Shown here: in pieces, positions 1 to 64,000 of the stretch
Layout of the letters: each line of letters starts with the position of its first letter
Position numbering within the stretch: position 1 is the stretch's first letter
Source: an uncultured virus (IMG/VR IMGVR_UViG_3300045836_000189)
Lineage: Duplodnaviria; Heunggongvirae; Uroviricota; Caudoviricetes
DNA length: 64,000 nt
Reading direction: 5' to 3' (one strand)
Virus record (IMG/VR): IMGVR_UViG_3300045836_000189
Coordinates: 1 to 64,000 of that record
Translations under genes and position numbers: made by a program
The notes under the pieces: generated by a model
What the model was told of the DNA's origin: nothing
Databases searched by the model: none
Seen by the model: only the letters and a program-made list of their open reading frames with translations

Positions 1-72
1 TGATTTCTCACTGTTTCCATACTGGTTCAGATTAAAGCCTGGAAGATGTTCCCCCCCCCAGGCTTAATAGAG

Positions 73-249
73 TTACACTTTCCGGACGGACAGCCGGTTG
101 ATACTTGGTCTGTCAGCAATACATAGATCACTGAACATACTGCTGATTTCATCATGGATAGATTCCTGTGATGATTTGTTTTTTACCAGTACTTTACCGG
201 TAATTCCAATGCCCAGTACCTTGACTGGTTTTCCATTTTGGTTCTTCAT
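73..249 (-). CDS. small hypothetical protein (58 aa)
   Basis: Hand-read ORF MKNQNGKPVKVLG...SVRKV*, on the same strand as neighbours and followed by a hairpin at ~33-66. Confidence 0.5.
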   Translation of the reverse strand: MKNQNGKPVKVLGIGITGKVLVKNKSSQESIHDEISSMFSDLCIADRPSINRLSVRKV

Positions 250-382
250 TGTTAATACGGATTGAGTTTTAAACTACTCCACTATCTGCTACTTTGAATG
301 CACAGATGTTGGGTTACAGCAGTAGAACCTGGTCGGGAATCCCAGATTGTAACGTATGTCCCACTACTGCTGTCATCACCTA

Positions 383-511
383 TTAGTGGTGAATGTCTTC
401 CTCTTCTATTATGTCGTCCCAGACCTCGTCTGGATCCCGCTTGGATAGTACTACTATCCCCACTATAGCCAGGAGTACAAACAGTACTACGACCTTTATT
501 GGATTACTCAT
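383..511 (-). CDS. small membrane protein (42 aa)
   Basis: Hand-read ORF MSNPIKVVVLFVLLAIVGIVVLSKRD...; ATGA overlap with the ATPase stop; one hydrophobic helix and an acidic tail. Confidence 0.5.
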   Translation of the reverse strand: MSNPIKVVVLFVLLAIVGIVVLSKRDPDEVWDDIIEEEDIHH

Positions 512-1275
512 GCTGCCCGGTATGAGTTGGCCAGGATCACATTAACCAGGGACTGATGACCAGCTCCCAGTTTATCTATATGTTCTTCAGGTTTGTCTTT
601 TTGTTTGATATAGATCATCCCGGCTTTATAATCCACACGAAGAGTTTCCAGAATAAAATGCTCATCAAAGCCGTGCATGTGTTTGTTAAACAGCTCTATC
701 AGCTTTGGAGTGGTATTCTGCTCAATGTTCTGGAGCAACTGTTCCATGTACATAATGTCATAGATCCGGTATAGTTCCAGCAATTTGAGTGTATCCGCTT
801 CATTGAGCACACCTGGGTCAATGCCCAGGGTCTTACGGAACTTCAGATACCGTACAATGTCACTGAACAGCCGGGTCTCCTTGCTCATAAATATGGGCAT
901 GGTTCCCTCTGTCAGATTTTCATCCAGAAGATAGGTTACATCTGCTACTTTACCATTTTCCATGGTGATGTTGATGATGTCTCCTACTCCGTACATGAAC
1001 TTCAGCTTGCCGTCCATGTTGTTATCAGTAAATGAATGATCCATTAAGAACTGCAGGTTCTCCTTATCATTGTAAGGCACGCCTATTTTTTTGGCTATAA
1101 GCTTCATGTACAGTTGCATGGTGACAACCCATACCAGCTTTAGCACAAATGTTTTTCCAGTACCGTTTTTTCCAATCAGGACCATAAGCTCACGGTGTTG
1201 CATTTCAGGTATATTCAGCTTGAATGGCTGATTCAGCTCTATTGTAATGGTGTTTAAGTGTCCTAATGAACTCAT
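508..1275 (-). CDS. ABC/AAA_15-21-like P-loop ATPase, C-terminally truncated (no Walker B)
   Basis: Walker A LIGKNGTGKT after N-terminal beta strands; ABC-signature-like LGAGHQ 14 aa before the stop; ATG at 1275 preferred over the upstream TTG. Confidence 0.7.
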   Translation of the reverse strand: MSSLGHLNTITIELNQPFKLNIPEMQHRELMVLIGKNGTGKTFVLKLVWVVTMQLYMKLIAKKIGVPYNDKENLQFLMDHSFTDNNMDGKLKFMYGVGDIINITMENGKVADVTYLLDENLTEGTMPIFMSKETRLFSDIVRYLKFRKTLGIDPGVLNEADTLKLLELYRIYDIMYMEQLLQNIEQNTTPKLIELFNKHMHGFDEHFILETLRVDYKAGMIYIKQKDKPEEHIDKLGAGHQSLVNVILANSYRAA

Positions 1276-1340
1276 AGTGACTAAAATGATAAAGTTAAGA
1301 GCTTCCCATTGGCTCAGGACCTCCGGGAAACTCAAATGTT

Positions 1341-1508
1341 TTAAACAAGTTCTTCTATTTTCTCTTCTGTGGGTTGATTAAGCTTGATCTGCTTTTTCAG
1401 GTTCTTTCCCATGATCAGGCTGTCATATGCCATCTTGCAAAGACCTCCTACAAAGAACAATACGGCAGCTACTGCAAGAGCCACCAGTAGATAATGAAAT
1501 GCGTTCAT
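1341..1508 (-). CDS. small membrane protein (55 aa)
   Basis: Hand-read ORF MNAFHYLLVALAVAAVLFFVGGLC...EELV*. Confidence 0.55.
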   Translation of the reverse strand: MNAFHYLLVALAVAAVLFFVGGLCKMAYDSLIMGKNLKKQIKLNQPTEEKIEELV

Positions 1509-1556
1509 AGTAATAACGGATTAGTGGGTTAGTGATTCTGTTAATAACTTGGTTTT

Positions 1557-1671
1557 TGGCTGGGATGCCCGGACTCGAACCGGGGACCTTCTGGTAACGT
1601 CGGCAATCATCTGCAATAGATGAACATCGGAAATGCCAGTTGCTCTATCCCTCTTTCTGAGCTACATCCCA
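1557..1671 (-). ncRNA. tRNA-like RNA with a 41-nt insert replacing the anticodon loop
   Basis: Acceptor TGGGATG/CATCCCA+G+CCA; D arm GCTC..GAGC; stem CTGG/CCAG; variable loop AGGTC; T arm CCCGG-TTCGAGT-CCGGG. Confidence 0.8.
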
Positions 1672-1702
1672 GTGTATGATAAAGCCAGGCTGATGTTCCT
1701 GG

Positions 1703-2101
1703 CTAAAAGATTTTATGGATAAACGGGTTCAGCTCCTCAAGCTGGCTAACATTCAGCTTCTTAAACCACCTGTAGTATTTGATATACCAGTAACAGGAGT
1801 ATGGATTAAGGAAGGTATAAAATGCATAATGGAGATGAGGGCCGTTCCATGGACCCCCTTTACCAAGAATAAAACACCCTGATTCCTGGTTAAAAGAGAA
1901 TCCTCCGGTTCCGTAGATGAATGCTTTGTTATCCGGGATTGATCCACCCTGTGTAGCCTTATAGAAGGTTTTGTATTTAAGGGTATTATAGACAATCCTG
2001 TAAAACTTCATGTCATTCCATAATATGTATGTGGAACACAGGATTAATAACAGCAGAACAATACCTGATCCTATCAGGAAGGATAAAATGTAGTGATACA
2101 T
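1703..2101 (-). CDS. hypothetical membrane-anchored protein
   Basis: 132-aa ORF with an N-terminal hydrophobic helix. Confidence 0.65.
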   Translation of the reverse strand: MYHYILSFLIGSGIVLLLLILCSTYILWNDMKFYRIVYNTLKYKTFYKATQGGSIPDNKAFIYGTGGFSFNQESGCFILGKGGPWNGPHLHYAFYTFLNPYSCYWYIKYYRWFKKLNVSQLEELNPFIHKIF

Positions 2102-2174
2102 GTTGATTAAAATAAAAGCCCAGGATGTAGAAACACCCCAGGCTAAACCGTCCGACTAAAATGAGTTAATGAGT

Positions 2175-2411
2175 TTATTTGATGCCGTGGTTCATATACA
2201 TGAATACAGCATAGAAATAGACAAATACCATCAGGGTGAGTGTGATCAGCAGCCCGATGTTGTCCATTTGATCGAGGAAGTCATAGTCTTTCTCCATCAG
2301 TCCCCGTTTCTGGGTCTTGCGGATGAACCAACGATATAGTTTAATATCAAACACCGGATATAGCAGTGAGATAGGAAAAACAATGAGGATGGTTAGGATT
2401 AGGGTTTTCAT
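2175..2411 (-). CDS. small two-TM membrane protein
   Basis: Two hydrophobic segments; overlaps the upstream gene stop. Confidence 0.65.
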   Translation of the reverse strand: MKTLILTILIVFPISLLYPVFDIKLYRWFIRKTQKRGLMEKDYDFLDQMDNIGLLITLTLMVFVYFYAVFMYMNHGIK

Positions 2412-2677
2412 GATAAAACCTCCTCCGCATTAGATGTCAGTATTACTTCACTCATGGAGTCTTCAGTCCCGTTATCTACGTAGATGTAGAGCTTATCTGC
2501 TTCAATGTCTCCTACATAGGCTGTATCTCCTGAGAATCCTGTGTCTCTTAAGAGCTTAAAGGTATCCGGATCGTTTTCTTCCATCCTGTCCATGGATAAT
2601 GGTGCCAATGGAAGAACCTGACCAAATGTTTTAATGTTTTCTTTTGCTACCTCTTTGGTGAATTTACGGTAGATCAT
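2408..2677 (-). CDS. hypothetical protein
   Basis: ORF in the tightly packed minus-strand cluster. Confidence 0.65.
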   Translation of the reverse strand: MIYRKFTKEVAKENIKTFGQVLPLAPLSMDRMEENDPDTFKLLRDTGFSGDTAYVGDIEADKLYIYVDNGTEDSMSEVILTSNAEEVLS

Positions 2678-2710
2678 AATGATATGGATTATGTAAATGG
2701 ATTGGGTTAA

Positions 2711-3025
2711 TTACTTATTTAGTTTCTTTTCAAGCTTGTTGAGGGCTGATTCTAACTGGTCTATAAGGGAAGACTCGTCCAGGACGAGCTTATCAAATTT
2801 AATCTGGGAAGCATTTTTATGACCATCCCAGATTAACTTAGCCCCAAGAGGTCTGCCGTCAGCTACTGAGTTCCAGACCCCTTTTATAGTGCCGTATTTC
2901 TTATCCTCCCAGTATTCCCAGTTGATAGCAGCATCAGTATGAAACGTTCCGTCTACTATTTCCTTGCGTGGTCTTACTCTTTTACCAGGAACACAGGTTT
3001 CCAATGTCAATAGTTGCTCTTCCAT
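2711..3025 (-). CDS. hypothetical protein, paralog of 3029-3331 (SH3/KOW-like core)
   Basis: Shared LLTxETCxPGxRVxP N-terminus and SALxxLExKL C-terminus. Confidence 0.7.
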   Translation of the reverse strand: MEEQLLTLETCVPGKRVRPRKEIVDGTFHTDAAINWEYWEDKKYGTIKGVWNSVADGRPLGAKLIWDGHKNASQIKFDKLVLDESSLIDQLESALNKLEKKLNK

Positions 3026-3028
3026 AAG

Positions 3029-3331
3029 TTACTTACCTAGTTTCTGTTCCAGTGTGTCCAGAGCTGATTGTATGTTATCCCAGGAGATGGGCACTGTTAT
3101 AAGGGCAAGATCGTAGAACTCAAGATTGTGATATTCCTCTGCATCAGGTTTGTTGTCCCATACTACGTGTGCATAATTATTCTTATCAGGCCTGTGAATA
3201 ACAGTTCCTTCTGCATTGGGGCCTCCAATCTTTTTTATATACCTTTCAAAACCAGGTTGATTCAGGTGGTGACTTGGCTTAACCCGTGTTCCTGGAATAC
3301 AGGTTTCCTTAGTAAGCAATACTTCACTCAT
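3029..3331 (-). CDS. hypothetical protein, paralog of 2711-3025
   Basis: Same terminal motifs as its neighbour. Confidence 0.7.
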   Translation of the reverse strand: MSEVLLTKETCIPGTRVKPSHHLNQPGFERYIKKIGGPNAEGTVIHRPDKNNYAHVVWDNKPDAEEYHNLEFYDLALITVPISWDNIQSALDTLEQKLGK

Positions 3332-3333
3332 GG

Positions 3334-3648
3334 TTATAACTGCAACAACCTGATTAGTTCTCTGAGATCCTCCTCGTACTCCATATTCCTGGTTAAGGTG
3401 ATTACATCGTCCTTATTCCTATCCGGGCTGGATCCTTCTCTAAGGAAAGCATAATACTCTCCCTTGCCTTTATCATTACACAGTGATAAAGACAATGCTT
3501 TAAAATGATGGAGATTCGTAGCTCCTGGAAAATCAGGAGTAAAGGTTTGATCTACCAGCACCAGCATATAGGACTCCTGGATAAGACTGGGAACATGCTT
3601 GAATCCCAGCTCGTGTAATAGTTTACCGGTGATCTTTGTCTTTTTCAT
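3334..3648 (-). CDS. hypothetical protein
   Basis: 104-aa ORF in the packed cluster. Confidence 0.65.
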   Translation of the reverse strand: MKKTKITGKLLHELGFKHVPSLIQESYMLVLVDQTFTPDFPGATNLHHFKALSLSLCNDKGKGEYYAFLREGSSPDRNKDDVITLTRNMEYEEDLRELIRLLQL

Positions 3649-3664
3649 AGCGGTATGTTTAAAA

Positions 3665-3934
3665 CTATTTTTGGATTACAAACCAGGTAGTTATTTTAAG
3701 GGCTTTTCTCCTGCTATCTGGTATACCTCTATACAACCCATAAACCCTGCTCCAGCTGATAGCTTCATAGAGTAAGGAAAGCAGGGCTCTGTCTTTAAAT
3801 ACAATCCTGTAAAGGTGAGCACATTCTCTGGGATGTGAGTTATGTTTATCCTGAAGGCTCTCCAAAGAGGGAGCATAGACACCGGAAATAAGCTTGAGAA
3901 CTATTAATAAGCTTACAATTAGTAATATGATCAT
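3665..3934 (-). CDS. hypothetical protein with N-terminal hydrophobic segment
   Basis: 89-aa ORF. Confidence 0.5.
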   Translation of the reverse strand: MIILLIVSLLIVLKLISGVYAPSLESLQDKHNSHPRECAHLYRIVFKDRALLSLLYEAISWSRVYGLYRGIPDSRRKALKITTWFVIQK

Positions 3935-4006
3935 GTCTTTTATGAATTAGTTGGCCGTGGATCCTCTCTTACTCCAGGATATAGAGCTATACAGAGGAAT
4001 CAATCC

Positions 4007-4318
4007 CCTGTATAGAGTAATCAGTATGTTCTTATTTTAGTATAACTCTTGGAACCCTCATCATATACGTATAACCAATGATGATCTGATAAGTATATAT
4101 CCCAGCTTTCTTTTGGAAGAGCACAATTAAGTACAATAATGTCTCTAAGTTCCTGAGTAAGATACATGAATGGTATATTGAAGAACACATTAGGAAGCTC
4201 CTTAATGTCCTTAATTATTTTGATTCTTTTATTCATGGTTGATTATTTCGGGTGGATACTATAACAGTTCAAAACCAGGAGAGAGAAAACACATCATCTC
4301 TCCTGTATAGAGTAATCA
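4007..4318. repeat. 17-bp direct repeat CCTGTATAGAGTAATCA (4007-4023, 4302-4318)
   Basis: Exact duplicate; each copy contains the TGA of a minus-strand gene and forms one arm of a hairpin. Confidence 0.75.
4021..4236 (-). CDS. hypothetical protein
   Basis: 71-aa AT-rich ORF bounded by the direct repeats. Confidence 0.55.
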   Translation of the reverse strand: MNKRIKIIKDIKELPNVFFNIPFMYLTQELRDIIVLNCALPKESWDIYLSDHHWLYVYDEGSKSYTKIRTY

Positions 4319-4570
4319 TCCTTTAAGGATAATCTCTTCCTCCAAGTATACTTCTTCTGGAGTACTATTAGCACTTACCATATTGGTCTCTGCCTTATTA
4401 ACCTCCATATAAGCTTGTATCTGTTTGTTAAGTTTCTTTTTTATGGTATCTACATCATCATCCTGATGACAGTATACCATAGTCTGCATGGTTTCACCAA
4501 TTTCCTTGAAATAGGCTTTATATGGTTTACCGTGAGCACTGATTACAATGAGTGTGAGAATGAGCTCCAT
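4316..4570 (-). CDS. hypothetical protein
   Basis: 84-aa ORF. Confidence 0.6.
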   Translation of the reverse strand: MELILTLIVISAHGKPYKAYFKEIGETMQTMVYCHQDDDVDTIKKKLNKQIQAYMEVNKAETNMVSANSTPEEVYLEEEIILKG

Positions 4571-4796
4571 TTGAGTTATAGCTATTTAATCCAGTTGTGA
4601 GAGATGATATATGATAGTTTGAGTGATTTCTGAGGGAGAGAGAAAGTGTGTGTGAGTTATCTCCCAATGACACAGACACACACAAATCCCAAATAAATTC
4701 CAGTACTTAGTGTACTGAATCCACTAAGAAATGATTTATCACCCTATCTGAGTATCAGATAGTTATAACAAATCATTCCCGAGCGGATAGTTTTAC

Positions 4797-5084
4797 TTAG
4801 TGTGATGAGTCTTCATCAGCAACTTTTTGATCAACTTCTTCTTTCATACCAGGTACGGTATCATGGATGTGTTTGATCAGCACATCATTGGTCGTAATGA
4901 GCATGTCCAGCTCACCAGTAATAGCATCAAACATTTTCTTTTCCTCTTCTGATACAGTAGGAGGACAGGTGATTCCTGCTCTGAGCATCTGCAATGCTTC
5001 CTGGTTTGCTTCCAGAGAAGTATACAATGCTTCAATTAAACCAGCTACTACGGCTGCACTGTGTTGGGTTTCTGTCTGTGACAT
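4797..5084 (-). CDS. hypothetical acidic helical protein
   Basis: 95-aa ORF. Confidence 0.65.
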   Translation of the reverse strand: MSQTETQHSAAVVAGLIEALYTSLEANQEALQMLRAGITCPPTVSEEEKKMFDAITGELDMLITTNDVLIKHIHDTVPGMKEEVDQKVADEDSSH

Positions 5085-5214
5085 GGATATATGGATTAAT
5101 GAATAAGCATGATAGTTTTAAGTAGCTCACTGGTGGACCCCCAACTATACTATAGTATATAATACATTGGTATAGTTAGTGGCTCATATATGAGCTACTT
5201 AAAATGATGAGTGA

Positions 5215-5547
5215 TTAGATCCTCTTGATCACAATGGCACGTTTATAATCAGTATAGCCTCTTATCGTGTCCTTGTACTCAATAAGAATAGTCGTATCAT
5301 GAGTTACTTCACAAGGCTCACAGAGTTTATACTCACCATCATAAGAATGAGATCCCCTGCTCAGCATGATCGTGTCACCCTTATCTAAACTCTCATCACC
5401 AGCATTAAAAGTCATGACAGTGTTGTCCTTCATCTTAAGCTTTACTTTGTTATTACTGCAAGAGGCAAGTGATGCCAGCATACCCATTAACAGTACCCAG
5501 AATACAATTCTGGCTACAGTACGGTCTGATAATTCTGTTTGTTTCAT
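5215..5547 (-). CDS. putative lipoprotein
   Basis: Hydrophobic signal followed by lipobox-like LASC. Confidence 0.65.
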   Translation of the reverse strand: MKQTELSDRTVARIVFWVLLMGMLASLASCSNNKVKLKMKDNTVMTFNAGDESLDKGDTIMLSRGSHSYDGEYKLCEPCEVTHDTTILIEYKDTIRGYTDYKRAIVIKRI

Positions 5548-5633
5548 GGTCGGTTTATGTTAATGTATGATGAAAAAGAGCAGCAGCTGTCATCAGTCAG
5601 GATAACCAACTGCTGCATTTTAATAGAGATAAT

Positions 5634-5662
5634 AAAAAAAGAGAAAGCCGTTAGGCTTTCCC
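5634..5662 (-). terminator. intrinsic terminator after 5663-5941
   Basis: GAAAGCC/GGCTTTC hairpin followed by a T run on the minus strand. Confidence 0.6.
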
Positions 5663-5941
5663 TTAGATCAGTGCAGCTGATGCTACCTGGATCTGTTTCA
5701 TCTTGAGCTGGTATTCATAGACCTTAAGCTCAGACATCCTGAATTCATCATTTTCAGCCAGGTATAAGCGGCCTTGATCAGATGTAGCAGTGTTAAGCAT
5801 TACTGCATCACCAACTTGCTTGGTGCGGAGCTCAAAGAATTTGATAGCATTCTTTTTGTAACCGATCTGTAATTCCTGACCATCTTCAGCTGTTAAGATG
5901 ATGTAACCTGTGTTGATTGCTTTGATAGTGAACTTTTTCAT
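5663..5941 (-). CDS. hypothetical protein (first leftward gene)
   Basis: 92-aa ORF with an A-rich leader. Confidence 0.7.
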   Translation of the reverse strand: MKKFTIKAINTGYIILTAEDGQELQIGYKKNAIKFFELRTKQVGDAVMLNTATSDQGRLYLAENDEFRMSELKVYEYQLKMKQIQVASAALI

Positions 5942-6137
5942 TTTATAAGACTTTTTAGATTAATGATGGGGGTATCCCCCTTGCCAGGATAAAGGCCGGG
6001 GTGCTTGATGGGCACTCCTTCACACATCACAACACAGATCCAAAAAATATGGGGGAAAAAAATTTGCAGAAGTGGTTTCACTATACCTATATTAGCCTAT
6101 GTCGGACGGCAATTCACAACTCTTGACTTCTTACCAG

Positions 6138-6173
6138 ACCCGGAGAGATATAACTTCACCGGGTTTCTTTTTT
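6138..6173 (+). terminator. intrinsic terminator-like hairpin
   Basis: ACCCGG...CCGGGT followed by a T-rich tract. Confidence 0.5.
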
Positions 6174-6275
6174 AAGCAAATCCCCTTATCTCCCAGGCTT
6201 TAACACGTAAAGTATTTACCAGATCCCGTATATTTAACCTTCATCACTTTCTTTGCACCCCTAAACCAACGTACT

Positions 6276-6914
6276 ATGAACAAAGTGAGCAAGGACTACT
6301 ATGCTCTGAATCTGACAGACAAGCAGACAGACCGTCTGATCACAAAAGTAGAAGCAGACATCACAATACTCATGCAGGAGATCTCCACAAAGACCGGCCC
6401 ACTCCGGGAAGCGGAGCAGTATTACTTGGAACTGAAACGGGAGCATGACACGATCCAGGGAGAGCTGGATGACAGCAAATCCTTGCTGGAGGCCCTCACC
6501 AGGTTTAAGACCAATGCCAGGAGTACTAAGGAGATCCGTGTGTTGAGAACTACTTCCGTGACCGAGGCCAAGGAGAAACAGAAACGCTACTTCAAATGGA
6601 TCCAGATGGCCATAGAAGTACTGACCAAGGAAGACCGGTACATGAGTCACGAAGAGCTATGGAAGAAGATGCTCCAGACCTTCCCGGAGATAGAGCAGAC
6701 CTTTGGCGGGAACAAGAGCAGGATTGCACAGGTCAGGAACACCACCTTTCATAACTTCAACCGGGCCTGTGAAGAATCCAGGAAGAACAACAGTGGGAAG
6801 CTCATTGATTACCAGAAAAAAATAGGGCTCTTTGGCTGGACCATGGATGACCTGGTACCCGATGCCCAGCACATCAAAGAGTTCATGCATGGGGGCATGA
6901 GAGCAGCCGTGTAA
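6276..6914 (+). CDS. coiled-coil plus winged-HTH (HARE-HTH-like) DNA-binding protein
   Basis: N-terminal heptad pattern; AIEVLTKEDRYMSHEELWKKM resembles the HARE-HTH start. Confidence 0.5.
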   Translation: MNKVSKDYYALNLTDKQTDRLITKVEADITILMQEISTKTGPLREAEQYYLELKREHDTIQGELDDSKSLLEALTRFKTNARSTKEIRVLRTTSVTEAKEKQKRYFKWIQMAIEVLTKEDRYMSHEELWKKMLQTFPEIEQTFGGNKSRIAQVRNTTFHNFNRACEESRKNNSGKLIDYQKKIGLFGWTMDDLVPDAQHIKEFMHGGMRAAV

Positions 6915-6997
6915 AATATATTTGAAATAAGAAGACTTTTTACTATGTTATTATTGAGGCACATGGATAATACAGTCCATCCCTACAAAACCAACAT

Positions 6998-7297
6998 ATG
7001 GAAGAGTTTCACAAGGTCGCAGTTCCCCTTGCAGGAGAGCTGCCAAGCAGGTTTCAGATTGGAGATGAAACAGATTATACCACTATTAAATGGGTAGAAG
7101 AGGCTTTCAGGATAGCCAGGGAGAAACAGCCCGAGGTCAAAGAAGACGAACTTGAATTCATCCCACGCTACAGCCTGGGTAAAGTAAGTGCAATCAGGTT
7201 TACTGAAAGTAAAGTCTATTATGATATTCAGGATAGTTATACCCAGGAAATTACCAGGGATATTCCATCCCATTATGTCAAAAAATTTGCAAAGTAA
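6998..7297 (+). CDS. hypothetical protein
   Basis: 99-aa ORF with an A/C-rich leader. Confidence 0.65.
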   Translation: MEEFHKVAVPLAGELPSRFQIGDETDYTTIKWVEEAFRIAREKQPEVKEDELEFIPRYSLGKVSAIRFTESKVYYDIQDSYTQEITRDIPSHYVKKFAK

Positions 7298-7328
7298 GAG
7301 TTTTTTCTTATATTATTAGTAGGGAGTC

Positions 7329-7359
7329 TTGCTTATGAGCTTCCTTTTAAGTAGATTTG
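7329..7359 (+). promoter_or_regulatory. Bacteroidota sigma-A type promoter of the tRNA operon
   Basis: TTG (7329-7331), 20-nt spacer, TAGATTTG (7352-7359) matching TAnnTTTG. Confidence 0.65.
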
Positions 7360-7364
7360 CATCA

Positions 7365-7445
7365 ATGATTTTAACCACTACATATTGTCACCAGCACCCG
7401 TTCTTCTGGAATCAGATCCAGGGGCCTGGTAATAGTGTGTGGTAA
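7365..7445 (+). CDS. attenuator leader peptide MILTTTYCHQHPFFWNQIQGPGNSVW
   Basis: 26-codon ORF between the promoter and terminator; includes all eight amino acids of the downstream tRNAs; overlaps protector and antiterminator sequences. Confidence 0.75.
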   Translation: MILTTTYCHQHPFFWNQIQGPGNSVW

Positions 7446-7476
7446 CCTCAAGACAACTAAAAACACATCCTATATC

Positions 7477-7509
7477 AAGAGCCCCTGGAGCAACAACCAG
7501 GGGCTTTTT
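7477..7509 (+). terminator. attenuator (intrinsic) terminator upstream of the tRNA cluster
   Basis: AAGAGCCCCTGG-8 nt-CCAGGGGCTTTTT hairpin with U tract, ending 6 nt before tRNA-Pro. Confidence 0.8.
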
Positions 7510-7515
7510 CATTTT

Positions 7516-7588
7516 CTGGATCTATATCAATGGGTAGATTACCCCGTTTGGGGCGGGGAGGCTACAGGTTCGAGTCCTGTGATCCAGA
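7516..7588 (+). tRNA. trnP: tRNA-Pro(TGG)
   Basis: Cloverleaf; CCCCG-TTTGGGG-CGGGG anticodon arm; TTCGA T loop. Confidence 0.9.
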
Positions 7589-7595
7589 CATACAG

Positions 7596-7668
7596 GGAGC
7601 ATTAGCAAAGTTGGTCTATGCAGGGGACTGAAAATCCTCAGATCCTGGTTCGATCCCAGGGTGCTCCA
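7596..7668 (+). tRNA. trnF: tRNA-Phe(GAA)
   Basis: GGGGA-CTGAAAA-TCCTC anticodon arm. Confidence 0.9.
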
Positions 7669-7684
7669 CAGAACAAATCCATAT

Positions 7685-7767
7685 GGGGTAGATGGTAAAC
7701 TGGTTAAATCAGCGGTCTGTAAAACCGTCGTCTTTTGACTATGCAGGTTCGATTCCTGCCTTCCCCA
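7685..7767 (+). tRNA. trnY: tRNA-Tyr(GTA)
   Basis: GCGGT-CTGTAAA-ACCGT arm; long variable arm. Confidence 0.9.
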
Positions 7768-7773
7768 CATCAC

Positions 7774-7848
7774 GGGACCTTAGCTCAGAGGTAGAGCAGC
7801 ACCCTGTTAAGGTGATGGTCACAGGTTCAATCCCTGTAGGTCCCGCCA
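7774..7848 (+). tRNA. trnN: tRNA-Asn(GTT)
   Basis: CACC-CTGTTAA-GGTG arm; encoded CCA. Confidence 0.9.
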
Positions 7849-7851
7849 TAT

Positions 7852-7923
7852 TTTCCTGTAGTGTAGCTGGCAACACAAGAGATTTTGGCTCTCTTATCAC
7901 TGGTTCGAACCCAGTCAGGAAAT
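7852..7923 (+). tRNA. trnQ: tRNA-Gln(TTG)
   Basis: AGAGA-TTTTGGC-TCTCT arm. Confidence 0.88.
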
Positions 7924-7925
7924 CT

Positions 7926-8001
7926 GTGTCTGTAGCTTAATTGGTAGAGCACTGGTTTGTGGCACCAGCAGGTACGGGTTCAACTCCCGTCAGACACCCC
8001 A
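7926..8001 (+). tRNA. trnH: tRNA-His(GTG)
   Basis: CTGGT-TTGTGGC-ACCAG arm; C discriminator plus CCA. Confidence 0.88.
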
Positions 8002-8002
8002 T

Positions 8003-8075
8003 ATCCGTGTAGCTCAATTGGTAGAGCAGCGGTCTCCAAAACCGTGTGTTGGTGGTTCGAGTCCATCCATGGGTG
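8003..8075 (+). tRNA. trnW: tRNA-Trp(CCA)
   Basis: GCGGT-CTCCAAA-ACCGT arm. Confidence 0.9.
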
Positions 8076-8080
8076 CATCA

Positions 8081-8151
8081 GCCTTCTTCGTTCAATGGGA
8101 GGACTACGCACTTGTAATGCGTGTATGCTGGTTCGAGTCCGGCAGAAGGCT
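8081..8151 (+). tRNA. trnT: tRNA-Thr(TGT)
   Basis: ACGCA-CTTGTAA-TGCGT arm. Confidence 0.9.
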
Positions 8152-8206
8152 CCTTGATTATTTCCAGGACATGTTTTACTTTTACGCCCGTAAACCTAAC
8201 GGTCCC

Positions 8207-8656
8207 ATGAAAACGAAAATCATCCTGCTGATTTCCTTCCTGTTTATTTCCCTTAGCTCTTATTGCCAGCTTTCCAACCTTGTTGATCCAATCCGTAAGG
8301 ACGAAGCATTTTGCCGGGCCCTTATGAAAAATGAGAAGGCTACCTGGGAGGACTATGGTCAATCAGGAAAGACCGTACATTATTCCTATCCGGATTACCT
8401 GATCACATTTACCTTCATCAAGAACCGGTGCGTCAATGTGGGCATTGACTTCGTGGTGAACGAGGATATTGTGGACAAAACCATGTATCAGTGGCTTTAT
8501 GATAAAAACTATGAGTCAGCCTTTGGCGGAACTTTGTGGGGTAAGATGCTGCCACAGCCTGGAAGATCAGATGCTTCTTTTCCAGTAGCCGTACAAAAAC
8601 TGGACAGGTCCTCCTGGTGGCTTTATGACGTGCTGTACTATTCAGACAGTCACTAA
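8207..8656 (+). CDS. secreted/periplasmic protein (149 aa)
   Basis: True start MKTKIILLISFLFISLSSYCQ is a Bacteroidota-style signal peptide with Q at +1; the longer ORF call overlaps tRNAs. Confidence 0.65.
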   Translation: MKTKIILLISFLFISLSSYCQLSNLVDPIRKDEAFCRALMKNEKATWEDYGQSGKTVHYSYPDYLITFTFIKNRCVNVGIDFVVNEDIVDKTMYQWLYDKNYESAFGGTLWGKMLPQPGRSDASFPVAVQKLDRSSWWLYDVLYYSDSH

Positions 8657-9159
8657 TGGGGCTTAGGCAACTTCCCGGTTATAATAGCTTCAATGATACC
8701 CTGTTCCGTTTTGACCAGGTAGTCATACATGATCACATTGAGCTTATTGAGTTCCTTATTAGTCCTTTTTAATCCCTCGATCACCAGCTGCTGTTCTCCA
8801 ATACTTTGCCTCATCGTTATATAAGTCTGCAGGAATGCATATGCACTTACAGGCTGGAAATGCCCGTCCTTAGCCAGCCGCACCATCTCCTGGATCCAGG
8901 GGGTCTCATCATACGTCAACGGGTTCACCAGGTCTATCCGGAACACCAGGTTGAATTTCTCTATAAAAGTTTCACTGATTTTTTTTGTCCCACTCATGTA
9001 AGCTGCCAAGGTTGAAGCCGATACACCTACTTTTTTTGCTATGTCTGCATTATTGCGAGCCTTCTTTTTGCGGATCAGGAAATCAACAGCCTGAGTAAGA
9101 GCTTCATGGGAGTGTACCTTGAACAGCTGGTGGTACGTTTTCACTACTTTGTCTGTCAC
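8653..9159 (-). CDS. XRE/CI-like HTH transcriptional regulator
   Basis: NADIAKKVGVSASTLAAYMSGTKKIS HTH; C-terminal coiled coil; TATATTTG box on the minus strand at 9198-9205. Confidence 0.75.
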   Translation of the reverse strand: MTDKVVKTYHQLFKVHSHEALTQAVDFLIRKKKARNNADIAKKVGVSASTLAAYMSGTKKISETFIEKFNLVFRIDLVNPLTYDETPWIQEMVRLAKDGHFQPVSAYAFLQTYITMRQSIGEQQLVIEGLKRTNKELNKLNVIMYDYLVKTEQGIIEAIITGKLPKPH

Positions 9160-9415
9160 GGGTTACTTATTCTTTTGAGGTTTGATATAATTGTTACCAA
9201 ATATACCGCTCTCCAAAACCAGTTCTACAGCAATAACAAATCTTTTAATCTGCTTTTAACCCTACCTACTTAGTAAATAATTTACCAACCTCATTTTGTG
9301 TTCCCCATAACAATCTCTACAGCATACTTTTGCACTGCCTCGTGAAAACCAGTATTCCTATGGGACTTATAGACACTGTAGAATAAGTAGAGTTGCAACC
9401 TACCTAATTCTCTAA

Positions 9416-9462
9416 TAAATTTGTAGAGTTTAAACTTTATAAGTATATTATAGTGTAGGGAG
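9416..9462 (+). promoter_or_regulatory. conserved operon-start motif (TATATTATxxTGTAG), one of several copies
   Basis: Related copies at 7309, 19179, 26121, 34508, 40002 and 51471, all intergenic and upstream of rightward genes. Confidence 0.6.
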
Positions 9463-9482
9463 TCCCCCTAAAACCAACTAAC

Positions 9483-9920
9483 ATGACAAAACAATCCGTA
9501 CCCACTGAAGCTCCCTCAAGGGAGGATAAGATTACAGCTTTGAAAGAGCAGATCGAGCTAAAAGAATACCAGGTGAAACTGCAGGAGCTTAACACCAAGC
9601 TGGCTGTTTTCCGTGCAGATGAACTGGAAGCCTTTGCTAAAATTGCCCACTATTCCAAAAGTGCCCAGCCGGGACAGGGTGACGTGGTAGAACATACCGT
9701 CACAGAAGCAGACCTCCAGAACAACCCTGAGATGATCGAGATGGGCATCAAAGTGGGTGACAGGATAGGCATACCTACTGCAGCCTATGACGCTTTCTTA
9801 AATAAAGTTGACCAGACAGGTCAGGACCTCCAAAAAGAATACATCAGTGAAGAAGCCAAAGCCGAAGCCACTGAAAAAGTTGAGGCCACTGAGCGCAAGC
9901 TGAAGGTGGTCAAAGACTAA
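9483..9920 (+). CDS. hypothetical coiled-coil protein
   Basis: 145-aa ORF downstream of the motif. Confidence 0.75.
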   Translation: MTKQSVPTEAPSREDKITALKEQIELKEYQVKLQELNTKLAVFRADELEAFAKIAHYSKSAQPGQGDVVEHTVTEADLQNNPEMIEMGIKVGDRIGIPTAAYDAFLNKVDQTGQDLQKEYISEEAKAEATEKVEATERKLKVVKD

Positions 9921-10017
9921 AGAGCTTTCCCGGAGCCAGGGGGAAACAACCAACTGAGCATGTTTAAAGGAGTTAAGGATTAAACAGATACTTATCTCCT
10001 GGTTACCGGGAAAATAC

Positions 10018-10173
10018 TGTAGGGTGGTGAAATTGGCAGACACACCGGATTGTCTATCCGGCATTTGATACACAGTGCGTTCTTTAAAAGCTATCATCCA
10101 TTAATATGCATTTGTTGTTTTATTCCCTCTCCCTGTATCAAATATGCTGGTTCGAGTCCAGCCCCTACAGCCA
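10018..10173 (+). ncRNA. 156-nt tRNA-Asp(GTC)-like RNA with an 84-nt variable region
   Basis: Acceptor TGTAGGG/CCCTACA+G+CCA; CCGGA-TTGTCTA-TCCGG arm; 10-bp stem ATTTGATACA/TGTATCAAAT; T arm GCTGG-TTCGAGT-CCAGC. Confidence 0.8.
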
Positions 10174-10227
10174 AAGCGGATCAAACGTGTAGTAACCGCA
10201 GGAGTCCGGACTCCACTACACTCAAAT

Positions 10228-10299
10228 AGCGGGGTAGAGCAGCGGTAGCTCGTGGGTCTCATAATCCCAAGGTCGTGAGTTCGAATCTCACCCCCGCTA
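10228..10299 (+). tRNA. tRNA-Met(CAT), initiator-like
   Basis: AGCGGGG/CCCCGCT acceptor; TGGGT-CTCATAA-TCCCA arm. Confidence 0.85.
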
Positions 10300-10324
10300 C
10301 ACCAAACCAAGAACCAATGACGTA

Positions 10325-10687
10325 ATGGCCACTGTAAACCAAGTTGAGAAACGTGTGAAAATGAATACGTGGGAGATCATAAAATACCAGATCCTGACCC
10401 ACTGTTACTTAAATAAGATCCAGGTGAGTGATGCCGACCTGGAATGCCTGACCCTTCTGAGCGTGCTGGGAGAACAAGAGCTGACTACTTTCTGCACAGA
10501 AGTACACAACAGGAAGATCTTCCGGTCTCCCCAGACCGTGAGGAACGCTTTAAGTAAAGCAGAGAAGAAACATCTCATCGTAAAAGAGGGCCGTACCAAG
10601 AAACGGATCCATATCAACCCCCGTATCAGCGTGCAGACCGCAGGTAACATTATGTTGGACTATAAATTCCTGGCCCTTGCGTCCTAA
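10325..10687 (+). CDS. winged-HTH domain protein
   Basis: SPQTVRNALSKAEKKHLIVK wHTH-like pattern. Confidence 0.55.
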   Translation: MATVNQVEKRVKMNTWEIIKYQILTHCYLNKIQVSDADLECLTLLSVLGEQELTTFCTEVHNRKIFRSPQTVRNALSKAEKKHLIVKEGRTKKRIHINPRISVQTAGNIMLDYKFLALAS

Positions 10688-11084
10688 GAAAGCTAAAGAG
10701 CTGCTGCCCCAGGTGGCGGAGGAACTGGGTCTCCCGGTCAAGATGGTGGAAGATATTCACAACCATTACTGGCGGGAAGTATGGGAGCAACTGACCTCCC
10801 CCAGGAGTATCAAGGTCCATGTAACCAACCTGGGTGATTTCAATACCAAGCACTGGTTGCTTGATAAAGAGATCCGCAAGCTGGAAGCATTCGGAGACCA
10901 TACGAAACTCAAAGGGAACCAACGCTTTGCAGCGGGCATCCGGGTGAGTGAGAAACTTCAGATCCTCTACATGCTTAAAGAGATGGTGGAGGATGAGAAC
11001 CAGAGAAGAGAATTTATATACGAGCACAAGAGAGTCACCCATGAAGCTAAAGAAGAAGAACCTGATACAGATCTGGAAGAGTAA
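10677..11084 (+). CDS. HU/IHF-like DNA-binding protein
   Basis: ELLPQVAEELGL...VHVTNLGDF matches the HU/IHF fold pattern. Confidence 0.55.
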   Translation: MRPKKAKELLPQVAEELGLPVKMVEDIHNHYWREVWEQLTSPRSIKVHVTNLGDFNTKHWLLDKEIRKLEAFGDHTKLKGNQRFAAGIRVSEKLQILYMLKEMVEDENQRREFIYEHKRVTHEAKEEEPDTDLEE

Positions 11085-11397
11085 AGGCCAGATCCTGGAA
11101 GGCATCCGAAACTCTGTATTTAAGAATGAAGATGTGGAGGAGGTAGCCAGGCACCGGATGATCATCTGCAAATCCTGTCCCTTGTTTGACGAAAAGGGCG
11201 AAGGATGTATGGTACCGGGAACGCAGCCCTGCTGTAACGAACAGAAAGGTGGTTGCGGATGCTCTTTGAACTGGAAGACCAAGTCACTTTCCAGTGAGTG
11301 CCCCAAAGGACTCTGGAAGGCCCTGCTCACCCTGCAGGAAGAAGACTTACTCCAAGCATCCCTGAACCATGAAGCAAAAGATCGTAACAACCAATGA
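11041..11397 (+). CDS. Cys-rich zinc-binding protein
   Basis: CKSC, PCC, CGC and ECP motifs; likely start MKLKKKN at 11041. Confidence 0.65.
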   Translation: MKLKKKNLIQIWKSKGQILEGIRNSVFKNEDVEEVARHRMIICKSCPLFDEKGEGCMVPGTQPCCNEQKGGCGCSLNWKTKSLSSECPKGLWKALLTLQEEDLLQASLNHEAKDRNNQ

Positions 11398-11710
11398 AGA
11401 TATTCAGCTGTCAATTGTCCACCCCGTGTTTAAAACACTCCGGGTAAAGATGAAAGACGAAGAGGGCAACATCCAGTATGCAGAGAAGGAGAAGCTTGTC
11501 AAGCAGCTGGCCGTAAGGAAATGGTTCAAGAAAGACGGGCTGACCTCTGTAGAGCAGTATGTGACCACCAACAACCGGATCGCCAAGAACCGCAGTGTGG
11601 TTTACGACAGATACAGCAACCGCTATTTTGCAACCTTCCACAGTCCTGATGAACTCTGGGGGTATATCAACGAAAAGAAACAGAAACCAATAGGATTTAC
11701 AAGAGCATGA
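11369..11710 (+). CDS. hypothetical protein
   Basis: 113-aa ORF overlapping its neighbours. Confidence 0.65.
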   Translation: MKQKIVTTNEDIQLSIVHPVFKTLRVKMKDEEGNIQYAEKEKLVKQLAVRKWFKKDGLTSVEQYVTTNNRIAKNRSVVYDRYSNRYFATFHSPDELWGYINEKKQKPIGFTRA

Positions 11711-12558
11711 GCATCATATTCCGACCCGAAAACCACGAATACATCAGCCTGGATCCGGCTGAACACATTGACTGGATCTCTGTCACCAGCTTCATTGGCA
11801 ACTTCAAGTCGCCCTTTGATGCCAAGGGGCAGGCAGCCAAGAGTGCCAGGAACAAAAAGTCCAAGTGGTATGGACTGACACAGGAAGAGATCCTCCAGGC
11901 GTGGAGCAACGAAAGCAAAAGAGCTACCGACCTGGGAACCTGGTACCACGATCAAAGGGAGCAGGACATCTGTGAGTTTGAGCATATGGAAAGGGAGGGC
12001 ATTACAGTACCTGTATTTAAACCAGTCTACGAGAATGGTGTCAAATACGCCCCCGAACAGAAGCTTGAGAACGGGATCTACCCGGAACACCTGGTCTATT
12101 TGAAGTCCATGGGACTGATCGGGCAGAGTGACCTGGTAGAAGTGATTGACGGAAAAGTGAACATCACAGACTACAAGACCAATAAAGAGATCAAAGAGAA
12201 GGGATACACTTCCTGGGATGGAGTGGTTTCCAAGATGCAGGCACCGGTTAATCACCTGGATGACTGCAACTTAAATCACTACACCCTGCAGCTGAGTATC
12301 TACATGTACATGATCCTGAAGCATAACCCGAAGCTGAAAGCAGGTAAGCTGATCCTGCATCATATCCTCTTTGAGGAAGTGGGACGTGATAAATTTGATA
12401 ACCCTATTGCCGCTCGTGACGTAAACGGGGATCCAATAGTCAAAGAGATCGTGCAGTACGAGATTCCTTATCTCAAACATGAGGTGATCTCCCTGATGAA
12501 CTGGTTAAAAGAAAACAGACATAAAATAAAATCAAAAAAGAAAGAAGCAGTATGCTAA
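11707..12558 (+). CDS. PD-(D/E)XK exonuclease (Cas4/RecB-like)
   Basis: SVTS, GTWYH, PE, GQSDL, ITDYKT and YxxQLSIY motifs. Confidence 0.85.
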   Translation: MSIIFRPENHEYISLDPAEHIDWISVTSFIGNFKSPFDAKGQAAKSARNKKSKWYGLTQEEILQAWSNESKRATDLGTWYHDQREQDICEFEHMEREGITVPVFKPVYENGVKYAPEQKLENGIYPEHLVYLKSMGLIGQSDLVEVIDGKVNITDYKTNKEIKEKGYTSWDGVVSKMQAPVNHLDDCNLNHYTLQLSIYMYMILKHNPKLKAGKLILHHILFEEVGRDKFDNPIAARDVNGDPIVKEIVQYEIPYLKHEVISLMNWLKENRHKIKSKKKEAVC

Positions 12559-12773
12559 ACACAAGTACCACCAATGAGAACTACAATTCTGTTGCTTACG
12601 AACTAACTGCAGAAGAACCACAATCTGTCCTGGATATTCAGGGACCCAATGGAAGCATCTTCCGAATTGATGACAATGGAGACATCTACGTCCGTGGAAA
12701 ACTCACTACCAATGATATGGAAGTGGTTGACGGGTTCAAGGATTTCCTCCGAGAAGTTAATGAAGCAGAATAA
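12552..12773 (+). CDS. hypothetical protein
   Basis: 73-aa coupled ORF. Confidence 0.55.
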   Translation: MLNTSTTNENYNSVAYELTAEEPQSVLDIQGPNGSIFRIDDNGDIYVRGKLTTNDMEVVDGFKDFLREVNEAE

Positions 12774-12776
12774 TCC

Positions 12777-13049
12777 ATGACTATGAAAGCCCTTATAGAA
12801 AATATAAAGAAGCGTTATATACAAAGATCAATCATTCGTATGGCAGACAAACATTTTTGGACTGCCTATGAATATGAGAAAGAAATTGCTTATTATAATT
12901 CTGTAGGGGCTTATCATTTACTACGTGATGAGCTCCTGAGAAGGTATTATTTCCACTGCAGGTACAACAACCGCCTGATCAACTTAGCCAGCAAATATGG
13001 GAATCAAAGAATGGTTCAAAAGAAAACCAGAGATTTCAGCACCAACTGA
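12777..13049 (+). CDS. hypothetical protein
   Basis: 90-aa ORF. Confidence 0.55.
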   Translation: MTMKALIENIKKRYIQRSIIRMADKHFWTAYEYEKEIAYYNSVGAYHLLRDELLRRYYFHCRYNNRLINLASKYGNQRMVQKKTRDFSTN

Positions 13050-13347
13050 TTTATTGGAAGACCGCTCCTACATGGAGCTGGATCAGGTGAGGATAGCCCT
13101 GTGGATCGCTCTTTGCAAATGTTTCAATCCCAGATTGGTCTGGAGAACAACTCAGGACCATGATGGATCTATTAGCCCAGGGTGGTTCATCCTGGGCTAT
13201 AAATTTCACCCGGACCGGCAGATCCGGTTCTTTGTTCCCATTGAAGACTGGGACAAGACAAATTATGCCACTACCCGCAAGCGGGCACCTAAACACAATG
13301 GTCTCACTCCTGCTGATAATATTCAGCGGATCCGTAACCTAAGCTAA
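12997..13347 (+). CDS. hypothetical protein, degenerate WDGH-domain-like
   Basis: W..HDG..GWFILG..QI...WD..RAP pattern recalled from phage proteins. Confidence 0.45.
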   Translation: MGIKEWFKRKPEISAPTDLLEDRSYMELDQVRIALWIALCKCFNPRLVWRTTQDHDGSISPGWFILGYKFHPDRQIRFFVPIEDWDKTNYATTRKRAPKHNGLTPADNIQRIRNLS

Positions 13348-13349
13348 CC

Positions 13350-13550
13350 ATGATGATCGTAGAAGAAGCTTTTGAGATTGGAGGTTTTGTCTATCTCAAA
13401 ACAGATCCCGAACAGTTAATCAGAGTTGTCACCGGTATCACCATCCGTCCTGGTGGCCTCTTAGAGTACAAAGTATCCAACGCAGATAACGAGACCACCC
13501 ACTACGAGATTGAGCTCTCACTGGAGCCCAACATCCTTGCCAAGTGCTAA
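13350..13550 (+). CDS. small SH3-like hypothetical protein
   Basis: FEIGGFVYLKTDPEQ pattern. Confidence 0.55.
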   Translation: MMIVEEAFEIGGFVYLKTDPEQLIRVVTGITIRPGGLLEYKVSNADNETTHYEIELSLEPNILAKC

Positions 13551-13563
13551 CCATAGACTATAC

Positions 13564-14076
13564 ATGATCAGACTATTTGATGTACAGAACGGGAAAGTCA
13601 TCCCCACTGAACACTGTTACACCCTATACTTTTTACGAAACATTATGAACGAATACCCGGAGGATTATCTCTCCATCTACCAGTATTTGTTCTATATGAC
13701 CTGTCCCAACCCGGAGCTGAATCCCTTCTTTCATACCCCGGAATCAGATAAGGAGGAGCTCATCCTCCAGGAGGTGGGAGCAGAATTTTCCACGGAAGAC
13801 GAAACCATACAGCACGCCCTGGAAGTCACTGCCAAACTATACGAGACAGAGACCTCCCGTGCCTACTATGCCATGAAGAAAGCCCTGGATAATATGTCCA
13901 GAGTGCTGGCCACAGAAGTACCTACGTTTGGACGTGATGGTTCTGCAACAGATTTGCTTCGCATCATGGAAAAGTTTGATGCGGTCCGCCAGTCATTTAA
14001 GGGTGTATACAAGGATCTGCAGGAAGAACAGCAGACCAATGTCAGGGGGGGACAACGACTATCCTATGACAGTTGA
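13564..14076 (+). CDS. putative terminase small subunit / conserved crAss-like protein
   Basis: Helical 170-aa ORF (start MIRLFD) immediately upstream of TerL. Confidence 0.5.
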   Translation: MIRLFDVQNGKVIPTEHCYTLYFLRNIMNEYPEDYLSIYQYLFYMTCPNPELNPFFHTPESDKEELILQEVGAEFSTEDETIQHALEVTAKLYETETSRAYYAMKKALDNMSRVLATEVPTFGRDGSATDLLRIMEKFDAVRQSFKGVYKDLQEEQQTNVRGGQRLSYDS

Positions 14077-14099
14077 TACACCAAAGACCCTAACCCTTA

Positions 14100-16331
14100 A
14101 TGACACCAAACCCAACAACCACCACACCCTACATTACTGTACCTGTTTACGACAATGACGTTAAGATCTGGACCTCAAGAGACTTTCAAACAAGAGAAGA
14201 CTATACGGCCTTCGTTAAGAGCGTCTTTAAAGAACCTGGCCTCTATGAGTTTGATGAGACCTCTTTCCTCTTTAATGAGCAGGCCCGCTATTTTGAACAG
14301 CACGGGGTCTACCCAGGCAACCTCTCTCCCTTCAGAAGCAAGGACTTCATCAAGTACTGGGACGATCAGAAAGACAAGTGCAGAAAGGGCGTTATTTATC
14401 AGCATGGAGGAAAGACCTGGTACCTGACCAGGGACTACTACATGTGGCTGAACTTTCTTCCCATCTATGACAAGGAAGAAAAGAAGTTCGGCTTTGCCAA
14501 GGTCCGGGATGCACAGTACCACATGGCTCTTTACGAGCTGCTGGCGGAGCTGCACTACAAGCATTCCTGCATCCTTAAGAAACGTCAGATTGCCTCCTCT
14601 TATTTCCACATTGCCAAACTCCTCAACCAGTACTGGTTTGAGCAGGGTGCCGTCATGAAACTGGGTGCCAGCCTCAAAGATTATATCAATGAGAAGGGCT
14701 CCTGGAAGTTTCTGGACGAGTACCGTAACTTCCTCAACGAACATACGGCCTGGTACCGCCCTAATGAGCCCGACAAGGTCTTATCATGGCAACAACGTAT
14801 CAAAGTAAGGATCGGAGGCCGCGATACCTACAAGGGCTTAAAAAGCGTGTTTACGGGCATGTCCTTTGAGAAGGATGCCACTAATGGTGTAGGTGGTCCG
14901 GTAACCTACTTCTTCCATGAGGAAGCGGGTATCGCACCCAAGATGGACGAGACCTACGGGTATATGCGTCCTGCCATGAAATCCGGTATGATTACTACCG
15001 GTATGTTCATAGCGGCAGGCTCCGTGGGTGATCTGGACCAGTGCGGTCCCTTGAAAAAATACATCCTGAACCCGGATGCCAACGATTTCTATTCAGTAGA
15101 GACTGACCTACTGGATGATAAGGGCACGCTGGGCCGATCCGGGCTCTTTATTCCGGAGCAGTGGAGTATGCCTCCTTACATAGATGAATTTGGCAACAGC
15201 CTCGTTAAAGAGGCCCTGGATGCCCTGGATGCTTACTTTGCCCAATGCAAGCGTGATCTTGATCCTGCAGCCTACCAGCTGGAGCTCTCCCAGCACCCCC
15301 GCAACATTGCAGAAGCCTTTGCCTCCCGTAAGGAAGCCCTCTTCCCCATACACCTGGTGAGCCAGCAGCTCAGAAGGATCGAGGAGAAGCAATACCCCTG
15401 TGAATACCTGGAGCTCTTTGAAACAGAGGGCGGGAAGATAGATGCCAGGGCTTCCCGAAAGATCCCCATCATGGAGTTCCCGATCTCTAAAAAGACGGAA
15501 GACAAAGAAGGCGTGATCTGTGTGTGGGAACGTCCCATGCAGAATGCTCCCTGGGGAACGTACTATGCTTCTGTGGATCCAGTGGGAGAAGGAAAGACCA
15601 CAACCTCCGAGTCTCTCTGCTCCATCATCGTTTACAAGAATGCTATTGAAGTCACTAAAGATGAAGGCAACGGAAAAGTCTCCACCTACGTGGAAGGAGA
15701 TAAAATAGTAGCCACCTGGTGCGGAAGGTTTGATGACTTAAAGAAAACCCATGAAAGATTGGAGTACATCATCCGCTGGTACAATGCCTGGACCCTGGTG
15801 GAGAACAACGTCTCCCTGTTCATCCAGTACATGATCTCCAAGCGTATGCAACGCTTCCTGGTGCCCAAGGATCAGATCCTGTTCTTAAAGGAACTGGGTT
15901 CCAACATGAACGTATACGCGGACTATGGCTGGAAGAATACTGGTACCATGTTCAAGAACCACCTGCTCTCTTATGGCATCCAGTTCATGGAAGAGGAGCT
16001 GGATCATGAATTTGACGAGAATGGAAAGATCCTGAGCACTGTCCGTGGTGTGGAAAGGATCCCTGATCCCATGATCCTCACGGAGGCCGGAGCCTACCAT
16101 CACGGCCTCAACGTGGACCGCCTGGTATCCTACTGTTCCCTGGTAGCTTTTGTTCATATACAGCGGGCCAGCCGTGGTATGCAAAAACGTGTAGAAGTGA
16201 CCCAGGATAAATTGGAGAATTCCTCTAAAATGAGTAAATTAAATATGAGCCCCTTCCGTCACATTGGAGGCTCTACCTCTACAAACAACAGCAGCTTTTT
16301 CAAGAGAAATCCCTTCAAGAATCTCCGCTAA
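14100..16331 (+). CDS. terL: terminase large subunit
   Basis: Walker A-like LKKRQIASS, Walker B FFHEEAG, RNase H-type YASVDP nuclease, LVENN; followed by the portal. Confidence 0.92.
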   Translation: MTPNPTTTTPYITVPVYDNDVKIWTSRDFQTREDYTAFVKSVFKEPGLYEFDETSFLFNEQARYFEQHGVYPGNLSPFRSKDFIKYWDDQKDKCRKGVIYQHGGKTWYLTRDYYMWLNFLPIYDKEEKKFGFAKVRDAQYHMALYELLAELHYKHSCILKKRQIASSYFHIAKLLNQYWFEQGAVMKLGASLKDYINEKGSWKFLDEYRNFLNEHTAWYRPNEPDKVLSWQQRIKVRIGGRDTYKGLKSVFTGMSFEKDATNGVGGPVTYFFHEEAGIAPKMDETYGYMRPAMKSGMITTGMFIAAGSVGDLDQCGPLKKYILNPDANDFYSVETDLLDDKGTLGRSGLFIPEQWSMPPYIDEFGNSLVKEALDALDAYFAQCKRDLDPAAYQLELSQHPRNIAEAFASRKEALFPIHLVSQQLRRIEEKQYPCEYLELFETEGGKIDARASRKIPIMEFPISKKTEDKEGVICVWERPMQNAPWGTYYASVDPVGEGKTTTSESLCSIIVYKNAIEVTKDEGNGKVSTYVEGDKIVATWCGRFDDLKKTHERLEYIIRWYNAWTLVENNVSLFIQYMISKRMQRFLVPKDQILFLKELGSNMNVYADYGWKNTGTMFKNHLLSYGIQFMEEELDHEFDENGKILSTVRGVERIPDPMILTEAGAYHHGLNVDRLVSYCSLVAFVHIQRASRGMQKRVEVTQDKLENSSKMSKLNMSPFRHIGGSTSTNNSSFFKRNPFKNLR

Positions 16332-16355
16332 GAAGCCACCCTATAGAAACGAACC

Positions 16356-19091
16356 ATGCAGATATACAATGCCCTTGATTTAAAAAAGGGAGCCAAGACT
16401 GAGCTTAAAAGAATGGGTACCCTCACCCAGCCCGTACAGTTCCTGCCCCAGAAGGATAAGGATATTGAATGGAGTTCCTGGAATATGGACTGGCTGGAGT
16501 TCCAGGGAATGAAGCAGCTGAGGCGTAATGCCAAACGGCTGATGAAGAACTACAAGCTGGCCAAAGGTATTATTGATAAGTCCGACTACATCGTAGAGGA
16601 TGACAATGAATACGGGGAAATGATTGACATTCTCACCAAAGAAGATGAATCTGCCCTGGAGCTGAAGTTCTACCCCATCATCCCCAATGTGATCAACGTA
16701 TTATGCACGGAGTTCTCCAAACGGGTCAGCAAGATCCAGTTCCGTGCCGTGGATGACATCTCCTACAATGAGATGCTGGAAGAGAAGCGGGCCATGATCG
16801 AGCAGACGCTGCTTGCGGAAGCAGAGCAGAAGATGCGGATCAAGCTCATGAACATGGGCCTGGCCGAAGACTCTGAGCAGGGCAAGCAGATGATGGACCC
16901 ACAGAACCTCAAGTCCCTTCCGGAGATCGAGCAGTTCTTCCAGAAAGACTACAGGTCTCTGCAGGAAGAGTGGGCTACCCACCAGTTTAAAATAGACGAG
17001 CAGCGTTTCAAGATGCAGGAGCTGGAAGAGCGCGGCTTCAGGGACATGCTGATCACAGACCGTGAGTTCTGGCATTTCCAGATGTATGAGGATGACTATG
17101 AAGTGGAGCTGTGGAACCCACTGCTTACCTTCTATCACAAGTCTCCTGATGTACGCTACGTATCCAATGGGAACTACGTGGGCAAGATGGATATGATGTC
17201 CATCCCGGATGTGATTGACAAATATGGCTGGATGATGACCCAGGACCAGTTAGAGTCCCTGGAGGCCATCTACCCGGTACGATCTGCCGGTTATAACATG
17301 CCGGGTGTGCAGAATGATGGTAGCTTCTATGATGCTACCCGTTCCCACGAATGGAACACCCAGATGCCATCCCTGGGCATGAGGCAGTTCACTTCCATGT
17401 ATGACAATGCCATGCCTAACGGGGACATCGTCAACTGGATCCTGGGAGAGAGTGAAGACCTCTTTGACCATGGTAACTCCTGGCTTTTAAGGGTCACCAC
17501 CGTATACTGGAAAAGCCAGCGTAAGGTGGGCCACCTGACCAAGATCACCGAAGACGGCCAGCTGATCCAGGACATTGTCACTGAGGATTACAAGGTGACC
17601 GACAAGCCTGTGTACAACACGGCTGTTTATAAAACAAAGACAAAAGACAACCTCATATTTGGGGAACACATAGACTGGATCTGGATCAACGAGGTCTGGG
17701 GCGGGGTCAAGATCGGACCTAACCGTCCGGCCTACTGGGGCACCAGCAATCCTGGGGGGATCAACCCGATCTACCTGGGCCTGAAAGGTGGCCAGCCCGG
17801 AAGACTTCCTTTCCAGTTCAAGGGAGACGATAACCTTTACGGATGCAAACTTCCGGTTGAAGGAGCTGTCTTCTCTGACCGCAACACCAAATCTGTGGCT
17901 CTGGTAGATACCATGAAGCCGTATCAGATTGCCTATAACGTAGTAAATAACCAGATTGCTGACATACTGGTGGATGAACTGGGTACCGTGATCCTTTTGG
18001 ATCAGAATGCCCTTCCACGCCACTCTCTGGGAGAAGACTGGGGCAAGAACAACCTGGCCAAGGCTTATGTGGCCATGAAGAATTTCCAGATGCTGCCACT
18101 GGATACAACCATTACAAACACGGAAAATGCCCTCAACTTTCAACACTATAGTGTCCTCAACCTGGAACAGACTCAGAGGCTTATGTCTCGTGTTCAGCTT
18201 GCAACTTACTTTAAGAACCAGGCGTTTGAAGTCATCGGGATCAACCCACAAAGAATGGGGCAGCAGATCTCTCAGGAGACAGCAACAGGTGTGGAACAAG
18301 CCCTGAATGCCAGCTATGCCCAGACAGAGATTTACTTTACCCAGCACAGTGACTATTTGATGCCAAGGGTCCACCAGATGCGGACCGACCTGGCCCAGTA
18401 CTACCACTCTACCAAGCCTTCCATAAGGCTGCAGTATATCACCTCCAATGATGAGAAGGTGAACTTCCAGATCAACGGGACCAAGCTCCTGATGAGGGAC
18501 TTCAACATCTTCTGTACGACCAATGTCAATGCCCGTGCGATCATGGAGCAGATGAAGCAGCTCGTGCTGAATAATAATACCATGGGTGCTTCTGTGTATG
18601 ACCTGGGCAATGTGATCAAGGCAGACTCTGTGGCGGAACTGACCTCAGTACTGAAAGCAGCAGAACAGAAAGCCAATGCCATCCGCCAGGAGCAGCAGCA
18701 GCATGAACAACAGATGCAGCAACAACAACTCCAGAGCCAGGAGCAGCAGAAACAAATGCAGCTGCAGTGGGATGCGGACCAGGCAGACAAGAACCGCCAG
18801 AAGGACATCATGGTGGCCGAGATTCGCGCAGCCGGTATGGGTGCAGGCGTAGACCTGAATAACAATGCCCAGAATGACTACATGGATGCCCTCCAGCAGA
18901 TCGAAGCCTCCAGGCAGTATCAGGATACCATGGACTTTAAACGCCAGCAGGAATCTAACAAGCTGATCCAGGCTGATCAGAAGAACCAATTGGAACGGGA
19001 AAAGCTTCAGGCCCAGAGGGAACGTGACCGCACAGCCCTGGAAGTGGCCCGTACCAATAAGAACAAGTTTGACAAACCCAAAGGGAAGTAA
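16356..19091 (+). CDS. portal protein
   Basis: 911 aa after TerL; YPIIPNVIN and GINPQRMG motifs; Q-rich C-terminal barrel as in crAss-like portals. Confidence 0.88.
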   Translation: MQIYNALDLKKGAKTELKRMGTLTQPVQFLPQKDKDIEWSSWNMDWLEFQGMKQLRRNAKRLMKNYKLAKGIIDKSDYIVEDDNEYGEMIDILTKEDESALELKFYPIIPNVINVLCTEFSKRVSKIQFRAVDDISYNEMLEEKRAMIEQTLLAEAEQKMRIKLMNMGLAEDSEQGKQMMDPQNLKSLPEIEQFFQKDYRSLQEEWATHQFKIDEQRFKMQELEERGFRDMLITDREFWHFQMYEDDYEVELWNPLLTFYHKSPDVRYVSNGNYVGKMDMMSIPDVIDKYGWMMTQDQLESLEAIYPVRSAGYNMPGVQNDGSFYDATRSHEWNTQMPSLGMRQFTSMYDNAMPNGDIVNWILGESEDLFDHGNSWLLRVTTVYWKSQRKVGHLTKITEDGQLIQDIVTEDYKVTDKPVYNTAVYKTKTKDNLIFGEHIDWIWINEVWGGVKIGPNRPAYWGTSNPGGINPIYLGLKGGQPGRLPFQFKGDDNLYGCKLPVEGAVFSDRNTKSVALVDTMKPYQIAYNVVNNQIADILVDELGTVILLDQNALPRHSLGEDWGKNNLAKAYVAMKNFQMLPLDTTITNTENALNFQHYSVLNLEQTQRLMSRVQLATYFKNQAFEVIGINPQRMGQQISQETATGVEQALNASYAQTEIYFTQHSDYLMPRVHQMRTDLAQYYHSTKPSIRLQYITSNDEKVNFQINGTKLLMRDFNIFCTTNVNARAIMEQMKQLVLNNNTMGASVYDLGNVIKADSVAELTSVLKAAEQKANAIRQEQQQHEQQMQQQQLQSQEQQKQMQLQWDADQADKNRQKDIMVAEIRAAGMGAGVDLNNNAQNDYMDALQQIEASRQYQDTMDFKRQQESNKLIQADQKNQLEREKLQAQRERDRTALEVARTNKNKFDKPKGK

Positions 19092-19225
19092 AACATATTA
19101 TAGCCATATGATCCGCCCCTCAGCTCTACAAGATGCCATAATTCTACAAGTACCCTAAATTTTTAGAGTTTAAAATAGTATATTCTATTGTAGAGATACA
19201 CAAAGAGACCAACAACCAACACCCT

Positions 19226-20515
19226 ATGCCAGACGTAACCACTAATGTTAAACAGGTTGATGTAGACCTGGATAATATTGACTCATGGTTAGGTGCTCCC
19301 GGATCTGACAACATCCTAACTCCAACCAGTGAAGATAAAACAAAGCCAGCCGAGGCAGCTAAACCAAACTTTTTCTCTAACAAGCCGGTTGATCTCGGAT
19401 TCATTGATAATGAAGATGAAGACCAGCCAGAACCTGTTAAGGACCCGGAGAACCAGAATCCACCAGCAGATGCTCCTCCTGTAAAGGTTGATGACATCCT
19501 GAATGAGCTGGAGACAGCTGAGAATGACGAGGATCCGGAGAAGAAAAAACCAGGAAGGCCTAAGACTGAAAAGAACGGCCTGATTGAGTTCTTTAAAAAG
19601 CGGATTGAATCCAAGGAGATGTTTGCCTTTGATGATTATGATGAGGAAAAACAGTCCCTTGATGAATACTTAGGCTCTTTGTCTGAGAAGGATCTGGACG
19701 AGCTGTACACAGCCAACATCACCCAGATCAAGGAGGACATTGCCAGCCAGACCCCAAAGGAATTCTTTGAATCCCTTCCACAGGAGCTGCAATATGCTGC
19801 CAAGTATGTGGCTGACGGAGGTCAGGACCTTAAAGGTCTATTCCAGGCCCTTGCTCATGTGGAGCAGACCAGGGAACTGGATCCTTCCAATGACGGTGAC
19901 CAGGAGTCCATCGTAAGAAATTACCTGCAGGCTACCAAGTTCGGTACACCGGAGGAGATTGACGAAGAGATTGTTACCTGGAAAGACCTGGGAGTGCTGG
20001 GTAAGAAAGCAGGCCAGTTCAAACCGAAACTGGACAAGATGCAGGAAGAGATCGTGGCCCAGAAGCTTGCCGAGCAGGAAAAGCAGAAGCAGCAGCAACA
20101 ACAGGCCGTGAAAGAATACATGGACAATGTATTTGAAGCTCTCCGCCCAGGAGAGATCAATGGTCTGAAGCTGGATAAGAACACACAGGCAAAACTGTAT
20201 TCCGGTTTAACCCAGGCACAGTATCCATCTATGAGTGGCCGTCCTACCAACCTGTTGGGACACTTACTGGAAAAGCACCAGTTCGTAGAGCCTAACTACC
20301 AGCTGATCGCTGAAGCCCTGTGGCTGCTCTCTGATCCGGATGACTACCGGAAGAGCCTTGCCAAGACAGGCCAGAACCAGGCAGCTGCAGAAATATCCCG
20401 CAAGCTGAAAACAGAACAGCAACGCAAAAACGGATCCACCAACACACTGGAAGAGCAGGAAGAAAACAAGACCCGCAGGATCCCACGTCAGAACAACAGC
20501 TTTTTTAAAAGATAA
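19226..20515 (+). CDS. putative scaffolding protein
   Basis: Acidic, disordered N-terminus and coiled coil; lies between portal and capsid. Confidence 0.65.
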   Translation: MPDVTTNVKQVDVDLDNIDSWLGAPGSDNILTPTSEDKTKPAEAAKPNFFSNKPVDLGFIDNEDEDQPEPVKDPENQNPPADAPPVKVDDILNELETAENDEDPEKKKPGRPKTEKNGLIEFFKKRIESKEMFAFDDYDEEKQSLDEYLGSLSEKDLDELYTANITQIKEDIASQTPKEFFESLPQELQYAAKYVADGGQDLKGLFQALAHVEQTRELDPSNDGDQESIVRNYLQATKFGTPEEIDEEIVTWKDLGVLGKKAGQFKPKLDKMQEEIVAQKLAEQEKQKQQQQQAVKEYMDNVFEALRPGEINGLKLDKNTQAKLYSGLTQAQYPSMSGRPTNLLGHLLEKHQFVEPNYQLIAEALWLLSDPDDYRKSLAKTGQNQAAAEISRKLKTEQQRKNGSTNTLEEQEENKTRRIPRQNNSFFKR

Positions 20516-20557
20516 TAACCCAAGAACCCTTAACCCTATTAAACAACCCTAAACCCT

Positions 20558-22180
20558 ATGTCAACACCAGTATTGAATAATGGTATATTCCTGCGTGACA
20601 CGAACTATTCTACGAGTTCCCACGTAGACTCTTACCACTTATCCAACATGTTGAAATCAGCAGAACCCCAGGATCTCGGACCTGTAGATCTTTGGGCCAT
20701 GGTACAAAAGGTAGAAATGCCTTTGTATCAGATGAGTTCATTTGGCGGAAAGAATGTTATTGAAGTCAATAACATGCGTGGAGAGTACAAATGGCAGGTG
20801 CCAATTGTGCAGGATCTACCTTACATCGTTGAAGACATTGAGCCAGCTAACAACCAGAAAGGTGTGGATGGCCAGTCCTTCAAACTCAAAATTAACAAAC
20901 GTGCCTTTGGTCACGGTGACATCATCACCTATGATAAGTACAATGGTGCGGAAATCTACATCACCAATGATGACATCATCCCTTCTGGAGATGGCTTCAT
21001 CTACACCGTGCAGTTAGTCAACAATGACAACCTGAAATTCCTGGACAACAAGTATCTCCGTGTTGGTACCAAGGTATTCCGTAAAGGTTCTGCCCGCTCT
21101 GGTGAGTATGGAGAGCGTTTCTCAGACCTGGGTAACGTATCAAGCGGCTTCCGTGAGTTCTACAACTACGTAGGTGGTGCTGAAGCTCACGTACACTATT
21201 CAATCAGTACCCAGGCGGATCTGATGATGAAGGGTGGCATGAACGCTGACGGTACAGTGCCTGTAGTGGAGCTCTGGAGAAACTTTGACAAGGGTATTGA
21301 TCCTTCCATCACTTCCCTGGAGGACATGGCTTCCAAACTGGGTAAGGACTATGTGAAGAAAGCTTACCAGAACGGTAGCCTGTCACGCAGCTTCTTAACT
21401 ACCCTGGAGGCAGCTCACTTAACCAAGATCTCTAATGACATCGAGACCTACCTCATGTGGGGTCAGGGTGGCCGCATCAAAACTGACGGTCCGGATGATG
21501 TTCGTCTGAGCGTTGGTTTGTGGAAGCAGCTGGATAACTCTTACAAGCGGATCTTCAACAAGGGTTCTTTTACCCTGGATCTGTTCAAGACTGAGCTGTT
21601 CAACTTCTACAATGGTAAAGTGGAGTTCAAAGGTCCGGATCCAAAACGCAAGATCGTAGTTCAAACTGGTATGGCCGGTATGAAACTCGTGAACGAGGCT
21701 ATCAAGAAAGAGGCTATCAACTCTGGCTTGGTGATCAATGCTTCTGACATCGGTGCCATCACTGGTAAAGGCATGGACCTGAACTTCGGTTATGCATACA
21801 CTCAGTACGTGATCCCATTCCTGGCAAACGTACAGTTCGTGCTGAACCCTGCCTTTGACAATGTTCATACCAATGACATTGAGAACCCGATCATAGATGG
21901 TTTCCCTCTGAGCTCTTACAACTTCATCATCTTTGACATCACTGACAACACCCAGGACAACATCTTCCTTCTGAAGAGGAAATGGGACAATCAGTTAAGA
22001 TGGTGGTATCAGAACGGTACTATGGACTACATGGGCCGTACAGCAGGATTCCAGTCTAACGGCAACTTCACCGGTTACAAAGTCTTCATGACTCAAACCA
22101 TGCCAGCCATCTGGGTGAAGGACCCAACTAAAGTATTGAAGTTAGTAATGAGAAACCCAATCACTGGCGGATCATTCTAA
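20558..22180 (+). CDS. major capsid protein (crAss-like HK97 fold)
   Basis: 540 aa in the canonical position; strongly biased codon use; followed by a strong hairpin. Confidence 0.85.
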   Translation: MSTPVLNNGIFLRDTNYSTSSHVDSYHLSNMLKSAEPQDLGPVDLWAMVQKVEMPLYQMSSFGGKNVIEVNNMRGEYKWQVPIVQDLPYIVEDIEPANNQKGVDGQSFKLKINKRAFGHGDIITYDKYNGAEIYITNDDIIPSGDGFIYTVQLVNNDNLKFLDNKYLRVGTKVFRKGSARSGEYGERFSDLGNVSSGFREFYNYVGGAEAHVHYSISTQADLMMKGGMNADGTVPVVELWRNFDKGIDPSITSLEDMASKLGKDYVKKAYQNGSLSRSFLTTLEAAHLTKISNDIETYLMWGQGGRIKTDGPDDVRLSVGLWKQLDNSYKRIFNKGSFTLDLFKTELFNFYNGKVEFKGPDPKRKIVVQTGMAGMKLVNEAIKKEAINSGLVINASDIGAITGKGMDLNFGYAYTQYVIPFLANVQFVLNPAFDNVHTNDIENPIIDGFPLSSYNFIIFDITDNTQDNIFLLKRKWDNQLRWWYQNGTMDYMGRTAGFQSNGNFTGYKVFMTQTMPAIWVKDPTKVLKLVMRNPITGGSF

Positions 22181-22194
22181 GATACTAATGCAGC

Positions 22195-22221
22195 GGGGGA
22201 GTGAACTAAAACTCCCCCTGC
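22195..22221 (+). terminator. stem-loop after the capsid gene
   Basis: GGGGGAGT/ACTCCCCC inverted repeat; no clear U tract. Confidence 0.45.
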
Positions 22222-22416
22222 CCTGCAAATAGTTGATCCAACCCCGTATCACTATTGAATAACCCTAAACCTTACATCCTGTAACAAGCACGTCTTAGAA
22301 AAGTTTGCAACTTTTTACAGGATCCAAAAAGAAAATAAGGCAGGGGCTGCGTATGGACAAGCTGGAGAAGCAGTACAACGCCCCGGACAGCCTTATATCT
22401 TAACCAACAACCAACA

Positions 22417-23433
22417 ATGAGTGTTACTATCGTAGAGAAATACCCTCAGAACAAGAGACGTACTTCAGTAGCTGTACGTCCGTTCTTTGATCCCAGGGTA
22501 GAGAATATGGGACTTCAGAACTATGGTCTAAGTCTTTTTGACGGGGCCATGCACATTGAGCAGCTGGCCTGCCTGGAGATCAACGGTATCAAAAGATACC
22601 TCACCGGCTTAAACGAGTTTGCTCCTGAACTCCTGGACCTGGATCCTGAGGAAAGAGAAGCCAAGATCCGCAACATCCGGGAGACCGTATCACACCTGGA
22701 AAAGGTGCTTGCCTCCAACGTGGTAAAGCCAGAAGATGCAGAGTTCTGGAATAAGGTAAGGCTTCTGAAGCCTGACAATGCCGAGTTCTGGGATAAGATA
22801 GAGATCAAAGCTGGTAATGACCCTTTGTTCCTGGATCCTGAAAAAGATCCTTATGATCTGATCAAGCTCTATGCTATTGAAGCTGGTGGTTTCTCAATCG
22901 TAGCCAGAAGCCTGGAACATGCCCGCCAGCAACCCACTCCTCCTAAGTTTTACTTAGACAAGCTGGAAGAAACCGCATCAGCCAACACAGAAGTTAAGAA
23001 ACTGCGTAACAAAGCTGCAGCTGAACTCCAGAAGTTATTTGACAAGAATACCAACAAACTGTTCTACGTGGCCAAGGTACTGGATCCTAACAGTGCCCAG
23101 TACAAGAAATCCACTCCTAATGATATTGTCTATGACAACATGGATAAATACATCAACGGAGAACTGGTTGACAAGGATAAAAAGAAAACAGCTGCACGCT
23201 TCCTGGAAGTGGCCAACCTGGATATGGAATCCTTAAAGATCCGTGCCATTGTGAAGGATGCCAACTTCTACCGGTTCATAGCAACCAAGGCAGATGGATT
23301 CATCTACCACATGGAGAAACAGCTGATGATGGGCCGCACGCCAACAGACGTGGCAGAGTTCTTAAAGAACCCGCTCAACGAGGAGGCTCTGGTAGACCTT
23401 ACCAAGAAAGTAGAAAAGTACTGGAACCAGTAA
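22417..23433 (+). CDS. conserved virion/cargo protein downstream of the capsid gene
   Basis: 338-aa ORF syntenic with crAss-like post-capsid genes. Confidence 0.65.
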   Translation: MSVTIVEKYPQNKRRTSVAVRPFFDPRVENMGLQNYGLSLFDGAMHIEQLACLEINGIKRYLTGLNEFAPELLDLDPEEREAKIRNIRETVSHLEKVLASNVVKPEDAEFWNKVRLLKPDNAEFWDKIEIKAGNDPLFLDPEKDPYDLIKLYAIEAGGFSIVARSLEHARQQPTPPKFYLDKLEETASANTEVKKLRNKAAAELQKLFDKNTNKLFYVAKVLDPNSAQYKKSTPNDIVYDNMDKYINGELVDKDKKKTAARFLEVANLDMESLKIRAIVKDANFYRFIATKADGFIYHMEKQLMMGRTPTDVAEFLKNPLNEEALVDLTKKVEKYWNQ

Positions 23434-23443
23434 GAAGATAACA

Positions 23444-23488
23444 TACCCCGGATGCCTCTGATCCAAGCACACTCTCCGGGGTCTTTTT
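23444..23488 (+). terminator. intrinsic terminator
   Basis: ACCCCGGA...TCCGGGGT followed by CTTTTT. Confidence 0.6.
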
Positions 23489-23494
23489 CACCCT

Positions 23495-24196
23495 ATGCAC
23501 AACAACCTGCTCAAGCTCAAAATCAAGGAGCGTCTTAATAAGCTATCCAGCCAGGACTATGACAACATAGAAGACTGGCAGATCGCTGAGGCTTTCAACA
23601 AAGCCCAGGTGGAATGGGTACGCAGGCAGCTCCATGGCAACAACCTGTTCAAGGAAGGTGATGAGCAGAGCACCCGCAGGGTGGACGACCTCCAGATCCT
23701 GCTGCATCAAAAGGACCTCACCGGTTTTAACCAGGGAATCTACTTTGAGACAGCCACACTCCCGGAGGACTACCTGCAGTACAAACGGGTAACCATCAAA
23801 GGCAGGACTATAACCTGTCCGCCCAGGACCTTCAGGGTATACCTGGCAGAAGAGGCGGATGCAGACCAGCTCCTGATTGATGATAACTCCAATCCAAACT
23901 TTGAGTGGGGAGAAACCTTCTGTACCCTCATAGGTAATAAGATCCGGATCTACACCAACGGCCTCTTTGACATCGTAGCTCCCAAGCTGATTTACTACCG
24001 TCAGCCAAGACCTGTACAGTTCAGGGGCAGCATGGATATAGCCACCGGAAGTATTTACGGATCGGACCAGACCTCTGAGTTCAAGGATGACATCGTGGAG
24101 CTCATGATAGATGAGACCTGTTCCATCATTGCAGGAGACATAGAGTCCCAGCTGCAGTTCCAGAGAAACTCACAGAACGCTGAACGTAACAACTAA
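23495..24196 (+). CDS. head-tail adaptor / ring protein
   Basis: FNKAQ, LPEDY and YYRQP patterns of crAss-like ring proteins. Confidence 0.6.
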   Translation: MHNNLLKLKIKERLNKLSSQDYDNIEDWQIAEAFNKAQVEWVRRQLHGNNLFKEGDEQSTRRVDDLQILLHQKDLTGFNQGIYFETATLPEDYLQYKRVTIKGRTITCPPRTFRVYLAEEADADQLLIDDNSNPNFEWGETFCTLIGNKIRIYTNGLFDIVAPKLIYYRQPRPVQFRGSMDIATGSIYGSDQTSEFKDDIVELMIDETCSIIAGDIESQLQFQRNSQNAERNN

Positions 24197-24588
24197 TGAT
24201 TGATAGAAAAATACCCAGATCATCCGGCTATACCAAAGAAGCAGAATTCTTTGGAAGACTGATGCAGATCAGGGACCTGGCTCACCTCACGCACTTAAGA
24301 CAGTTTCATAAGAGCGGCTGGGAGCACAAAGCTCTCAACATTCTTTATGATGAAGTGCTGGACATCGTAGATACCATCATAGAATCCTGGCAAGGGATCT
24401 ATGGACTGGTAGACGTGACGGTCCCGGAGAGCAAGCCACAACAGGACTCCATCCAGATGACCCGTGAGATCTACAATTACATCATGACCTCCAGGAGCAT
24501 CTTCCAGGAATCCTGGCTGCAGAATGAGATAGATAATGTCTGCACCCTGCTGGCTCAGACCCTGTACAGATTACAATACCTGAAATAA
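24196..24588 (+). CDS. ferritin/Dps-like four-helix protein (DUF5856-like)
   Basis: AHLTH...EHKAL..YDE..D.IIE..QG..G...NEID...TLYRL pattern. Confidence 0.75.
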   Translation: MIDRKIPRSSGYTKEAEFFGRLMQIRDLAHLTHLRQFHKSGWEHKALNILYDEVLDIVDTIIESWQGIYGLVDVTVPESKPQQDSIQMTREIYNYIMTSRSIFQESWLQNEIDNVCTLLAQTLYRLQYLK

Positions 24589-24621
24589 CCCCTTTTGTTT
24601 ATTTAACCCATACCAAACCCT

Positions 24622-26040
24622 ATGTATTTTCCTAATGCATTTAAGAAAGTCTACATTGCTGCCACTAACGCTGGCAGTATCACTGTAGCCAACACTGGTA
24701 CAACTGCCAACCTGACTGCAGGTGTAGTGGGTCTGTTTGATGCTAAAAGCTACGCGGCTATCACAGCTGCTCCTGCTGCTGGCACCAACCAACCATTCAT
24801 CCTGGCACAAGGTAGCTACCACAGTGTTGACAAGATCGGACCTTTCCATGGTGGATACCAGGAATCCGTGAAGTCCAAAGTGATCAACCCTAAGTATGTG
24901 AGCCGTCTGATCAAGATCACCTCACATTCTCCACAGAGCCAGATCGTTCAATTGGGCTGGACAGGCACTAACAATGCCTCAGATGTTGGTTTGAGCTTTG
25001 CCTGCGGCAAAACCTATAACCTGCGTCTGGACCTTAAAGGTTCACCTGCATTGAGGTTCCTGAGCCACAACATTTACCACACCTTTGACTATTACACCGG
25101 CTGCTGCAATGGTGATTGCTCTTCTGGCTGTACCGGTGATCCGGTAGATGCCGCTTCTGTGATGCTCGGCTGGGCTGATCAGATTAACAACAACCCAATC
25201 GTCAGCAACTTCGTCAAAGCTACTGCTGTAGTGAAAACTACTTCAGAGCTGGCAACTGCTGCCAGTGGTAGCACTACCCTGACCCTTGATGCTGCCAATG
25301 CAAGTGTAGCAGTAGGTCAGCTGGTATATGGTGCCGGTATTGCTCCGCTTACCAAGGTGACTGCTGTTGCAGGTACTGCGGTAACCATCAGCAAGGCTAC
25401 TACAGCTGCTGTGAATGAAGTGGTGGTATTCGGTACTGCTATTGATGACACTTATGCTCCTGTAAAATATGATGGTACTAACGCTGCTGCTGTAAAAGCT
25501 GTGGTAGCAGGTGTAGTACTGCAGGTAGCTTACGTGGACACCAAGTTCGGTAACTGTACTTTCACAGTGACTGACAAGTATGACCTGGAGCCCCTGTTCA
25601 TCTATCTTTCTGTAACTGATGAGAGCAATGACCCATGTGCCGTATATCCACATGCCAACACTGCCACTGCACAGAACGTAGCTGAACTGCAAGCCCCTAA
25701 ACAGGCCCAGGGTGTTGGTGAAAGCGTACTGAGAGACGTGATCCTGGACAAACGCTACCGTCAGGAGCCGTTCCATGATTCAAACTTTGTGGATGCTATC
25801 CGCATGAGAGAGATTGAGGATGACTACTCATTGAGCATCGTTGACCGCAGTGCTCTTTATGACAGGGTATACGTGCTCCATAACGTACCACGTCTGATGA
25901 ACCCAACATCAACCTTTGACAACGACCAGTACTTACTGGAGATTGTGGTGCCAACTGGTACTGATACCACTCCGTTAACGAACCTGATCCAGGGTATGTT
26001 GACTTCAGCTGGTAACAGCATCGCACTGGAGACTTACTAA
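24622..26040 (+). CDS. virion structural protein (auxiliary capsid/decoration-like)
   Basis: Ala/Thr/Gly-rich; capsid-like codon bias; followed by a terminator. Confidence 0.65.
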   Translation: MYFPNAFKKVYIAATNAGSITVANTGTTANLTAGVVGLFDAKSYAAITAAPAAGTNQPFILAQGSYHSVDKIGPFHGGYQESVKSKVINPKYVSRLIKITSHSPQSQIVQLGWTGTNNASDVGLSFACGKTYNLRLDLKGSPALRFLSHNIYHTFDYYTGCCNGDCSSGCTGDPVDAASVMLGWADQINNNPIVSNFVKATAVVKTTSELATAASGSTTLTLDAANASVAVGQLVYGAGIAPLTKVTAVAGTAVTISKATTAAVNEVVVFGTAIDDTYAPVKYDGTNAAAVKAVVAGVVLQVAYVDTKFGNCTFTVTDKYDLEPLFIYLSVTDESNDPCAVYPHANTATAQNVAELQAPKQAQGVGESVLRDVILDKRYRQEPFHDSNFVDAIRMREIEDDYSLSIVDRSALYDRVYVLHNVPRLMNPTSTFDNDQYLLEIVVPTGTDTTPLTNLIQGMLTSAGNSIALETY

Positions 26041-26060
26041 TCCTTTATAGCACTCCTTAG

Positions 26061-26099
26061 AAGAAGGGTGTCCGCCAGGCGGATGCCCTTTCTTTTTTT
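26061..26099 (+). terminator. intrinsic terminator
   Basis: AAGGGTGTCCGCC/GGCGGATGCCCTT followed by a T run. Confidence 0.8.
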
Positions 26100-26158
26100 G
26101 ATAAAGTCATTTGAAAATAGTATATTATTAATAGGAACCTTCCCTACTTTCTGCCCAA

Positions 26159-26704
26159 ATGAAACACCAGCTATCACTTGAGATTCCTGATACCAACAAT
26201 ACCCAGATCTTCCGGCTATTTGATACCAGCACTTATGCTGCGGATCTGAAAACAACCTGTGGGATGATTCAGATCACTGCTCCAGGATTTACTGTTCCTG
26301 TACAGATAGAAACATTGCCTTATTTCAACCTGGTTCTTAATGCCTGTACGCTTGGGATATATCAGGGCGGCTGTTCTGAATATATGCCAGATCTTCCTGA
26401 CGGAATCTATAAAGTAGCTTATTCGGTTTCTCCTAATGACCAGGTGTTTGTGGAATACCAGTACCTCCGTATCACCCATCTTCTGAATGAATATTTTGAG
26501 CAGCTCTGTAAACTGGAGATAGCCGGATGTGAGCCTACCGCTGAAGTAAAGGCCAAGCTCCGGGAACTACGGTTTATCCGCTCCCTTCTGGATGCTGCCA
26601 AGGTAAAAGTAGAGTACTGCAATGCCCCCACACAGGGGATAGAGATGTTCCAATATGCCCAGAAACGTCTTCATAAATTTTCTGGTGGCTGTAAAACCTG
26701 TTAA
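26159..26704 (+). CDS. structural protein
   Basis: LPDGIY motif; lies in the structural block. Confidence 0.6.
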   Translation: MKHQLSLEIPDTNNTQIFRLFDTSTYAADLKTTCGMIQITAPGFTVPVQIETLPYFNLVLNACTLGIYQGGCSEYMPDLPDGIYKVAYSVSPNDQVFVEYQYLRITHLLNEYFEQLCKLEIAGCEPTAEVKAKLRELRFIRSLLDAAKVKVEYCNAPTQGIEMFQYAQKRLHKFSGGCKTC

Positions 26705-26721
26705 ATCAATTCAATAATCAT

Positions 26722-26901
26722 ATGTCAACACAACCAACTTGTCCCAATTGTGGCCGCGTAATCACCTGCGGCTGCCAACGCAGAGTAGCTACCAATGGAG
26801 CTTCTGTTTGTACAGCGTGCATCCAGACCTATGATCACCAGCTGGCCCAGAAAGCACAGGCTACCATCAATAGCAACAACACTACCACTACAGCCAAATG
26901 A
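26722..26901 (+). CDS. small Cys-rich protein (59 aa)
   Basis: Hand-read MSTQPTCPNCGRVITCGCQ...CTAC; ATGA overlap with the next gene. Confidence 0.65.
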   Translation: MSTQPTCPNCGRVITCGCQRRVATNGASVCTACIQTYDHQLAQKAQATINSNNTTTTAK

Positions 26902-27521
26902 GAGATCTGATCCCCAAAAAATATGAGTACTATAAAGCCTTTGCAGACGTGGTGCAGAAGAAATTCATGCAGAAGCGTTTTGGTGTAAAGTCTTGCTCTG
27001 TAGAAGGGGATATAGAGATGGCCTGGATACGCAAGCAGATTGTTGACTGGCAGCAAAACCATGATGGAGGAGCTCTCAGTGACGTTTCCATTAATTACTC
27101 CACCAGTCTGGATGTAGTCTTTGATCCGGATACCACATATCCTGGAGTATTGTTTGACTCCCTATCAGGTGGATCCGGGACCATCCAGGAAAATTCATGT
27201 TCTATGCCTCCAAGGAGTTTTCAGATAAACTACCCGCATGGCCTCACAAAAGACAATATCATTGAAGTAAATACAGATGGTTGTATCACCAAGATCAACC
27301 TGAATCCGGCTGTTAATATTGACGGTGGGGGAACATTCACCTTTACCCAGAGTACACCAAGCACGATCTGGATCATCCAGCATAATCTTGGGTTTATTCC
27401 AAACGTATTCACCAGGAACCTTTCGGGGGGTGTGATACGCGGGATGATCGTTCCTGTGGATACCAATAACCTGGAAATCCACTTTTCATCTGCTGTAGCA
27501 GGAACAGCTAACCTATCCTAA
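26898..27521 (+). CDS. structural protein
   Basis: C-terminal WIIQHNLG..P.V fibre-type domain. Confidence 0.6.
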   Translation: MRDLIPKKYEYYKAFADVVQKKFMQKRFGVKSCSVEGDIEMAWIRKQIVDWQQNHDGGALSDVSINYSTSLDVVFDPDTTYPGVLFDSLSGGSGTIQENSCSMPPRSFQINYPHGLTKDNIIEVNTDGCITKINLNPAVNIDGGGTFTFTQSTPSTIWIIQHNLGFIPNVFTRNLSGGVIRGMIVPVDTNNLEIHFSSAVAGTANLS

Positions 27522-27524
27522 TCC

Positions 27525-29336
27525 ATGAACCAGTTAGAACAGTATTATTTTGACATTGATCTGGTCAAAAACAGGATCCTTAATGCCAGGATGCATCCGT
27601 TGTCCACAGTGGATAGAACTACCCTTGGGAGTACGCTGACTGTAAATGATGCAGGGCTTATTGTCTATGACTTAGATATTCAGAATCTTTACCTTTGGAC
27701 AGGTGCTGCCTGGAAAACAGATACAGCCCTTTCTGATATTCAGACCCTGCTTGATAGTAAAGTAGATAAGGTTACCGGAAAGCAGTTAAGTACCAATGAT
27801 TTTACAGATGCTTACAAGGCCGCTCTGGATACATTGAATACCACGATCAGTAACGCTATTGCCAATAAGGTAGACAAGGTAGCTGGTATGGGTCTAAGCT
27901 CTAATGACTATACCACTGCTGAAAAAAACAAGCTGGCTGGCATCCAGGATGGAGCTAAGATCAATGTACAGCCGGACTGGAATGAGGTGGATACCACCAA
28001 GGATGATTTTATAAAAAACAAGCCATCCATTCCTGCAAAGACAAGTGATCTGACCAATGACAGTGGTTATATTACCCTGGCGGATCTTCCGGCCTCAGGT
28101 GGTCTTGAACAATACAGTAGCATTTCAAACTTCCCGGCCACAGGAATCACAACTAAAATATACCTGGATACATCTACCAGGGAAGCTTACTTCTGGACTG
28201 GTAGTGTCTATAAGATCATTGGAAGCTTTACCAGTGATTTTACGGTCAGTCTTTCCGGAGGAAAAAACTATTTGAAATGGACATCCGGATCCCAGGTTCC
28301 TGCAACAGATAAATCAGCCAGGATGCTACTGCTTGAAGGTGCTGTAGAAGCCATTGCTCCTACAGTTTCTCTGACAAGTCCTACTACGATAAAGTTCAAC
28401 CAGACCAATATCAGTAATGTACTGAACTTTTCTTTTACCATAAACTCCTTAGGAGCTTCGGTTTCTACAGCTGTATTGCAATGGAGAAGAAATAACACAG
28501 GAGCCTGGACCACGTTAAGCACCAGCACTGCTCTTACTACCTTCACCCATACACTGACAGATACCAACTTTAATACCCAGCCCTTTAACTACCAGTATAT
28601 TGTTACAGATTCTGCAGGGGGCACCAATACAGCTACAATAAATATTACTCCTGGTGCTTATGCAGCTCCCACTATTTCTATTTCCCAGACAGCCGGGGCT
28701 CTTAATGGTCCGCAGACCAATGCTTCCAGAGAAATAGGTAATGTGAGTACGAACATCACTGGTACGATTACCCAAAACAGTCCAAATGTAGCACTCATAT
28801 CCTATCAATTACAGTACTCTGTAAACGGAGGCACCTGGACCAATCTTAATGCCGCTGTTAGTGTCTCCGGATCATCAGTAACCATATCGTCTATCAATCA
28901 CAATGATAGCTCCTTGAAAAGCAGTACTTCTATTGCTTACCGTTTCCAGGTGACTGATGCCTATACAACATCAACTTCAGGAACCACCAGTATCAGTTTT
29001 CAGTATTTATACCTCTATGGTTATAATACCACTAATGGCGTGCTATCGGACACACAGACCTATGCCCTGGGCAATGGGATCCTTCTATCCTCAAGAACCC
29101 GTACACTTACAGGAGTAACAGCTGGTACAGGCTTATATACCTTCATTGCTTACCTGGCTTCATTTGGCAATATAACAGGTATCATCCAGGATGGAGCTAC
29201 GCCCGTACTTGGTGCTTTCACAGAAGTGGGGATGTCCATTACTGTAACCAATCAGTACGGGGTTACCGGGTCTTATAACCTTTATAAGTCCAATGCCACA
29301 AACGCATTTACTAACAATACTTTAGCTATTTCCTAA
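27525..29336 (+). CDS. fibre protein
   Basis: Duplicated KVDKVxGxxLSxND(F/Y)T motif; NVQPDWN; Ser/Thr-rich Ig-like C-terminus. Confidence 0.75.
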   Translation: MNQLEQYYFDIDLVKNRILNARMHPLSTVDRTTLGSTLTVNDAGLIVYDLDIQNLYLWTGAAWKTDTALSDIQTLLDSKVDKVTGKQLSTNDFTDAYKAALDTLNTTISNAIANKVDKVAGMGLSSNDYTTAEKNKLAGIQDGAKINVQPDWNEVDTTKDDFIKNKPSIPAKTSDLTNDSGYITLADLPASGGLEQYSSISNFPATGITTKIYLDTSTREAYFWTGSVYKIIGSFTSDFTVSLSGGKNYLKWTSGSQVPATDKSARMLLLEGAVEAIAPTVSLTSPTTIKFNQTNISNVLNFSFTINSLGASVSTAVLQWRRNNTGAWTTLSTSTALTTFTHTLTDTNFNTQPFNYQYIVTDSAGGTNTATINITPGAYAAPTISISQTAGALNGPQTNASREIGNVSTNITGTITQNSPNVALISYQLQYSVNGGTWTNLNAAVSVSGSSVTISSINHNDSSLKSSTSIAYRFQVTDAYTTSTSGTTSISFQYLYLYGYNTTNGVLSDTQTYALGNGILLSSRTRTLTGVTAGTGLYTFIAYLASFGNITGIIQDGATPVLGAFTEVGMSITVTNQYGVTGSYNLYKSNATNAFTNNTLAIS

Positions 29337-29339
29337 ACT

Positions 29340-32300
29340 ATGGCTTTATCCTATCCAGATATTTTTGAACCGAATAACAAGCAGAATGCCCAGCTGGATG
29401 CTGATTACCTTAGAGGGGGTACCAAAGTAGTTGCTGACCTGCCCACTCTTTATGGGCTTTCTTCAGGTCCGGGGAATGGTAAATATGACCAGCTGAAACA
29501 ATACGTAACCAAGGTCTATGTTATTTCACAAGGAGCCTATTATATTCTTAAGGATATTACCAACTGTGGTAACAGTACTGGCTGGCAGCTTGAAAAGACC
29601 GTTACTTCTTTTACAGATCTCACCAATGTTCCAACTAATCTTGCTGGTTATGGTATCAATTCTTCAGACCCTCTTTTTGATAATAAGTATCAGAAGCTTC
29701 CTGATGGTTTAATCAGCATTGATCCTATTCAGCAGTCTGGTACAACTATCACCGTAAATAATGTATCCTGGAGGATTGATCTTGTTACACATACAGCTGC
29801 TGCCCAGTCATTCACAATTACTACAGCTGATACGGGCAATCAGCGGATAGATCTGATCGTGGGTGACAGCTCCGGAAACCTTTCCCTGGTACAGGGAACA
29901 GAAGGCACTTCGGATGTGATCGAACCTGCTGTTCCTGCAGGTTCAGTAAGAATTGCTCCCATTTATGTCAATGGTGGAACAGTAACCCAACCACAGCCTG
30001 ATTTAAGTAAGTATGTCACTATTGATTCCACAGAACAAACCATTTCAGGTGTAAAGACTTTTCAGAATGGTCTTAATTTAGGACCCGGCGTAACAATCAA
30101 AGCCTATGCCTCAGGTGATAATAGCAGCTTAAACTATAGCATTTTCTCATCAGCCAGTCTTAGAATCAGATCTGGAGCCAGTTTATACAGTGACTTCATG
30201 GCTGATGGCGTATACACATATAGTGGTATTCACAAAGGTGTTGTCGTTTTCCCACAGAATCTAAATACGGATTCCCAGATCAATTTTCCAGTGGATGTAA
30301 CAGGAACTGTTGCTCTATTATCCGATATTACCAATGCAACAGCTTTACTTGCCCCACTTGCTTCTCCAGGCTTTACCGGAATTCCTACTGCACCTACACC
30401 AGCCACCGCAGATAACAGTACTACTTTAGCTACCACTGCTTTTGTTAAAGCAAATGGTCTTAACTATGTTCCTTATAGTGGAGCTACTGGTTATGTTGAT
30501 TTGGGTACCAATGAGATCTATGCAGGGGCTGCAGAGATCGGGGGCACCTGGGCTAATAATGCTGCTGCAGGTGGTTTCTATAACTTGTCACCTACGGGTA
30601 ATGCCATGTGGATCAAGGGTGGATCTGCCACTTCCCACAATACGGATTTTTATGATTACAATAATAACCTGATAGGGTATATAAATGGAAATGGAGACGT
30701 GCATTTTAATGGCACTATCACTGCTTCCAACTTTACCAGCACTGCAGGAAGTTCCATCACCGGGATTACCTTAAATACGCCCAACAGTATCTATGCTTCC
30801 CCTATAAACTTTACGGTAGCCAGCGGGATTGCAACAGGCACACTTTCTTTTAACACCCAGGCGGCCAATGTTTTTTTCAGGACTACAGCTGCCGGTACAC
30901 CTTCATTCAGTGTTCTGTTAGGTTCCGATGTGACAGGTGCTCTGGGTTATACTCCCTATAATCCGGCCAGCTATCCTGTCAACCTTAATGGTGAAACCCT
31001 GCAGAGCGTAGTTTCCAGGGGTAATGTAGTCAGCTCTGATATACAATATTCGGCAGCACCTGTAAATGGTACTTCCCTTATTAATAAGACCTATGTAGAT
31101 AATCTTATCACAGGTATCACCTGGAAGAATGAGGTCAAAGCAGCTACCACTACAAACATTACCTTATCAGGTATACAGACTGTTGATGGTGTATCACTCT
31201 CTGTGAATGACCGTACCCTGGTAAGAGCACAGTCAGACGCCACCCAGAATGGTATATATGTGGTACAGTCCGGCTCTTGGACCAGGGCTACAGATGCTAA
31301 CACAGGAGCTTTGCTAGTATCAGCTACGGTCTTTGTTCAATTAGGTACTGCCCTTGGACACACTCAGTGGACCTGTATTAACAGTTCCACTCCTAATATA
31401 GGGACAGATGCTATCAACTTTGGCCAGGTAGCTGGTGCTGGTACCTATGCTGCAGGCACGGGTGTGGTTTTAAATGGCAATACCTTTGGCCTGGATACCT
31501 ACTATACAGACAACCGTTATGTCTCCCTGTCTGGGACCTATAACAACCCTTCCTGGATTTCTTCAGTAGCTTATAACAAACTTACAGGCTTTCCTGGAAC
31601 AGCTATTCAGTTTATCAAAGGAGATGGTACAGCAGCGGCACTGCAAAGTGCTGACGTAACTACGGCCCTTGGATATACTCCTTATAATCCATCAAGTTAC
31701 CCGGTAAATTCTGGAGGTGAGACTCTCCAGAGTGTAACTGGCAGGGGAGCTACTACAACTAATGCAATCACAGCCCCCTTTTACAATGTAACCAATACGG
31801 ATGGCACTGGTACAGTGAATATGCCTTTGCAGAACACTACTCCGAGTACACCTGGATCCGGGAACATGAAGCTGTATTATAGCTCAAATGGACTTACCTG
31901 GATCACACCAACAGGTTTTAAACGTTCTTTCTGGGGTAATAGTTTAACTGCAGACCGCGTATATACACTTCCAGACATAACAGGTACTCTGGAGATTCAG
32001 ACCAGTAAAGTACAGACAGTAGATAATTCATCCACTAACTACCCATCAACAGCTGCTGTACAGGCTTATGTTACAGATCAAAGAAAGAACTACAAAGCCA
32101 AGATCCTGGCTAATGGATTCACAGAGACATTTGATTATATGGATGTGGCTGGTACCCTCCTGTCCTTAACAGGAAGTGCAGAAGTCACTAACCTTCAATA
32201 CAAACTTGGATCCGGAGGCACCTATGCTGCATTCCCCGCAGGAGGTGTGACTTACACTGCCGGTACAGAGATCTATTTTACATGGACCTGGGTTAATTCA

Positions 32301-32345
32301 GGCAATACAAGAGCAGTAATTATATACACAGGAAAAGATAATTAA
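29340..32345 (+). CDS. long tail fibre protein
   Basis: APLASPGFTGIPTAPT and LSGIQTVDGV...NGIY..WTRA fibre motifs; internal repeat. Confidence 0.8.
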   Translation: MALSYPDIFEPNNKQNAQLDADYLRGGTKVVADLPTLYGLSSGPGNGKYDQLKQYVTKVYVISQGAYYILKDITNCGNSTGWQLEKTVTSFTDLTNVPTNLAGYGINSSDPLFDNKYQKLPDGLISIDPIQQSGTTITVNNVSWRIDLVTHTAAAQSFTITTADTGNQRIDLIVGDSSGNLSLVQGTEGTSDVIEPAVPAGSVRIAPIYVNGGTVTQPQPDLSKYVTIDSTEQTISGVKTFQNGLNLGPGVTIKAYASGDNSSLNYSIFSSASLRIRSGASLYSDFMADGVYTYSGIHKGVVVFPQNLNTDSQINFPVDVTGTVALLSDITNATALLAPLASPGFTGIPTAPTPATADNSTTLATTAFVKANGLNYVPYSGATGYVDLGTNEIYAGAAEIGGTWANNAAAGGFYNLSPTGNAMWIKGGSATSHNTDFYDYNNNLIGYINGNGDVHFNGTITASNFTSTAGSSITGITLNTPNSIYASPINFTVASGIATGTLSFNTQAANVFFRTTAAGTPSFSVLLGSDVTGALGYTPYNPASYPVNLNGETLQSVVSRGNVVSSDIQYSAAPVNGTSLINKTYVDNLITGITWKNEVKAATTTNITLSGIQTVDGVSLSVNDRTLVRAQSDATQNGIYVVQSGSWTRATDANTGALLVSATVFVQLGTALGHTQWTCINSSTPNIGTDAINFGQVAGAGTYAAGTGVVLNGNTFGLDTYYTDNRYVSLSGTYNNPSWISSVAYNKLTGFPGTAIQFIKGDGTAAALQSADVTTALGYTPYNPSSYPVNSGGETLQSVTGRGATTTNAITAPFYNVTNTDGTGTVNMPLQNTTPSTPGSGNMKLYYSSNGLTWITPTGFKRSFWGNSLTADRVYTLPDITGTLEIQTSKVQTVDNSSTNYPSTAAVQAYVTDQRKNYKAKILANGFTETFDYMDVAGTLLSLTGSAEVTNLQYKLGSGGTYAAFPAGGVTYTAGTEIYFTWTWVNSGNTRAVIIYTGKDN

Positions 32346-32353
32346 TAAAGAAA

Positions 32354-34096
32354 ATGAGTGCAACTTATAACTGGACGTATCAGCCGGGAAAGACCAATCC
32401 GTACGGTATAACAATAAATAGTAGCGCAAACGATGTTATGCCCTCTAATGCGTGCTATGTGGCTCTATGGGGTAATGATACAACGGGAAACGGTAGTAGG
32501 ATGTTCCCTTTTAGAACAATAAAATATGCACTGGCACATGCTCCTACGTTCGGATATATTATTATAGGAAACGGCGTATACAGGGAGTATTTCAGTGCTT
32601 CTGATCTATTTGCACAAACATTAGTTGGTGATGGGGATGTTGTTATAGATGGCTATACGTTAGGTTCATATTTGGTTACCAACAATCAATTAGGGGCCTA
32701 TAATGTTAAATTTAAAAACTTAGAGATCAAGCGGTTTTCAGCTGCAAGTTATGACTGTACATTTTATAATGTAACTTTTGATGGAGGCAATAATTCTTCT
32801 AGTTTATATAATTGCACATTTTATAACTGTACCATACAATCTAACAATGCATACGGGAATAACACATTTTACAAATGCTATGTTTATTTTAATAACCCTT
32901 CCACAATAGCAAATAATCAAAATCTTATTTTTCATAGCTGTAATGTAGATTATAGCTGCCCGTCCACCATGAATTTTGCAGCTGATTTTAATTTATTTTA
33001 TCAATGTAATGTTAGGCTTAACGCAAGTTCTCAATCCATATCTACCATATTTTATCCAAATGCTGCTCCAACGGGTTATACGTATATTTCATCAATAACG
33101 GGTTTAAGAAATTTATTAGCTGCATTTTTTACTTCTCAAAATTCATTTTGTCCCTATAGTCAGGTAGCAGACCCATTATTTAATAACTTAGCCTATGGAG
33201 ACTTTTCATTGTCCTTTAACAGTCCTGCCAAAAACATGAGTTATCAGGGAGGCTATATAGGTGCAAAGTCAATCGCGTATGGCCTTAATCCTAAAGCTAA
33301 TGCAGTTACTTCTGACTTTGAAAATGATACTGCTAATAACATTACTATTGCTGATAATAGTATCACGTTTACTGATCCCACTCAGATTGGAACAATTATC
33401 ACTAAGCCTATTGTAAACAGTGCGGCCAGGGAACTCCAGCGGTTTCCGGTATTTGGGACTAATGCTGACCGTAATGGGCAGTATGTTGATGCCACTGCAG
33501 ATCAGGCTTCTGGAACACTATCTGCAGGAAATACATTAAATGCTGGCGTTCCTTATTCAGTTGAACAGGGGGCTATCACCTACAATGGTACGGTATACCA
33601 GCCTGGAGATAACTTTACCTCCCTGGAAAGTAGCCCTGGAACATTTACCACAAGTGCAGGAGGAGTTGTACGGGAAACTACTGAAGCAGCTGCACGGGAA
33701 AATATAGAAGTACGATTCAATGATGGGCAGAATCCTCAGATCACTGCCGGTGCTGCCTTAGAAGCATTTGGACGTTATTATGTGGTTTCAGGTTCCATCA
33801 CTTACAATGGTACAACATATAATGCAGGTCAGGTATTTAAGGCAGACAACACGGGTACCAATACATTCAGCGGTGGTGGAGCTATACAACTGATTTTCCA
33901 TGACAGCGATCCTTGGTACTACTTTGAGATTGGCACCAAACCACAGAGTAACAATAATGGTAATGTTAGAACAGGGGCTATTGTCAAAGGTAATGGTGAC
34001 CCCAATTTTGACCGAACTCCTGCAAACGTATTCAACATCAACCAGAAATTCATTCAGATCCGCTATACCCTTCAACCTAATAACCTTGCTCCATAA
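32354..34096 (+). CDS. beta-helix (pectin lyase-like) tailspike / receptor-binding protein
   Basis: YVALWGNDTTGNGS..PFRTI..A...GNGVYRE start; CTFYN repeats; DPLF..GDFSL..SPA. Confidence 0.7.
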   Translation: MSATYNWTYQPGKTNPYGITINSSANDVMPSNACYVALWGNDTTGNGSRMFPFRTIKYALAHAPTFGYIIIGNGVYREYFSASDLFAQTLVGDGDVVIDGYTLGSYLVTNNQLGAYNVKFKNLEIKRFSAASYDCTFYNVTFDGGNNSSSLYNCTFYNCTIQSNNAYGNNTFYKCYVYFNNPSTIANNQNLIFHSCNVDYSCPSTMNFAADFNLFYQCNVRLNASSQSISTIFYPNAAPTGYTYISSITGLRNLLAAFFTSQNSFCPYSQVADPLFNNLAYGDFSLSFNSPAKNMSYQGGYIGAKSIAYGLNPKANAVTSDFENDTANNITIADNSITFTDPTQIGTIITKPIVNSAARELQRFPVFGTNADRNGQYVDATADQASGTLSAGNTLNAGVPYSVEQGAITYNGTVYQPGDNFTSLESSPGTFTTSAGGVVRETTEAAARENIEVRFNDGQNPQITAGAALEAFGRYYVVSGSITYNGTTYNAGQVFKADNTGTNTFSGGGAIQLIFHDSDPWYYFEIGTKPQSNNNGNVRTGAIVKGNGDPNFDRTPANVFNINQKFIQIRYTLQPNNLAP

Positions 34097-34479
34097 TGGC
34101 TTATACAATAACATCAGGTCAGGTACAGCCAGGAGTGTTGTATCTGGTTAATGGGCAGCAATCCGTTGTTTATAATGGTACAACATATGCTTCAGGGACT
34201 ACCTTCCGTGGAGTAACAGGAACTTCTTCATTTACCTATACAGGTACTGGCACTCAAAGTGTGACTGAGGTGCTGGAGCTTTATGCTGCGGCCATCAGTT
34301 TTGTTGAGAACGCCCTGGACCTTCCCCACTTTAATGTCACTACTCAGCTGAATTCCTTTGGTGTGGAGTTTGTCCAAAACAAAGGTGATATGAAAACAAC
34401 TGATACTACACAAATCAACTGTTTCTCTGTGGAAGTGATGGATTATCCATACTTGTTAACACCCATTTACAGACGTTAA
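34096..34479 (+). CDS. tail-associated protein
   Basis: Shares a YxV..I/V.YNGT.Y..G..F repeat with the upstream gene. Confidence 0.65.
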   Translation: MAYTITSGQVQPGVLYLVNGQQSVVYNGTTYASGTTFRGVTGTSSFTYTGTGTQSVTEVLELYAAAISFVENALDLPHFNVTTQLNSFGVEFVQNKGDMKTTDTTQINCFSVEVMDYPYLLTPIYRR

Positions 34480-34555
34480 GTGGTTTGTTATTCTGATCCA
34501 AAAAGATTATATTATAATGTAGGGAGCTTCCTACATTAACCAACATGAGTCCCTT

Positions 34556-34750
34556 ATGAATTCAATAACCCTTAACCAGGAGGAGCTGCAGGCTCTGAAC
34601 CAGTTTATTAATGAAATACCTACCAAGTATGGTATCTTCCTGATTAATACACTAAATAGTGCAGCCAGGCGTAATGAGCAGGAAAAACAGGCAGCTGACG
34701 ATGCTGCCAAGACTGTTGTTCCGCCTTCTGCAGAGCAGGCTACAGCCTAA
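34556..34750 (+). CDS. small hypothetical protein (possible fibre chaperone)
   Basis: 64-aa ORF downstream of a motif copy. Confidence 0.55.
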   Translation: MNSITLNQEELQALNQFINEIPTKYGIFLINTLNSAARRNEQEKQAADDAAKTVVPPSAEQATA

Positions 34751-34767
34751 TCCATCCCCTAAATAAA

Positions 34768-35997
34768 ATGATTCCAACCCGTTCCAATCTCCCTGAAAGG
34801 GGGTGTTCTCCGGTATCCTCTAACTGTGTCACATGGCAGGGCCCATGCCTTACCTGTATTGGAGTCAATACGGGGGACAGTGTCTCTGATGTGGTAGCAG
34901 CTCTTGCCCAGCAGGTTTGCGAACTGCTGGATACACTAAACATCACGGATTTGGATTTCAAGTGCCTGGTGGACAGTTCCCTAACCACTGGTGCTCCATC
35001 CAAGAACCTTTCTACTGCTATCACCCTTCTGATCAATAAAGTCTGCTCCCTGGAGGATGCCATTGGTGCCCTTGGAGGCAGTACGGCTACTCCTGCAGAA
35101 GTCAATGTAAACATTGCATCCTGCTTCCAGGTTACAGATACCAATGGAGATACAGTAACCACACTTGGTGTCTCTGATTACGTTAAAGCCATTGGTAACA
35201 AAGTATGTTCCCTGGCTTCCACTGTAACCGCACAGGGTAACACACTGACCAACCATGAAGGAAGGCTCTCCGCCCTGGAAAATAAAGAGAGCAGCACCAC
35301 ACTCCCCACCGTTGCTCCAGGATGTCTGGCTACCAGTTCCACTCCCATTGCACTGGATAGTGCTGTGGAGGAACTGATCACCCAGTTCTGTGCCCTGCAG
35401 ACAGCTACCGGAAAAGGTGCTGACCTGTTGGGTGCCGTATCAAAGCAGTGCGCTAACATAAACTCAGATACCCAGCTCTCCGGATCCGGGAACATGAGTG
35501 CTATCAGTGGCTGGAAATCTGCCCCCGCAACGGTTGCGGATTCCCTGAATAATATGTGGCTGGTTATCTGTGACATACGTGGTGCTGTAAAAAGCGTGAT
35601 GACCTGCTGCAAGAAAACCTGTGCAGATGTGATTGTGAGCTTCGTTGCTAATATCACAGACAATGGTGCCACCCTGAAATTATTTTTCTCCGGTTATACT
35701 TTTATTCCAGATGGATTCTCAGACTGTTCTGTAAATGGGGCCAAACTAACTATTACTGATGGTCTTGGTGGAAGCTATACCACGTATATAAAACTTGCTA
35801 CTGCTGCTGCATCTACTGATCCGATAAGTATCAATGTTGCTTCTACACCATTAAGTCCTACCGGTAACTATAGCCTGACTTTAGACAGCTGCTTAACCGA
35901 TGGTACGCTCACCTGTAATAAATCTGTAGTTGTATCGGTTACTGGTACTGCCCTAAGTTGTAATGCTCCTTCTAATGTAACTGCCACTCTTGCATAA
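34768..35997 (+). CDS. Cys-rich structural protein
   Basis: CSPVSSNCVTWQG..C N-terminus; coiled-coil segment. Confidence 0.65.
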   Translation: MIPTRSNLPERGCSPVSSNCVTWQGPCLTCIGVNTGDSVSDVVAALAQQVCELLDTLNITDLDFKCLVDSSLTTGAPSKNLSTAITLLINKVCSLEDAIGALGGSTATPAEVNVNIASCFQVTDTNGDTVTTLGVSDYVKAIGNKVCSLASTVTAQGNTLTNHEGRLSALENKESSTTLPTVAPGCLATSSTPIALDSAVEELITQFCALQTATGKGADLLGAVSKQCANINSDTQLSGSGNMSAISGWKSAPATVADSLNNMWLVICDIRGAVKSVMTCCKKTCADVIVSFVANITDNGATLKLFFSGYTFIPDGFSDCSVNGAKLTITDGLGGSYTTYIKLATAAASTDPISINVASTPLSPTGNYSLTLDSCLTDGTLTCNKSVVVSVTGTALSCNAPSNVTATLA

Positions 35998-35999
35998 CA

Positions 36000-36515
36000 A
36001 TGTTTAAAAGAAATATCTATTACGACTATTCAGCCGGAGGATCCGGAGGTTCAACAGGTCCTGTTGTAAGCACGATCACACCTGCTCTGGCAGGTGCAGG
36101 TGCCCTGGTATTGATTACTGGTTCAGGATTTACAGGAGCTACTGCCATCACTTTGGGTGGTATTCCGGTGGCTTCCTTCATGGTCATCAGTGATACACAG
36201 ATCTCTGCTATCGTGGGGCATGGTGCTTCCGGTAGCGTGAGCATTACTACTCCATCAGGAACTGGTCTAATGGCAGGTTTTACATTCTCACCAGTAGCCA
36301 ACTGTTCCGGATGCAATACTACACCACTGGTGAATGTCTGTGCTGACCCTGAATACTGTGAAGAACTATATGCTGATAAATGTATCAACCATACAGGTAA
36401 TCTGACCAATCTTGGTGTCACAGGCAGTGCCCGTCTGGATGCAATCCTCCAGGCCATTGATGGAGCCATCGGGAACTTGAATAGTCTTGTAAATACAACT
36501 ACACCCTCCCGTTAA
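36000..36515 (+). CDS. IPT/TIG Ig-like domain protein
   Basis: PVVSTITP..G.G..V.ITGSGFTG...SDTQI.A.V...A.G.V.ITT. Confidence 0.8.
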   Translation: MFKRNIYYDYSAGGSGGSTGPVVSTITPALAGAGALVLITGSGFTGATAITLGGIPVASFMVISDTQISAIVGHGASGSVSITTPSGTGLMAGFTFSPVANCSGCNTTPLVNVCADPEYCEELYADKCINHTGNLTNLGVTGSARLDAILQAIDGAIGNLNSLVNTTTPSR

Positions 36516-36517
36516 TC

Positions 36518-36943
36518 ATGGCTACCTTAACCGTATCCTTTATACCTCCCAATCCTGTGCCTGCCAATGGTTTTATTATAAAATACCGTAAAGTAGGTGA
36601 CAGCACCTACACTAGGGTTTTGCCCAATCCAACTACAGCTCCCGTGTTTATTACCGTAGCGGATAGTTCGGTGAGTTATGAAGGCATTGTACAAAGTGAT
36701 TGTGGCAGTGGCTTTACCTGCCCTGAGATTAGTTTTACCATTGCCCCTACCTGTAATGGTATTAATAGGAAGTTGGTTGGAGGCATCTGTGAGATCGGTA
36801 TAAAAACCTATATAGGCAGTACTGCTAATACCTCAGGTGGTTATAGCTGTAGTTACTACTACGTTTTCAGTGATGGAAGCCATACCAACTCATATATTGA
36901 ATCCAATCCAGCACCTTGTACGCTGGGTGCTGTAGTAGCTTAA
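36518..36943 (+). CDS. FN3-like domain protein
   Basis: VSFIPP..GFIIKYRK..YEG.VQSDC. Confidence 0.7.
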   Translation: MATLTVSFIPPNPVPANGFIIKYRKVGDSTYTRVLPNPTTAPVFITVADSSVSYEGIVQSDCGSGFTCPEISFTIAPTCNGINRKLVGGICEIGIKTYIGSTANTSGGYSCSYYYVFSDGSHTNSYIESNPAPCTLGAVVA

Positions 36944-36946
36944 GAT

Positions 36947-37501
36947 ATGTCTAATCCTATTGCAACCATTAACTGGACACCAGCAACCAATGGGAACTGC
37001 ATCTCACAGGAGATTGATTACAAAAAACAATCAGACAGTGCCTGGATAGCAGCAGGATCAGTAAGCCCCACAACAAATACATACAGTATCCCAGGACTGG
37101 AAAGCAATGTCTTCTATGACATCCGAATTCTGAGTAACTGCACGGTGGGAGGCCCCTCTCCCAGTACGGTTTTCACAGTGATTTCCATGTACTGTCCGGT
37201 AGTTACCCTATCGGCCACAGATACTGCAGTGAACTATTCCTTTCCCAATCCAGGAGAAAGTATTACTTCAGTGCATATAGAACTACTGGATAGCAGTAAT
37301 GGGATCATTTCTTTTCAGAATCCTGCATTAAGCTCCACTATATCCGGAAGTTTTACAGGACTTAACCAGGGCACAGCTTACCAGATCAGATTAAGTATCA
37401 ATGCCGGTACAACACTGAAGATCTGTCCTATTCAAAGTATAACAACTACCATACCTGTCTGTGATCCGGTGACTAACCTCACAGCAGCCCTATCATCATA
37501 A
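36947..37501 (+). CDS. tandem FN3 domain protein
   Basis: INWTP..IDYKK..W..IPGLESNVFYDIRI; FTGLNQGTAYQIRL. Confidence 0.75.
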   Translation: MSNPIATINWTPATNGNCISQEIDYKKQSDSAWIAAGSVSPTTNTYSIPGLESNVFYDIRILSNCTVGGPSPSTVFTVISMYCPVVTLSATDTAVNYSFPNPGESITSVHIELLDSSNGIISFQNPALSSTISGSFTGLNQGTAYQIRLSINAGTTLKICPIQSITTTIPVCDPVTNLTAALSS

Positions 37502-37503
37502 CA

Positions 37504-38331
37504 ATGGCCAATCTAACCATATCATTTACCGCTCCTGCCGTACCCCCTGCAGATGGATATATTGTACAATATCGTGCAGTGGGAGATGCTTCTTATACTA
37601 CGGTCAATCCTAATCCTACTTCCAGTCCTGTTGTAATTTCAGGGGTAGATACTTCAAAAGCCTATGAAGGCAGTGTTCAATGTGAATGTACTCCTACCAA
37701 TAAAAGCACCATAGCTACTTTTAATGTTGGTGCATTGGCTGTACTGGATCCATTTGACTATATGGTCATCCGTTATAAAAACAATAATGGTGGTACTGAT
37801 ATGGATACTGGTACCGGTTTTGTAACTACCGGAACAGATCAGGATATTGACTATACTGCCAATACCAACTGGGTAGGTTATAGCAAACCAGCTACTACAC
37901 CTTATCTGAACTGGGGGGGAGATAATACTTCAGGTGGAGGTGTTGAGGCCATCCTGGTCAACTTCAAGCAATTTATAGCAGATCATGGAAGTCTACCTTC
38001 TGTAATCAAAATAAGACTCCATTCCTGGTGGTACTCTACTATGACATCAGGAAGTATTACCCTGGAATTACAGACCTGGAAAGACGGCACAGCCCCTGTT
38101 GCCAATCCATCTGCCTACGATTTTACCAAGACAGATGGTACCCAGGTAGATTTAATTGATGTACCTATTACGGTAAACTGTGTCCGTGGAAGTGCCGCTA
38201 CTGCTATTGGATGTCTTGAAAAAGTAGCTGAGGTTGTTTATGATACATCTACAAAATCAGCATCCCTTGTCACCATCACAGGCGGATGTACCTGCTCAGG
38301 ATCTACCTCAGGAGGAACTGCAAACCCTTAA
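37504..38331 (+). CDS. FN3-like domain plus C-terminal domain protein
   Basis: N-terminus paralogous to 36518-36943. Confidence 0.7.
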   Translation: MANLTISFTAPAVPPADGYIVQYRAVGDASYTTVNPNPTSSPVVISGVDTSKAYEGSVQCECTPTNKSTIATFNVGALAVLDPFDYMVIRYKNNNGGTDMDTGTGFVTTGTDQDIDYTANTNWVGYSKPATTPYLNWGGDNTSGGGVEAILVNFKQFIADHGSLPSVIKIRLHSWWYSTMTSGSITLELQTWKDGTAPVANPSAYDFTKTDGTQVDLIDVPITVNCVRGSAATAIGCLEKVAEVVYDTSTKSASLVTITGGCTCSGSTSGGTANP

Positions 38332-38375
38332 AAAATTAGTTCTGTGTTTTGTTGGTTTTATACAGAACCCCAAGT

Positions 38376-38410
38376 ACCCCGGTAGAGCGAGTCTCCGGGG
38401 TTACTTATTT
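38376..38410 (+). terminator. intrinsic terminator
   Basis: ACCCCGG...CCGGGGT followed by a T-rich tail. Confidence 0.55.
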
Positions 38411-38504
38411 ATGTCTACAACATGTCCATAACTTCTACAGAAAAACCGTGATTTTAGAGAGTAAATTTGTAGAATAAGAAAGCATACACTAACCCCTTAC
38501 CCTA

Positions 38505-39821
38505 ATGAATTTGATCAACCTTGTCTATGACTCCCTGAAGTGGAAGAAGTCAGATGAGTTCTGTGCAGCCAAGCTGGACATTACCCTGGAAAAATACAGG
38601 AATGTAAAAGACCAGATCCGCCTGGTGAAGGAGATCTTCCAGGATGACCTGGATGATGTGCTGAAGGATCTCATCCAAAAGAAGATCCAGGAGCAGGAAG
38701 ATGAGCGTACCCTGATTGAAGAGTCCGTGCGTACCCTCCAGGAAAGAGGTGTTGTCCTCAACAAAGAACCCAAGGTCATAGAAAGTAAGCATAACCTGGA
38801 TGATGGTACTGCTGAACTGAAGGCCATCTCTTTTACCGAACCAAAGAGTGCTGAGGAGATTGAGAAGATCCTAAAGATTGACAAAAGCAAGTGGAAGCTT
38901 GCCACCTACTGGAATAAAGAACACAAGGGTTACTGGCTGGTATCGGCCATGGTTACCCAGAAAAAACCTGAACCGGTGGACATCCTCCGTACCGCCCTGG
39001 AGGATCTGCAGCTGAAGTACACTCCTATAACAGAAAATCACATCAATAAAAAGTTCACGGATAATACCTGTGCGGTCCTGTCCCTTCAGGACATCCACGT
39101 AGGAAAAGAAGTGATCGAGCATGGCGGATCCATTGAAGCCTCTGTAAAGGCCTGCATCCAGCAGCTGATCTATAAATCCTACCATTCCTTTTGCCTGGAC
39201 AAGATCATCTTTGTGCTGGGTGGGGACCTGGTCAACATGGATACCTGGCTGGGCACCACTACTTCAGGCACTCCTGTTGCCAACAGCATGGGAGCTTATG
39301 AAGCCTTCCAGCTGGCCTTCGAGCTGATGTTCTGGAGTGTGAACTTCTTAAAGCAGTTCTGTAATGAACTGGAAGTGGTATACATCCCAGGTAATCACTC
39401 AAGACTTACGGAGGCACACATTGCCTATGCCCTTTCCCGGCAGATCACTGATCCCCATATCACCTGGAACATTGGCTATGCCACCCGTAAGGCCATCCAG
39501 TATGGTAATTCCATGATCTGTCTGGAGCATGGGGACTTTGATACCCGCAAATCCTTTGCAGCCTTTGCCACTGAATTCCCGGAGATGTGGGGAAAGACCA
39601 AGTACCGGGTGGTTTACACAGGTCACTACCACAAGGAAAAGAAGATTGAATACCTCACCACGGATGAACTCAACGGGTTAACCGTTAAAGTCCTTCCTTC
39701 CCTGTGCAGGAAAGACCGTTACCATGATGATCATAAATGGTTTGGCAACAAGCGTGGTGGTATCATTGAACTGCATAATGAGACCAAGGGCCCTGTGGGT
39801 CAGTTTTCTTACTATGAATAA
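38505..39821 (+). CDS. calcineurin-like metallophosphoesterase
   Basis: DIHVG, GGDLVN, GNH, HGD and GHYH motifs. Confidence 0.85.
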   Translation: MNLINLVYDSLKWKKSDEFCAAKLDITLEKYRNVKDQIRLVKEIFQDDLDDVLKDLIQKKIQEQEDERTLIEESVRTLQERGVVLNKEPKVIESKHNLDDGTAELKAISFTEPKSAEEIEKILKIDKSKWKLATYWNKEHKGYWLVSAMVTQKKPEPVDILRTALEDLQLKYTPITENHINKKFTDNTCAVLSLQDIHVGKEVIEHGGSIEASVKACIQQLIYKSYHSFCLDKIIFVLGGDLVNMDTWLGTTTSGTPVANSMGAYEAFQLAFELMFWSVNFLKQFCNELEVVYIPGNHSRLTEAHIAYALSRQITDPHITWNIGYATRKAIQYGNSMICLEHGDFDTRKSFAAFATEFPEMWGKTKYRVVYTGHYHKEKKIEYLTTDELNGLTVKVLPSLCRKDRYHDDHKWFGNKRGGIIELHNETKGPVGQFSYYE

Positions 39822-39981
39822 ATTCTCACAACTCAATCACAAAGAAATATATCACCATATACAGAAGTACGGAGTCAACAGTGCCTGCAGAAGATTCAAC
39901 ATCATGAGAGATGATGCCCTGATCATCTGCAGGACTTTTGTCCCGGTTACGGATGTTCGTAAACCCCTGAGGTTTAGTTAG
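39814..39981 (+). CDS. small hypothetical protein
   Basis: 55 aa from ATG 39814, overlapping the upstream stop. Confidence 0.35.
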   Translation: MNKFSQLNHKEIYHHIQKYGVNSACRRFNIMRDDALIICRTFVPVTDVRKPLRFS

Positions 39982-40025
39982 GAAACCTATAAGATTTTTT
40001 GTAAATTATAATGTAGCATCCGTAG

Positions 40026-40610
40026 ATGAAGCCCTTTAAAGCACCAGATCTCTCTGCTCCCCGTTATCGTCCCAAAAAGCTGAATCTACTCAATAATGAG
40101 TTCTGTGAACGGTTCAGGGAAAAGTATCCCAAGTACAAGCACCTCAGTAACCAGCAGATCAAAGAAGTGGTGAAAGCAGTGAATGGTGCCATGTGGCAGG
40201 AAGTTATTTCTTCCCGTGACGGCATTGAGCTCCCGGAGCAGCTGGGATTTATTTTTATCGGGACCTGTCCCCGCAAGCACGGGGAGAACACGGACTATAA
40301 GAAGTCCAGAGTCTACGGAGTAAAGACACAGAACAAGAACTGGGAATCTGACCAGTACGTGGCCAAGATCTTCTACACGAATTTTGAGACCAAGTATCAT
40401 TTTAGGTTCCATGAGCTCTGGGGATTTACAGCCGTCAGGGACTTCAAGCGAACCGTGGCCAGTACCTATCCGGAGCAGTGGAAACAATACGTGATGGTGG
40501 ACAACCTGGTAAAGGTATCCCGAATCTTCCGCAAGCAAGTCTACAAAGAACACATACAGAAAGAGACCCTACTGAGGCTGGAAGACTATGATGAGTTTGA
40601 CCTCAGCTAA
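40026..40610 (+). CDS. IHF/HU-like conserved crAss-like protein
   Basis: GIELPEQLGFIFIG pattern; position before the tail ring genes. Confidence 0.5.
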   Translation: MKPFKAPDLSAPRYRPKKLNLLNNEFCERFREKYPKYKHLSNQQIKEVVKAVNGAMWQEVISSRDGIELPEQLGFIFIGTCPRKHGENTDYKKSRVYGVKTQNKNWESDQYVAKIFYTNFETKYHFRFHELWGFTAVRDFKRTVASTYPEQWKQYVMVDNLVKVSRIFRKQVYKEHIQKETLLRLEDYDEFDLS

Positions 40611-40624
40611 CCTACCTAAACCCT

Positions 40625-41308
40625 ATGAGCAGAAAAACGATTGGAGATGTTGTTTCCAGGATCCGTAATAACCTCAAATCCGTTAACCAGGATGCGTTCC
40701 TGACTGACCGTTACATCTATTCCGTTGTGCTCAAGCACGGAGCCTGGCTGATGAAACGGGAAGATGGAGCCTTTAAGCTTATGAAGTTTCAGAGCATATT
40801 TCAGACGCTGGACTTTGTGGAGCTGGAAGAAGTGGATAAGATCACGGCCCAATGTACCGGACTTACTTCTGACTGCACCATTAAACGCACTAAAGATAAA
40901 CTCCCTTCCTTCATGGAGGGTTACTGGGGCCCGCTGATCCGGGCGGTAACCTCCATTGACGGCTCCTTCAAAGTAGAAGCTACCACTCCCAATGATTACC
41001 TCAGGCTCTCCAGACAGAAGAACTTCAAGTACAACAAGACCCTTTATTACTGGTTCATCAATGACTACCTGTACTTCCCCAACCTGGAATGGGATGCGGT
41101 GAGGATAGAAGGCATTTTTGAAGATGACATCTCTGCCTACACCTGCCTTGAGTGCGGTGATGATGGCTGTATGCCCCGCCAGACCCAGTACTGCAATATC
41201 CCCGAATACCTGCTGGGGGAACTGGAAACCCATGTTCTCCAGGAGATGGGGCAGATGATGCAGTTCCCTGTAGATCCTACCCATGACAAACAAAATCCTT
41301 CCCGCTAA
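40625..41308 (+). CDS. tail ring/tubular protein
   Basis: Synteny before the muzzle; YYW..NDYLY motif. Confidence 0.6.
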   Translation: MSRKTIGDVVSRIRNNLKSVNQDAFLTDRYIYSVVLKHGAWLMKREDGAFKLMKFQSIFQTLDFVELEEVDKITAQCTGLTSDCTIKRTKDKLPSFMEGYWGPLIRAVTSIDGSFKVEATTPNDYLRLSRQKNFKYNKTLYYWFINDYLYFPNLEWDAVRIEGIFEDDISAYTCLECGDDGCMPRQTQYCNIPEYLLGELETHVLQEMGQMMQFPVDPTHDKQNPSR

Positions 41309-41311
41309 TCC

Positions 41312-42226
41312 ATGAAGACCGAACTACAATACAGAACCTTTGATGAACTGATGGATGCCGTCATGCTGGATTTACAGATGTATGCAGGAGAAAGTATGAT
41401 CCAGCACGCACAACTCATTAAAGTGGCCCAGCGGGTGAACTACGAACTGGGTCTGAGAATATACAAGACCAAGCAGGATGTGCTGGAGATCAACCATGGT
41501 AAGGCAAGACTGCCGGATGATTTCTACGTACTGAACTATGCCCTTCTGTGCTCCCATTACAAGATTATACAACCCAAAATACAAGGAACCCATAAAGAAG
41601 ATGCAAGAGCTTTTTTTAACTGTGATACTACGTGTACTCACTGTCATAAACCCAATCCGTGTGCAGATAAAGAAGGTATTGATCCGGATGATTTTGATTT
41701 CTGCAGATGTGACAAAGTATTTACCAATGAATGCGGAGATACTTTCACTGTTATTCATAAGGTAGGCTGGGAATTCCGCTCCTATGATGAATTTGAGCAC
41801 CTGGCGTTCCGTCCTGATAAAAAAGTAGACCCTCTTTTCCAGCATAATGCCTTTACACGTCATCACCGGAACGTAGCGGAGATCCGTAACAACTTCATTT
41901 ATGTGAACGGACTGCAGACCGGGAAGCTCTATATCTCCTATGAGGGAGCCCTGGAAGATGATGAGGGGAACCTGCTGGTGCTGGATCACCCACTGGTGAA
42001 CGAGTACTATGAGTATGCCCTCAAGCAGCGGATCCTGGAAAACCTGTATATGAATGGTGAGGATGTGGTACAGCGTCTCCAGCTCATAGAGCAGCGGATA
42101 CGTCCCGCCCGCAATAATGCCTACACCATTGTCAACACCCCTGACTTCCAGGAGTTGCAGGCAGTCCATGACATGAACCGTAAAGCCTATTACAAACGAT
42201 TTGTTTCCATGTTCGTCGTAAGATAA
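41312..42226 (+). CDS. tail ring/tubular protein
   Basis: ARLPDDFY and GKLYISY motifs; Cys-rich insert. Confidence 0.6.
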   Translation: MKTELQYRTFDELMDAVMLDLQMYAGESMIQHAQLIKVAQRVNYELGLRIYKTKQDVLEINHGKARLPDDFYVLNYALLCSHYKIIQPKIQGTHKEDARAFFNCDTTCTHCHKPNPCADKEGIDPDDFDFCRCDKVFTNECGDTFTVIHKVGWEFRSYDEFEHLAFRPDKKVDPLFQHNAFTRHHRNVAEIRNNFIYVNGLQTGKLYISYEGALEDDEGNLLVLDHPLVNEYYEYALKQRILENLYMNGEDVVQRLQLIEQRIRPARNNAYTIVNTPDFQELQAVHDMNRKAYYKRFVSMFVVR

Positions 42227-42230
42227 TCCC

Positions 42231-45200
42231 ATGCCAGGCCAACCATCCCAAAATAATTCTACCTCCAACGCTGTTACCAACCTCTTCTCCAAGGGGCTCA
42301 ACAAGGACTACAATGAGAGCTTCCTGGGAGAAGGTGTATGGACACATGCCCGTAATGCAGTGAACAATTCCCATGACGGGCAGAAGGGTGTACTGGGTAA
42401 TGAACCTAGTAACCTCAGGTGCGTACAGCTTCCTTACACCTATATTGGCTCGATCCCTCTGCTGGGAGATGAGTGGGCTATTTTTACCACAGATGATACC
42501 AGCTGTGAGATCGGTATCTTCAATGAAGCCCAGTGCAGCTATATCAAAGTAGTAAACGATCCCGGACTGGGTTTTAAGCGTACCAACCTGATCACAGGTG
42601 TGTACCGGCAAACCTTCAACTGTGGACGCAAGATCTACTGGAGTGACGCCCTGAACCCGGACCGCTGCATGAACCTGGACAATCCTCCTTACGTGCAGCA
42701 GAAGGTCCTGAGTGGCAGCTGCTATATTGATACCAATACTTCCCAGCTGGACATCGAGGCCCTCAGACTGGCTCCGCTATTAACTATCCCCACACTCGGG
42801 CTGAAAAAAGGAAAAGGATCCGGCACCCTTGCCAATGGTACCTACCAGGTGGCTATTGCATACACGGTGAATGAAATCCGGGTAACAGATTACCTGGTGC
42901 TTTCCCCTGAGCAGCCCCTGTTCTCCCATGAGAACCTCTCAGGCTCCCTGGAGTTATCCGTTACCGGCACTGATCCGGAGTTTGATGAGATGGAAGTGGT
43001 GATCATTTCCACAGTAAATGCCAACACTGTGGTAAAACGCCTGGGCATCTACTCTACTGCCCAGAGCACGATCTATATTGATACCATTGATAATTCCCTG
43101 CCTACTATTCCCATCAGCCTGATCCCGCTGCGTACACCAGCCATAGAAAAATCAGACAGTATCTGGGGCGTGGGAAGCTACCTGCTTCGTCTGGGCATCT
43201 ATCCCAAACAGGAGCTGAACTACCAGCCACAGGCCAACAAGATCGTGACCAAGTGGGTGGCTGTAAAATACCCTGCTGATTACTACCTCAAGGGTGGAAA
43301 CAAAGCCTCTTACATGAGGGATGAGCAGTACCCCTTCTTTATCCGCTGGATTTATAATACAGGGGACCGTACAGCCTCTGCTCATATTCCAGGACGTGCT
43401 CCGCTCACAGATGATCTGGCACTGGTCACCAATGCAGATGCCATAGAGCTTTCTTATGATGGTAGTACGCCACAGAGATGGCAGGTATATAACACGGCTT
43501 CCGTGACCGCCAATACTGCCACACAGACTCCTGATGGTGGTACTATTGTCATGGAAGGTCAAATGGGATACTGGCAGAGCTCTGAGATCTACCCGGATGA
43601 CAAACCGGAGATCTGGGGAAATCTATGTGGTAAACATATCCGGCATCATAAATTCCCAGATAACTCCCTGGTTCCGCACTTCTCTGATAACGGGTCAACT
43701 ATTACGATCCTGGGCGTGAAGTTTGAGAACATCACCCACCCGCTGGATGATAACGGGAACCCTATTACCTCCATTGTAGGATACGAGATCCTGCGTGGCT
43801 CCAGGGAAGGGCAGAAGACTGTAATTGCCAAAGGCATTATCAATAACATGCGGGAGTATACCATCACCGGTAACACTGACATGCAGGGCCTGTTTCAGAA
43901 CTACCCTTATAACGATTTACGTGCAGACAGCTTCCTGACCCCTGAAAGACAGAAGGGAGACAATGGTGCTGCCAATGCACACTCCTCCAAGCTGAGTGGG
44001 TATAAGAAGGACATCTTCTCTTTCCACTCTCCGGAGACCACTTTTAACAAGCCTTTTCTGTCAGCAGAAGAGCTGAAGATCTATGGGGAAGTTTCCGGTA
44101 CCGCTGTGGGGCGTTTTGAGACCCCTTACAAGCATCCTAAGTTTAAGCTGACTACTAATGCCGATGACGTAATTGGAGACATTATAGGAGTCCTGAGTGC
44201 GCTTAATTCCTTTACCAGTGGTATAGATATAGGAGCTACCGAAGACTATCCCATTGGATTAAAAATAGGTCCGCTTCCTCCGCTTCCCTATATGCCACTG
44301 GACTTCTATGGCGTGGTGGATTCTGATCCGGCAGGACAGATTGCAAACTGGGCTACCTGGGGTGTACAGGCTATTGAATTTGCTGCTGCAGCTGTAAGCC
44401 TCATCACTACCATTGGCAAGTTTGCAGAGCTGGAAAAGGAGAAGTTCTTTTCCCTGATGCGTACCCTCATCCCAAAGGTGCAGTATGGAGCCCAGTATGT
44501 CAGTCATGGATTCTATGACAGTTACCAGGCTGCCCAGGAAGGTCAGACACGCAAGCTCATTACCAAGAGTAACTACCTGACAGATAACCTGCAGACTTTC
44601 AACAGCAAGTACCAGGTGAATAATATTTTCCGTGGGGCTTCTGTGATTGTTCAAACCGGCAGTGAAGTTCCGGATCCTTCTACCCAGGATCAGAGCCGTA
44701 AACTTCTCTCTGAAGCCGGAGTGGATCTGTATCAGAATTTCACTACCCCGATCAGCTCACACTATGTAGGGCTTAAAGTGAACTTATCCGCCCAGTACGG
44801 ACAGATAGATTCCATCAAGCAGCTGCCTATCATGAGTGGGATCATCCGCACTCTTCCAGTGAGGAACCAGAAGTTCACTTCTGATATTCTCTTTGGCGGA
44901 GATACGTACATCAACCGATTCACGGAGAAAAATTCCTTCTTCTATTTCTATGACTGGCTCTTTGACATGCCGGATGAATTCCAGTATGATTATACGCTCT
45001 ATGTCAACGTACCTTACCCAAGATTCTGGGTTAACAATGAGCAGTATAACCGTAGCATCTTAAAGGTCTCCTCCAATTACCGTGTCCTGGATGCCAGGGA
45101 TTCCACTGCTACCTATGTGAAGAAGGGTTACTTCTACCTGTTCAACTCAGGAGTGCGCGACTTCTTTGTGGAAAGTGAAGTGAACCTGGCCCTTCGTGAC

Positions 45201-47627
45201 TGGGATGACAGTGACAACAAGCGTCACTATGATCCATATGGATACTCGGACCTGACCACCATGTTCCGCAGTGATATTATCAAGAGCGGCAACTACTATA
45301 AGTATGATTATTCCCTGAGTAATACAAGGCTCTTCAACTCCTACATCTCCTGGGGTAATATCCTTCCAAGGGATTATGATCCTGCGGATGCAGCCTGCTA
45401 CAGCTACTACCCGAAGCGGATCATGTATTCACTCCCTCAGGAGCTGGAACAAAAGAAAGACAACTGGAAGAGTTTTCTTCCCAACAACTATAAGGACTTT
45501 TCTTCCCCGGTAACCTCTGTGAAGTCCATCAACCGGAGCGGTGCCCTGATCATGATGAAAAATGACAGCCCGGTACAGTTCATGGGCGTGGACAGTTTCC
45601 AGACCGATGCAGGCATAAAGGTGACTGTGGGGGATGGAGGATTATTCAACCAGCCACTGCAGAGCATTACCAACTCTGACCGCATGTACCAGTATGGTGC
45701 CTGCCAGCATAAGTATGCCGTAACTGCTACGACCTACGGTGTGTTCTATATGTCCCAGGAAGCAGGAAAGATCTTCAATTTCTCCAGCGGCCTGGAAGAG
45801 ATCAGCAACTATGGCAACAAGTGGTGGTTCTCCCAGTACCTGCCAAGCCAGCTGCTGCGTCAGTTCCCGAACTATCAGTATTATGATAACCCGGTAATTG
45901 GTGTAGGCTGCCAGGTGATCTATGACAACACGGATGATATTGTATATTTCTGTAAAAAAGACTATAGGTGTACGTCCAGTGAGGTGATCTATGATCCGGT
46001 TTACGGATTTGGTATTCCTCATGGCACCACTACAGTCACTGTATCACCAGCCTGGACAGAAACCGTACAAGCAGCCTATACGGAGACCATCAGTGATGCA
46101 TACACAGAGCTGGTTCCCAGTCCTGCTACCTGTAATCCACCCATTGACATGGTGTTTGTCCTGGACATTACCGGATCCATGGGTTCTACCATTGATAATC
46201 TCAAGACCTCAGTGGTAAACATTGCCCAGGCTCTTTCTACCAAGTCCAACAATGACTACCGTGTAGGCCTGATTACTGTGAATGAGTATTATAACGGAAG
46301 CATGACGCTCGCCAACCTGGTAAATGATGACCAGATTGCCATACCTCTGAACACCTCTAATAATCTCACAGAGCTTCAAACAGCTGTGAACGGACTTTAT
46401 GCGGAGGATGGTGGGGGCATTCCGGAGCCTACAGACGTAGCACTGGATGCTGCCATCAATAACACCACCCTTCATGGCAAGAACCTGGGAACCTGGAGGA
46501 GTGGAGCTGTGAAGATGATCATTCTGATCACAGATGCCATGCCTTCCGGAAACGATGATTACTACCAGGTAGGTGTGGATGATGTGCGTGCCAATCAGCT
46601 TGCCCAGCAAGCAAAAGCTGCAGGCATCAAGATCTACCCGATTGCAACCGGGGTAGCTGCTTCCGATGCTTCCATCCAGGCACTCATGCAGAACTATGCA
46701 ACCGTAACAGGGGGCAGGCTGTATATTTCAGCCACTGGTGTAGTGGATACTTCCATCCAGGATGCGGTGGAGAATATCCCATGTCCTCCTACAAGCGTAT
46801 ACCATCCTGCGGTTACTGTATATCACCCGGCCATAACCGTGGATCACCCGGCTATAACCAAAGTGGTCCCCATCCTGACCAAGATAATCCTTGGAGATCC
46901 TAACTACTTTGAGGATGCTTCCTGGACCGTCAGCTACGATCCAAAAGAAAAACAATGGCTCTCGTTCCATGACTGGTTCCCAACAGGGGTGCTTCCCGGA
47001 AAGAATCACTTTGCCACTGTTAGCGTGGATTCTATCTGGAAACACAACGTGCGTACAGACTCCTACTGCAACTTCTATGGGGTGGATTATCCTTTTGAAG
47101 TGGAGTTCGTGGCTTCCACTGGCCAGCAGGTCAACACTGTCAGATCCGTGGAATACATCCTGGAATCTTACAAATACTACAACAATGGCCAGGATAAGTT
47201 CCATGTGCTGGATAACAACTTTGACCGGGCCGTGGTATACAACTCAGAGCAGGTATCCGGTATGCTGAGGCTGAACCTCAAACCCAAGAATGATCCGGTG
47301 GCCATCCTGCAGTATCCGAAAGTAAGCGGATCCACTATTGACATTCTTTATTCCAAGGAAGAGAACCGGTACAGGTTTAACCAGTTCTGGGACATCACTA
47401 AAGACCGTGGTGAGTTCTCCGGAGTAGAAAAACCGATGTTCATCACCAAAGCAAACGGGTACGTCTACCAGATCAACCCTGCCTATGTCAATTACAGCAA
47501 GACTCCTACAGAACACAAGAAGTTCCGTCACTACTCTAACAGGGTATTCCTGAGAAAACTTGTTTCAGGAGAGCTTAAGATGATCCTGAAGATTCATAAT
47601 ACCAAGACTTTACTGAGCTCCAGATAA
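42231..47627 (+). CDS. tail stabilization/muzzle protein (P22 gp10-like) with vWA insertion
   Basis: KGLNKD..HARN..LGNE N-terminus, FGGDTYI, WTVSYD..WLSFHDW; vWA MIDAS DITGS at ~46163. Confidence 0.8.
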   Translation: MPGQPSQNNSTSNAVTNLFSKGLNKDYNESFLGEGVWTHARNAVNNSHDGQKGVLGNEPSNLRCVQLPYTYIGSIPLLGDEWAIFTTDDTSCEIGIFNEAQCSYIKVVNDPGLGFKRTNLITGVYRQTFNCGRKIYWSDALNPDRCMNLDNPPYVQQKVLSGSCYIDTNTSQLDIEALRLAPLLTIPTLGLKKGKGSGTLANGTYQVAIAYTVNEIRVTDYLVLSPEQPLFSHENLSGSLELSVTGTDPEFDEMEVVIISTVNANTVVKRLGIYSTAQSTIYIDTIDNSLPTIPISLIPLRTPAIEKSDSIWGVGSYLLRLGIYPKQELNYQPQANKIVTKWVAVKYPADYYLKGGNKASYMRDEQYPFFIRWIYNTGDRTASAHIPGRAPLTDDLALVTNADAIELSYDGSTPQRWQVYNTASVTANTATQTPDGGTIVMEGQMGYWQSSEIYPDDKPEIWGNLCGKHIRHHKFPDNSLVPHFSDNGSTITILGVKFENITHPLDDNGNPITSIVGYEILRGSREGQKTVIAKGIINNMREYTITGNTDMQGLFQNYPYNDLRADSFLTPERQKGDNGAANAHSSKLSGYKKDIFSFHSPETTFNKPFLSAEELKIYGEVSGTAVGRFETPYKHPKFKLTTNADDVIGDIIGVLSALNSFTSGIDIGATEDYPIGLKIGPLPPLPYMPLDFYGVVDSDPAGQIANWATWGVQAIEFAAAAVSLITTIGKFAELEKEKFFSLMRTLIPKVQYGAQYVSHGFYDSYQAAQEGQTRKLITKSNYLTDNLQTFNSKYQVNNIFRGASVIVQTGSEVPDPSTQDQSRKLLSEAGVDLYQNFTTPISSHYVGLKVNLSAQYGQIDSIKQLPIMSGIIRTLPVRNQKFTSDILFGGDTYINRFTEKNSFFYFYDWLFDMPDEFQYDYTLYVNVPYPRFWVNNEQYNRSILKVSSNYRVLDARDSTATYVKKGYFYLFNSGVRDFFVESEVNLALRDWDDSDNKRHYDPYGYSDLTTMFRSDIIKSGNYYKYDYSLSNTRLFNSYISWGNILPRDYDPADAACYSYYPKRIMYSLPQELEQKKDNWKSFLPNNYKDFSSPVTSVKSINRSGALIMMKNDSPVQFMGVDSFQTDAGIKVTVGDGGLFNQPLQSITNSDRMYQYGACQHKYAVTATTYGVFYMSQEAGKIFNFSSGLEEISNYGNKWWFSQYLPSQLLRQFPNYQYYDNPVIGVGCQVIYDNTDDIVYFCKKDYRCTSSEVIYDPVYGFGIPHGTTTVTVSPAWTETVQAAYTETISDAYTELVPSPATCNPPIDMVFVLDITGSMGSTIDNLKTSVVNIAQALSTKSNNDYRVGLITVNEYYNGSMTLANLVNDDQIAIPLNTSNNLTELQTAVNGLYAEDGGGIPEPTDVALDAAINNTTLHGKNLGTWRSGAVKMIILITDAMPSGNDDYYQVGVDDVRANQLAQQAKAAGIKIYPIATGVAASDASIQALMQNYATVTGGRLYISATGVVDTSIQDAVENIPCPPTSVYHPAVTVYHPAITVDHPAITKVVPILTKIILGDPNYFEDASWTVSYDPKEKQWLSFHDWFPTGVLPGKNHFATVSVDSIWKHNVRTDSYCNFYGVDYPFEVEFVASTGQQVNTVRSVEYILESYKYYNNGQDKFHVLDNNFDRAVVYNSEQVSGMLRLNLKPKNDPVAILQYPKVSGSTIDILYSKEENRYRFNQFWDITKDRGEFSGVEKPMFITKANGYVYQINPAYVNYSKTPTEHKKFRHYSNRVFLRKLVSGELKMILKIHNTKTLLSSR

Positions 47628-48964
47628 TGAAGAAGAAAATTCACATAAAGAAATCCCATGAGGGCAGATTCACACAGTGGGCCAAAGAGCATCACATGAG
47701 TGTCTCTGAAGCTGCCCACCATGTGATGGCACACCAGGGAGATTATTCATCCCACGTGGTATCCATGGCCAATTTTGCCAAAAACTTTGGTAAGAAGAAA
47801 GCAGATGGCGGTCCCTATATAGATGATAAAGGACTTGTCAACGGAGCGGATCCACGCTATGTCACCCAGGCTGATACAGATGCCCTGGGACTGGGAGATC
47901 CGTCCAACCCACAAAATCAACAGGGGCAGCAACAGCCAGGCCCCTCTGCATTCAATGCAGCACTGAGGAAGTTTGCTATAGGTGCCGGCAACTTTGCTGG
48001 CGGTTACCTGAATCAGTTAGCCAATCCTTTTTCTATAGCCAATGGATTGAACTCTATGGACATGCTGGGTAATACCATCAACAACATCCAGCAGAACCAT
48101 TACATGAAAAATTACCTCAGGGATCACATGACCTCTGACCAGGTCTTTTCTGTAGTAGACGGGTCCCAGAGCGGAATGCGTGGTGATTACAATGTCACTG
48201 GTTCTGCCTATGGCATGTTCCGTCCCGACCAGCTGGGAGCCAAATCCCCCTACGGAATGTTTAACGGGAAGTATTATCCCAAACAGGAAAAGGGCGGAGA
48301 GCTTCCAAAAGCAGCGGCAGGATATGTGGCAGACGAGCTTAGCTATACACCCAGCTTCATGGGCAATACGTCCACCACTGCGCCTGTGAATCCGGAGATC
48401 CCCGGAATGCATCTCCCCGCTTCTCCCATGACCTATCCAGGATTTAACAGCAATCCGAATGTCAGCGTCAATGAAAGGACCAAGGAAGCCTATAACTACT
48501 ACGTAAAAGACAAGGGTCTTCCTTCCCACATTGCTGCAGGCATCATTGGAAACCTTTACCAGGAATCCGGGCTGAAGCCTACTGCCATCCAGCAAGGTGG
48601 TGCAGGCCGTGGTCTTGCACAGTGGGACGTGAACGGACGCTGGCAGGGATTTCTTAACTGGGCCAAAGAGAACAACCGGGATCCTTATGATACCAAGTCT
48701 CAACTGGATTATGTGCTGGTGGAACCTGGTGAAGGCACCAAGGCACTTGACCGTTTAAAAAATACTTCCACTGCAGAGCAGGCTGCCTATGTTTTTGGTA
48801 AATTATATGAGAGGCCCAATGAGAAAGCTGCCAACTGGAGCAACCGCACATCCATTGCTGCAAAACTGGCCTCAGGCACCTACGAGCAAGGTGGTGAATA
48901 TGAAATGACCGATGATGAGCTGCAGCAGTTCCTTAAATCCGGTGGTGAAGTAGAGTTTTTATAA
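47627..48964 (+). CDS. virion ejection protein with phage tail lysozyme domain
   Basis: AAGIIGNLYQESG..GRGLAQW..R..QLDY..YERP (Phage_lysozyme2-type). Confidence 0.8.
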   Translation: MKKKIHIKKSHEGRFTQWAKEHHMSVSEAAHHVMAHQGDYSSHVVSMANFAKNFGKKKADGGPYIDDKGLVNGADPRYVTQADTDALGLGDPSNPQNQQGQQQPGPSAFNAALRKFAIGAGNFAGGYLNQLANPFSIANGLNSMDMLGNTINNIQQNHYMKNYLRDHMTSDQVFSVVDGSQSGMRGDYNVTGSAYGMFRPDQLGAKSPYGMFNGKYYPKQEKGGELPKAAAGYVADELSYTPSFMGNTSTTAPVNPEIPGMHLPASPMTYPGFNSNPNVSVNERTKEAYNYYVKDKGLPSHIAAGIIGNLYQESGLKPTAIQQGGAGRGLAQWDVNGRWQGFLNWAKENNRDPYDTKSQLDYVLVEPGEGTKALDRLKNTSTAEQAAYVFGKLYERPNEKAANWSNRTSIAAKLASGTYEQGGEYEMTDDELQQFLKSGGEVEFL

Positions 48965-48982
48965 AATCAACATAGTACCCTA

Positions 48983-51430
48983 ATGACACGAAAAGTAAAG
49001 ATAAAGAGAGTGCCTTCTATGGCAGAAGGTGGTAAGGTAGCTCAGAAGAACTACAGTGCCACTGATGATCCCAATGTATACCTTGGAAAAAACGGAGTGA
49101 AGATAACACGCCAGGAGTTTAACAATGCCAATAAAAATGGCTTTGCCTGGAATAGCTTTGAGGATTATGCTGATTACGTTGGTGGATGGGCCCATAATGG
49201 AAGTGATTTTAATATCTCTCCTTATTACAGGACCTATGGTGGCAATAACATCAGCGGAGCTGACATTGCCCTACTCCATGCACAGAATGATCCAGCTATT
49301 AACCAGATCCTGCAAAGAAATATTGCCCGGCCGGGTGAAGTACCTATGTATTCCCAGGATGACTCAGATGCAATCAATAAACTCATTGCTCGTAATAAAC
49401 AGGCTAATCCACAACAGTACCTGGCCTACAAAGCCTTTGGCGGGCAACTGGGTTTTGGGCTGGATCTGGGCATCTCCAAAAGCATCTTTGGCACAGGTGA
49501 TGACCAAGACATCAATATCCGCAAGACCCTTGCTCCCGTGGATCGTAAAATAGCCAACGTGGAGGCAGAGAAAGGAGAAACCGTTGTAGGTGACTTTGAC
49601 AAGGACGGACAGAACGAGCACTTCACCATTGGAGGCAACAGGCACTCCCAGGGAGGCACGCCACTGAACCTGCCTGATGGCTCCTTCATCTTTTCAGATA
49701 CCAAGAAGATGCAGATGGGCGGCCAGGAGCTTACAGCCTTTGGCAAGTCTGCTGACAGCAATAAGAAATATACTCCTGCTCAACTGGCCAAACAGTATGA
49801 TGTAAACAAATACAAAGCTATCCTGGATGATAAGAATGCGGACCCTATGGAGAAACGCACAGCCCAGATGATGATGGATAACTACCAGAACAAGCTGTCA
49901 CAACTGGCCCTCGTGCAGGAAGCTAAAAAAGGATTTCCTCAGGGCATTCCGGAGATGGCACAGACCTACCTGGATAGAATCAACCAGGGAACACAGCCTA
50001 CTATTGGAGGTACTATAGACCAGGTGGCACCACAAAGCCAGTTTGCCTTTGGCGGACAGCTTCCCCGTTTTGATGGCGGGGGTGATACTCCTGATCCTAT
50101 TGACCCTTACCAGGGTGGTAAAACCCCTGAAGGCCGGTATACACCTACCAAGAAAGATAACAAGTACAACCGTGGAAATGACTACCTGGATAACTGGGAG
50201 AGTGTGATTCCTGGCATCAGCAATATGAGCAATGCCGCTGCCCAGCAAGCCATCTATGATCACATGCTTCGTCACAACCCTGAAGTAGTGAAGAAGATGT
50301 GGATGGATTATGGTTTAAACAGGAAAGGTTTACAGAATAAAAGTTTAGCAGCTCTTACCAACAATGGTAAATTTGACGAGAGTACCCTGACCCCAGATAA
50401 CATGGCCAAGCTAAAAACGGCCTATGCGGATGGGATGTTTGGCGTGCGTCAGATGGATCCGGTATTCAACCGTCCAGGACCCCTGGAGATTCCACAGCGT
50501 CAGACAGGTCCTATTATCCCACAGACGCTCACTCCACAGGAGTTGCATGTCACCCCACTTAATCCTATGGCCCATCCAGGTGATTTCAATCCTTATCGCC
50601 AGAACACGCCCTATGATTACATGACTCCGGATAAATGGACCGTGATGCAGGGGATTAACAACAGGGCAGCTCTTAAGAAGTATCTTCCATGGGAAGCACC
50701 TGTGGCTGCCGTAACTCCTACTCCAACCTTCTATGATCCGAACAGGGAGCTGGCAAGCAACGCGGAGCAGATGAATACACAGATGATGTATAACAACCAG
50801 TTCTCCGGACCTCAGTCTATTGCCGCCCGTAACTCACAGGTAGCAGGACAGGCTGCCCAGAATGCTGCTAACATCATGAGCCGTTATGACTCCCAGAACG
50901 TGCAGACCTCAAACCAGTTTGCAGGCATTGATGCGGACATCATGAACCGCCTCCAGGAAGCCAAAACAAGGGGCATAGAGAACCTTTACACAGGTAACGT
51001 GATTGCCAACCAGCAGTATGATAACAGCAAGATGAAGCTGGATAATGACCTGCTCCGTGCCCAGGAGAATGCCTGGAACAACCGCACCATGCTGGGTATG
51101 ATCAATGATACCAATCCGTATTACTTCACAGATCCCGTTACAGGTCGTATTGTCTTCAAAGGTGGTAAGGACTACAATGGAACCTCACAGGGAGCAACCC
51201 AGCAGAAGACCTACCAGGATTTCTACAATGAAGGTATTGCCCAGGGCATGGATGATCAGTATGCCAAGAAACATGCTTATGAAATGACCAAGGGTCAGCG
51301 TGTAACCTATACTGACCGTAACATGGATGGCATCCCTGACTCTGCCCGCTACGTTGCCCAGTACATGGGTATGATGGGACGCATGGGTATGATGGGTGGA
51401 AATGGCTACGGATCTCCTTACGGATACTGA
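48983..51430 (+). CDS. virion cargo/ejection protein
   Basis: EAEKGETV..GNRHSQGGTPL..IFSD motif; Q/N-rich C-terminus. Confidence 0.65.
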   Translation: MTRKVKIKRVPSMAEGGKVAQKNYSATDDPNVYLGKNGVKITRQEFNNANKNGFAWNSFEDYADYVGGWAHNGSDFNISPYYRTYGGNNISGADIALLHAQNDPAINQILQRNIARPGEVPMYSQDDSDAINKLIARNKQANPQQYLAYKAFGGQLGFGLDLGISKSIFGTGDDQDINIRKTLAPVDRKIANVEAEKGETVVGDFDKDGQNEHFTIGGNRHSQGGTPLNLPDGSFIFSDTKKMQMGGQELTAFGKSADSNKKYTPAQLAKQYDVNKYKAILDDKNADPMEKRTAQMMMDNYQNKLSQLALVQEAKKGFPQGIPEMAQTYLDRINQGTQPTIGGTIDQVAPQSQFAFGGQLPRFDGGGDTPDPIDPYQGGKTPEGRYTPTKKDNKYNRGNDYLDNWESVIPGISNMSNAAAQQAIYDHMLRHNPEVVKKMWMDYGLNRKGLQNKSLAALTNNGKFDESTLTPDNMAKLKTAYADGMFGVRQMDPVFNRPGPLEIPQRQTGPIIPQTLTPQELHVTPLNPMAHPGDFNPYRQNTPYDYMTPDKWTVMQGINNRAALKKYLPWEAPVAAVTPTPTFYDPNRELASNAEQMNTQMMYNNQFSGPQSIAARNSQVAGQAAQNAANIMSRYDSQNVQTSNQFAGIDADIMNRLQEAKTRGIENLYTGNVIANQQYDNSKMKLDNDLLRAQENAWNNRTMLGMINDTNPYYFTDPVTGRIVFKGGKDYNGTSQGATQQKTYQDFYNEGIAQGMDDQYAKKHAYEMTKGQRVTYTDRNMDGIPDSARYVAQYMGMMGRMGMMGGNGYGSPYGY

Positions 51431-51490
51431 TAAACCTCAAAGGTTTATTCCTAAACTTATAAAATTTTCTTATATTATTAGTGTACCCAT

Positions 51491-54400
51491 ATGGCCACTT
51501 ATCTTCCACAAGTAACAGATCAGATTCCTGATCTACCTTTATACCAACCCAACTTTGGCTTCTTCCAGCAGATGATGAACCGGAAGACCCAGATGTATGA
51601 ACAAGGGTACTCCCAGGTTAAATCTGCCTATGATTCTATCCTGAATGCTCCACTTTCCAATAACCAGAACATACAAGCCCGTGACCAGTATTTAAAGGAA
51701 GCGCAGGATAAGCTGAAAAACTTATCAAGTGTAGACCTTTCCATGCAGCAGAACGTGGATGCTGCCAATAACGTGTTTGCTCCTTTCTGGCAGGATGACA
51801 AGATGCTCAAGGATGCTACATTCACACGGTCCTACATGACCGAGATGCAGAAAGGCATGAGGCTTCGTGATTCCAAAAATAAAGAAGACAGGGATCAGTA
51901 TTCAGATACAGCCATGCAGTATTTGCAGAATGGCCTGGATAAGATCAAGAACCTGGACCGCAGTGATGACAACTCCTGGAACAACCTGGAGAAAAGAAGG
52001 TTCGTGCCCTTTATGAACGAGACTGCCTACTGGGATGATGAGATGAAGAAGGCTGACCTGAAAAGGGAATGGGATGAACAGTCCGGCCAATGGCTCATCA
52101 AACACACCAACGGGGAGCAGGCTATCGGAACCTTTGAGACCTGGGCACAGGCACACATGACCCCGCAGATGATGGACATGCATCGGGTAAAAGGGATAGT
52201 GGAAAAAGAACAGGCTATCAAACTCGTACAGCAACAGCATCCCGGCATTACTGATGACCAGGCTATGGATTACGTGGCCAGGGATGTCGTGCATGATATG
52301 AGGGGCGCTGCTACTTCTCAACTTAGCTCACTGAAGTCAAATCTGGAAGAGACCAACAACAAGATTGCAGCTTTCAAAAAGCTGGGGGATATACCCAAGG
52401 GCTCTACTCTGGAGCAGCGTCTCAATGACCTTGTTCAGTTCAAGGACCATCTGGAGAATGATCTGATCCCACAGGTACAGAAACGCTTTGACGGTATTGC
52501 CACAGACAATGCCAAAGATGCTGCTTCTACTATAGAGAATATCAAGTCCAGCCCGGATCACTATTTTCAGAGCCTTTCTGTTTCCCGCTCGGTACACAAC
52601 TGGGCCGTGGCAGCAGCAGGTAATGAAAAGGTAGAGCGTGTCATTAACCCGGTATGGAAAGAAGATGCGGACATAGCATACAAGAATGCTACACTGAATA
52701 TCCAGGAAAAACAACTGGCCCTGGAATACCGTAAAGAGCAGTGGAATGAAGACCATCCCACTAAAAACAGGGTTCTTGGATATGATGAGAGCGGTCAACC
52801 TATATATGGATCAGGTTCCGGATCAGGAACCGGTACAGGATCTTCTGGCGGGCCATATGGAGCGGAACTGGAACACGGAGCCTACCGTGGACAGGATACG
52901 CTGGATAATACCAGCCAGGGTTCTGCAGCAGATGTGTTCCGTGCCTCACAAACTAAAAAACTAAACAGCTCCAATGAGATGATCTTCTCCCTGGAGGGCC
53001 TTGGGCATACCCTGGTGGGACAGGCTTCCGGTTCTAAAGGAACCATTACAGATGGTGATGTGGTAACGGCTTTTTCTGCTATCAACAGATTTAACCGTCA
53101 GGGCGGAAAGCTTTATGGAAACGATGAAGAAACAGCTGCCCTTAATAAGATCACAGATGTACTCAAAGCAAAGACCGGTGCGGACATCAAGGGTCCGGAA
53201 GGAATGCGTAATGCATTGCTTGCCTATGCCAAGCAGTACTTTGCTGACAAGAGCTCCAACGGAGGTCTGGGCATGAGTGCAGAAGATTTGCAAAGTCACC
53301 TGATCTATCAGAATGCACTGCAGTCACGCCAGGAATTTTTAAACCTCCAGGATAAACACAATGAGCTGATGCAAAAAGCTCTTGCATCCACTAAAGATCC
53401 ACAGCTGCAAAAATTAATTGTGACCCGTCCTGACGGAACCCGTTCCCTGGTGGATGGATCTGATATAGGTAATCACTTTAAGGATCTGGTGATCACAGAT
53501 GCCCACGGCAAAAGAATCAGTGTGTCTGCAGAAGATATGGGTAATGCATTCCTTCAGAATAAGCTCTCTGCAGTTACACATGAGACAGCGGATCCCTATG
53601 GTGGAACTCATACTTATGGCTGGAGCATCCGTGTTGGAAACAGGAATATAGATGTGGATCCATCCACTTACTACAGGATGAATGAGAAATTATCATCTGT
53701 TGAAAAAATCTATGGGAATCCAAGCAAATTTTCTGATACTTTTAGAAATCTTGCTGAATCAACCGTGCCTAACATACAGGATTACCAGAACAAAACCGGT
53801 AAAGCCGGATCTATCATAGACTATGAGATCGGGGAAAAAGGTGGACGTGGTAACCGTCTCGTCCAGGAAGCTGCCCGTCCGGGTAATATGGAGACCATCA
53901 TGGATGGCGGACAGCCCGCATCAAGTGATGTGATAGATGCCGTTCAGAAACTCAGCAAACTAGGAGATAAGGACCTGCATAAGTATGTATCCTCTGTTAC
54001 CCAGCACACCGGAAGAAACACCCTGGAAGTAACCTTTGCTCCTGTAAAGAGTACAGACAAGACTGAAGTGGGGGAAAATGGTTTTGATTTGAACAAACTG
54101 GCCGGTAAGACCATAGAGATCAAACTAAGCCCTGATGCCAAAGGCCCTACTATCTCCGGACTCCCATCCAACTCAGGTGAATATATCTGGGGAAGTATCT
54201 TAAAGGGAAAGCAGATCAAGTCTGATCCACTCTTAGAAGCAGCAGGTTACTCGTATAGTATTGTTCCCAATGATACCAGCAATCCTACTTACGCCTACGT
54301 GACTATCAATCACAAGATGCTGGATGCGAAGACTGGAAGGTATAATGATGCCCCTGAGATCCGTGAACGGATCAACTTCTTCGGGCCGGATGCCAAGAAC

Positions 54401-54562
54401 CCAGATGAATTAATGGATGAAATCCACAGTTTATTCTCCCGCTCTGTGATGAACAACCAGCTCAGCCAGCAGCAGTTCATGAACAACAACCAAAGCCAGG
54501 GTAACATGACCAATGCCCAGGAGATCATAGATAACTACCAAAAGACCAAATTACTAAGATAA
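51491..54562 (+). CDS. virion cargo/ejection protein
   Basis: 1023-aa helical protein immediately before the giant ORF. Confidence 0.6.
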   Translation: MATYLPQVTDQIPDLPLYQPNFGFFQQMMNRKTQMYEQGYSQVKSAYDSILNAPLSNNQNIQARDQYLKEAQDKLKNLSSVDLSMQQNVDAANNVFAPFWQDDKMLKDATFTRSYMTEMQKGMRLRDSKNKEDRDQYSDTAMQYLQNGLDKIKNLDRSDDNSWNNLEKRRFVPFMNETAYWDDEMKKADLKREWDEQSGQWLIKHTNGEQAIGTFETWAQAHMTPQMMDMHRVKGIVEKEQAIKLVQQQHPGITDDQAMDYVARDVVHDMRGAATSQLSSLKSNLEETNNKIAAFKKLGDIPKGSTLEQRLNDLVQFKDHLENDLIPQVQKRFDGIATDNAKDAASTIENIKSSPDHYFQSLSVSRSVHNWAVAAAGNEKVERVINPVWKEDADIAYKNATLNIQEKQLALEYRKEQWNEDHPTKNRVLGYDESGQPIYGSGSGSGTGTGSSGGPYGAELEHGAYRGQDTLDNTSQGSAADVFRASQTKKLNSSNEMIFSLEGLGHTLVGQASGSKGTITDGDVVTAFSAINRFNRQGGKLYGNDEETAALNKITDVLKAKTGADIKGPEGMRNALLAYAKQYFADKSSNGGLGMSAEDLQSHLIYQNALQSRQEFLNLQDKHNELMQKALASTKDPQLQKLIVTRPDGTRSLVDGSDIGNHFKDLVITDAHGKRISVSAEDMGNAFLQNKLSAVTHETADPYGGTHTYGWSIRVGNRNIDVDPSTYYRMNEKLSSVEKIYGNPSKFSDTFRNLAESTVPNIQDYQNKTGKAGSIIDYEIGEKGGRGNRLVQEAARPGNMETIMDGGQPASSDVIDAVQKLSKLGDKDLHKYVSSVTQHTGRNTLEVTFAPVKSTDKTEVGENGFDLNKLAGKTIEIKLSPDAKGPTISGLPSNSGEYIWGSILKGKQIKSDPLLEAAGYSYSIVPNDTSNPTYAYVTINHKMLDAKTGRYNDAPEIRERINFFGPDAKNPDELMDEIHSLFSRSVMNNQLSQQQFMNNNQSQGNMTNAQEIIDNYQKTKLLR

Positions 54563-54568
54563 ACCCTC

Positions 54569-57500
54569 ATGCAGTTTAACGCTGGATACATACCCGATGA
54601 AGTAAAACCCAATTTCATCACTCCGGATAAGACCATCCTGGATTTTGTCAATCCCTTCCAGGATGCACAGAATTTCAACCCACAGATCCAGTCAGGTGGT
54701 GGTGATCCACTTGCCAGTGCGTTCAGCAACTTTGCCCGCAAAGGAATGAGTGAGTCCACCATGGCTGCTCCTACCTTCTATGACTGGAAAGGGTCTAATG
54801 CTGACCGTTATGTGAACACGGATTACTACAGGCAGGAAGGCTTTGATCCCTTCGTGGATAACGAATCCAAATACGGATACCGTCAGACCTGGGGTAACAT
54901 GATTGGCAATGCCTTTGCCGGTGCTGGTAAGCTGGCCTGGCAGACCTTTAAGTCCGGCTGGGAAGGCTGGGCGGATATGGCCAATGCCCTGTTCTCCTGG
55001 GATTCATCAAAACTGGCTGGCTCTCCGGAAGACCTGAAGGAGATGTATGATACCCAGAACGAGATCATGAACAAGTATGCTATCTATTCCACACCGGAAT
55101 CACAGAACAGCATATTCAATAAACAGTTCTTCGGGAACATGCTGCAGCAGTCCGGCTTTGCCGTGGGTGCTACTGCACAGTTCTTAAGTGAGGAACTGCT
55201 CACCATGGGTGCCAGCTCTGCTCTTTCTGCAGGCAAGTTTGCCGTGGAGGGAGCTGCATTCACCAACCGTGCCATCAAGTTCCAGGAGATGCTCCGTGAC
55301 TTTACCAAGCTGGGTGAGATCTGGAAAGAAAACCGAGTGGTGGATAACCTGCTTAGTGGTGCCAAACGACTGATCCCGCTTTCTGAAACAGGTGAGGATA
55401 TTGGTAAAGCCTGGAAAGCCCTTGACCTGCGTCAGGCTTGGAAAGAGGGAAGAACCGCTGATGTGCTGAAAGGTACTGCCCAACTGGGATACATTGGTGC
55501 CGGTGGTTTAAAGAGAGCACTCTCTGAGGCCAACATGTCCATGAGTGAGGCACGCATGGAAGCTGCCGGTACTTATGGTGATCTAAACAAGAGACTTACA
55601 GATGAATATATAGCCCAGAACGGGCAGGCTCCCGTAGGAGCAGATGCAGATAAGATCCAGAAAATGTCTTACAAGGCAGGACTTGAAAACTTCTGGGTGA
55701 ACTCTGGAGTACTGATGGCCATGAACCGCATACAGTTTGACAACCTGTTCTCCAAGTTCGGCAGTGAGCGTAAGCTCTTAAACGAAATGGGGGACATGGC
55801 GGAACATACGTTCTCTGTGACCCGTAACGTAGCTGGCCAGGAAACCACCAGGGTTTTTGAAAAAGGTATGTTTGGTGCTGCCGGTAAGTTCTCAGACATT
55901 GCTGCTACGTTTGGAAGACGTGCTGCAGCCTGGGAAGCTACCAAATCCGCTGCCAAAGGGATCTTCAAGTGGGAGACTTCCGAAGGTGTGCAGGAGATCC
56001 TGCAGGATTTATCCAACAACACCCTCCAGGATTATTACTATGACCTGTATCATGGTGCCAAAGGATATTCTTATGGAAGGTCCCTGGACCGTGCAGTGAA
56101 ACAAGAAGAGTCCATATCCGGAGCACAGACCTTCCTGATGGGTGCCCTGACTGGACGCTTACTGTCTCCATTTACCTATGGTATGGAGAAGGGTGTGGAG
56201 CGTGTACGTACCACTTCAGAACAAAGAAACAAAATAGACCTGGAGCGTAAAGACGTGATCAGCACCCTGAACGCTTTCTACCAGGATCCAAATAACTTCT
56301 TCAAGAACGCCATTGCCAACTTCAAGGGCCAGGAAGGTGCTGCCTTCAACATGCAGGAAGCTGTGAAGAACCGTGACCAGTATACCTGGCAGAACTACAA
56401 GGACTCTGCCCTGGCATCCCTGATTTCTTCCGCCAAGAAGACTGGTATGATTGATTCGGTGCTGGATACGATCCGTGCTTATGGTGACCATATTCAGGGA
56501 GACCAGTTAAAAGAAGCTTATGGTATTGATCCTACAGAAGAAAACATCAAGGATACCAAGGCTTACTTCAATAGCGTTGCTGACCGTGCAGGTGAGTACA
56601 GTAAGAACTTTGATATTTTAAAAGACAAATATGGTGACCTGATCAACCCTGACCTGTTTAAAGAAGGGTCAGCAGGTCATATCCAGGCTTTGTTTGCCAA
56701 GAGAGCACTGGACGATGCTATTGAGATACTGGCCACTAACCGGTTCAAATCTGACCGGGCCATGGACAGGGTAAAATCTATCTACTCAGAGCTGCAGCAG
56801 AACAAGAACATTGGTCAGTCAGCTGCTTCGGCTGTACATACTTTAGCCTCTGAGGAAGAAGTGACCAAGCAGATGGCCCTGCTCAAAGAAGAGCTGAAGG
56901 GATTAAATGACAATCCTACCAAGAACGCGGACATCCATCAGCAGATCGAGTACAAACAGGCACAGCTGGAAGCCCTTACCAACTGGAAGGATAATTATTC
57001 AGCGTGGGATAACCAGCACGTTACGGAGAAGATCAAGAACGAAGCAGCCAAGGATGCATGGCAGAAATACGTTACTGCCAAAAACCAGGAGGCTGGTCTT
57101 TCCACCGTGATCTCCAACGATGACATCAATGACTCTTTTGAGCACCTGGCGCACTACACCCAGTTAAACCAGGATCATAAGGAATACATTGATGCCTATA
57201 ACACGCTGGCCAATCCCAAGCGGTTTGTGATGCTTCATGGAAAGATGATGGATGCCATGAACCGTGTACGTGAACTGTTCCGTACAGAACATGAGCAGGA
57301 GCTGGAGCAAACAGGTGCGGCCCCCAAGAATTCCTTTACCATGACCGGTACGGATGATGAGGGTAAAGAATACTCCATTGACATCAATGAGGGTGACCAC
57401 TATGTAACAGATGCCAACGAGGATAAAGTCATCTTCAAGGGCAAGGTAGCCAAGACCTTCAACAATAACCTGATCAAGATCCTGAAGATTGATGGTGACA

Positions 57501-60500
57501 ACGTGACCATTCAGGTGAACAATGGTAAGACCTATGAGGTATCCAAGGACCGCCTGGCCAAGGCAGGAAAGCTGTGGAACCTGAAAGATATGAATGCAGA
57601 TGCCCGGATCTACTTCAAGAACCGGGATATGGTGCTTCCGATCAATGTCAACAGCAAGACCGGTAAGCCACATCTAATTAATGGTGAATATGCCAAAAAA
57701 GACTACTCCAAAGGAGGAGTAAATGCCAATGCACGTCTTGTACTGGTTAAAGAGAATGGGGAACAGGTATTGAAGCTTCAGTACAAGAACCCTGTGACAG
57801 GGAAGATCGAGACCATGAACTATAACAAAGAGTACTTACTCAAGTATGGTGATGGCAAGATCAACCTGCGTACCATGCCTTCTGAAGAACAGGAGCAGCA
57901 ACGCAAGAACCAGGAGCGTCTGAAAAATAACTATGATACCCAGCTAAAGATCTTCCAGGACCGTGTAGCAGAGGCCAATACTCAGATAGAGCAGGCTAAG
58001 GTTAACCGCCAGCAGAATGAAGAGACATTCCAGAGGTTGCGTCAGCAGTTAATGGATGACCGTACAGAGCTGGAGCTGGTAAAAGAAGAGCTGGAGAAAT
58101 ATGAAGGCAAGAAAGGCCGTAAGAGTAATCTTAGGAAATCACTGGAAGAAAACCGTGACCGTCTTGTTAAATCCATCACAGAAGCTCAGGATCATATAGA
58201 CAAAGTAAAGCAGGAAAGAGAAAACCTGGATAATACGATCAAGGCCCTTAAGTCTGCCCAGGATCTCTATGAGATGGCTGCGCTGGAACTGATGGATACA
58301 GGTGCTCCGTTTGACCGTAACGGTGGGGATAAGCTCTCTTCCAATGCACAGGATCAGCATGATCAGTTAAGTGAAAACCAGATGACGGCCCGTTTCAACA
58401 AGGAGCAGGTAGACCAGATGGTAGAAGACACACAAAATGAGATCAACAACCTGGATCACAAGATCAACTCTTTGGAGGGTTATGTAAAAGACCTTAAGAA
58501 TATCCTGCGGGGGATCACTGACATCAATGACTTCCTGGACTTTATGGATATGCCGGAAGGTGGTGTCCACCGTAAGACTATGCGGGATTACCTGCGTAAG
58601 AAGATAGAGGAAGCCCCTGATGATGCTTCTAAGGAACGGTATCAGAAAATGATGAATCAGTTCCTGAAGAACCAGAGTACCCATGCCAATGACATCATCT
58701 TTTTGCTATCATCCATGAGGGATAGCCTGCGTGAGCTGGATACTCTTGGAAAACAAATGGACGAGCAGCAGCAAAAGATGGAGCGTCTGAAAACTGCCCA
58801 GCAGCAGAAAGCCGAACTCTCCTCTCTGGCTGATAGGATTGATTTCCTGAATCAGGTACAGGATGTACTCACTGCTGATAAGCATAAAGCCAAACCTGTT
58901 CTTCCTGTAAAAGGAACCCCTGAACACCAGGAGGGTCTGGTATCGGATGTAGAGATTGAATCAGATCCGGAGAGTCAGACCTATAAAGACAAGAAGCCAA
59001 GGTTTGAGGAAGTAGGTTTTAACAAGACCTTTGGCAGGCACTATATTGACCAGGCAGATACAGAAGTAAACACTGCTGATGGCTCTGACCGTTTCTTTGA
59101 TTTCACTGGCCGTCAAAATGTGATGAACCAGGGTTATGAGCTTATGGCCGTTACCGAACACAATGATGAATTTGGTATCCGTCAGACAGAGCATAATCCA
59201 AATGACATCAAGCTGGTAGTGGTGAAAAAGGATGAAAAAGGCAATGTTAGCTATATCGGTAAGGACGGTAAAGTACTGGAGAATCCATCCAAGGACAATA
59301 TCGTGTACCGCTCCATGGCTGACATTAACAGCTGGACAGTAGAGCGTGTCCGTAAAGATTACACCGTACATCCGGATACTACAGATGCCCAGATCCAACA
59401 AAAGATTGATGAGCATAAGGCTTACCAGAAGAATCTTGTTGAACGTTCAAAAGAAGGACCTGTTTATTTAAAAGCTGTAAGCACCTCTCCTGGCATTGAC
59501 CGGGTAGAAAGAACCCATGAAGGAACACTGGCTAAAGCAGAGGCAGAGGGCCGGGTAATAGAAGATGATCCTGCATGGGATGATCTTCGTTCAGCCCATA
59601 ATCCTGAAGCTAATATAGCCTTAGTGGTTGCAACAGGTGACGGGCAGTTATCTAACGGATCCCAGGCACCTGGTGTGCTGGCAGGCCGTGTAGTAACCCA
59701 GGAATATACACATGATGGTAGTGGAAACAAACGCTGGGGGGATAAGATCTCCCGCGTGTTTAACCGTGCCCTTAATATTGATGAGAAGAAAAAAGTAGTA
59801 GAGGCCCTTGTTCGTCTGAGCCAGTTATTCGGAAGGAAGGATCACAAAGACCCTGCCCTGAGGCTTACCGCTGCAGAAGAAGCAGAGTATGATCTGATCT
59901 TTAGTTATCTGAAGAATGTCCTGCCATGGGGCGGATGGAAGAACGGAGGCAATTCACAGCGTAGAAAACCTGGATCCCTGTTCCGTATTGACAACGGTCT
60001 TAAACGTGGGGACAACTTCTCTATTCCTTTTGATGAGGAGAACATCCGTAAAAACCAGGAAGAGCTGCTTAAGGATGTGTTCCATAATGTAAACAACCGT
60101 ACCCTTCAGAAAAATGAAGGATTCCGTGACATAGCATTCAAAGATGGAAGAGTTATTCCAGGAAGACAGTTTGATACCTACCAGGAATACCTGTTGGCTA
60201 AAAGAGAGAACGGGGAACTTCCTCCGGTTTACACCTCTCTTCCAAGGGCTGACTCAGCTACCCCACAGAGAACCAGTGCCTATCTGAACTGGGTGGATCC
60301 TCATGTTCAGTTTGAGCGTGCGGAGTCCCCTTATTCACAACCTCAGAAAAGAGAAGCGGATCTGCAGAATCCTCCGGCAACACCAGCTCCGGTAGCTACA
60401 CCTGCAGCTGTTCAGCAGCAGCCTGCTTCCACTTCACTTCCAGCTCCTGTACATACCCAGCAGATCAGCTATAAAGGGAACCTACAAGGTATCCCAACGA

Positions 60501-63500
60501 ATTCTGATGTGGCTTTTGCCCTCAACCCCACCGGAACCAAACTGATTGGTCAGTTTGATGGTAATGAATTCAAGGTGAATAAAATCCTGACAAAGGATGG
60601 CCGTGATCTGACCAATAGTGATAATCCAGCTGTTGCCCAGACCCTGGAGCAGCACGTACCTTTTATCACAGACGCTTTGCGTGAGATCAAAAACGGTACG
60701 GACGAGACCAAGGTTAACATGCAGAAGAAGGCCCTGCAGGATACTTACATGGATATATCTAATGTACCTGTAGAGAAGTCTATTCCTGTTGCATCAGCTG
60801 TTCCGGCACCAGTAGTTCAGGCTGCTGCACCACAGGCAGTGAATACCCAGCAGAAGAAGATCCAGGAGATGAGTGCTCCTAAGGTTGCTCCTAATGGTGA
60901 GCTGAAATACTATACCATAGAAGATGCTATGGCAGCTGCCCAGATGAAAAATGGTAAACTCTCCACTACCCTCCATGTCTATGATGAGGACACAGGTGAA
61001 GAGAAACCACTGAAAGCAGAAGTAGTTATCCCTGATGGTAAACTGAAAGCTGCACAGATTGCCCTTAAGATGGCACTGATGCAACAGATCAGCAACGAAG
61101 AGGAAGGCCCTGTTTTCCGGGAAGTGATTTCCCGTGAGCAGTTTGACGGGCTGGAAGACTTCAGAAAACTCTCTGAGTTCATGAAAGAGAACCTTCCACA
61201 GATCCCTGTGAAAAAGGTCGGTGATCTGATCCATGGTAAAGCCTATGGAGCGTTCATGAAAGGGGCTGTCTATATCTACAACAAAGCAGAGATTGGTACA
61301 GGTTACCACGAGGCTTTTGAAGCAGTATGGGCTTCTTATCTCCAGCCGGAAGAAAGGGAAGCACTGATCAACGAGTTCCGTTCCCGCAAAGGTGAATTTG
61401 AAAACCCGTTCTCCAGGGAGACCAAACCTTACAGCCAGGCTTCTTTATATGATGCACGTGAGGTAATGGCTGAAGAATTCCGTCACTATATCCTCCGTGG
61501 TGAGTTTCCTGAGAATGCTCCAAAGGCAAAAGGATTCTTCCAGAAGCTGTGGGATTTTATCAAGCGTCTGCTTGGTATGGATCCTGATGTGAAGAAAGAA
61601 TTCCATGCCAGCATTCATGACGTATTTGAAAAGATCCGTACTGGAGGCTTCAAAGATCATCCTTCTATCCGGGAACAAAGTGAGCAGTTCCCTGTGTATA
61701 AAGCTGTAGGCGGCCTGACCCAGGAAGAAACAGCACAGGCCATTGAAGGTCTTGGCTACTATTTCTTCCGTGGATTATATAATGACGGCAAGAACATGGA
61801 TAGCCTCCTGAACCGTCATGATCCAAAGCTGTCCAACGAATTACTGAGTAAGCTCTTTAATGAGGCCCATGATGCTGTTGTGAAGAATGCAGCTATCATT
61901 GGAAAACGGGTGGTAGAGGAGCTTCAGAATAACAAGCAGGATCTGTATAGCCAGTTTAAAAAATCCATCAGCCGTTTTGGTCTGGATTTTAATGAGCATG
62001 ATGACCTCTTAGTTAAAGAGGAGAAAACAGATAATGCCCTCGGTATCCGGGATAGCATCTCTGTGGATCCCAAGAAGATGAGTGCCGTGAATGTAAAGCT
62101 TTTACTGGCCTCTCTTCCGATGACCACAAACCGTAAGGGTAATGTGAAGCTGCAGTATAACCTGCAGATGAATCAGCCACGTCTGGAAGATTACAGCCGG
62201 GTGCATAATATCCTCTTAAATGAGCTCAGTAACCTGGTTACCGTGCATGGTGAAGATGGCAGTCAGCATCCGATGATTGCCCAGATGTTTGAAAAGCTGG
62301 ATAGCAAATACCGTTATCCAAGTGGCAACTACCGGGATGGGTATGGCTGGATCAGATCCGTAAAGGTTCGTTTGAGGTATGAGGATGTGAATGGGGAGAA
62401 AGTACCCGTGGAATCCCTGTCACAGGATGACATTATGCTGCAGGTGGCTTTTGTAAAGTCATTTACCAATGCCAAGACCACTCCTCAGAACCTGATTGTA
62501 GGGGAAAATGGCTACATCTACAGCATGAATCCTATTGGTGATACCAATATCAAGAGAGTAAGGGAATCCTGGAGTAACAACCTTAAAACTGCCATTATGA
62601 AAAACGCGGAGGGCCTGGTAAAAGTCAATCCTTCCGGCATGATGGAGTTAAACAGGAACAGCCAGGACTACCATGACCTGATGGGTATCCTTGCTAACAA
62701 GCAGGCACTTGACCTGGAGAAAGCATTGGCTGCTTATAAAAAGATGGGCATTGAGTTCTCCGGAACCACACAACAGCTTAATGAGAACAGTGTATTGTTA
62801 AACGGTACCCTGCTGCATATCCTTACCCAGATGAATGAGGGTGCCATCAACAACGTGACTGACCTTTATGGTAACAACGTGGTAAGTGGCCGTATCAACG
62901 ACCTCCTGGATCTGGAAGCTACCTTTTCTGCAGAAGATGGGGAGCTGTCCTATAGAAACGCGGACGGTGAGCAGCAGTACAGCGTAAGCATTCCAAGCCT
63001 GCTTTCCAATACGATCAACATCCTCAATACAGTACGTTCTCAAAAAGAACTGGTACAATCAGCTCCGTGGCTGGGATATATTGATGATAAGGGAGAAGCC
63101 CAGTTCTATGCTTACCAGCAAAACAGTGAGCTTTTGAAAAAAGGCGGACTGCTGTTTAATACCAAGGGCAACCGTAAAAAGGGTAATGACTCCAAAATGG
63201 CCTACCAGGTAATATCTGGTATGACTACCCTGCTACAGGGAACCAGCACTGCTAAACTGCAGTTTCCGGACCGTGTGGCCAATGAGATCCACTATCTTTT
63301 AAATAACACAGTATTCTCTGTAATCAACTCTGATAAATCCACAGAGTTTGGAATAGGCATCCCAGGCAAGCAGTTACTGGTAAGCAAAGAGGATATTGAC
63401 GGCCTGCTGCATTTTAACAATTCCAAAGTTACCGATAAATACATAGCCCATCTTTCTGATGAGATGAATGCTGCCGTGGTGAACAAGTACAAGCCAAGCA

Positions 63501-64000
63501 GCGTGCAGTATTATGCAAAACAGGTACGTTCACTGGGACACTTCAAAGATATTCTTGGTGATAAACTTGTATCACAGTTCCAGAAGGAAGTACTGGACAG
63601 CAATAAATATCCAGGCCCTAAAGGTCATGAGCGTTTTATAGAAAAGAACAGAGCTGCCATTGCCGATGCTATCAACAAGTACATCCTGGCTGAGACAGAT
63701 AAAACCGTAAGCTTCCTGAAAAAACTGGATCTGTTTACCAAGCAGGGAACTGTATATACAACGGATGCCATTGACAATAACCTTCTTGCGGATATACTAA
63801 AGACCTCAGAGACTTATAATGACCGCCAGGCTTTTACAGAGAACAATCTCCGTACACTGGCTGGTATCCTGGTGACTAACAAAGAGCTGCTTACTGCAGA
63901 ACAGCATAAGTTGATCTATGGTCACCCGGCTTACTATAAAGACCTTGCAAAGCGTGCCAATGGTGCTACATCTACTAAGGAACAAATGGTGGACGATCCA
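54569..64000 (+). CDS. giant virion protein (>3144 aa, partial), probable virion-packaged RNA polymerase with zincin-like domain
   Basis: ATG at 54569; frame consistent at spot checks (GYHEAFE at 61301, last codon 63998) and no terminated ORF reported; size and position as phi14:2 gp66; catalytic DxDxD motif not seen in the window. Confidence 0.7.
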   Translation, partial: MQFNAGYIPDEVKPNFITPDKTILDFVNPFQDAQNFNPQIQSGGGDPLASAFSNFARKGMSESTMAAPTFYDWKGSNADRYVNTDYYRQEGFDPFVDNESKYGYRQTWGNMIGNAFAGAGKLAWQTFKSGWEGWADMANALFSWDSSKLAGSPEDLKEMYDTQNEIMNKYAIYSTPESQNSIFNKQFFGNMLQQSGFAVGATAQFLSEELLTMGASSALSAGKFAVEGAAFTNRAIKFQEMLRDFTKLGEIWKENRVVDNLLSGAKRLIPLSETGEDIGKAWKALDLRQAWKEGRTADVLKGTAQLGYIGAGGLKRALSEANMSMSEARMEAAGTYGDLNKRLTDEYIAQNGQAPVGADADKIQKMSYKAGLENFWVNSGVLMAMNRIQFDNLFSKFGSERKLLNEMGDMAEHTFSVTRNVAGQETTRVFEKGMFGAAGKFSDIAATFGRRAAAWEATKSAAKGIFKWETSEGVQEILQDLSNNTLQDYYYDLYHGAKGYSYGRSLDRAVKQEESISGAQTFLMGALTGRLLSPFTYGMEKGVERVRTTSEQRNKIDLERKDVISTLNAFYQDPNNFFKNAIANFKGQEGAAFNMQEAVKNRDQYTWQNYKDSALASLISSAKKTGMIDSVLDTIRAYGDHIQGDQLKEAYGIDPTEENIKDTKAYFNSVADRAGEYSKNFDILKDKYGDLINPDLFKEGSAGHIQALFAKRALDDAIEILATNRFKSDRAMDRVKSIYSELQQNKNIGQSAASAVHTLASEEEVTKQMALLKEELKGLNDNPTKNADIHQQIEYKQAQLEALTNWKDNYSAWDNQHVTEKIKNEAAKDAWQKYVTAKNQEAGLSTVISNDDINDSFEHLAHYTQLNQDHKEYIDAYNTLANPKRFVMLHGKMMDAMNRVRELFRTEHEQELEQTGAAPKNSFTMTGTDDEGKEYSIDINEGDHYVTDANEDKVIFKGKVAKTFNNNLIKILKIDGDNVTIQVNNGKTYEVSKDRLAKAGKLWNLKDMNADARIYFKNRDMVLPINVNSKTGKPHLINGEYAKKDYSKGGVNANARLVLVKENGEQVLKLQYKNPVTGKIETMNYNKEYLLKYGDGKINLRTMPSEEQEQQRKNQERLKNNYDTQLKIFQDRVAEANTQIEQAKVNRQQNEETFQRLRQQLMDDRTELELVKEELEKYEGKKGRKSNLRKSLEENRDRLVKSITEAQDHIDKVKQERENLDNTIKALKSAQDLYEMAALELMDTGAPFDRNGGDKLSSNAQDQHDQLSENQMTARFNKEQVDQMVEDTQNEINNLDHKINSLEGYVKDLKNILRGITDINDFLDFMDMPEGGVHRKTMRDYLRKKIEEAPDDASKERYQKMMNQFLKNQSTHANDIIFLLSSMRDSLRELDTLGKQMDEQQQKMERLKTAQQQKAELSSLADRIDFLNQVQDVLTADKHKAKPVLPVKGTPEHQEGLVSDVEIESDPESQTYKDKKPRFEEVGFNKTFGRHYIDQADTEVNTADGSDRFFDFTGRQNVMNQGYELMAVTEHNDEFGIRQTEHNPNDIKLVVVKKDEKGNVSYIGKDGKVLENPSKDNIVYRSMADINSWTVERVRKDYTVHPDTTDAQIQQKIDEHKAYQKNLVERSKEGPVYLKAVSTSPGIDRVERTHEGTLAKAEAEGRVIEDDPAWDDLRSAHNPEANIALVVATGDGQLSNGSQAPGVLAGRVVTQEYTHDGSGNKRWGDKISRVFNRALNIDEKKKVVEALVRLSQLFGRKDHKDPALRLTAAEEAEYDLIFSYLKNVLPWGGWKNGGNSQRRKPGSLFRIDNGLKRGDNFSIPFDEENIRKNQEELLKDVFHNVNNRTLQKNEGFRDIAFKDGRVIPGRQFDTYQEYLLAKRENGELPPVYTSLPRADSATPQRTSAYLNWVDPHVQFERAESPYSQPQKREADLQNPPATPAPVATPAAVQQQPASTSLPAPVHTQQISYKGNLQGIPTNSDVAFALNPTGTKLIGQFDGNEFKVNKILTKDGRDLTNSDNPAVAQTLEQHVPFITDALREIKNGTDETKVNMQKKALQDTYMDISNVPVEKSIPVASAVPAPVVQAAAPQAVNTQQKKIQEMSAPKVAPNGELKYYTIEDAMAAAQMKNGKLSTTLHVYDEDTGEEKPLKAEVVIPDGKLKAAQIALKMALMQQISNEEEGPVFREVISREQFDGLEDFRKLSEFMKENLPQIPVKKVGDLIHGKAYGAFMKGAVYIYNKAEIGTGYHEAFEAVWASYLQPEEREALINEFRSRKGEFENPFSRETKPYSQASLYDAREVMAEEFRHYILRGEFPENAPKAKGFFQKLWDFIKRLLGMDPDVKKEFHASIHDVFEKIRTGGFKDHPSIREQSEQFPVYKAVGGLTQEETAQAIEGLGYYFFRGLYNDGKNMDSLLNRHDPKLSNELLSKLFNEAHDAVVKNAAIIGKRVVEELQNNKQDLYSQFKKSISRFGLDFNEHDDLLVKEEKTDNALGIRDSISVDPKKMSAVNVKLLLASLPMTTNRKGNVKLQYNLQMNQPRLEDYSRVHNILLNELSNLVTVHGEDGSQHPMIAQMFEKLDSKYRYPSGNYRDGYGWIRSVKVRLRYEDVNGEKVPVESLSQDDIMLQVAFVKSFTNAKTTPQNLIVGENGYIYSMNPIGDTNIKRVRESWSNNLKTAIMKNAEGLVKVNPSGMMELNRNSQDYHDLMGILANKQALDLEKALAAYKKMGIEFSGTTQQLNENSVLLNGTLLHILTQMNEGAINNVTDLYGNNVVSGRINDLLDLEATFSAEDGELSYRNADGEQQYSVSIPSLLSNTINILNTVRSQKELVQSAPWLGYIDDKGEAQFYAYQQNSELLKKGGLLFNTKGNRKKGNDSKMAYQVISGMTTLLQGTSTAKLQFPDRVANEIHYLLNNTVFSVINSDKSTEFGIGIPGKQLLVSKEDIDGLLHFNNSKVTDKYIAHLSDEMNAAVVNKYKPSSVQYYAKQVRSLGHFKDILGDKLVSQFQKEVLDSNKYPGPKGHERFIEKNRAAIADAINKYILAETDKTVSFLKKLDLFTKQGTVYTTDAIDNNLLADILKTSETYNDRQAFTENNLRTLAGILVTNKELLTAEQHKLIYGHPAYYKDLAKRANGATSTKEQMVDDP

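Follow-up and report, generated by a model that had tools for sequence, protein, structure and literature searches.

The reason for the presence of tRNA genes in phages has long been in question, the usual proposals being that they compensate for codon usage, replace host tRNAs that have been degraded or provide an escape from anticodon nucleases. The question is raised in a particular form by a crAss-like soil phage (G000), where a cluster of eight tRNA genes follows a short reading frame written in the amino acids of those same tRNAs and a hairpin of the intrinsic terminator type. The answer that we consider likely, working from the nucleotide sequence of the window (the whole stretch of 64,000 nucleotides analysed) and of the 136-kb genome, is that a ribosome-mediated leader-peptide transcription attenuator gates this eight-tRNA operon, and that the phage probably makes the eight tRNAs mainly when ribosomes read the leader codons slowly. 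If this is true, phage tRNA genes are conditional, not constitutive, and the signal that governs them is the speed of ribosomes on specific codons.

A leader reading frame ahead of eight tRNA genes

All eight tRNA genes listed in a preliminary description of this DNA were recovered on the + strand, both by tRNA calling and as members of the Rfam tRNA family, in the order tRNA-Pro(tgg) (7516-7589), tRNA-Phe(gaa) (7596-7669), tRNA-Tyr(gta) (7685-7768), tRNA-Asn(gtt) (7774-7848), tRNA-Gln(ttg) (7852-7924), tRNA-His(gtg) (7926-8001), tRNA-Trp(cca) (8003-8076) and tRNA-Thr(tgt) (8081-8153). They are followed by a 149-aa ORF (8207..8656, + strand) with an N-terminal signal-peptide-like segment and no PHROG family; the stretch from tRNA-Thr to this ORF gave no terminator call other than one inside the tRNA, and the ORF possibly shares the read-through transcript of the tRNAs. 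The other tRNAs of the genome (Ile-tat, Gln/Ser-like, and Met with an insert-bearing neighbour) have no such leader ORF and terminator upstream.

The reading frame previously placed at 7365-7445 is indeed there, a + strand ORF of 26 codons (MILTTTYCHQHPFFWNQIQGPGNSVW) running from the ATG at 7365 to the TAA at 7443-7445; of the six frames, no other keeps both its start and its stop in G000 and in a sister phage, G001. A 44-aa ORF on the minus strand (7378-7512) is broken by stops in G001, and the remaining + frames over the leader are not conserved there. Upstream of the ORF, a motif match (TAGATTTG, 7352..7359, + strand) provides a candidate Bacteroidota-type -7 promoter box. This is the TAnnTTTG element that had been read as a promoter; the motif is present, but TANNTTTG is not enriched in the 64-kb window (31 occurrences against 40 expected), and the promoter role of TAGATTTG is for this reason putative. 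The A of the leader ATG comes 6 nt after the last G of the box, and with the ATG so close behind, a leaderless or almost leaderless mRNA would result. Directly 5' of the ATG, ATTTGCATCA is kept in G001, the sequence farther upstream being unrelated. Shine-Dalgarno cores before genes are depleted (9 of 90, against a background of 15%), which fits a Bacteroidota-like host and goes with the TAnnTTTG box, and crAss-like phages carry RNA polymerases of their own. The leader ORF is presumably translated.

Codons 4-17 of this ORF (TTTYCHQHPFFWNQ, 7374..7415, + strand) include each of the eight amino acids served by the tRNAs downstream, and 13 of the 14 belong to that set, Cys being the sole exception, just as had been noticed at the outset. 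Across six frames of the 136-kb genome, only three of the 149,655 stop-free 14-codon windows have at least 13 in-set residues, and the leader is the only one that also holds all eight amino acids.

Alternative helices and the proposed switch

The intrinsic terminator reported at 7477-7509 is present as a stem at 7477-7508 with 12 pairs, 7 of them G-C, and a U-rich tail (7477..7515 in all, + strand). The stem is followed by TCATTTT and ends 7 nt before tRNA-Pro; the tail reaches the very start of the tRNA-Pro gene, leaving no space in which a promoter of the cluster's own could lie. Three further segments of the same strand can be delineated from the predicted folds. Region 1 (7377..7416) overlaps the control codons and forms, in the minimum free energy (MFE) fold, the left arm of a protector hairpin (1:2); region 2 (7417..7443) pairs with either region 1 or region 3; and region 3 (7464..7489) is the partner of region 2 in an antiterminator (2:3), its portion 7477-7489 also being the 5' arm of the terminator (3:4). 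The three helices are mutually exclusive. Folding of the alternative structures recovered all of them, each at z <= -4.2: the 1:2 helix (7377-7443) at -30.9 kcal/mol (z = -4.81), the 2:3 helix (7417-7489, 23 pairs) at -29.3 kcal/mol (z = -4.25), neither equalled in 200 shuffles, and the terminator at about -20.9 kcal/mol (z = -5.75). The whole leader reaches -53.4 kcal/mol (z = -6.35, again with 0 of 200 shuffles as good).

These folds also refine the structures proposed earlier. The protector hairpin uses the same arms, its MFE pairs spanning 7377-7443, in a register slightly off the ACCAC/GTGGT pairing first suggested. The perfect 9-nt complement on which an antiterminator had been postulated is present, TCCAGGGGC (7417-7425) being the exact reverse complement of GCCCCTGGA (7481-7489), and the helix of 23 pairs is stronger than had been noted. 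Markov resampling of the 116 nt upstream gave a perfect complement of at least 9 nt to the terminator 5' arm in 64 of 20,000 sequences (P = 0.0032).

The effect of a ribosome on these structures was modelled by masking. In equilibrium folds of the full leader, 11-12 terminator pairs persist at all 27 ribosome positions; as equilibrium folding never removes the terminator, antitermination must be kinetic, and for the same reason the 2:3 helix was tested, with ribosome masks applied, on transcripts cut before region 4. On these cut transcripts 8-10 core pairs of 2:3 are predicted with the ribosome on codons 1-15 and none with it on codons 17-25, and the productive stall zone thus coincides with the run of in-set codons. 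A ribosome on the stop codon leaves 7417-7427 free in the mask model, which predicts 10 pairs of 2:3; such pairing, if sterically possible, would weaken the OFF state, and no leak of this kind was seen in the folding model of G001. The modelling also bears on the suggestion that the leader acts as an 8-input OR gate, which proves too neat. The single Asn codon among the control codons is the sixteenth, and a ribosome halted on it masks some of region 2 as well, so that this input would be marginal; no antiterminator is predicted for a stall at Gln-17 in the ribosome-mask folds; and the Thr codons ACC and ACT are not decoded by anticodon UGU under standard wobble.

In the proposed course of events, transcription would start at the AUG of the 26-codon leader or a very short way upstream. 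Fast reading of codons 4-15 (Thr, Tyr, His, Gln, Pro, Phe, Trp) would carry the ribosome onto region 2 or off the RNA. With the ribosome past region 1, this region would pair with region 2, and the 1:2 pairing would let terminator 3:4 form before tRNA-Pro, leaving the tRNA genes untranscribed. Scarcity of a matching charged tRNA would make the ribosome stall and cover region 1, upon which the 23-pair 2:3 antiterminator would form, the terminator would be blocked and RNA polymerase would enter the tRNA cluster. The new tRNAs would feed back on leader translation, and since they are what leader translation measures, the expected outcome would be a negative-feedback control of supply, a tRNA homeostat for those species that the phage encodes. 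As to purpose, the system may serve to counter tRNA-cleaving defences (PrrC, PARIS, retron-PtuAB).

A sister cassette, the same design in unrelated phages, and competing explanations

Only one relative of the leader cassette, that of G001, was found in the collections searched. Searches of viral contigs for leader patterns and for tRNA-Asn and tRNA-Pro sequence returned either G001 alone or nothing, and G001 also holds the only relative found of the neighbouring 212-aa protein. The scan of genome contigs yielded no relative, and GenBank phages matched at the tRNA level only. None of the 20 terminase relatives (58-71% identity, L002-L021) has a tRNA cluster near its terminase, the only tRNA in that position being a single tRNA-Asp in L004. 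A single metagenome match (L031) was a chance one, in a high-GC coding region without tRNAs.

G001 is 97-99% identical to G000 over most of the genome, with the cassette (6953-7743) replaced. Both cassette types are present in four DNA runs of one soil sample, in which no third variant was found, and this coexistence amounts to a natural swap experiment. Divergence has affected the upstream gene, tRNA-Pro and the half of the leader that carries the control codons. Even so, the G001 leader (MIFNNPFHQQPNFWNPFQGPGDGMW, 25 codons) has the same start and the same stop after TGG and is exactly one codon shorter, with an in-frame TAG 15 nt upstream of its ATG; the homologous leader has thus kept its frame. 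The three states are likewise retained (z = -2.42, -3.51 and -4.72). In a MAFFT alignment of the two, 9 of 24 pairs in 1:2 and 4 of 23 in 2:3 are broken, because the stems are re-registered and not conserved column by column. There is one compensatory pair, a C-G to T-A change in the terminator (7483/7502) that remains a G-U pair in 2:3, covariation being thin because the leader family comprises two sequences only. By hand count, all nine substitutions in codons 3-18 lead to in-set residues, the lone Cys being lost, compared with none of three in codons 19-26 (Fisher 1/220).

A broader test covered 93 other phage tRNA clusters, an unbiased selection retrieved in two batches through generic words of the tRNA D-arm. 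An upstream rank p <= 0.01 was obtained for four of them (L045, L081, L186 and L194), compared with one of 93 for the reverse complement and none of 93 downstream at the same cut-off. Each of the four has an ATG-started short ORF followed by a hairpin and a T-run; they are unrelated in sequence and match the tRNA sets A/P/R/W, N/P/S/T, H/P/Q/Y and F/H/K/W. G000 fits this class, with a short ATG ORF in the amino acids of its cluster, then a hairpin and T-run before the first tRNA, and in the folding model L081 shows a 2:3 switch that depends on ribosome position, as in G000. All four lie among the 11 clusters preceded by a terminator, and none among the 82 others; by hand calculation the probability of this is C(11,4)/C(93,4) = 1.1e-4. 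Two weaker cases, L072 (p = 0.025) and L066 (p = 0.042), resemble the ends of normal genes lying upstream, lack a terminator and were not counted. On balance, and with less confidence than for the attenuator itself, we lean towards a general picture of phage tRNA genes regulated by demand, in which a leaderless mini-ORF serves as a speedometer and tRNA feedback makes it a self-setting homeostat, independently evolved in ~4% of phage tRNA clusters and bringing in replacement tRNAs once those of the host become depleted, cleaved or out-competed.

Whether leader codons co-vary with tRNA content could be checked in one relative, with a mixed result. Tyr codons and tRNA-Tyr are both absent from G001; on the other hand, its leader keeps four Phe codons with no tRNA-Phe anywhere in the genome, an intron search included, and has no Thr codon despite a tRNA-Thr in the cluster. 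These mismatches favour the most serious rival, in which a translation-dependent attenuator reports general translation status or amino-acid supply (starvation, late-infection exhaustion) in place of the specific downstream tRNAs, the overlap in amino acids then having a shared cause, such as codons generally poor in the host. The same can be said of the control codons ACC, ACT, CAG, CCG, TAT and AAT, none of which is a Watson-Crick cognate of a phage anticodon. Yet when the real tRNA set was replaced by random sets of eight amino acids, not one of 6000 decoys fitted the 220 nt upstream in G000 as well; for G001, whose leader matches its own set at 12 of 16 codons, 46 of 6000 decoys reached the score. 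Moreover, the four unrelated leaders match quite different tRNA sets, for which one general scarcity is hard to invoke, and we regard this rival as rather unlikely.

Far less credible is that an ordinary terminator of the upstream gene happens to be accompanied by a meaningless ORF and 9-mer, the tRNAs owing their expression to leakage through the terminator or to a promoter that escaped recognition. Coincidence does gain something from the very many windows scanned, among which matches at the 1e-3 level are to be expected, and from the lack of enrichment of the promoter motif. Amino-acid cover alone is of this order: nowhere else in the genome are all eight covered as compactly as in the leader (11 codons), random genomes contain 2.6 windows of at most 11 codons that cover them (156 in 60), and the chance that one falls within 150 nt upstream is ~1.4e-3. 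What speaks against coincidence is that the codon match, the 9-nt complement (P = 0.0032), the 2:3 helix (z = -4.25) and the stall zone coincide as independent features, that the otherwise diverged G001 cassette has kept the three states along with the reading frame and its start and stop, and that a leader match occurs together with a terminator in 4 of 11 clusters compared with 0 of 82.

Similarly slight is the prospect of a translation-independent hairpin switch, responding to an effector protein or RNA (T-box-like tRNA binding, tRNA processing signals), with an ORF that is irrelevant or encodes a micropeptide: the structures alone are strongly non-random, and regions 2 to 4, the leader's 3' half, are more strongly conserved (~85% identity between G000 and G001) than its coding 5' half, but the match of codons to tRNAs and the set-preserving substitutions would be left unexplained, and a functional micropeptide is disfavoured by the poor conservation of the N-terminal half of the peptide. 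No Rfam leader or T-box family was matched either (cmscan, 6500-11000, E <= 1), the non-tRNA matches being two weak YrlA and one Plastid-ycf2 within the tRNA cluster, far below gathering scores. The attenuator of trp/his/thr type that had been proposed for this locus thus stands on the ORF, the control codons in region 1, the three helices, the sister cassette and the four analogues, and is to be qualified by the mixed co-variation and the imperfect OR gate.

Relation to known attenuators

The closest relatives in design are the attenuators of enterobacterial amino-acid operons, trpL, hisL, pheL and leuL among them, with thrL sensing Thr and Ile and ilvL/ivbL sensing Ile, Leu and Val. As commonly known, these have a short ORF with regulatory codons in region 1, exclusive 1:2, 2:3 and 3:4 pairings and a terminator before the genes, all of which the phage leader shares, and in their multivalent forms several amino acids are likewise sensed by one leader. 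They differ in controlling biosynthetic enzymes, where the phage leader controls tRNA genes. They also use long runs of codons for one to three amino acids, whereas the 14 control codons of the phage leader are spread over eight amino acids, most of which have one or two codons; the leader is in addition phage-borne, its mRNA is probably leaderless, and it has no Rfam leader similarity. Because the regulated genes are tRNA genes, the sensed quantity and the product would be of the same molecule class. The pheM leader of the pheST attenuator in E. coli is a case of leader-peptide attenuation of a component of the translation apparatus; unlike the phage leader, it is chromosomal, responds to a single amino acid and controls an aminoacyl-tRNA synthetase.

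T-box elements also couple tRNA charging to terminator read-through via a competing antiterminator, but they bind uncharged tRNA directly, without translation, through a conserved fold, and the phage leader has no T-box match. In mycobacteria, leaderless poly-Cys short ORFs act as Cys-responsive attenuators, their codon content tying the downstream operon to an amino acid as in the phage, although they act on operons of cysteine metabolism, belong to no phage and control no tRNA genes, and the mechanism described for them is not shown to involve a three-helix terminator switch (bioRxiv 10.1101/834739). The relevant passages of PMC2836559 deal with LeuL and PheL only. Leader-peptide control of tRNA genes has no account that we could find in the openly searchable literature, and the initial impression that no phage equivalent had been described holds within that scope. 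If the proposed attenuator is real, it would carry classic attenuation, known from genes of amino-acid synthesis and from a synthetase operon, over to tRNA genes, whose product is itself the molecule being sensed, and it would provide a compact, naturally occurring sensor of tRNA availability with several inputs, open to reuse as a tool.

Leader, terminator and tRNA genes

The eight tRNA genes of this crAss-like soil phage (G000) lie head to tail on the plus strand (7516–8153, ARAGORN and Rfam) in the order Pro, Phe, Tyr, Asn, Gln, His, Trp and Thr, and are probably gated by a leader-peptide attenuator. A candidate promoter box (TAGATTTG, 7352–7359, motif match) precedes a 26-codon leader ORF (ATG 7365 to TAA 7445, peptide MILTTTYCHQHPFFWNQIQGPGNSVW), followed by a 12-pair terminator (7477–7508) whose T-rich tail reaches the first base of tRNA-Pro. 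Thirteen of the 14 control codons (codons 4–17) specify amino acids of the cluster, with all eight represented, and TCCAGGGGC (7417–7425) is the exact complement of GCCCCTGGA (7481–7489). Re-derived from the sequence, the ORF, terminator, tRNA cluster, control-codon content and 9-nt complement are all as the preliminary description had them. Downstream of the cluster, with no intervening terminator, lies a 149-aa ORF (8207–8656, plus strand) with a signal-peptide-like N-terminus (MKTKIILLISFLFISLSSYC...) and no PHROG family, which might share the attenuator's control.

Other tRNA-like genes were also observed. One with a ~76-nt insert (10018–10173, plus strand), just upstream of tRNA-Met (10228–10300), scores 39 bits against the Rfam tRNA model over 10018–10170, is called Thr(tgt) with an intron by aragorn -i, and is conserved in the sister phage genome G001 (87526–87681). 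A putative tRNA-Ala(ggc) with an insert i(38,26) (1557–1671, minus strand) is called by aragorn -i in both genomes and scores 41 bits (Rfam tRNA) at the G001 copy; a gathering-threshold Rfam scan of window positions 1–6500, which cover it, returned no match. Outside the window, a poorly formed tRNA-like gene (G000:C1:116625–116698, minus strand; counterpart G001:C1:56971–57042) is called Gln(ttg) in G000 and Ser(tga) in G001, because one anticodon-stem base change shifts the loop call.

The G000 record is 136,295 bp long, the window being its first 64 kb, and carries a crAss-like gene set of terminase (phrog_6681), portal (phrog_6547), major head protein and giant virion proteins. A virion protein of 1798 aa (42231–47627) and an ORF of >3144 aa (54569–64000, plus strand), which continues past the window end, are together typical of crAss-like phages. 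The sequencing runs that contain G000 DNA carry soil or rhizosphere metagenome labels. Genes of G000 are less often preceded by a Shine-Dalgarno core than random positions are (9 of 90 long ATG-ORFs versus 15%), and the regions upstream of its ATG-ORFs are G-poor and A-rich. Such depletion with A-rich upstream regions is a property of Bacteroidota, and it fits a Bacteroidota-like host.

Mutually exclusive helices and ribosome position

Folding of the leader RNA, divided into regions 1 to 4, yields three mutually exclusive helices: a 1:2 protector (7377–7443, −30.9 kcal/mol, z −4.81), a 2:3 antiterminator (7417–7489, −29.3 kcal/mol, z −4.25) and the 3:4 terminator (7477–7508, −20.9 kcal/mol, z −5.75). 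The antiterminator had been proposed as a 9-mer, which is indeed present, but its full extent is a 23-pair helix because distal region 2 also pairs with 7464–7476. In equilibrium folds of the full leader, 11–12 terminator pairs are kept at 27 of 27 ribosome positions, so that antitermination, if it occurs, has to be kinetic, as it is in classic attenuation systems.

The influence of ribosome position was examined on a transcript ending before region 4, by masking the ribosome footprint and counting 2:3 core pairs, and again with a wider mask. In these masked folds the core has 10 pairs with the A site on codons 1–14, eight on Trp-15, five on Asn-16 and none on codons 17–25. Since pairing ends after codon 16, the predicted productive stall zone coincides with the in-set codon run, at the edge of which sits the sole Asn control codon. 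When the ribosome sits on the stop codon, the masked model leaves 7417–7427 free and predicts 10 2:3 pairs, so that the OFF state would leak if such pairing is sterically possible.

In an attenuator of this kind, fast reading of codons 4–15 would allow 1:2 and then 3:4 to form, and transcription would halt directly before tRNA-Pro. Scarcity of charged tRNA for Thr, Tyr, His, Gln, Pro, Phe or Trp would instead stall the ribosome and keep region 1 covered, whereupon 2:3 would form and the polymerase would transcribe the tRNA genes, possibly together with the signal-peptide ORF (8207–8656). The loop would be self-limiting, because its tRNA products speed up the codons being measured. As a hypothesis, use of the attenuator against tRNA-cleaving defences is only plausible.

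A replaced cassette in a sister phage and recurrence elsewhere

The sister genome G001 (IMG/VR; 136,320 bp with terminal repeats) shares 97–99% identity with G000 along most of its length, and G000 6953–7743 is replaced in it by a cassette (G001:C1:84454–85250) in which the upstream gene and the tRNA-Pro are different ones, the leader has diverged, and tRNA-Phe and tRNA-Tyr are missing, so that the G001 cluster reads Pro, Asn, Gln, His, Trp, Thr. Contigs with either cassette type were found in one soil sample, and the locus offers a natural cassette swap between near-identical genomes; no third relative was found in the sequence collections searched.

The G001 leader peptide, MIFNNPFHQQPNFWNPFQGPGDGMW, begins at an ATG directly after a conserved ATTTGCATCA, its stop directly follows TGG, and its length differs from that in G000 by exactly one codon; an in-frame TAG 15 nt upstream of the ATG makes a longer ORF impossible there. 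The leader frame alone, of six, has both start and stop in the two genomes. A 44-aa minus-strand ORF of G000, considered as an alternative, is interrupted by stops in G001. The G001 leader folds into the same three states (z = −2.42, −3.51 and −4.72), with the 1:2 helix as default on a truncated transcript and the same dependence on ribosome position in masked folds. Column-wise covariation is thin, comprising one compensatory pair (C-G to T-A at 7483/7502 in the terminator, still a G-U pair in 2:3), and the outer 1:2 stem is re-registered and not column-conserved (9 of 24 pairs broken, MAFFT alignment). All 16 of codons 3–18 in G001 specify F, N, P, H, Q or W. Substitutions within this stretch yield residues of the G000 eight-amino-acid set in nine of nine cases, the lone Cys being gone, versus none of three within codons 19–26 (hand count; Fisher 1/220). 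Leader turnover, judged from these two sequences, appears to preserve the amino-acid set and not the peptide.

The expected co-variation of leader codons with tRNA content held for Tyr, absent from both leader and cluster in G001, but not for Phe and Thr: the leader has four Phe codons, yet tRNA-Phe is absent from the whole genome (intron search included), and it lacks a Thr codon, yet the cluster includes tRNA-Thr. Scored on the six amino acids of its own cluster, the G001 leader reaches 12 of 16 codons, which 46 of 6000 decoys also attain. The breakpoints, at 6953 and at the tRNA preceding Asn, make a recent exchange of the cassette a possible explanation of the mismatch. The same mismatch lends some weight to a translation-dependent switch reporting general translation status and not specific tRNAs, which we nevertheless consider unlikely, since four other phages match different amino-acid sets.

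These four come from two samples of 80 viral loci each, picked by generic tRNA D-arm words and blind to upstream sequence. Clusters were retained if they had three or more tRNAs for 2–12 different amino acids and no less than 100 nt of sequence upstream, leaving out duplicates, smaller or larger amino-acid sets and clusters at contig ends (48 + 45 = 93, besides G000 and G001). The score of every upstream region on the tRNA set of its own cluster was then ranked among its scores on 400–500 decoy sets. A rank p ≤0.01 was reached by 4 of 93 upstream regions, one of 93 reverse complements (p = 0.010) and none of 93 downstream regions. The leader peptides are MFTSFSTQTVPAAAARPWPTVSQGGVM (L045; Pro Ala Arg Trp cluster), MKTLNTTNSSTAPVNLGGLLL (L081; Thr Asn Pro Ser Ser), MKNNTQQQYQPQPYPMDSGGSIVV (L186; Tyr His Pro Gln) and MRTINKHKHFSKSSKWFSNKSELGTGKVLCLFFEDLTTL (L194; Lys His Phe Lys Trp Trp Lys His Phe Lys), all four being short ATG-started ORFs followed by a hairpin with T-run and then the first tRNA. 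Among all 4845 four-amino-acid sets, 3 reach the L045 score and 36 that of L081; folding finds a ribosome-dependent 2:3 switch like that of G000 in L081, and a variant without a clear protector in L045. Only 11 of the 93 clusters have a hairpin and T-run terminator no more than 60 nt from the first tRNA; leader matches occur in four of these 11 versus none of the 82 others (C(11,4)/C(93,4) = 1.1e-4). The combination of leader and terminator recurs in unrelated phages, with differing amino-acid sets, in ~4% of clusters.

In front of a second L045 cluster (minus strand; Met Thr Thr Thr Val, first tRNA ending at 3102) lie a short ORF, MSFKHQVERTHDRNIMGTRVPGVTG, with no significant match to M/T/V (rank p = 0.31), and an 11-pair terminator. 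Locus L069 (plus strand) has a Pro-Gln-Tyr cluster (first tRNA at 2148) with a 9-pair terminator upstream and a window, QYQPKGGKPQ, in which each of the three amino acids occurs (rank p = 0.13); it may be one more weak example of a tRNA-gating leader.

Chance, and comparison with known attenuators

Coincidence next to an ordinary terminator is a highly improbable account of the G000 leader. Of 149,655 stop-free 14-codon windows in the six reading frames of the complete genome, 3 hold at least 13 set residues, and only the leader among them holds all eight. The leader is also the shortest stretch of the genome covering all eight (11 codons); covers of ≤11 codons number 156 in 60 Markov-random genomes (~2.6 per genome), and the chance of one in the 150 nt before the cluster is ~1.4e-3. 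None of 6000 random eight-amino-acid sets matches the score of the real tRNA set on the upstream 220 nt. When the 116 nt upstream are resampled 20,000 times, a perfect complement of at least 9 nt to the terminator 5' arm arises in 64 cases (P = 0.0032), and the whole-leader fold (−53.4 kcal/mol) has z = −6.35. A lone 1e-3 coincidence would be insufficient, because very many windows were read; the independent features combined go well beyond that. A switch that works through RNA or protein independently of translation is very doubtful, as is a functional micropeptide: the former has no Rfam leader or T-box match, and the latter is at odds with a poorly conserved peptide.

The G000 locus would work in the manner of the multivalent enterobacterial attenuators (thrL, ilvL): every sequence-testable structural feature of their mechanism is found in it. 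It has no sequence membership in any Rfam leader family. Unlike these systems, it would gate tRNAs, has eight inputs of one to three codons each, sits in a phage, and probably has a leaderless start, for which the nearest precedent, from the available part of that report, is the mycobacterial poly-Cys ORFs (10.1101/834739). In a full-text search of the literature open without subscription, tRNA genes were nowhere described as being under the control of a leader peptide, nor are they in the available part of PMC2836559. The attenuation mechanism itself is already known; what would differ is its application to phage tRNA genes.
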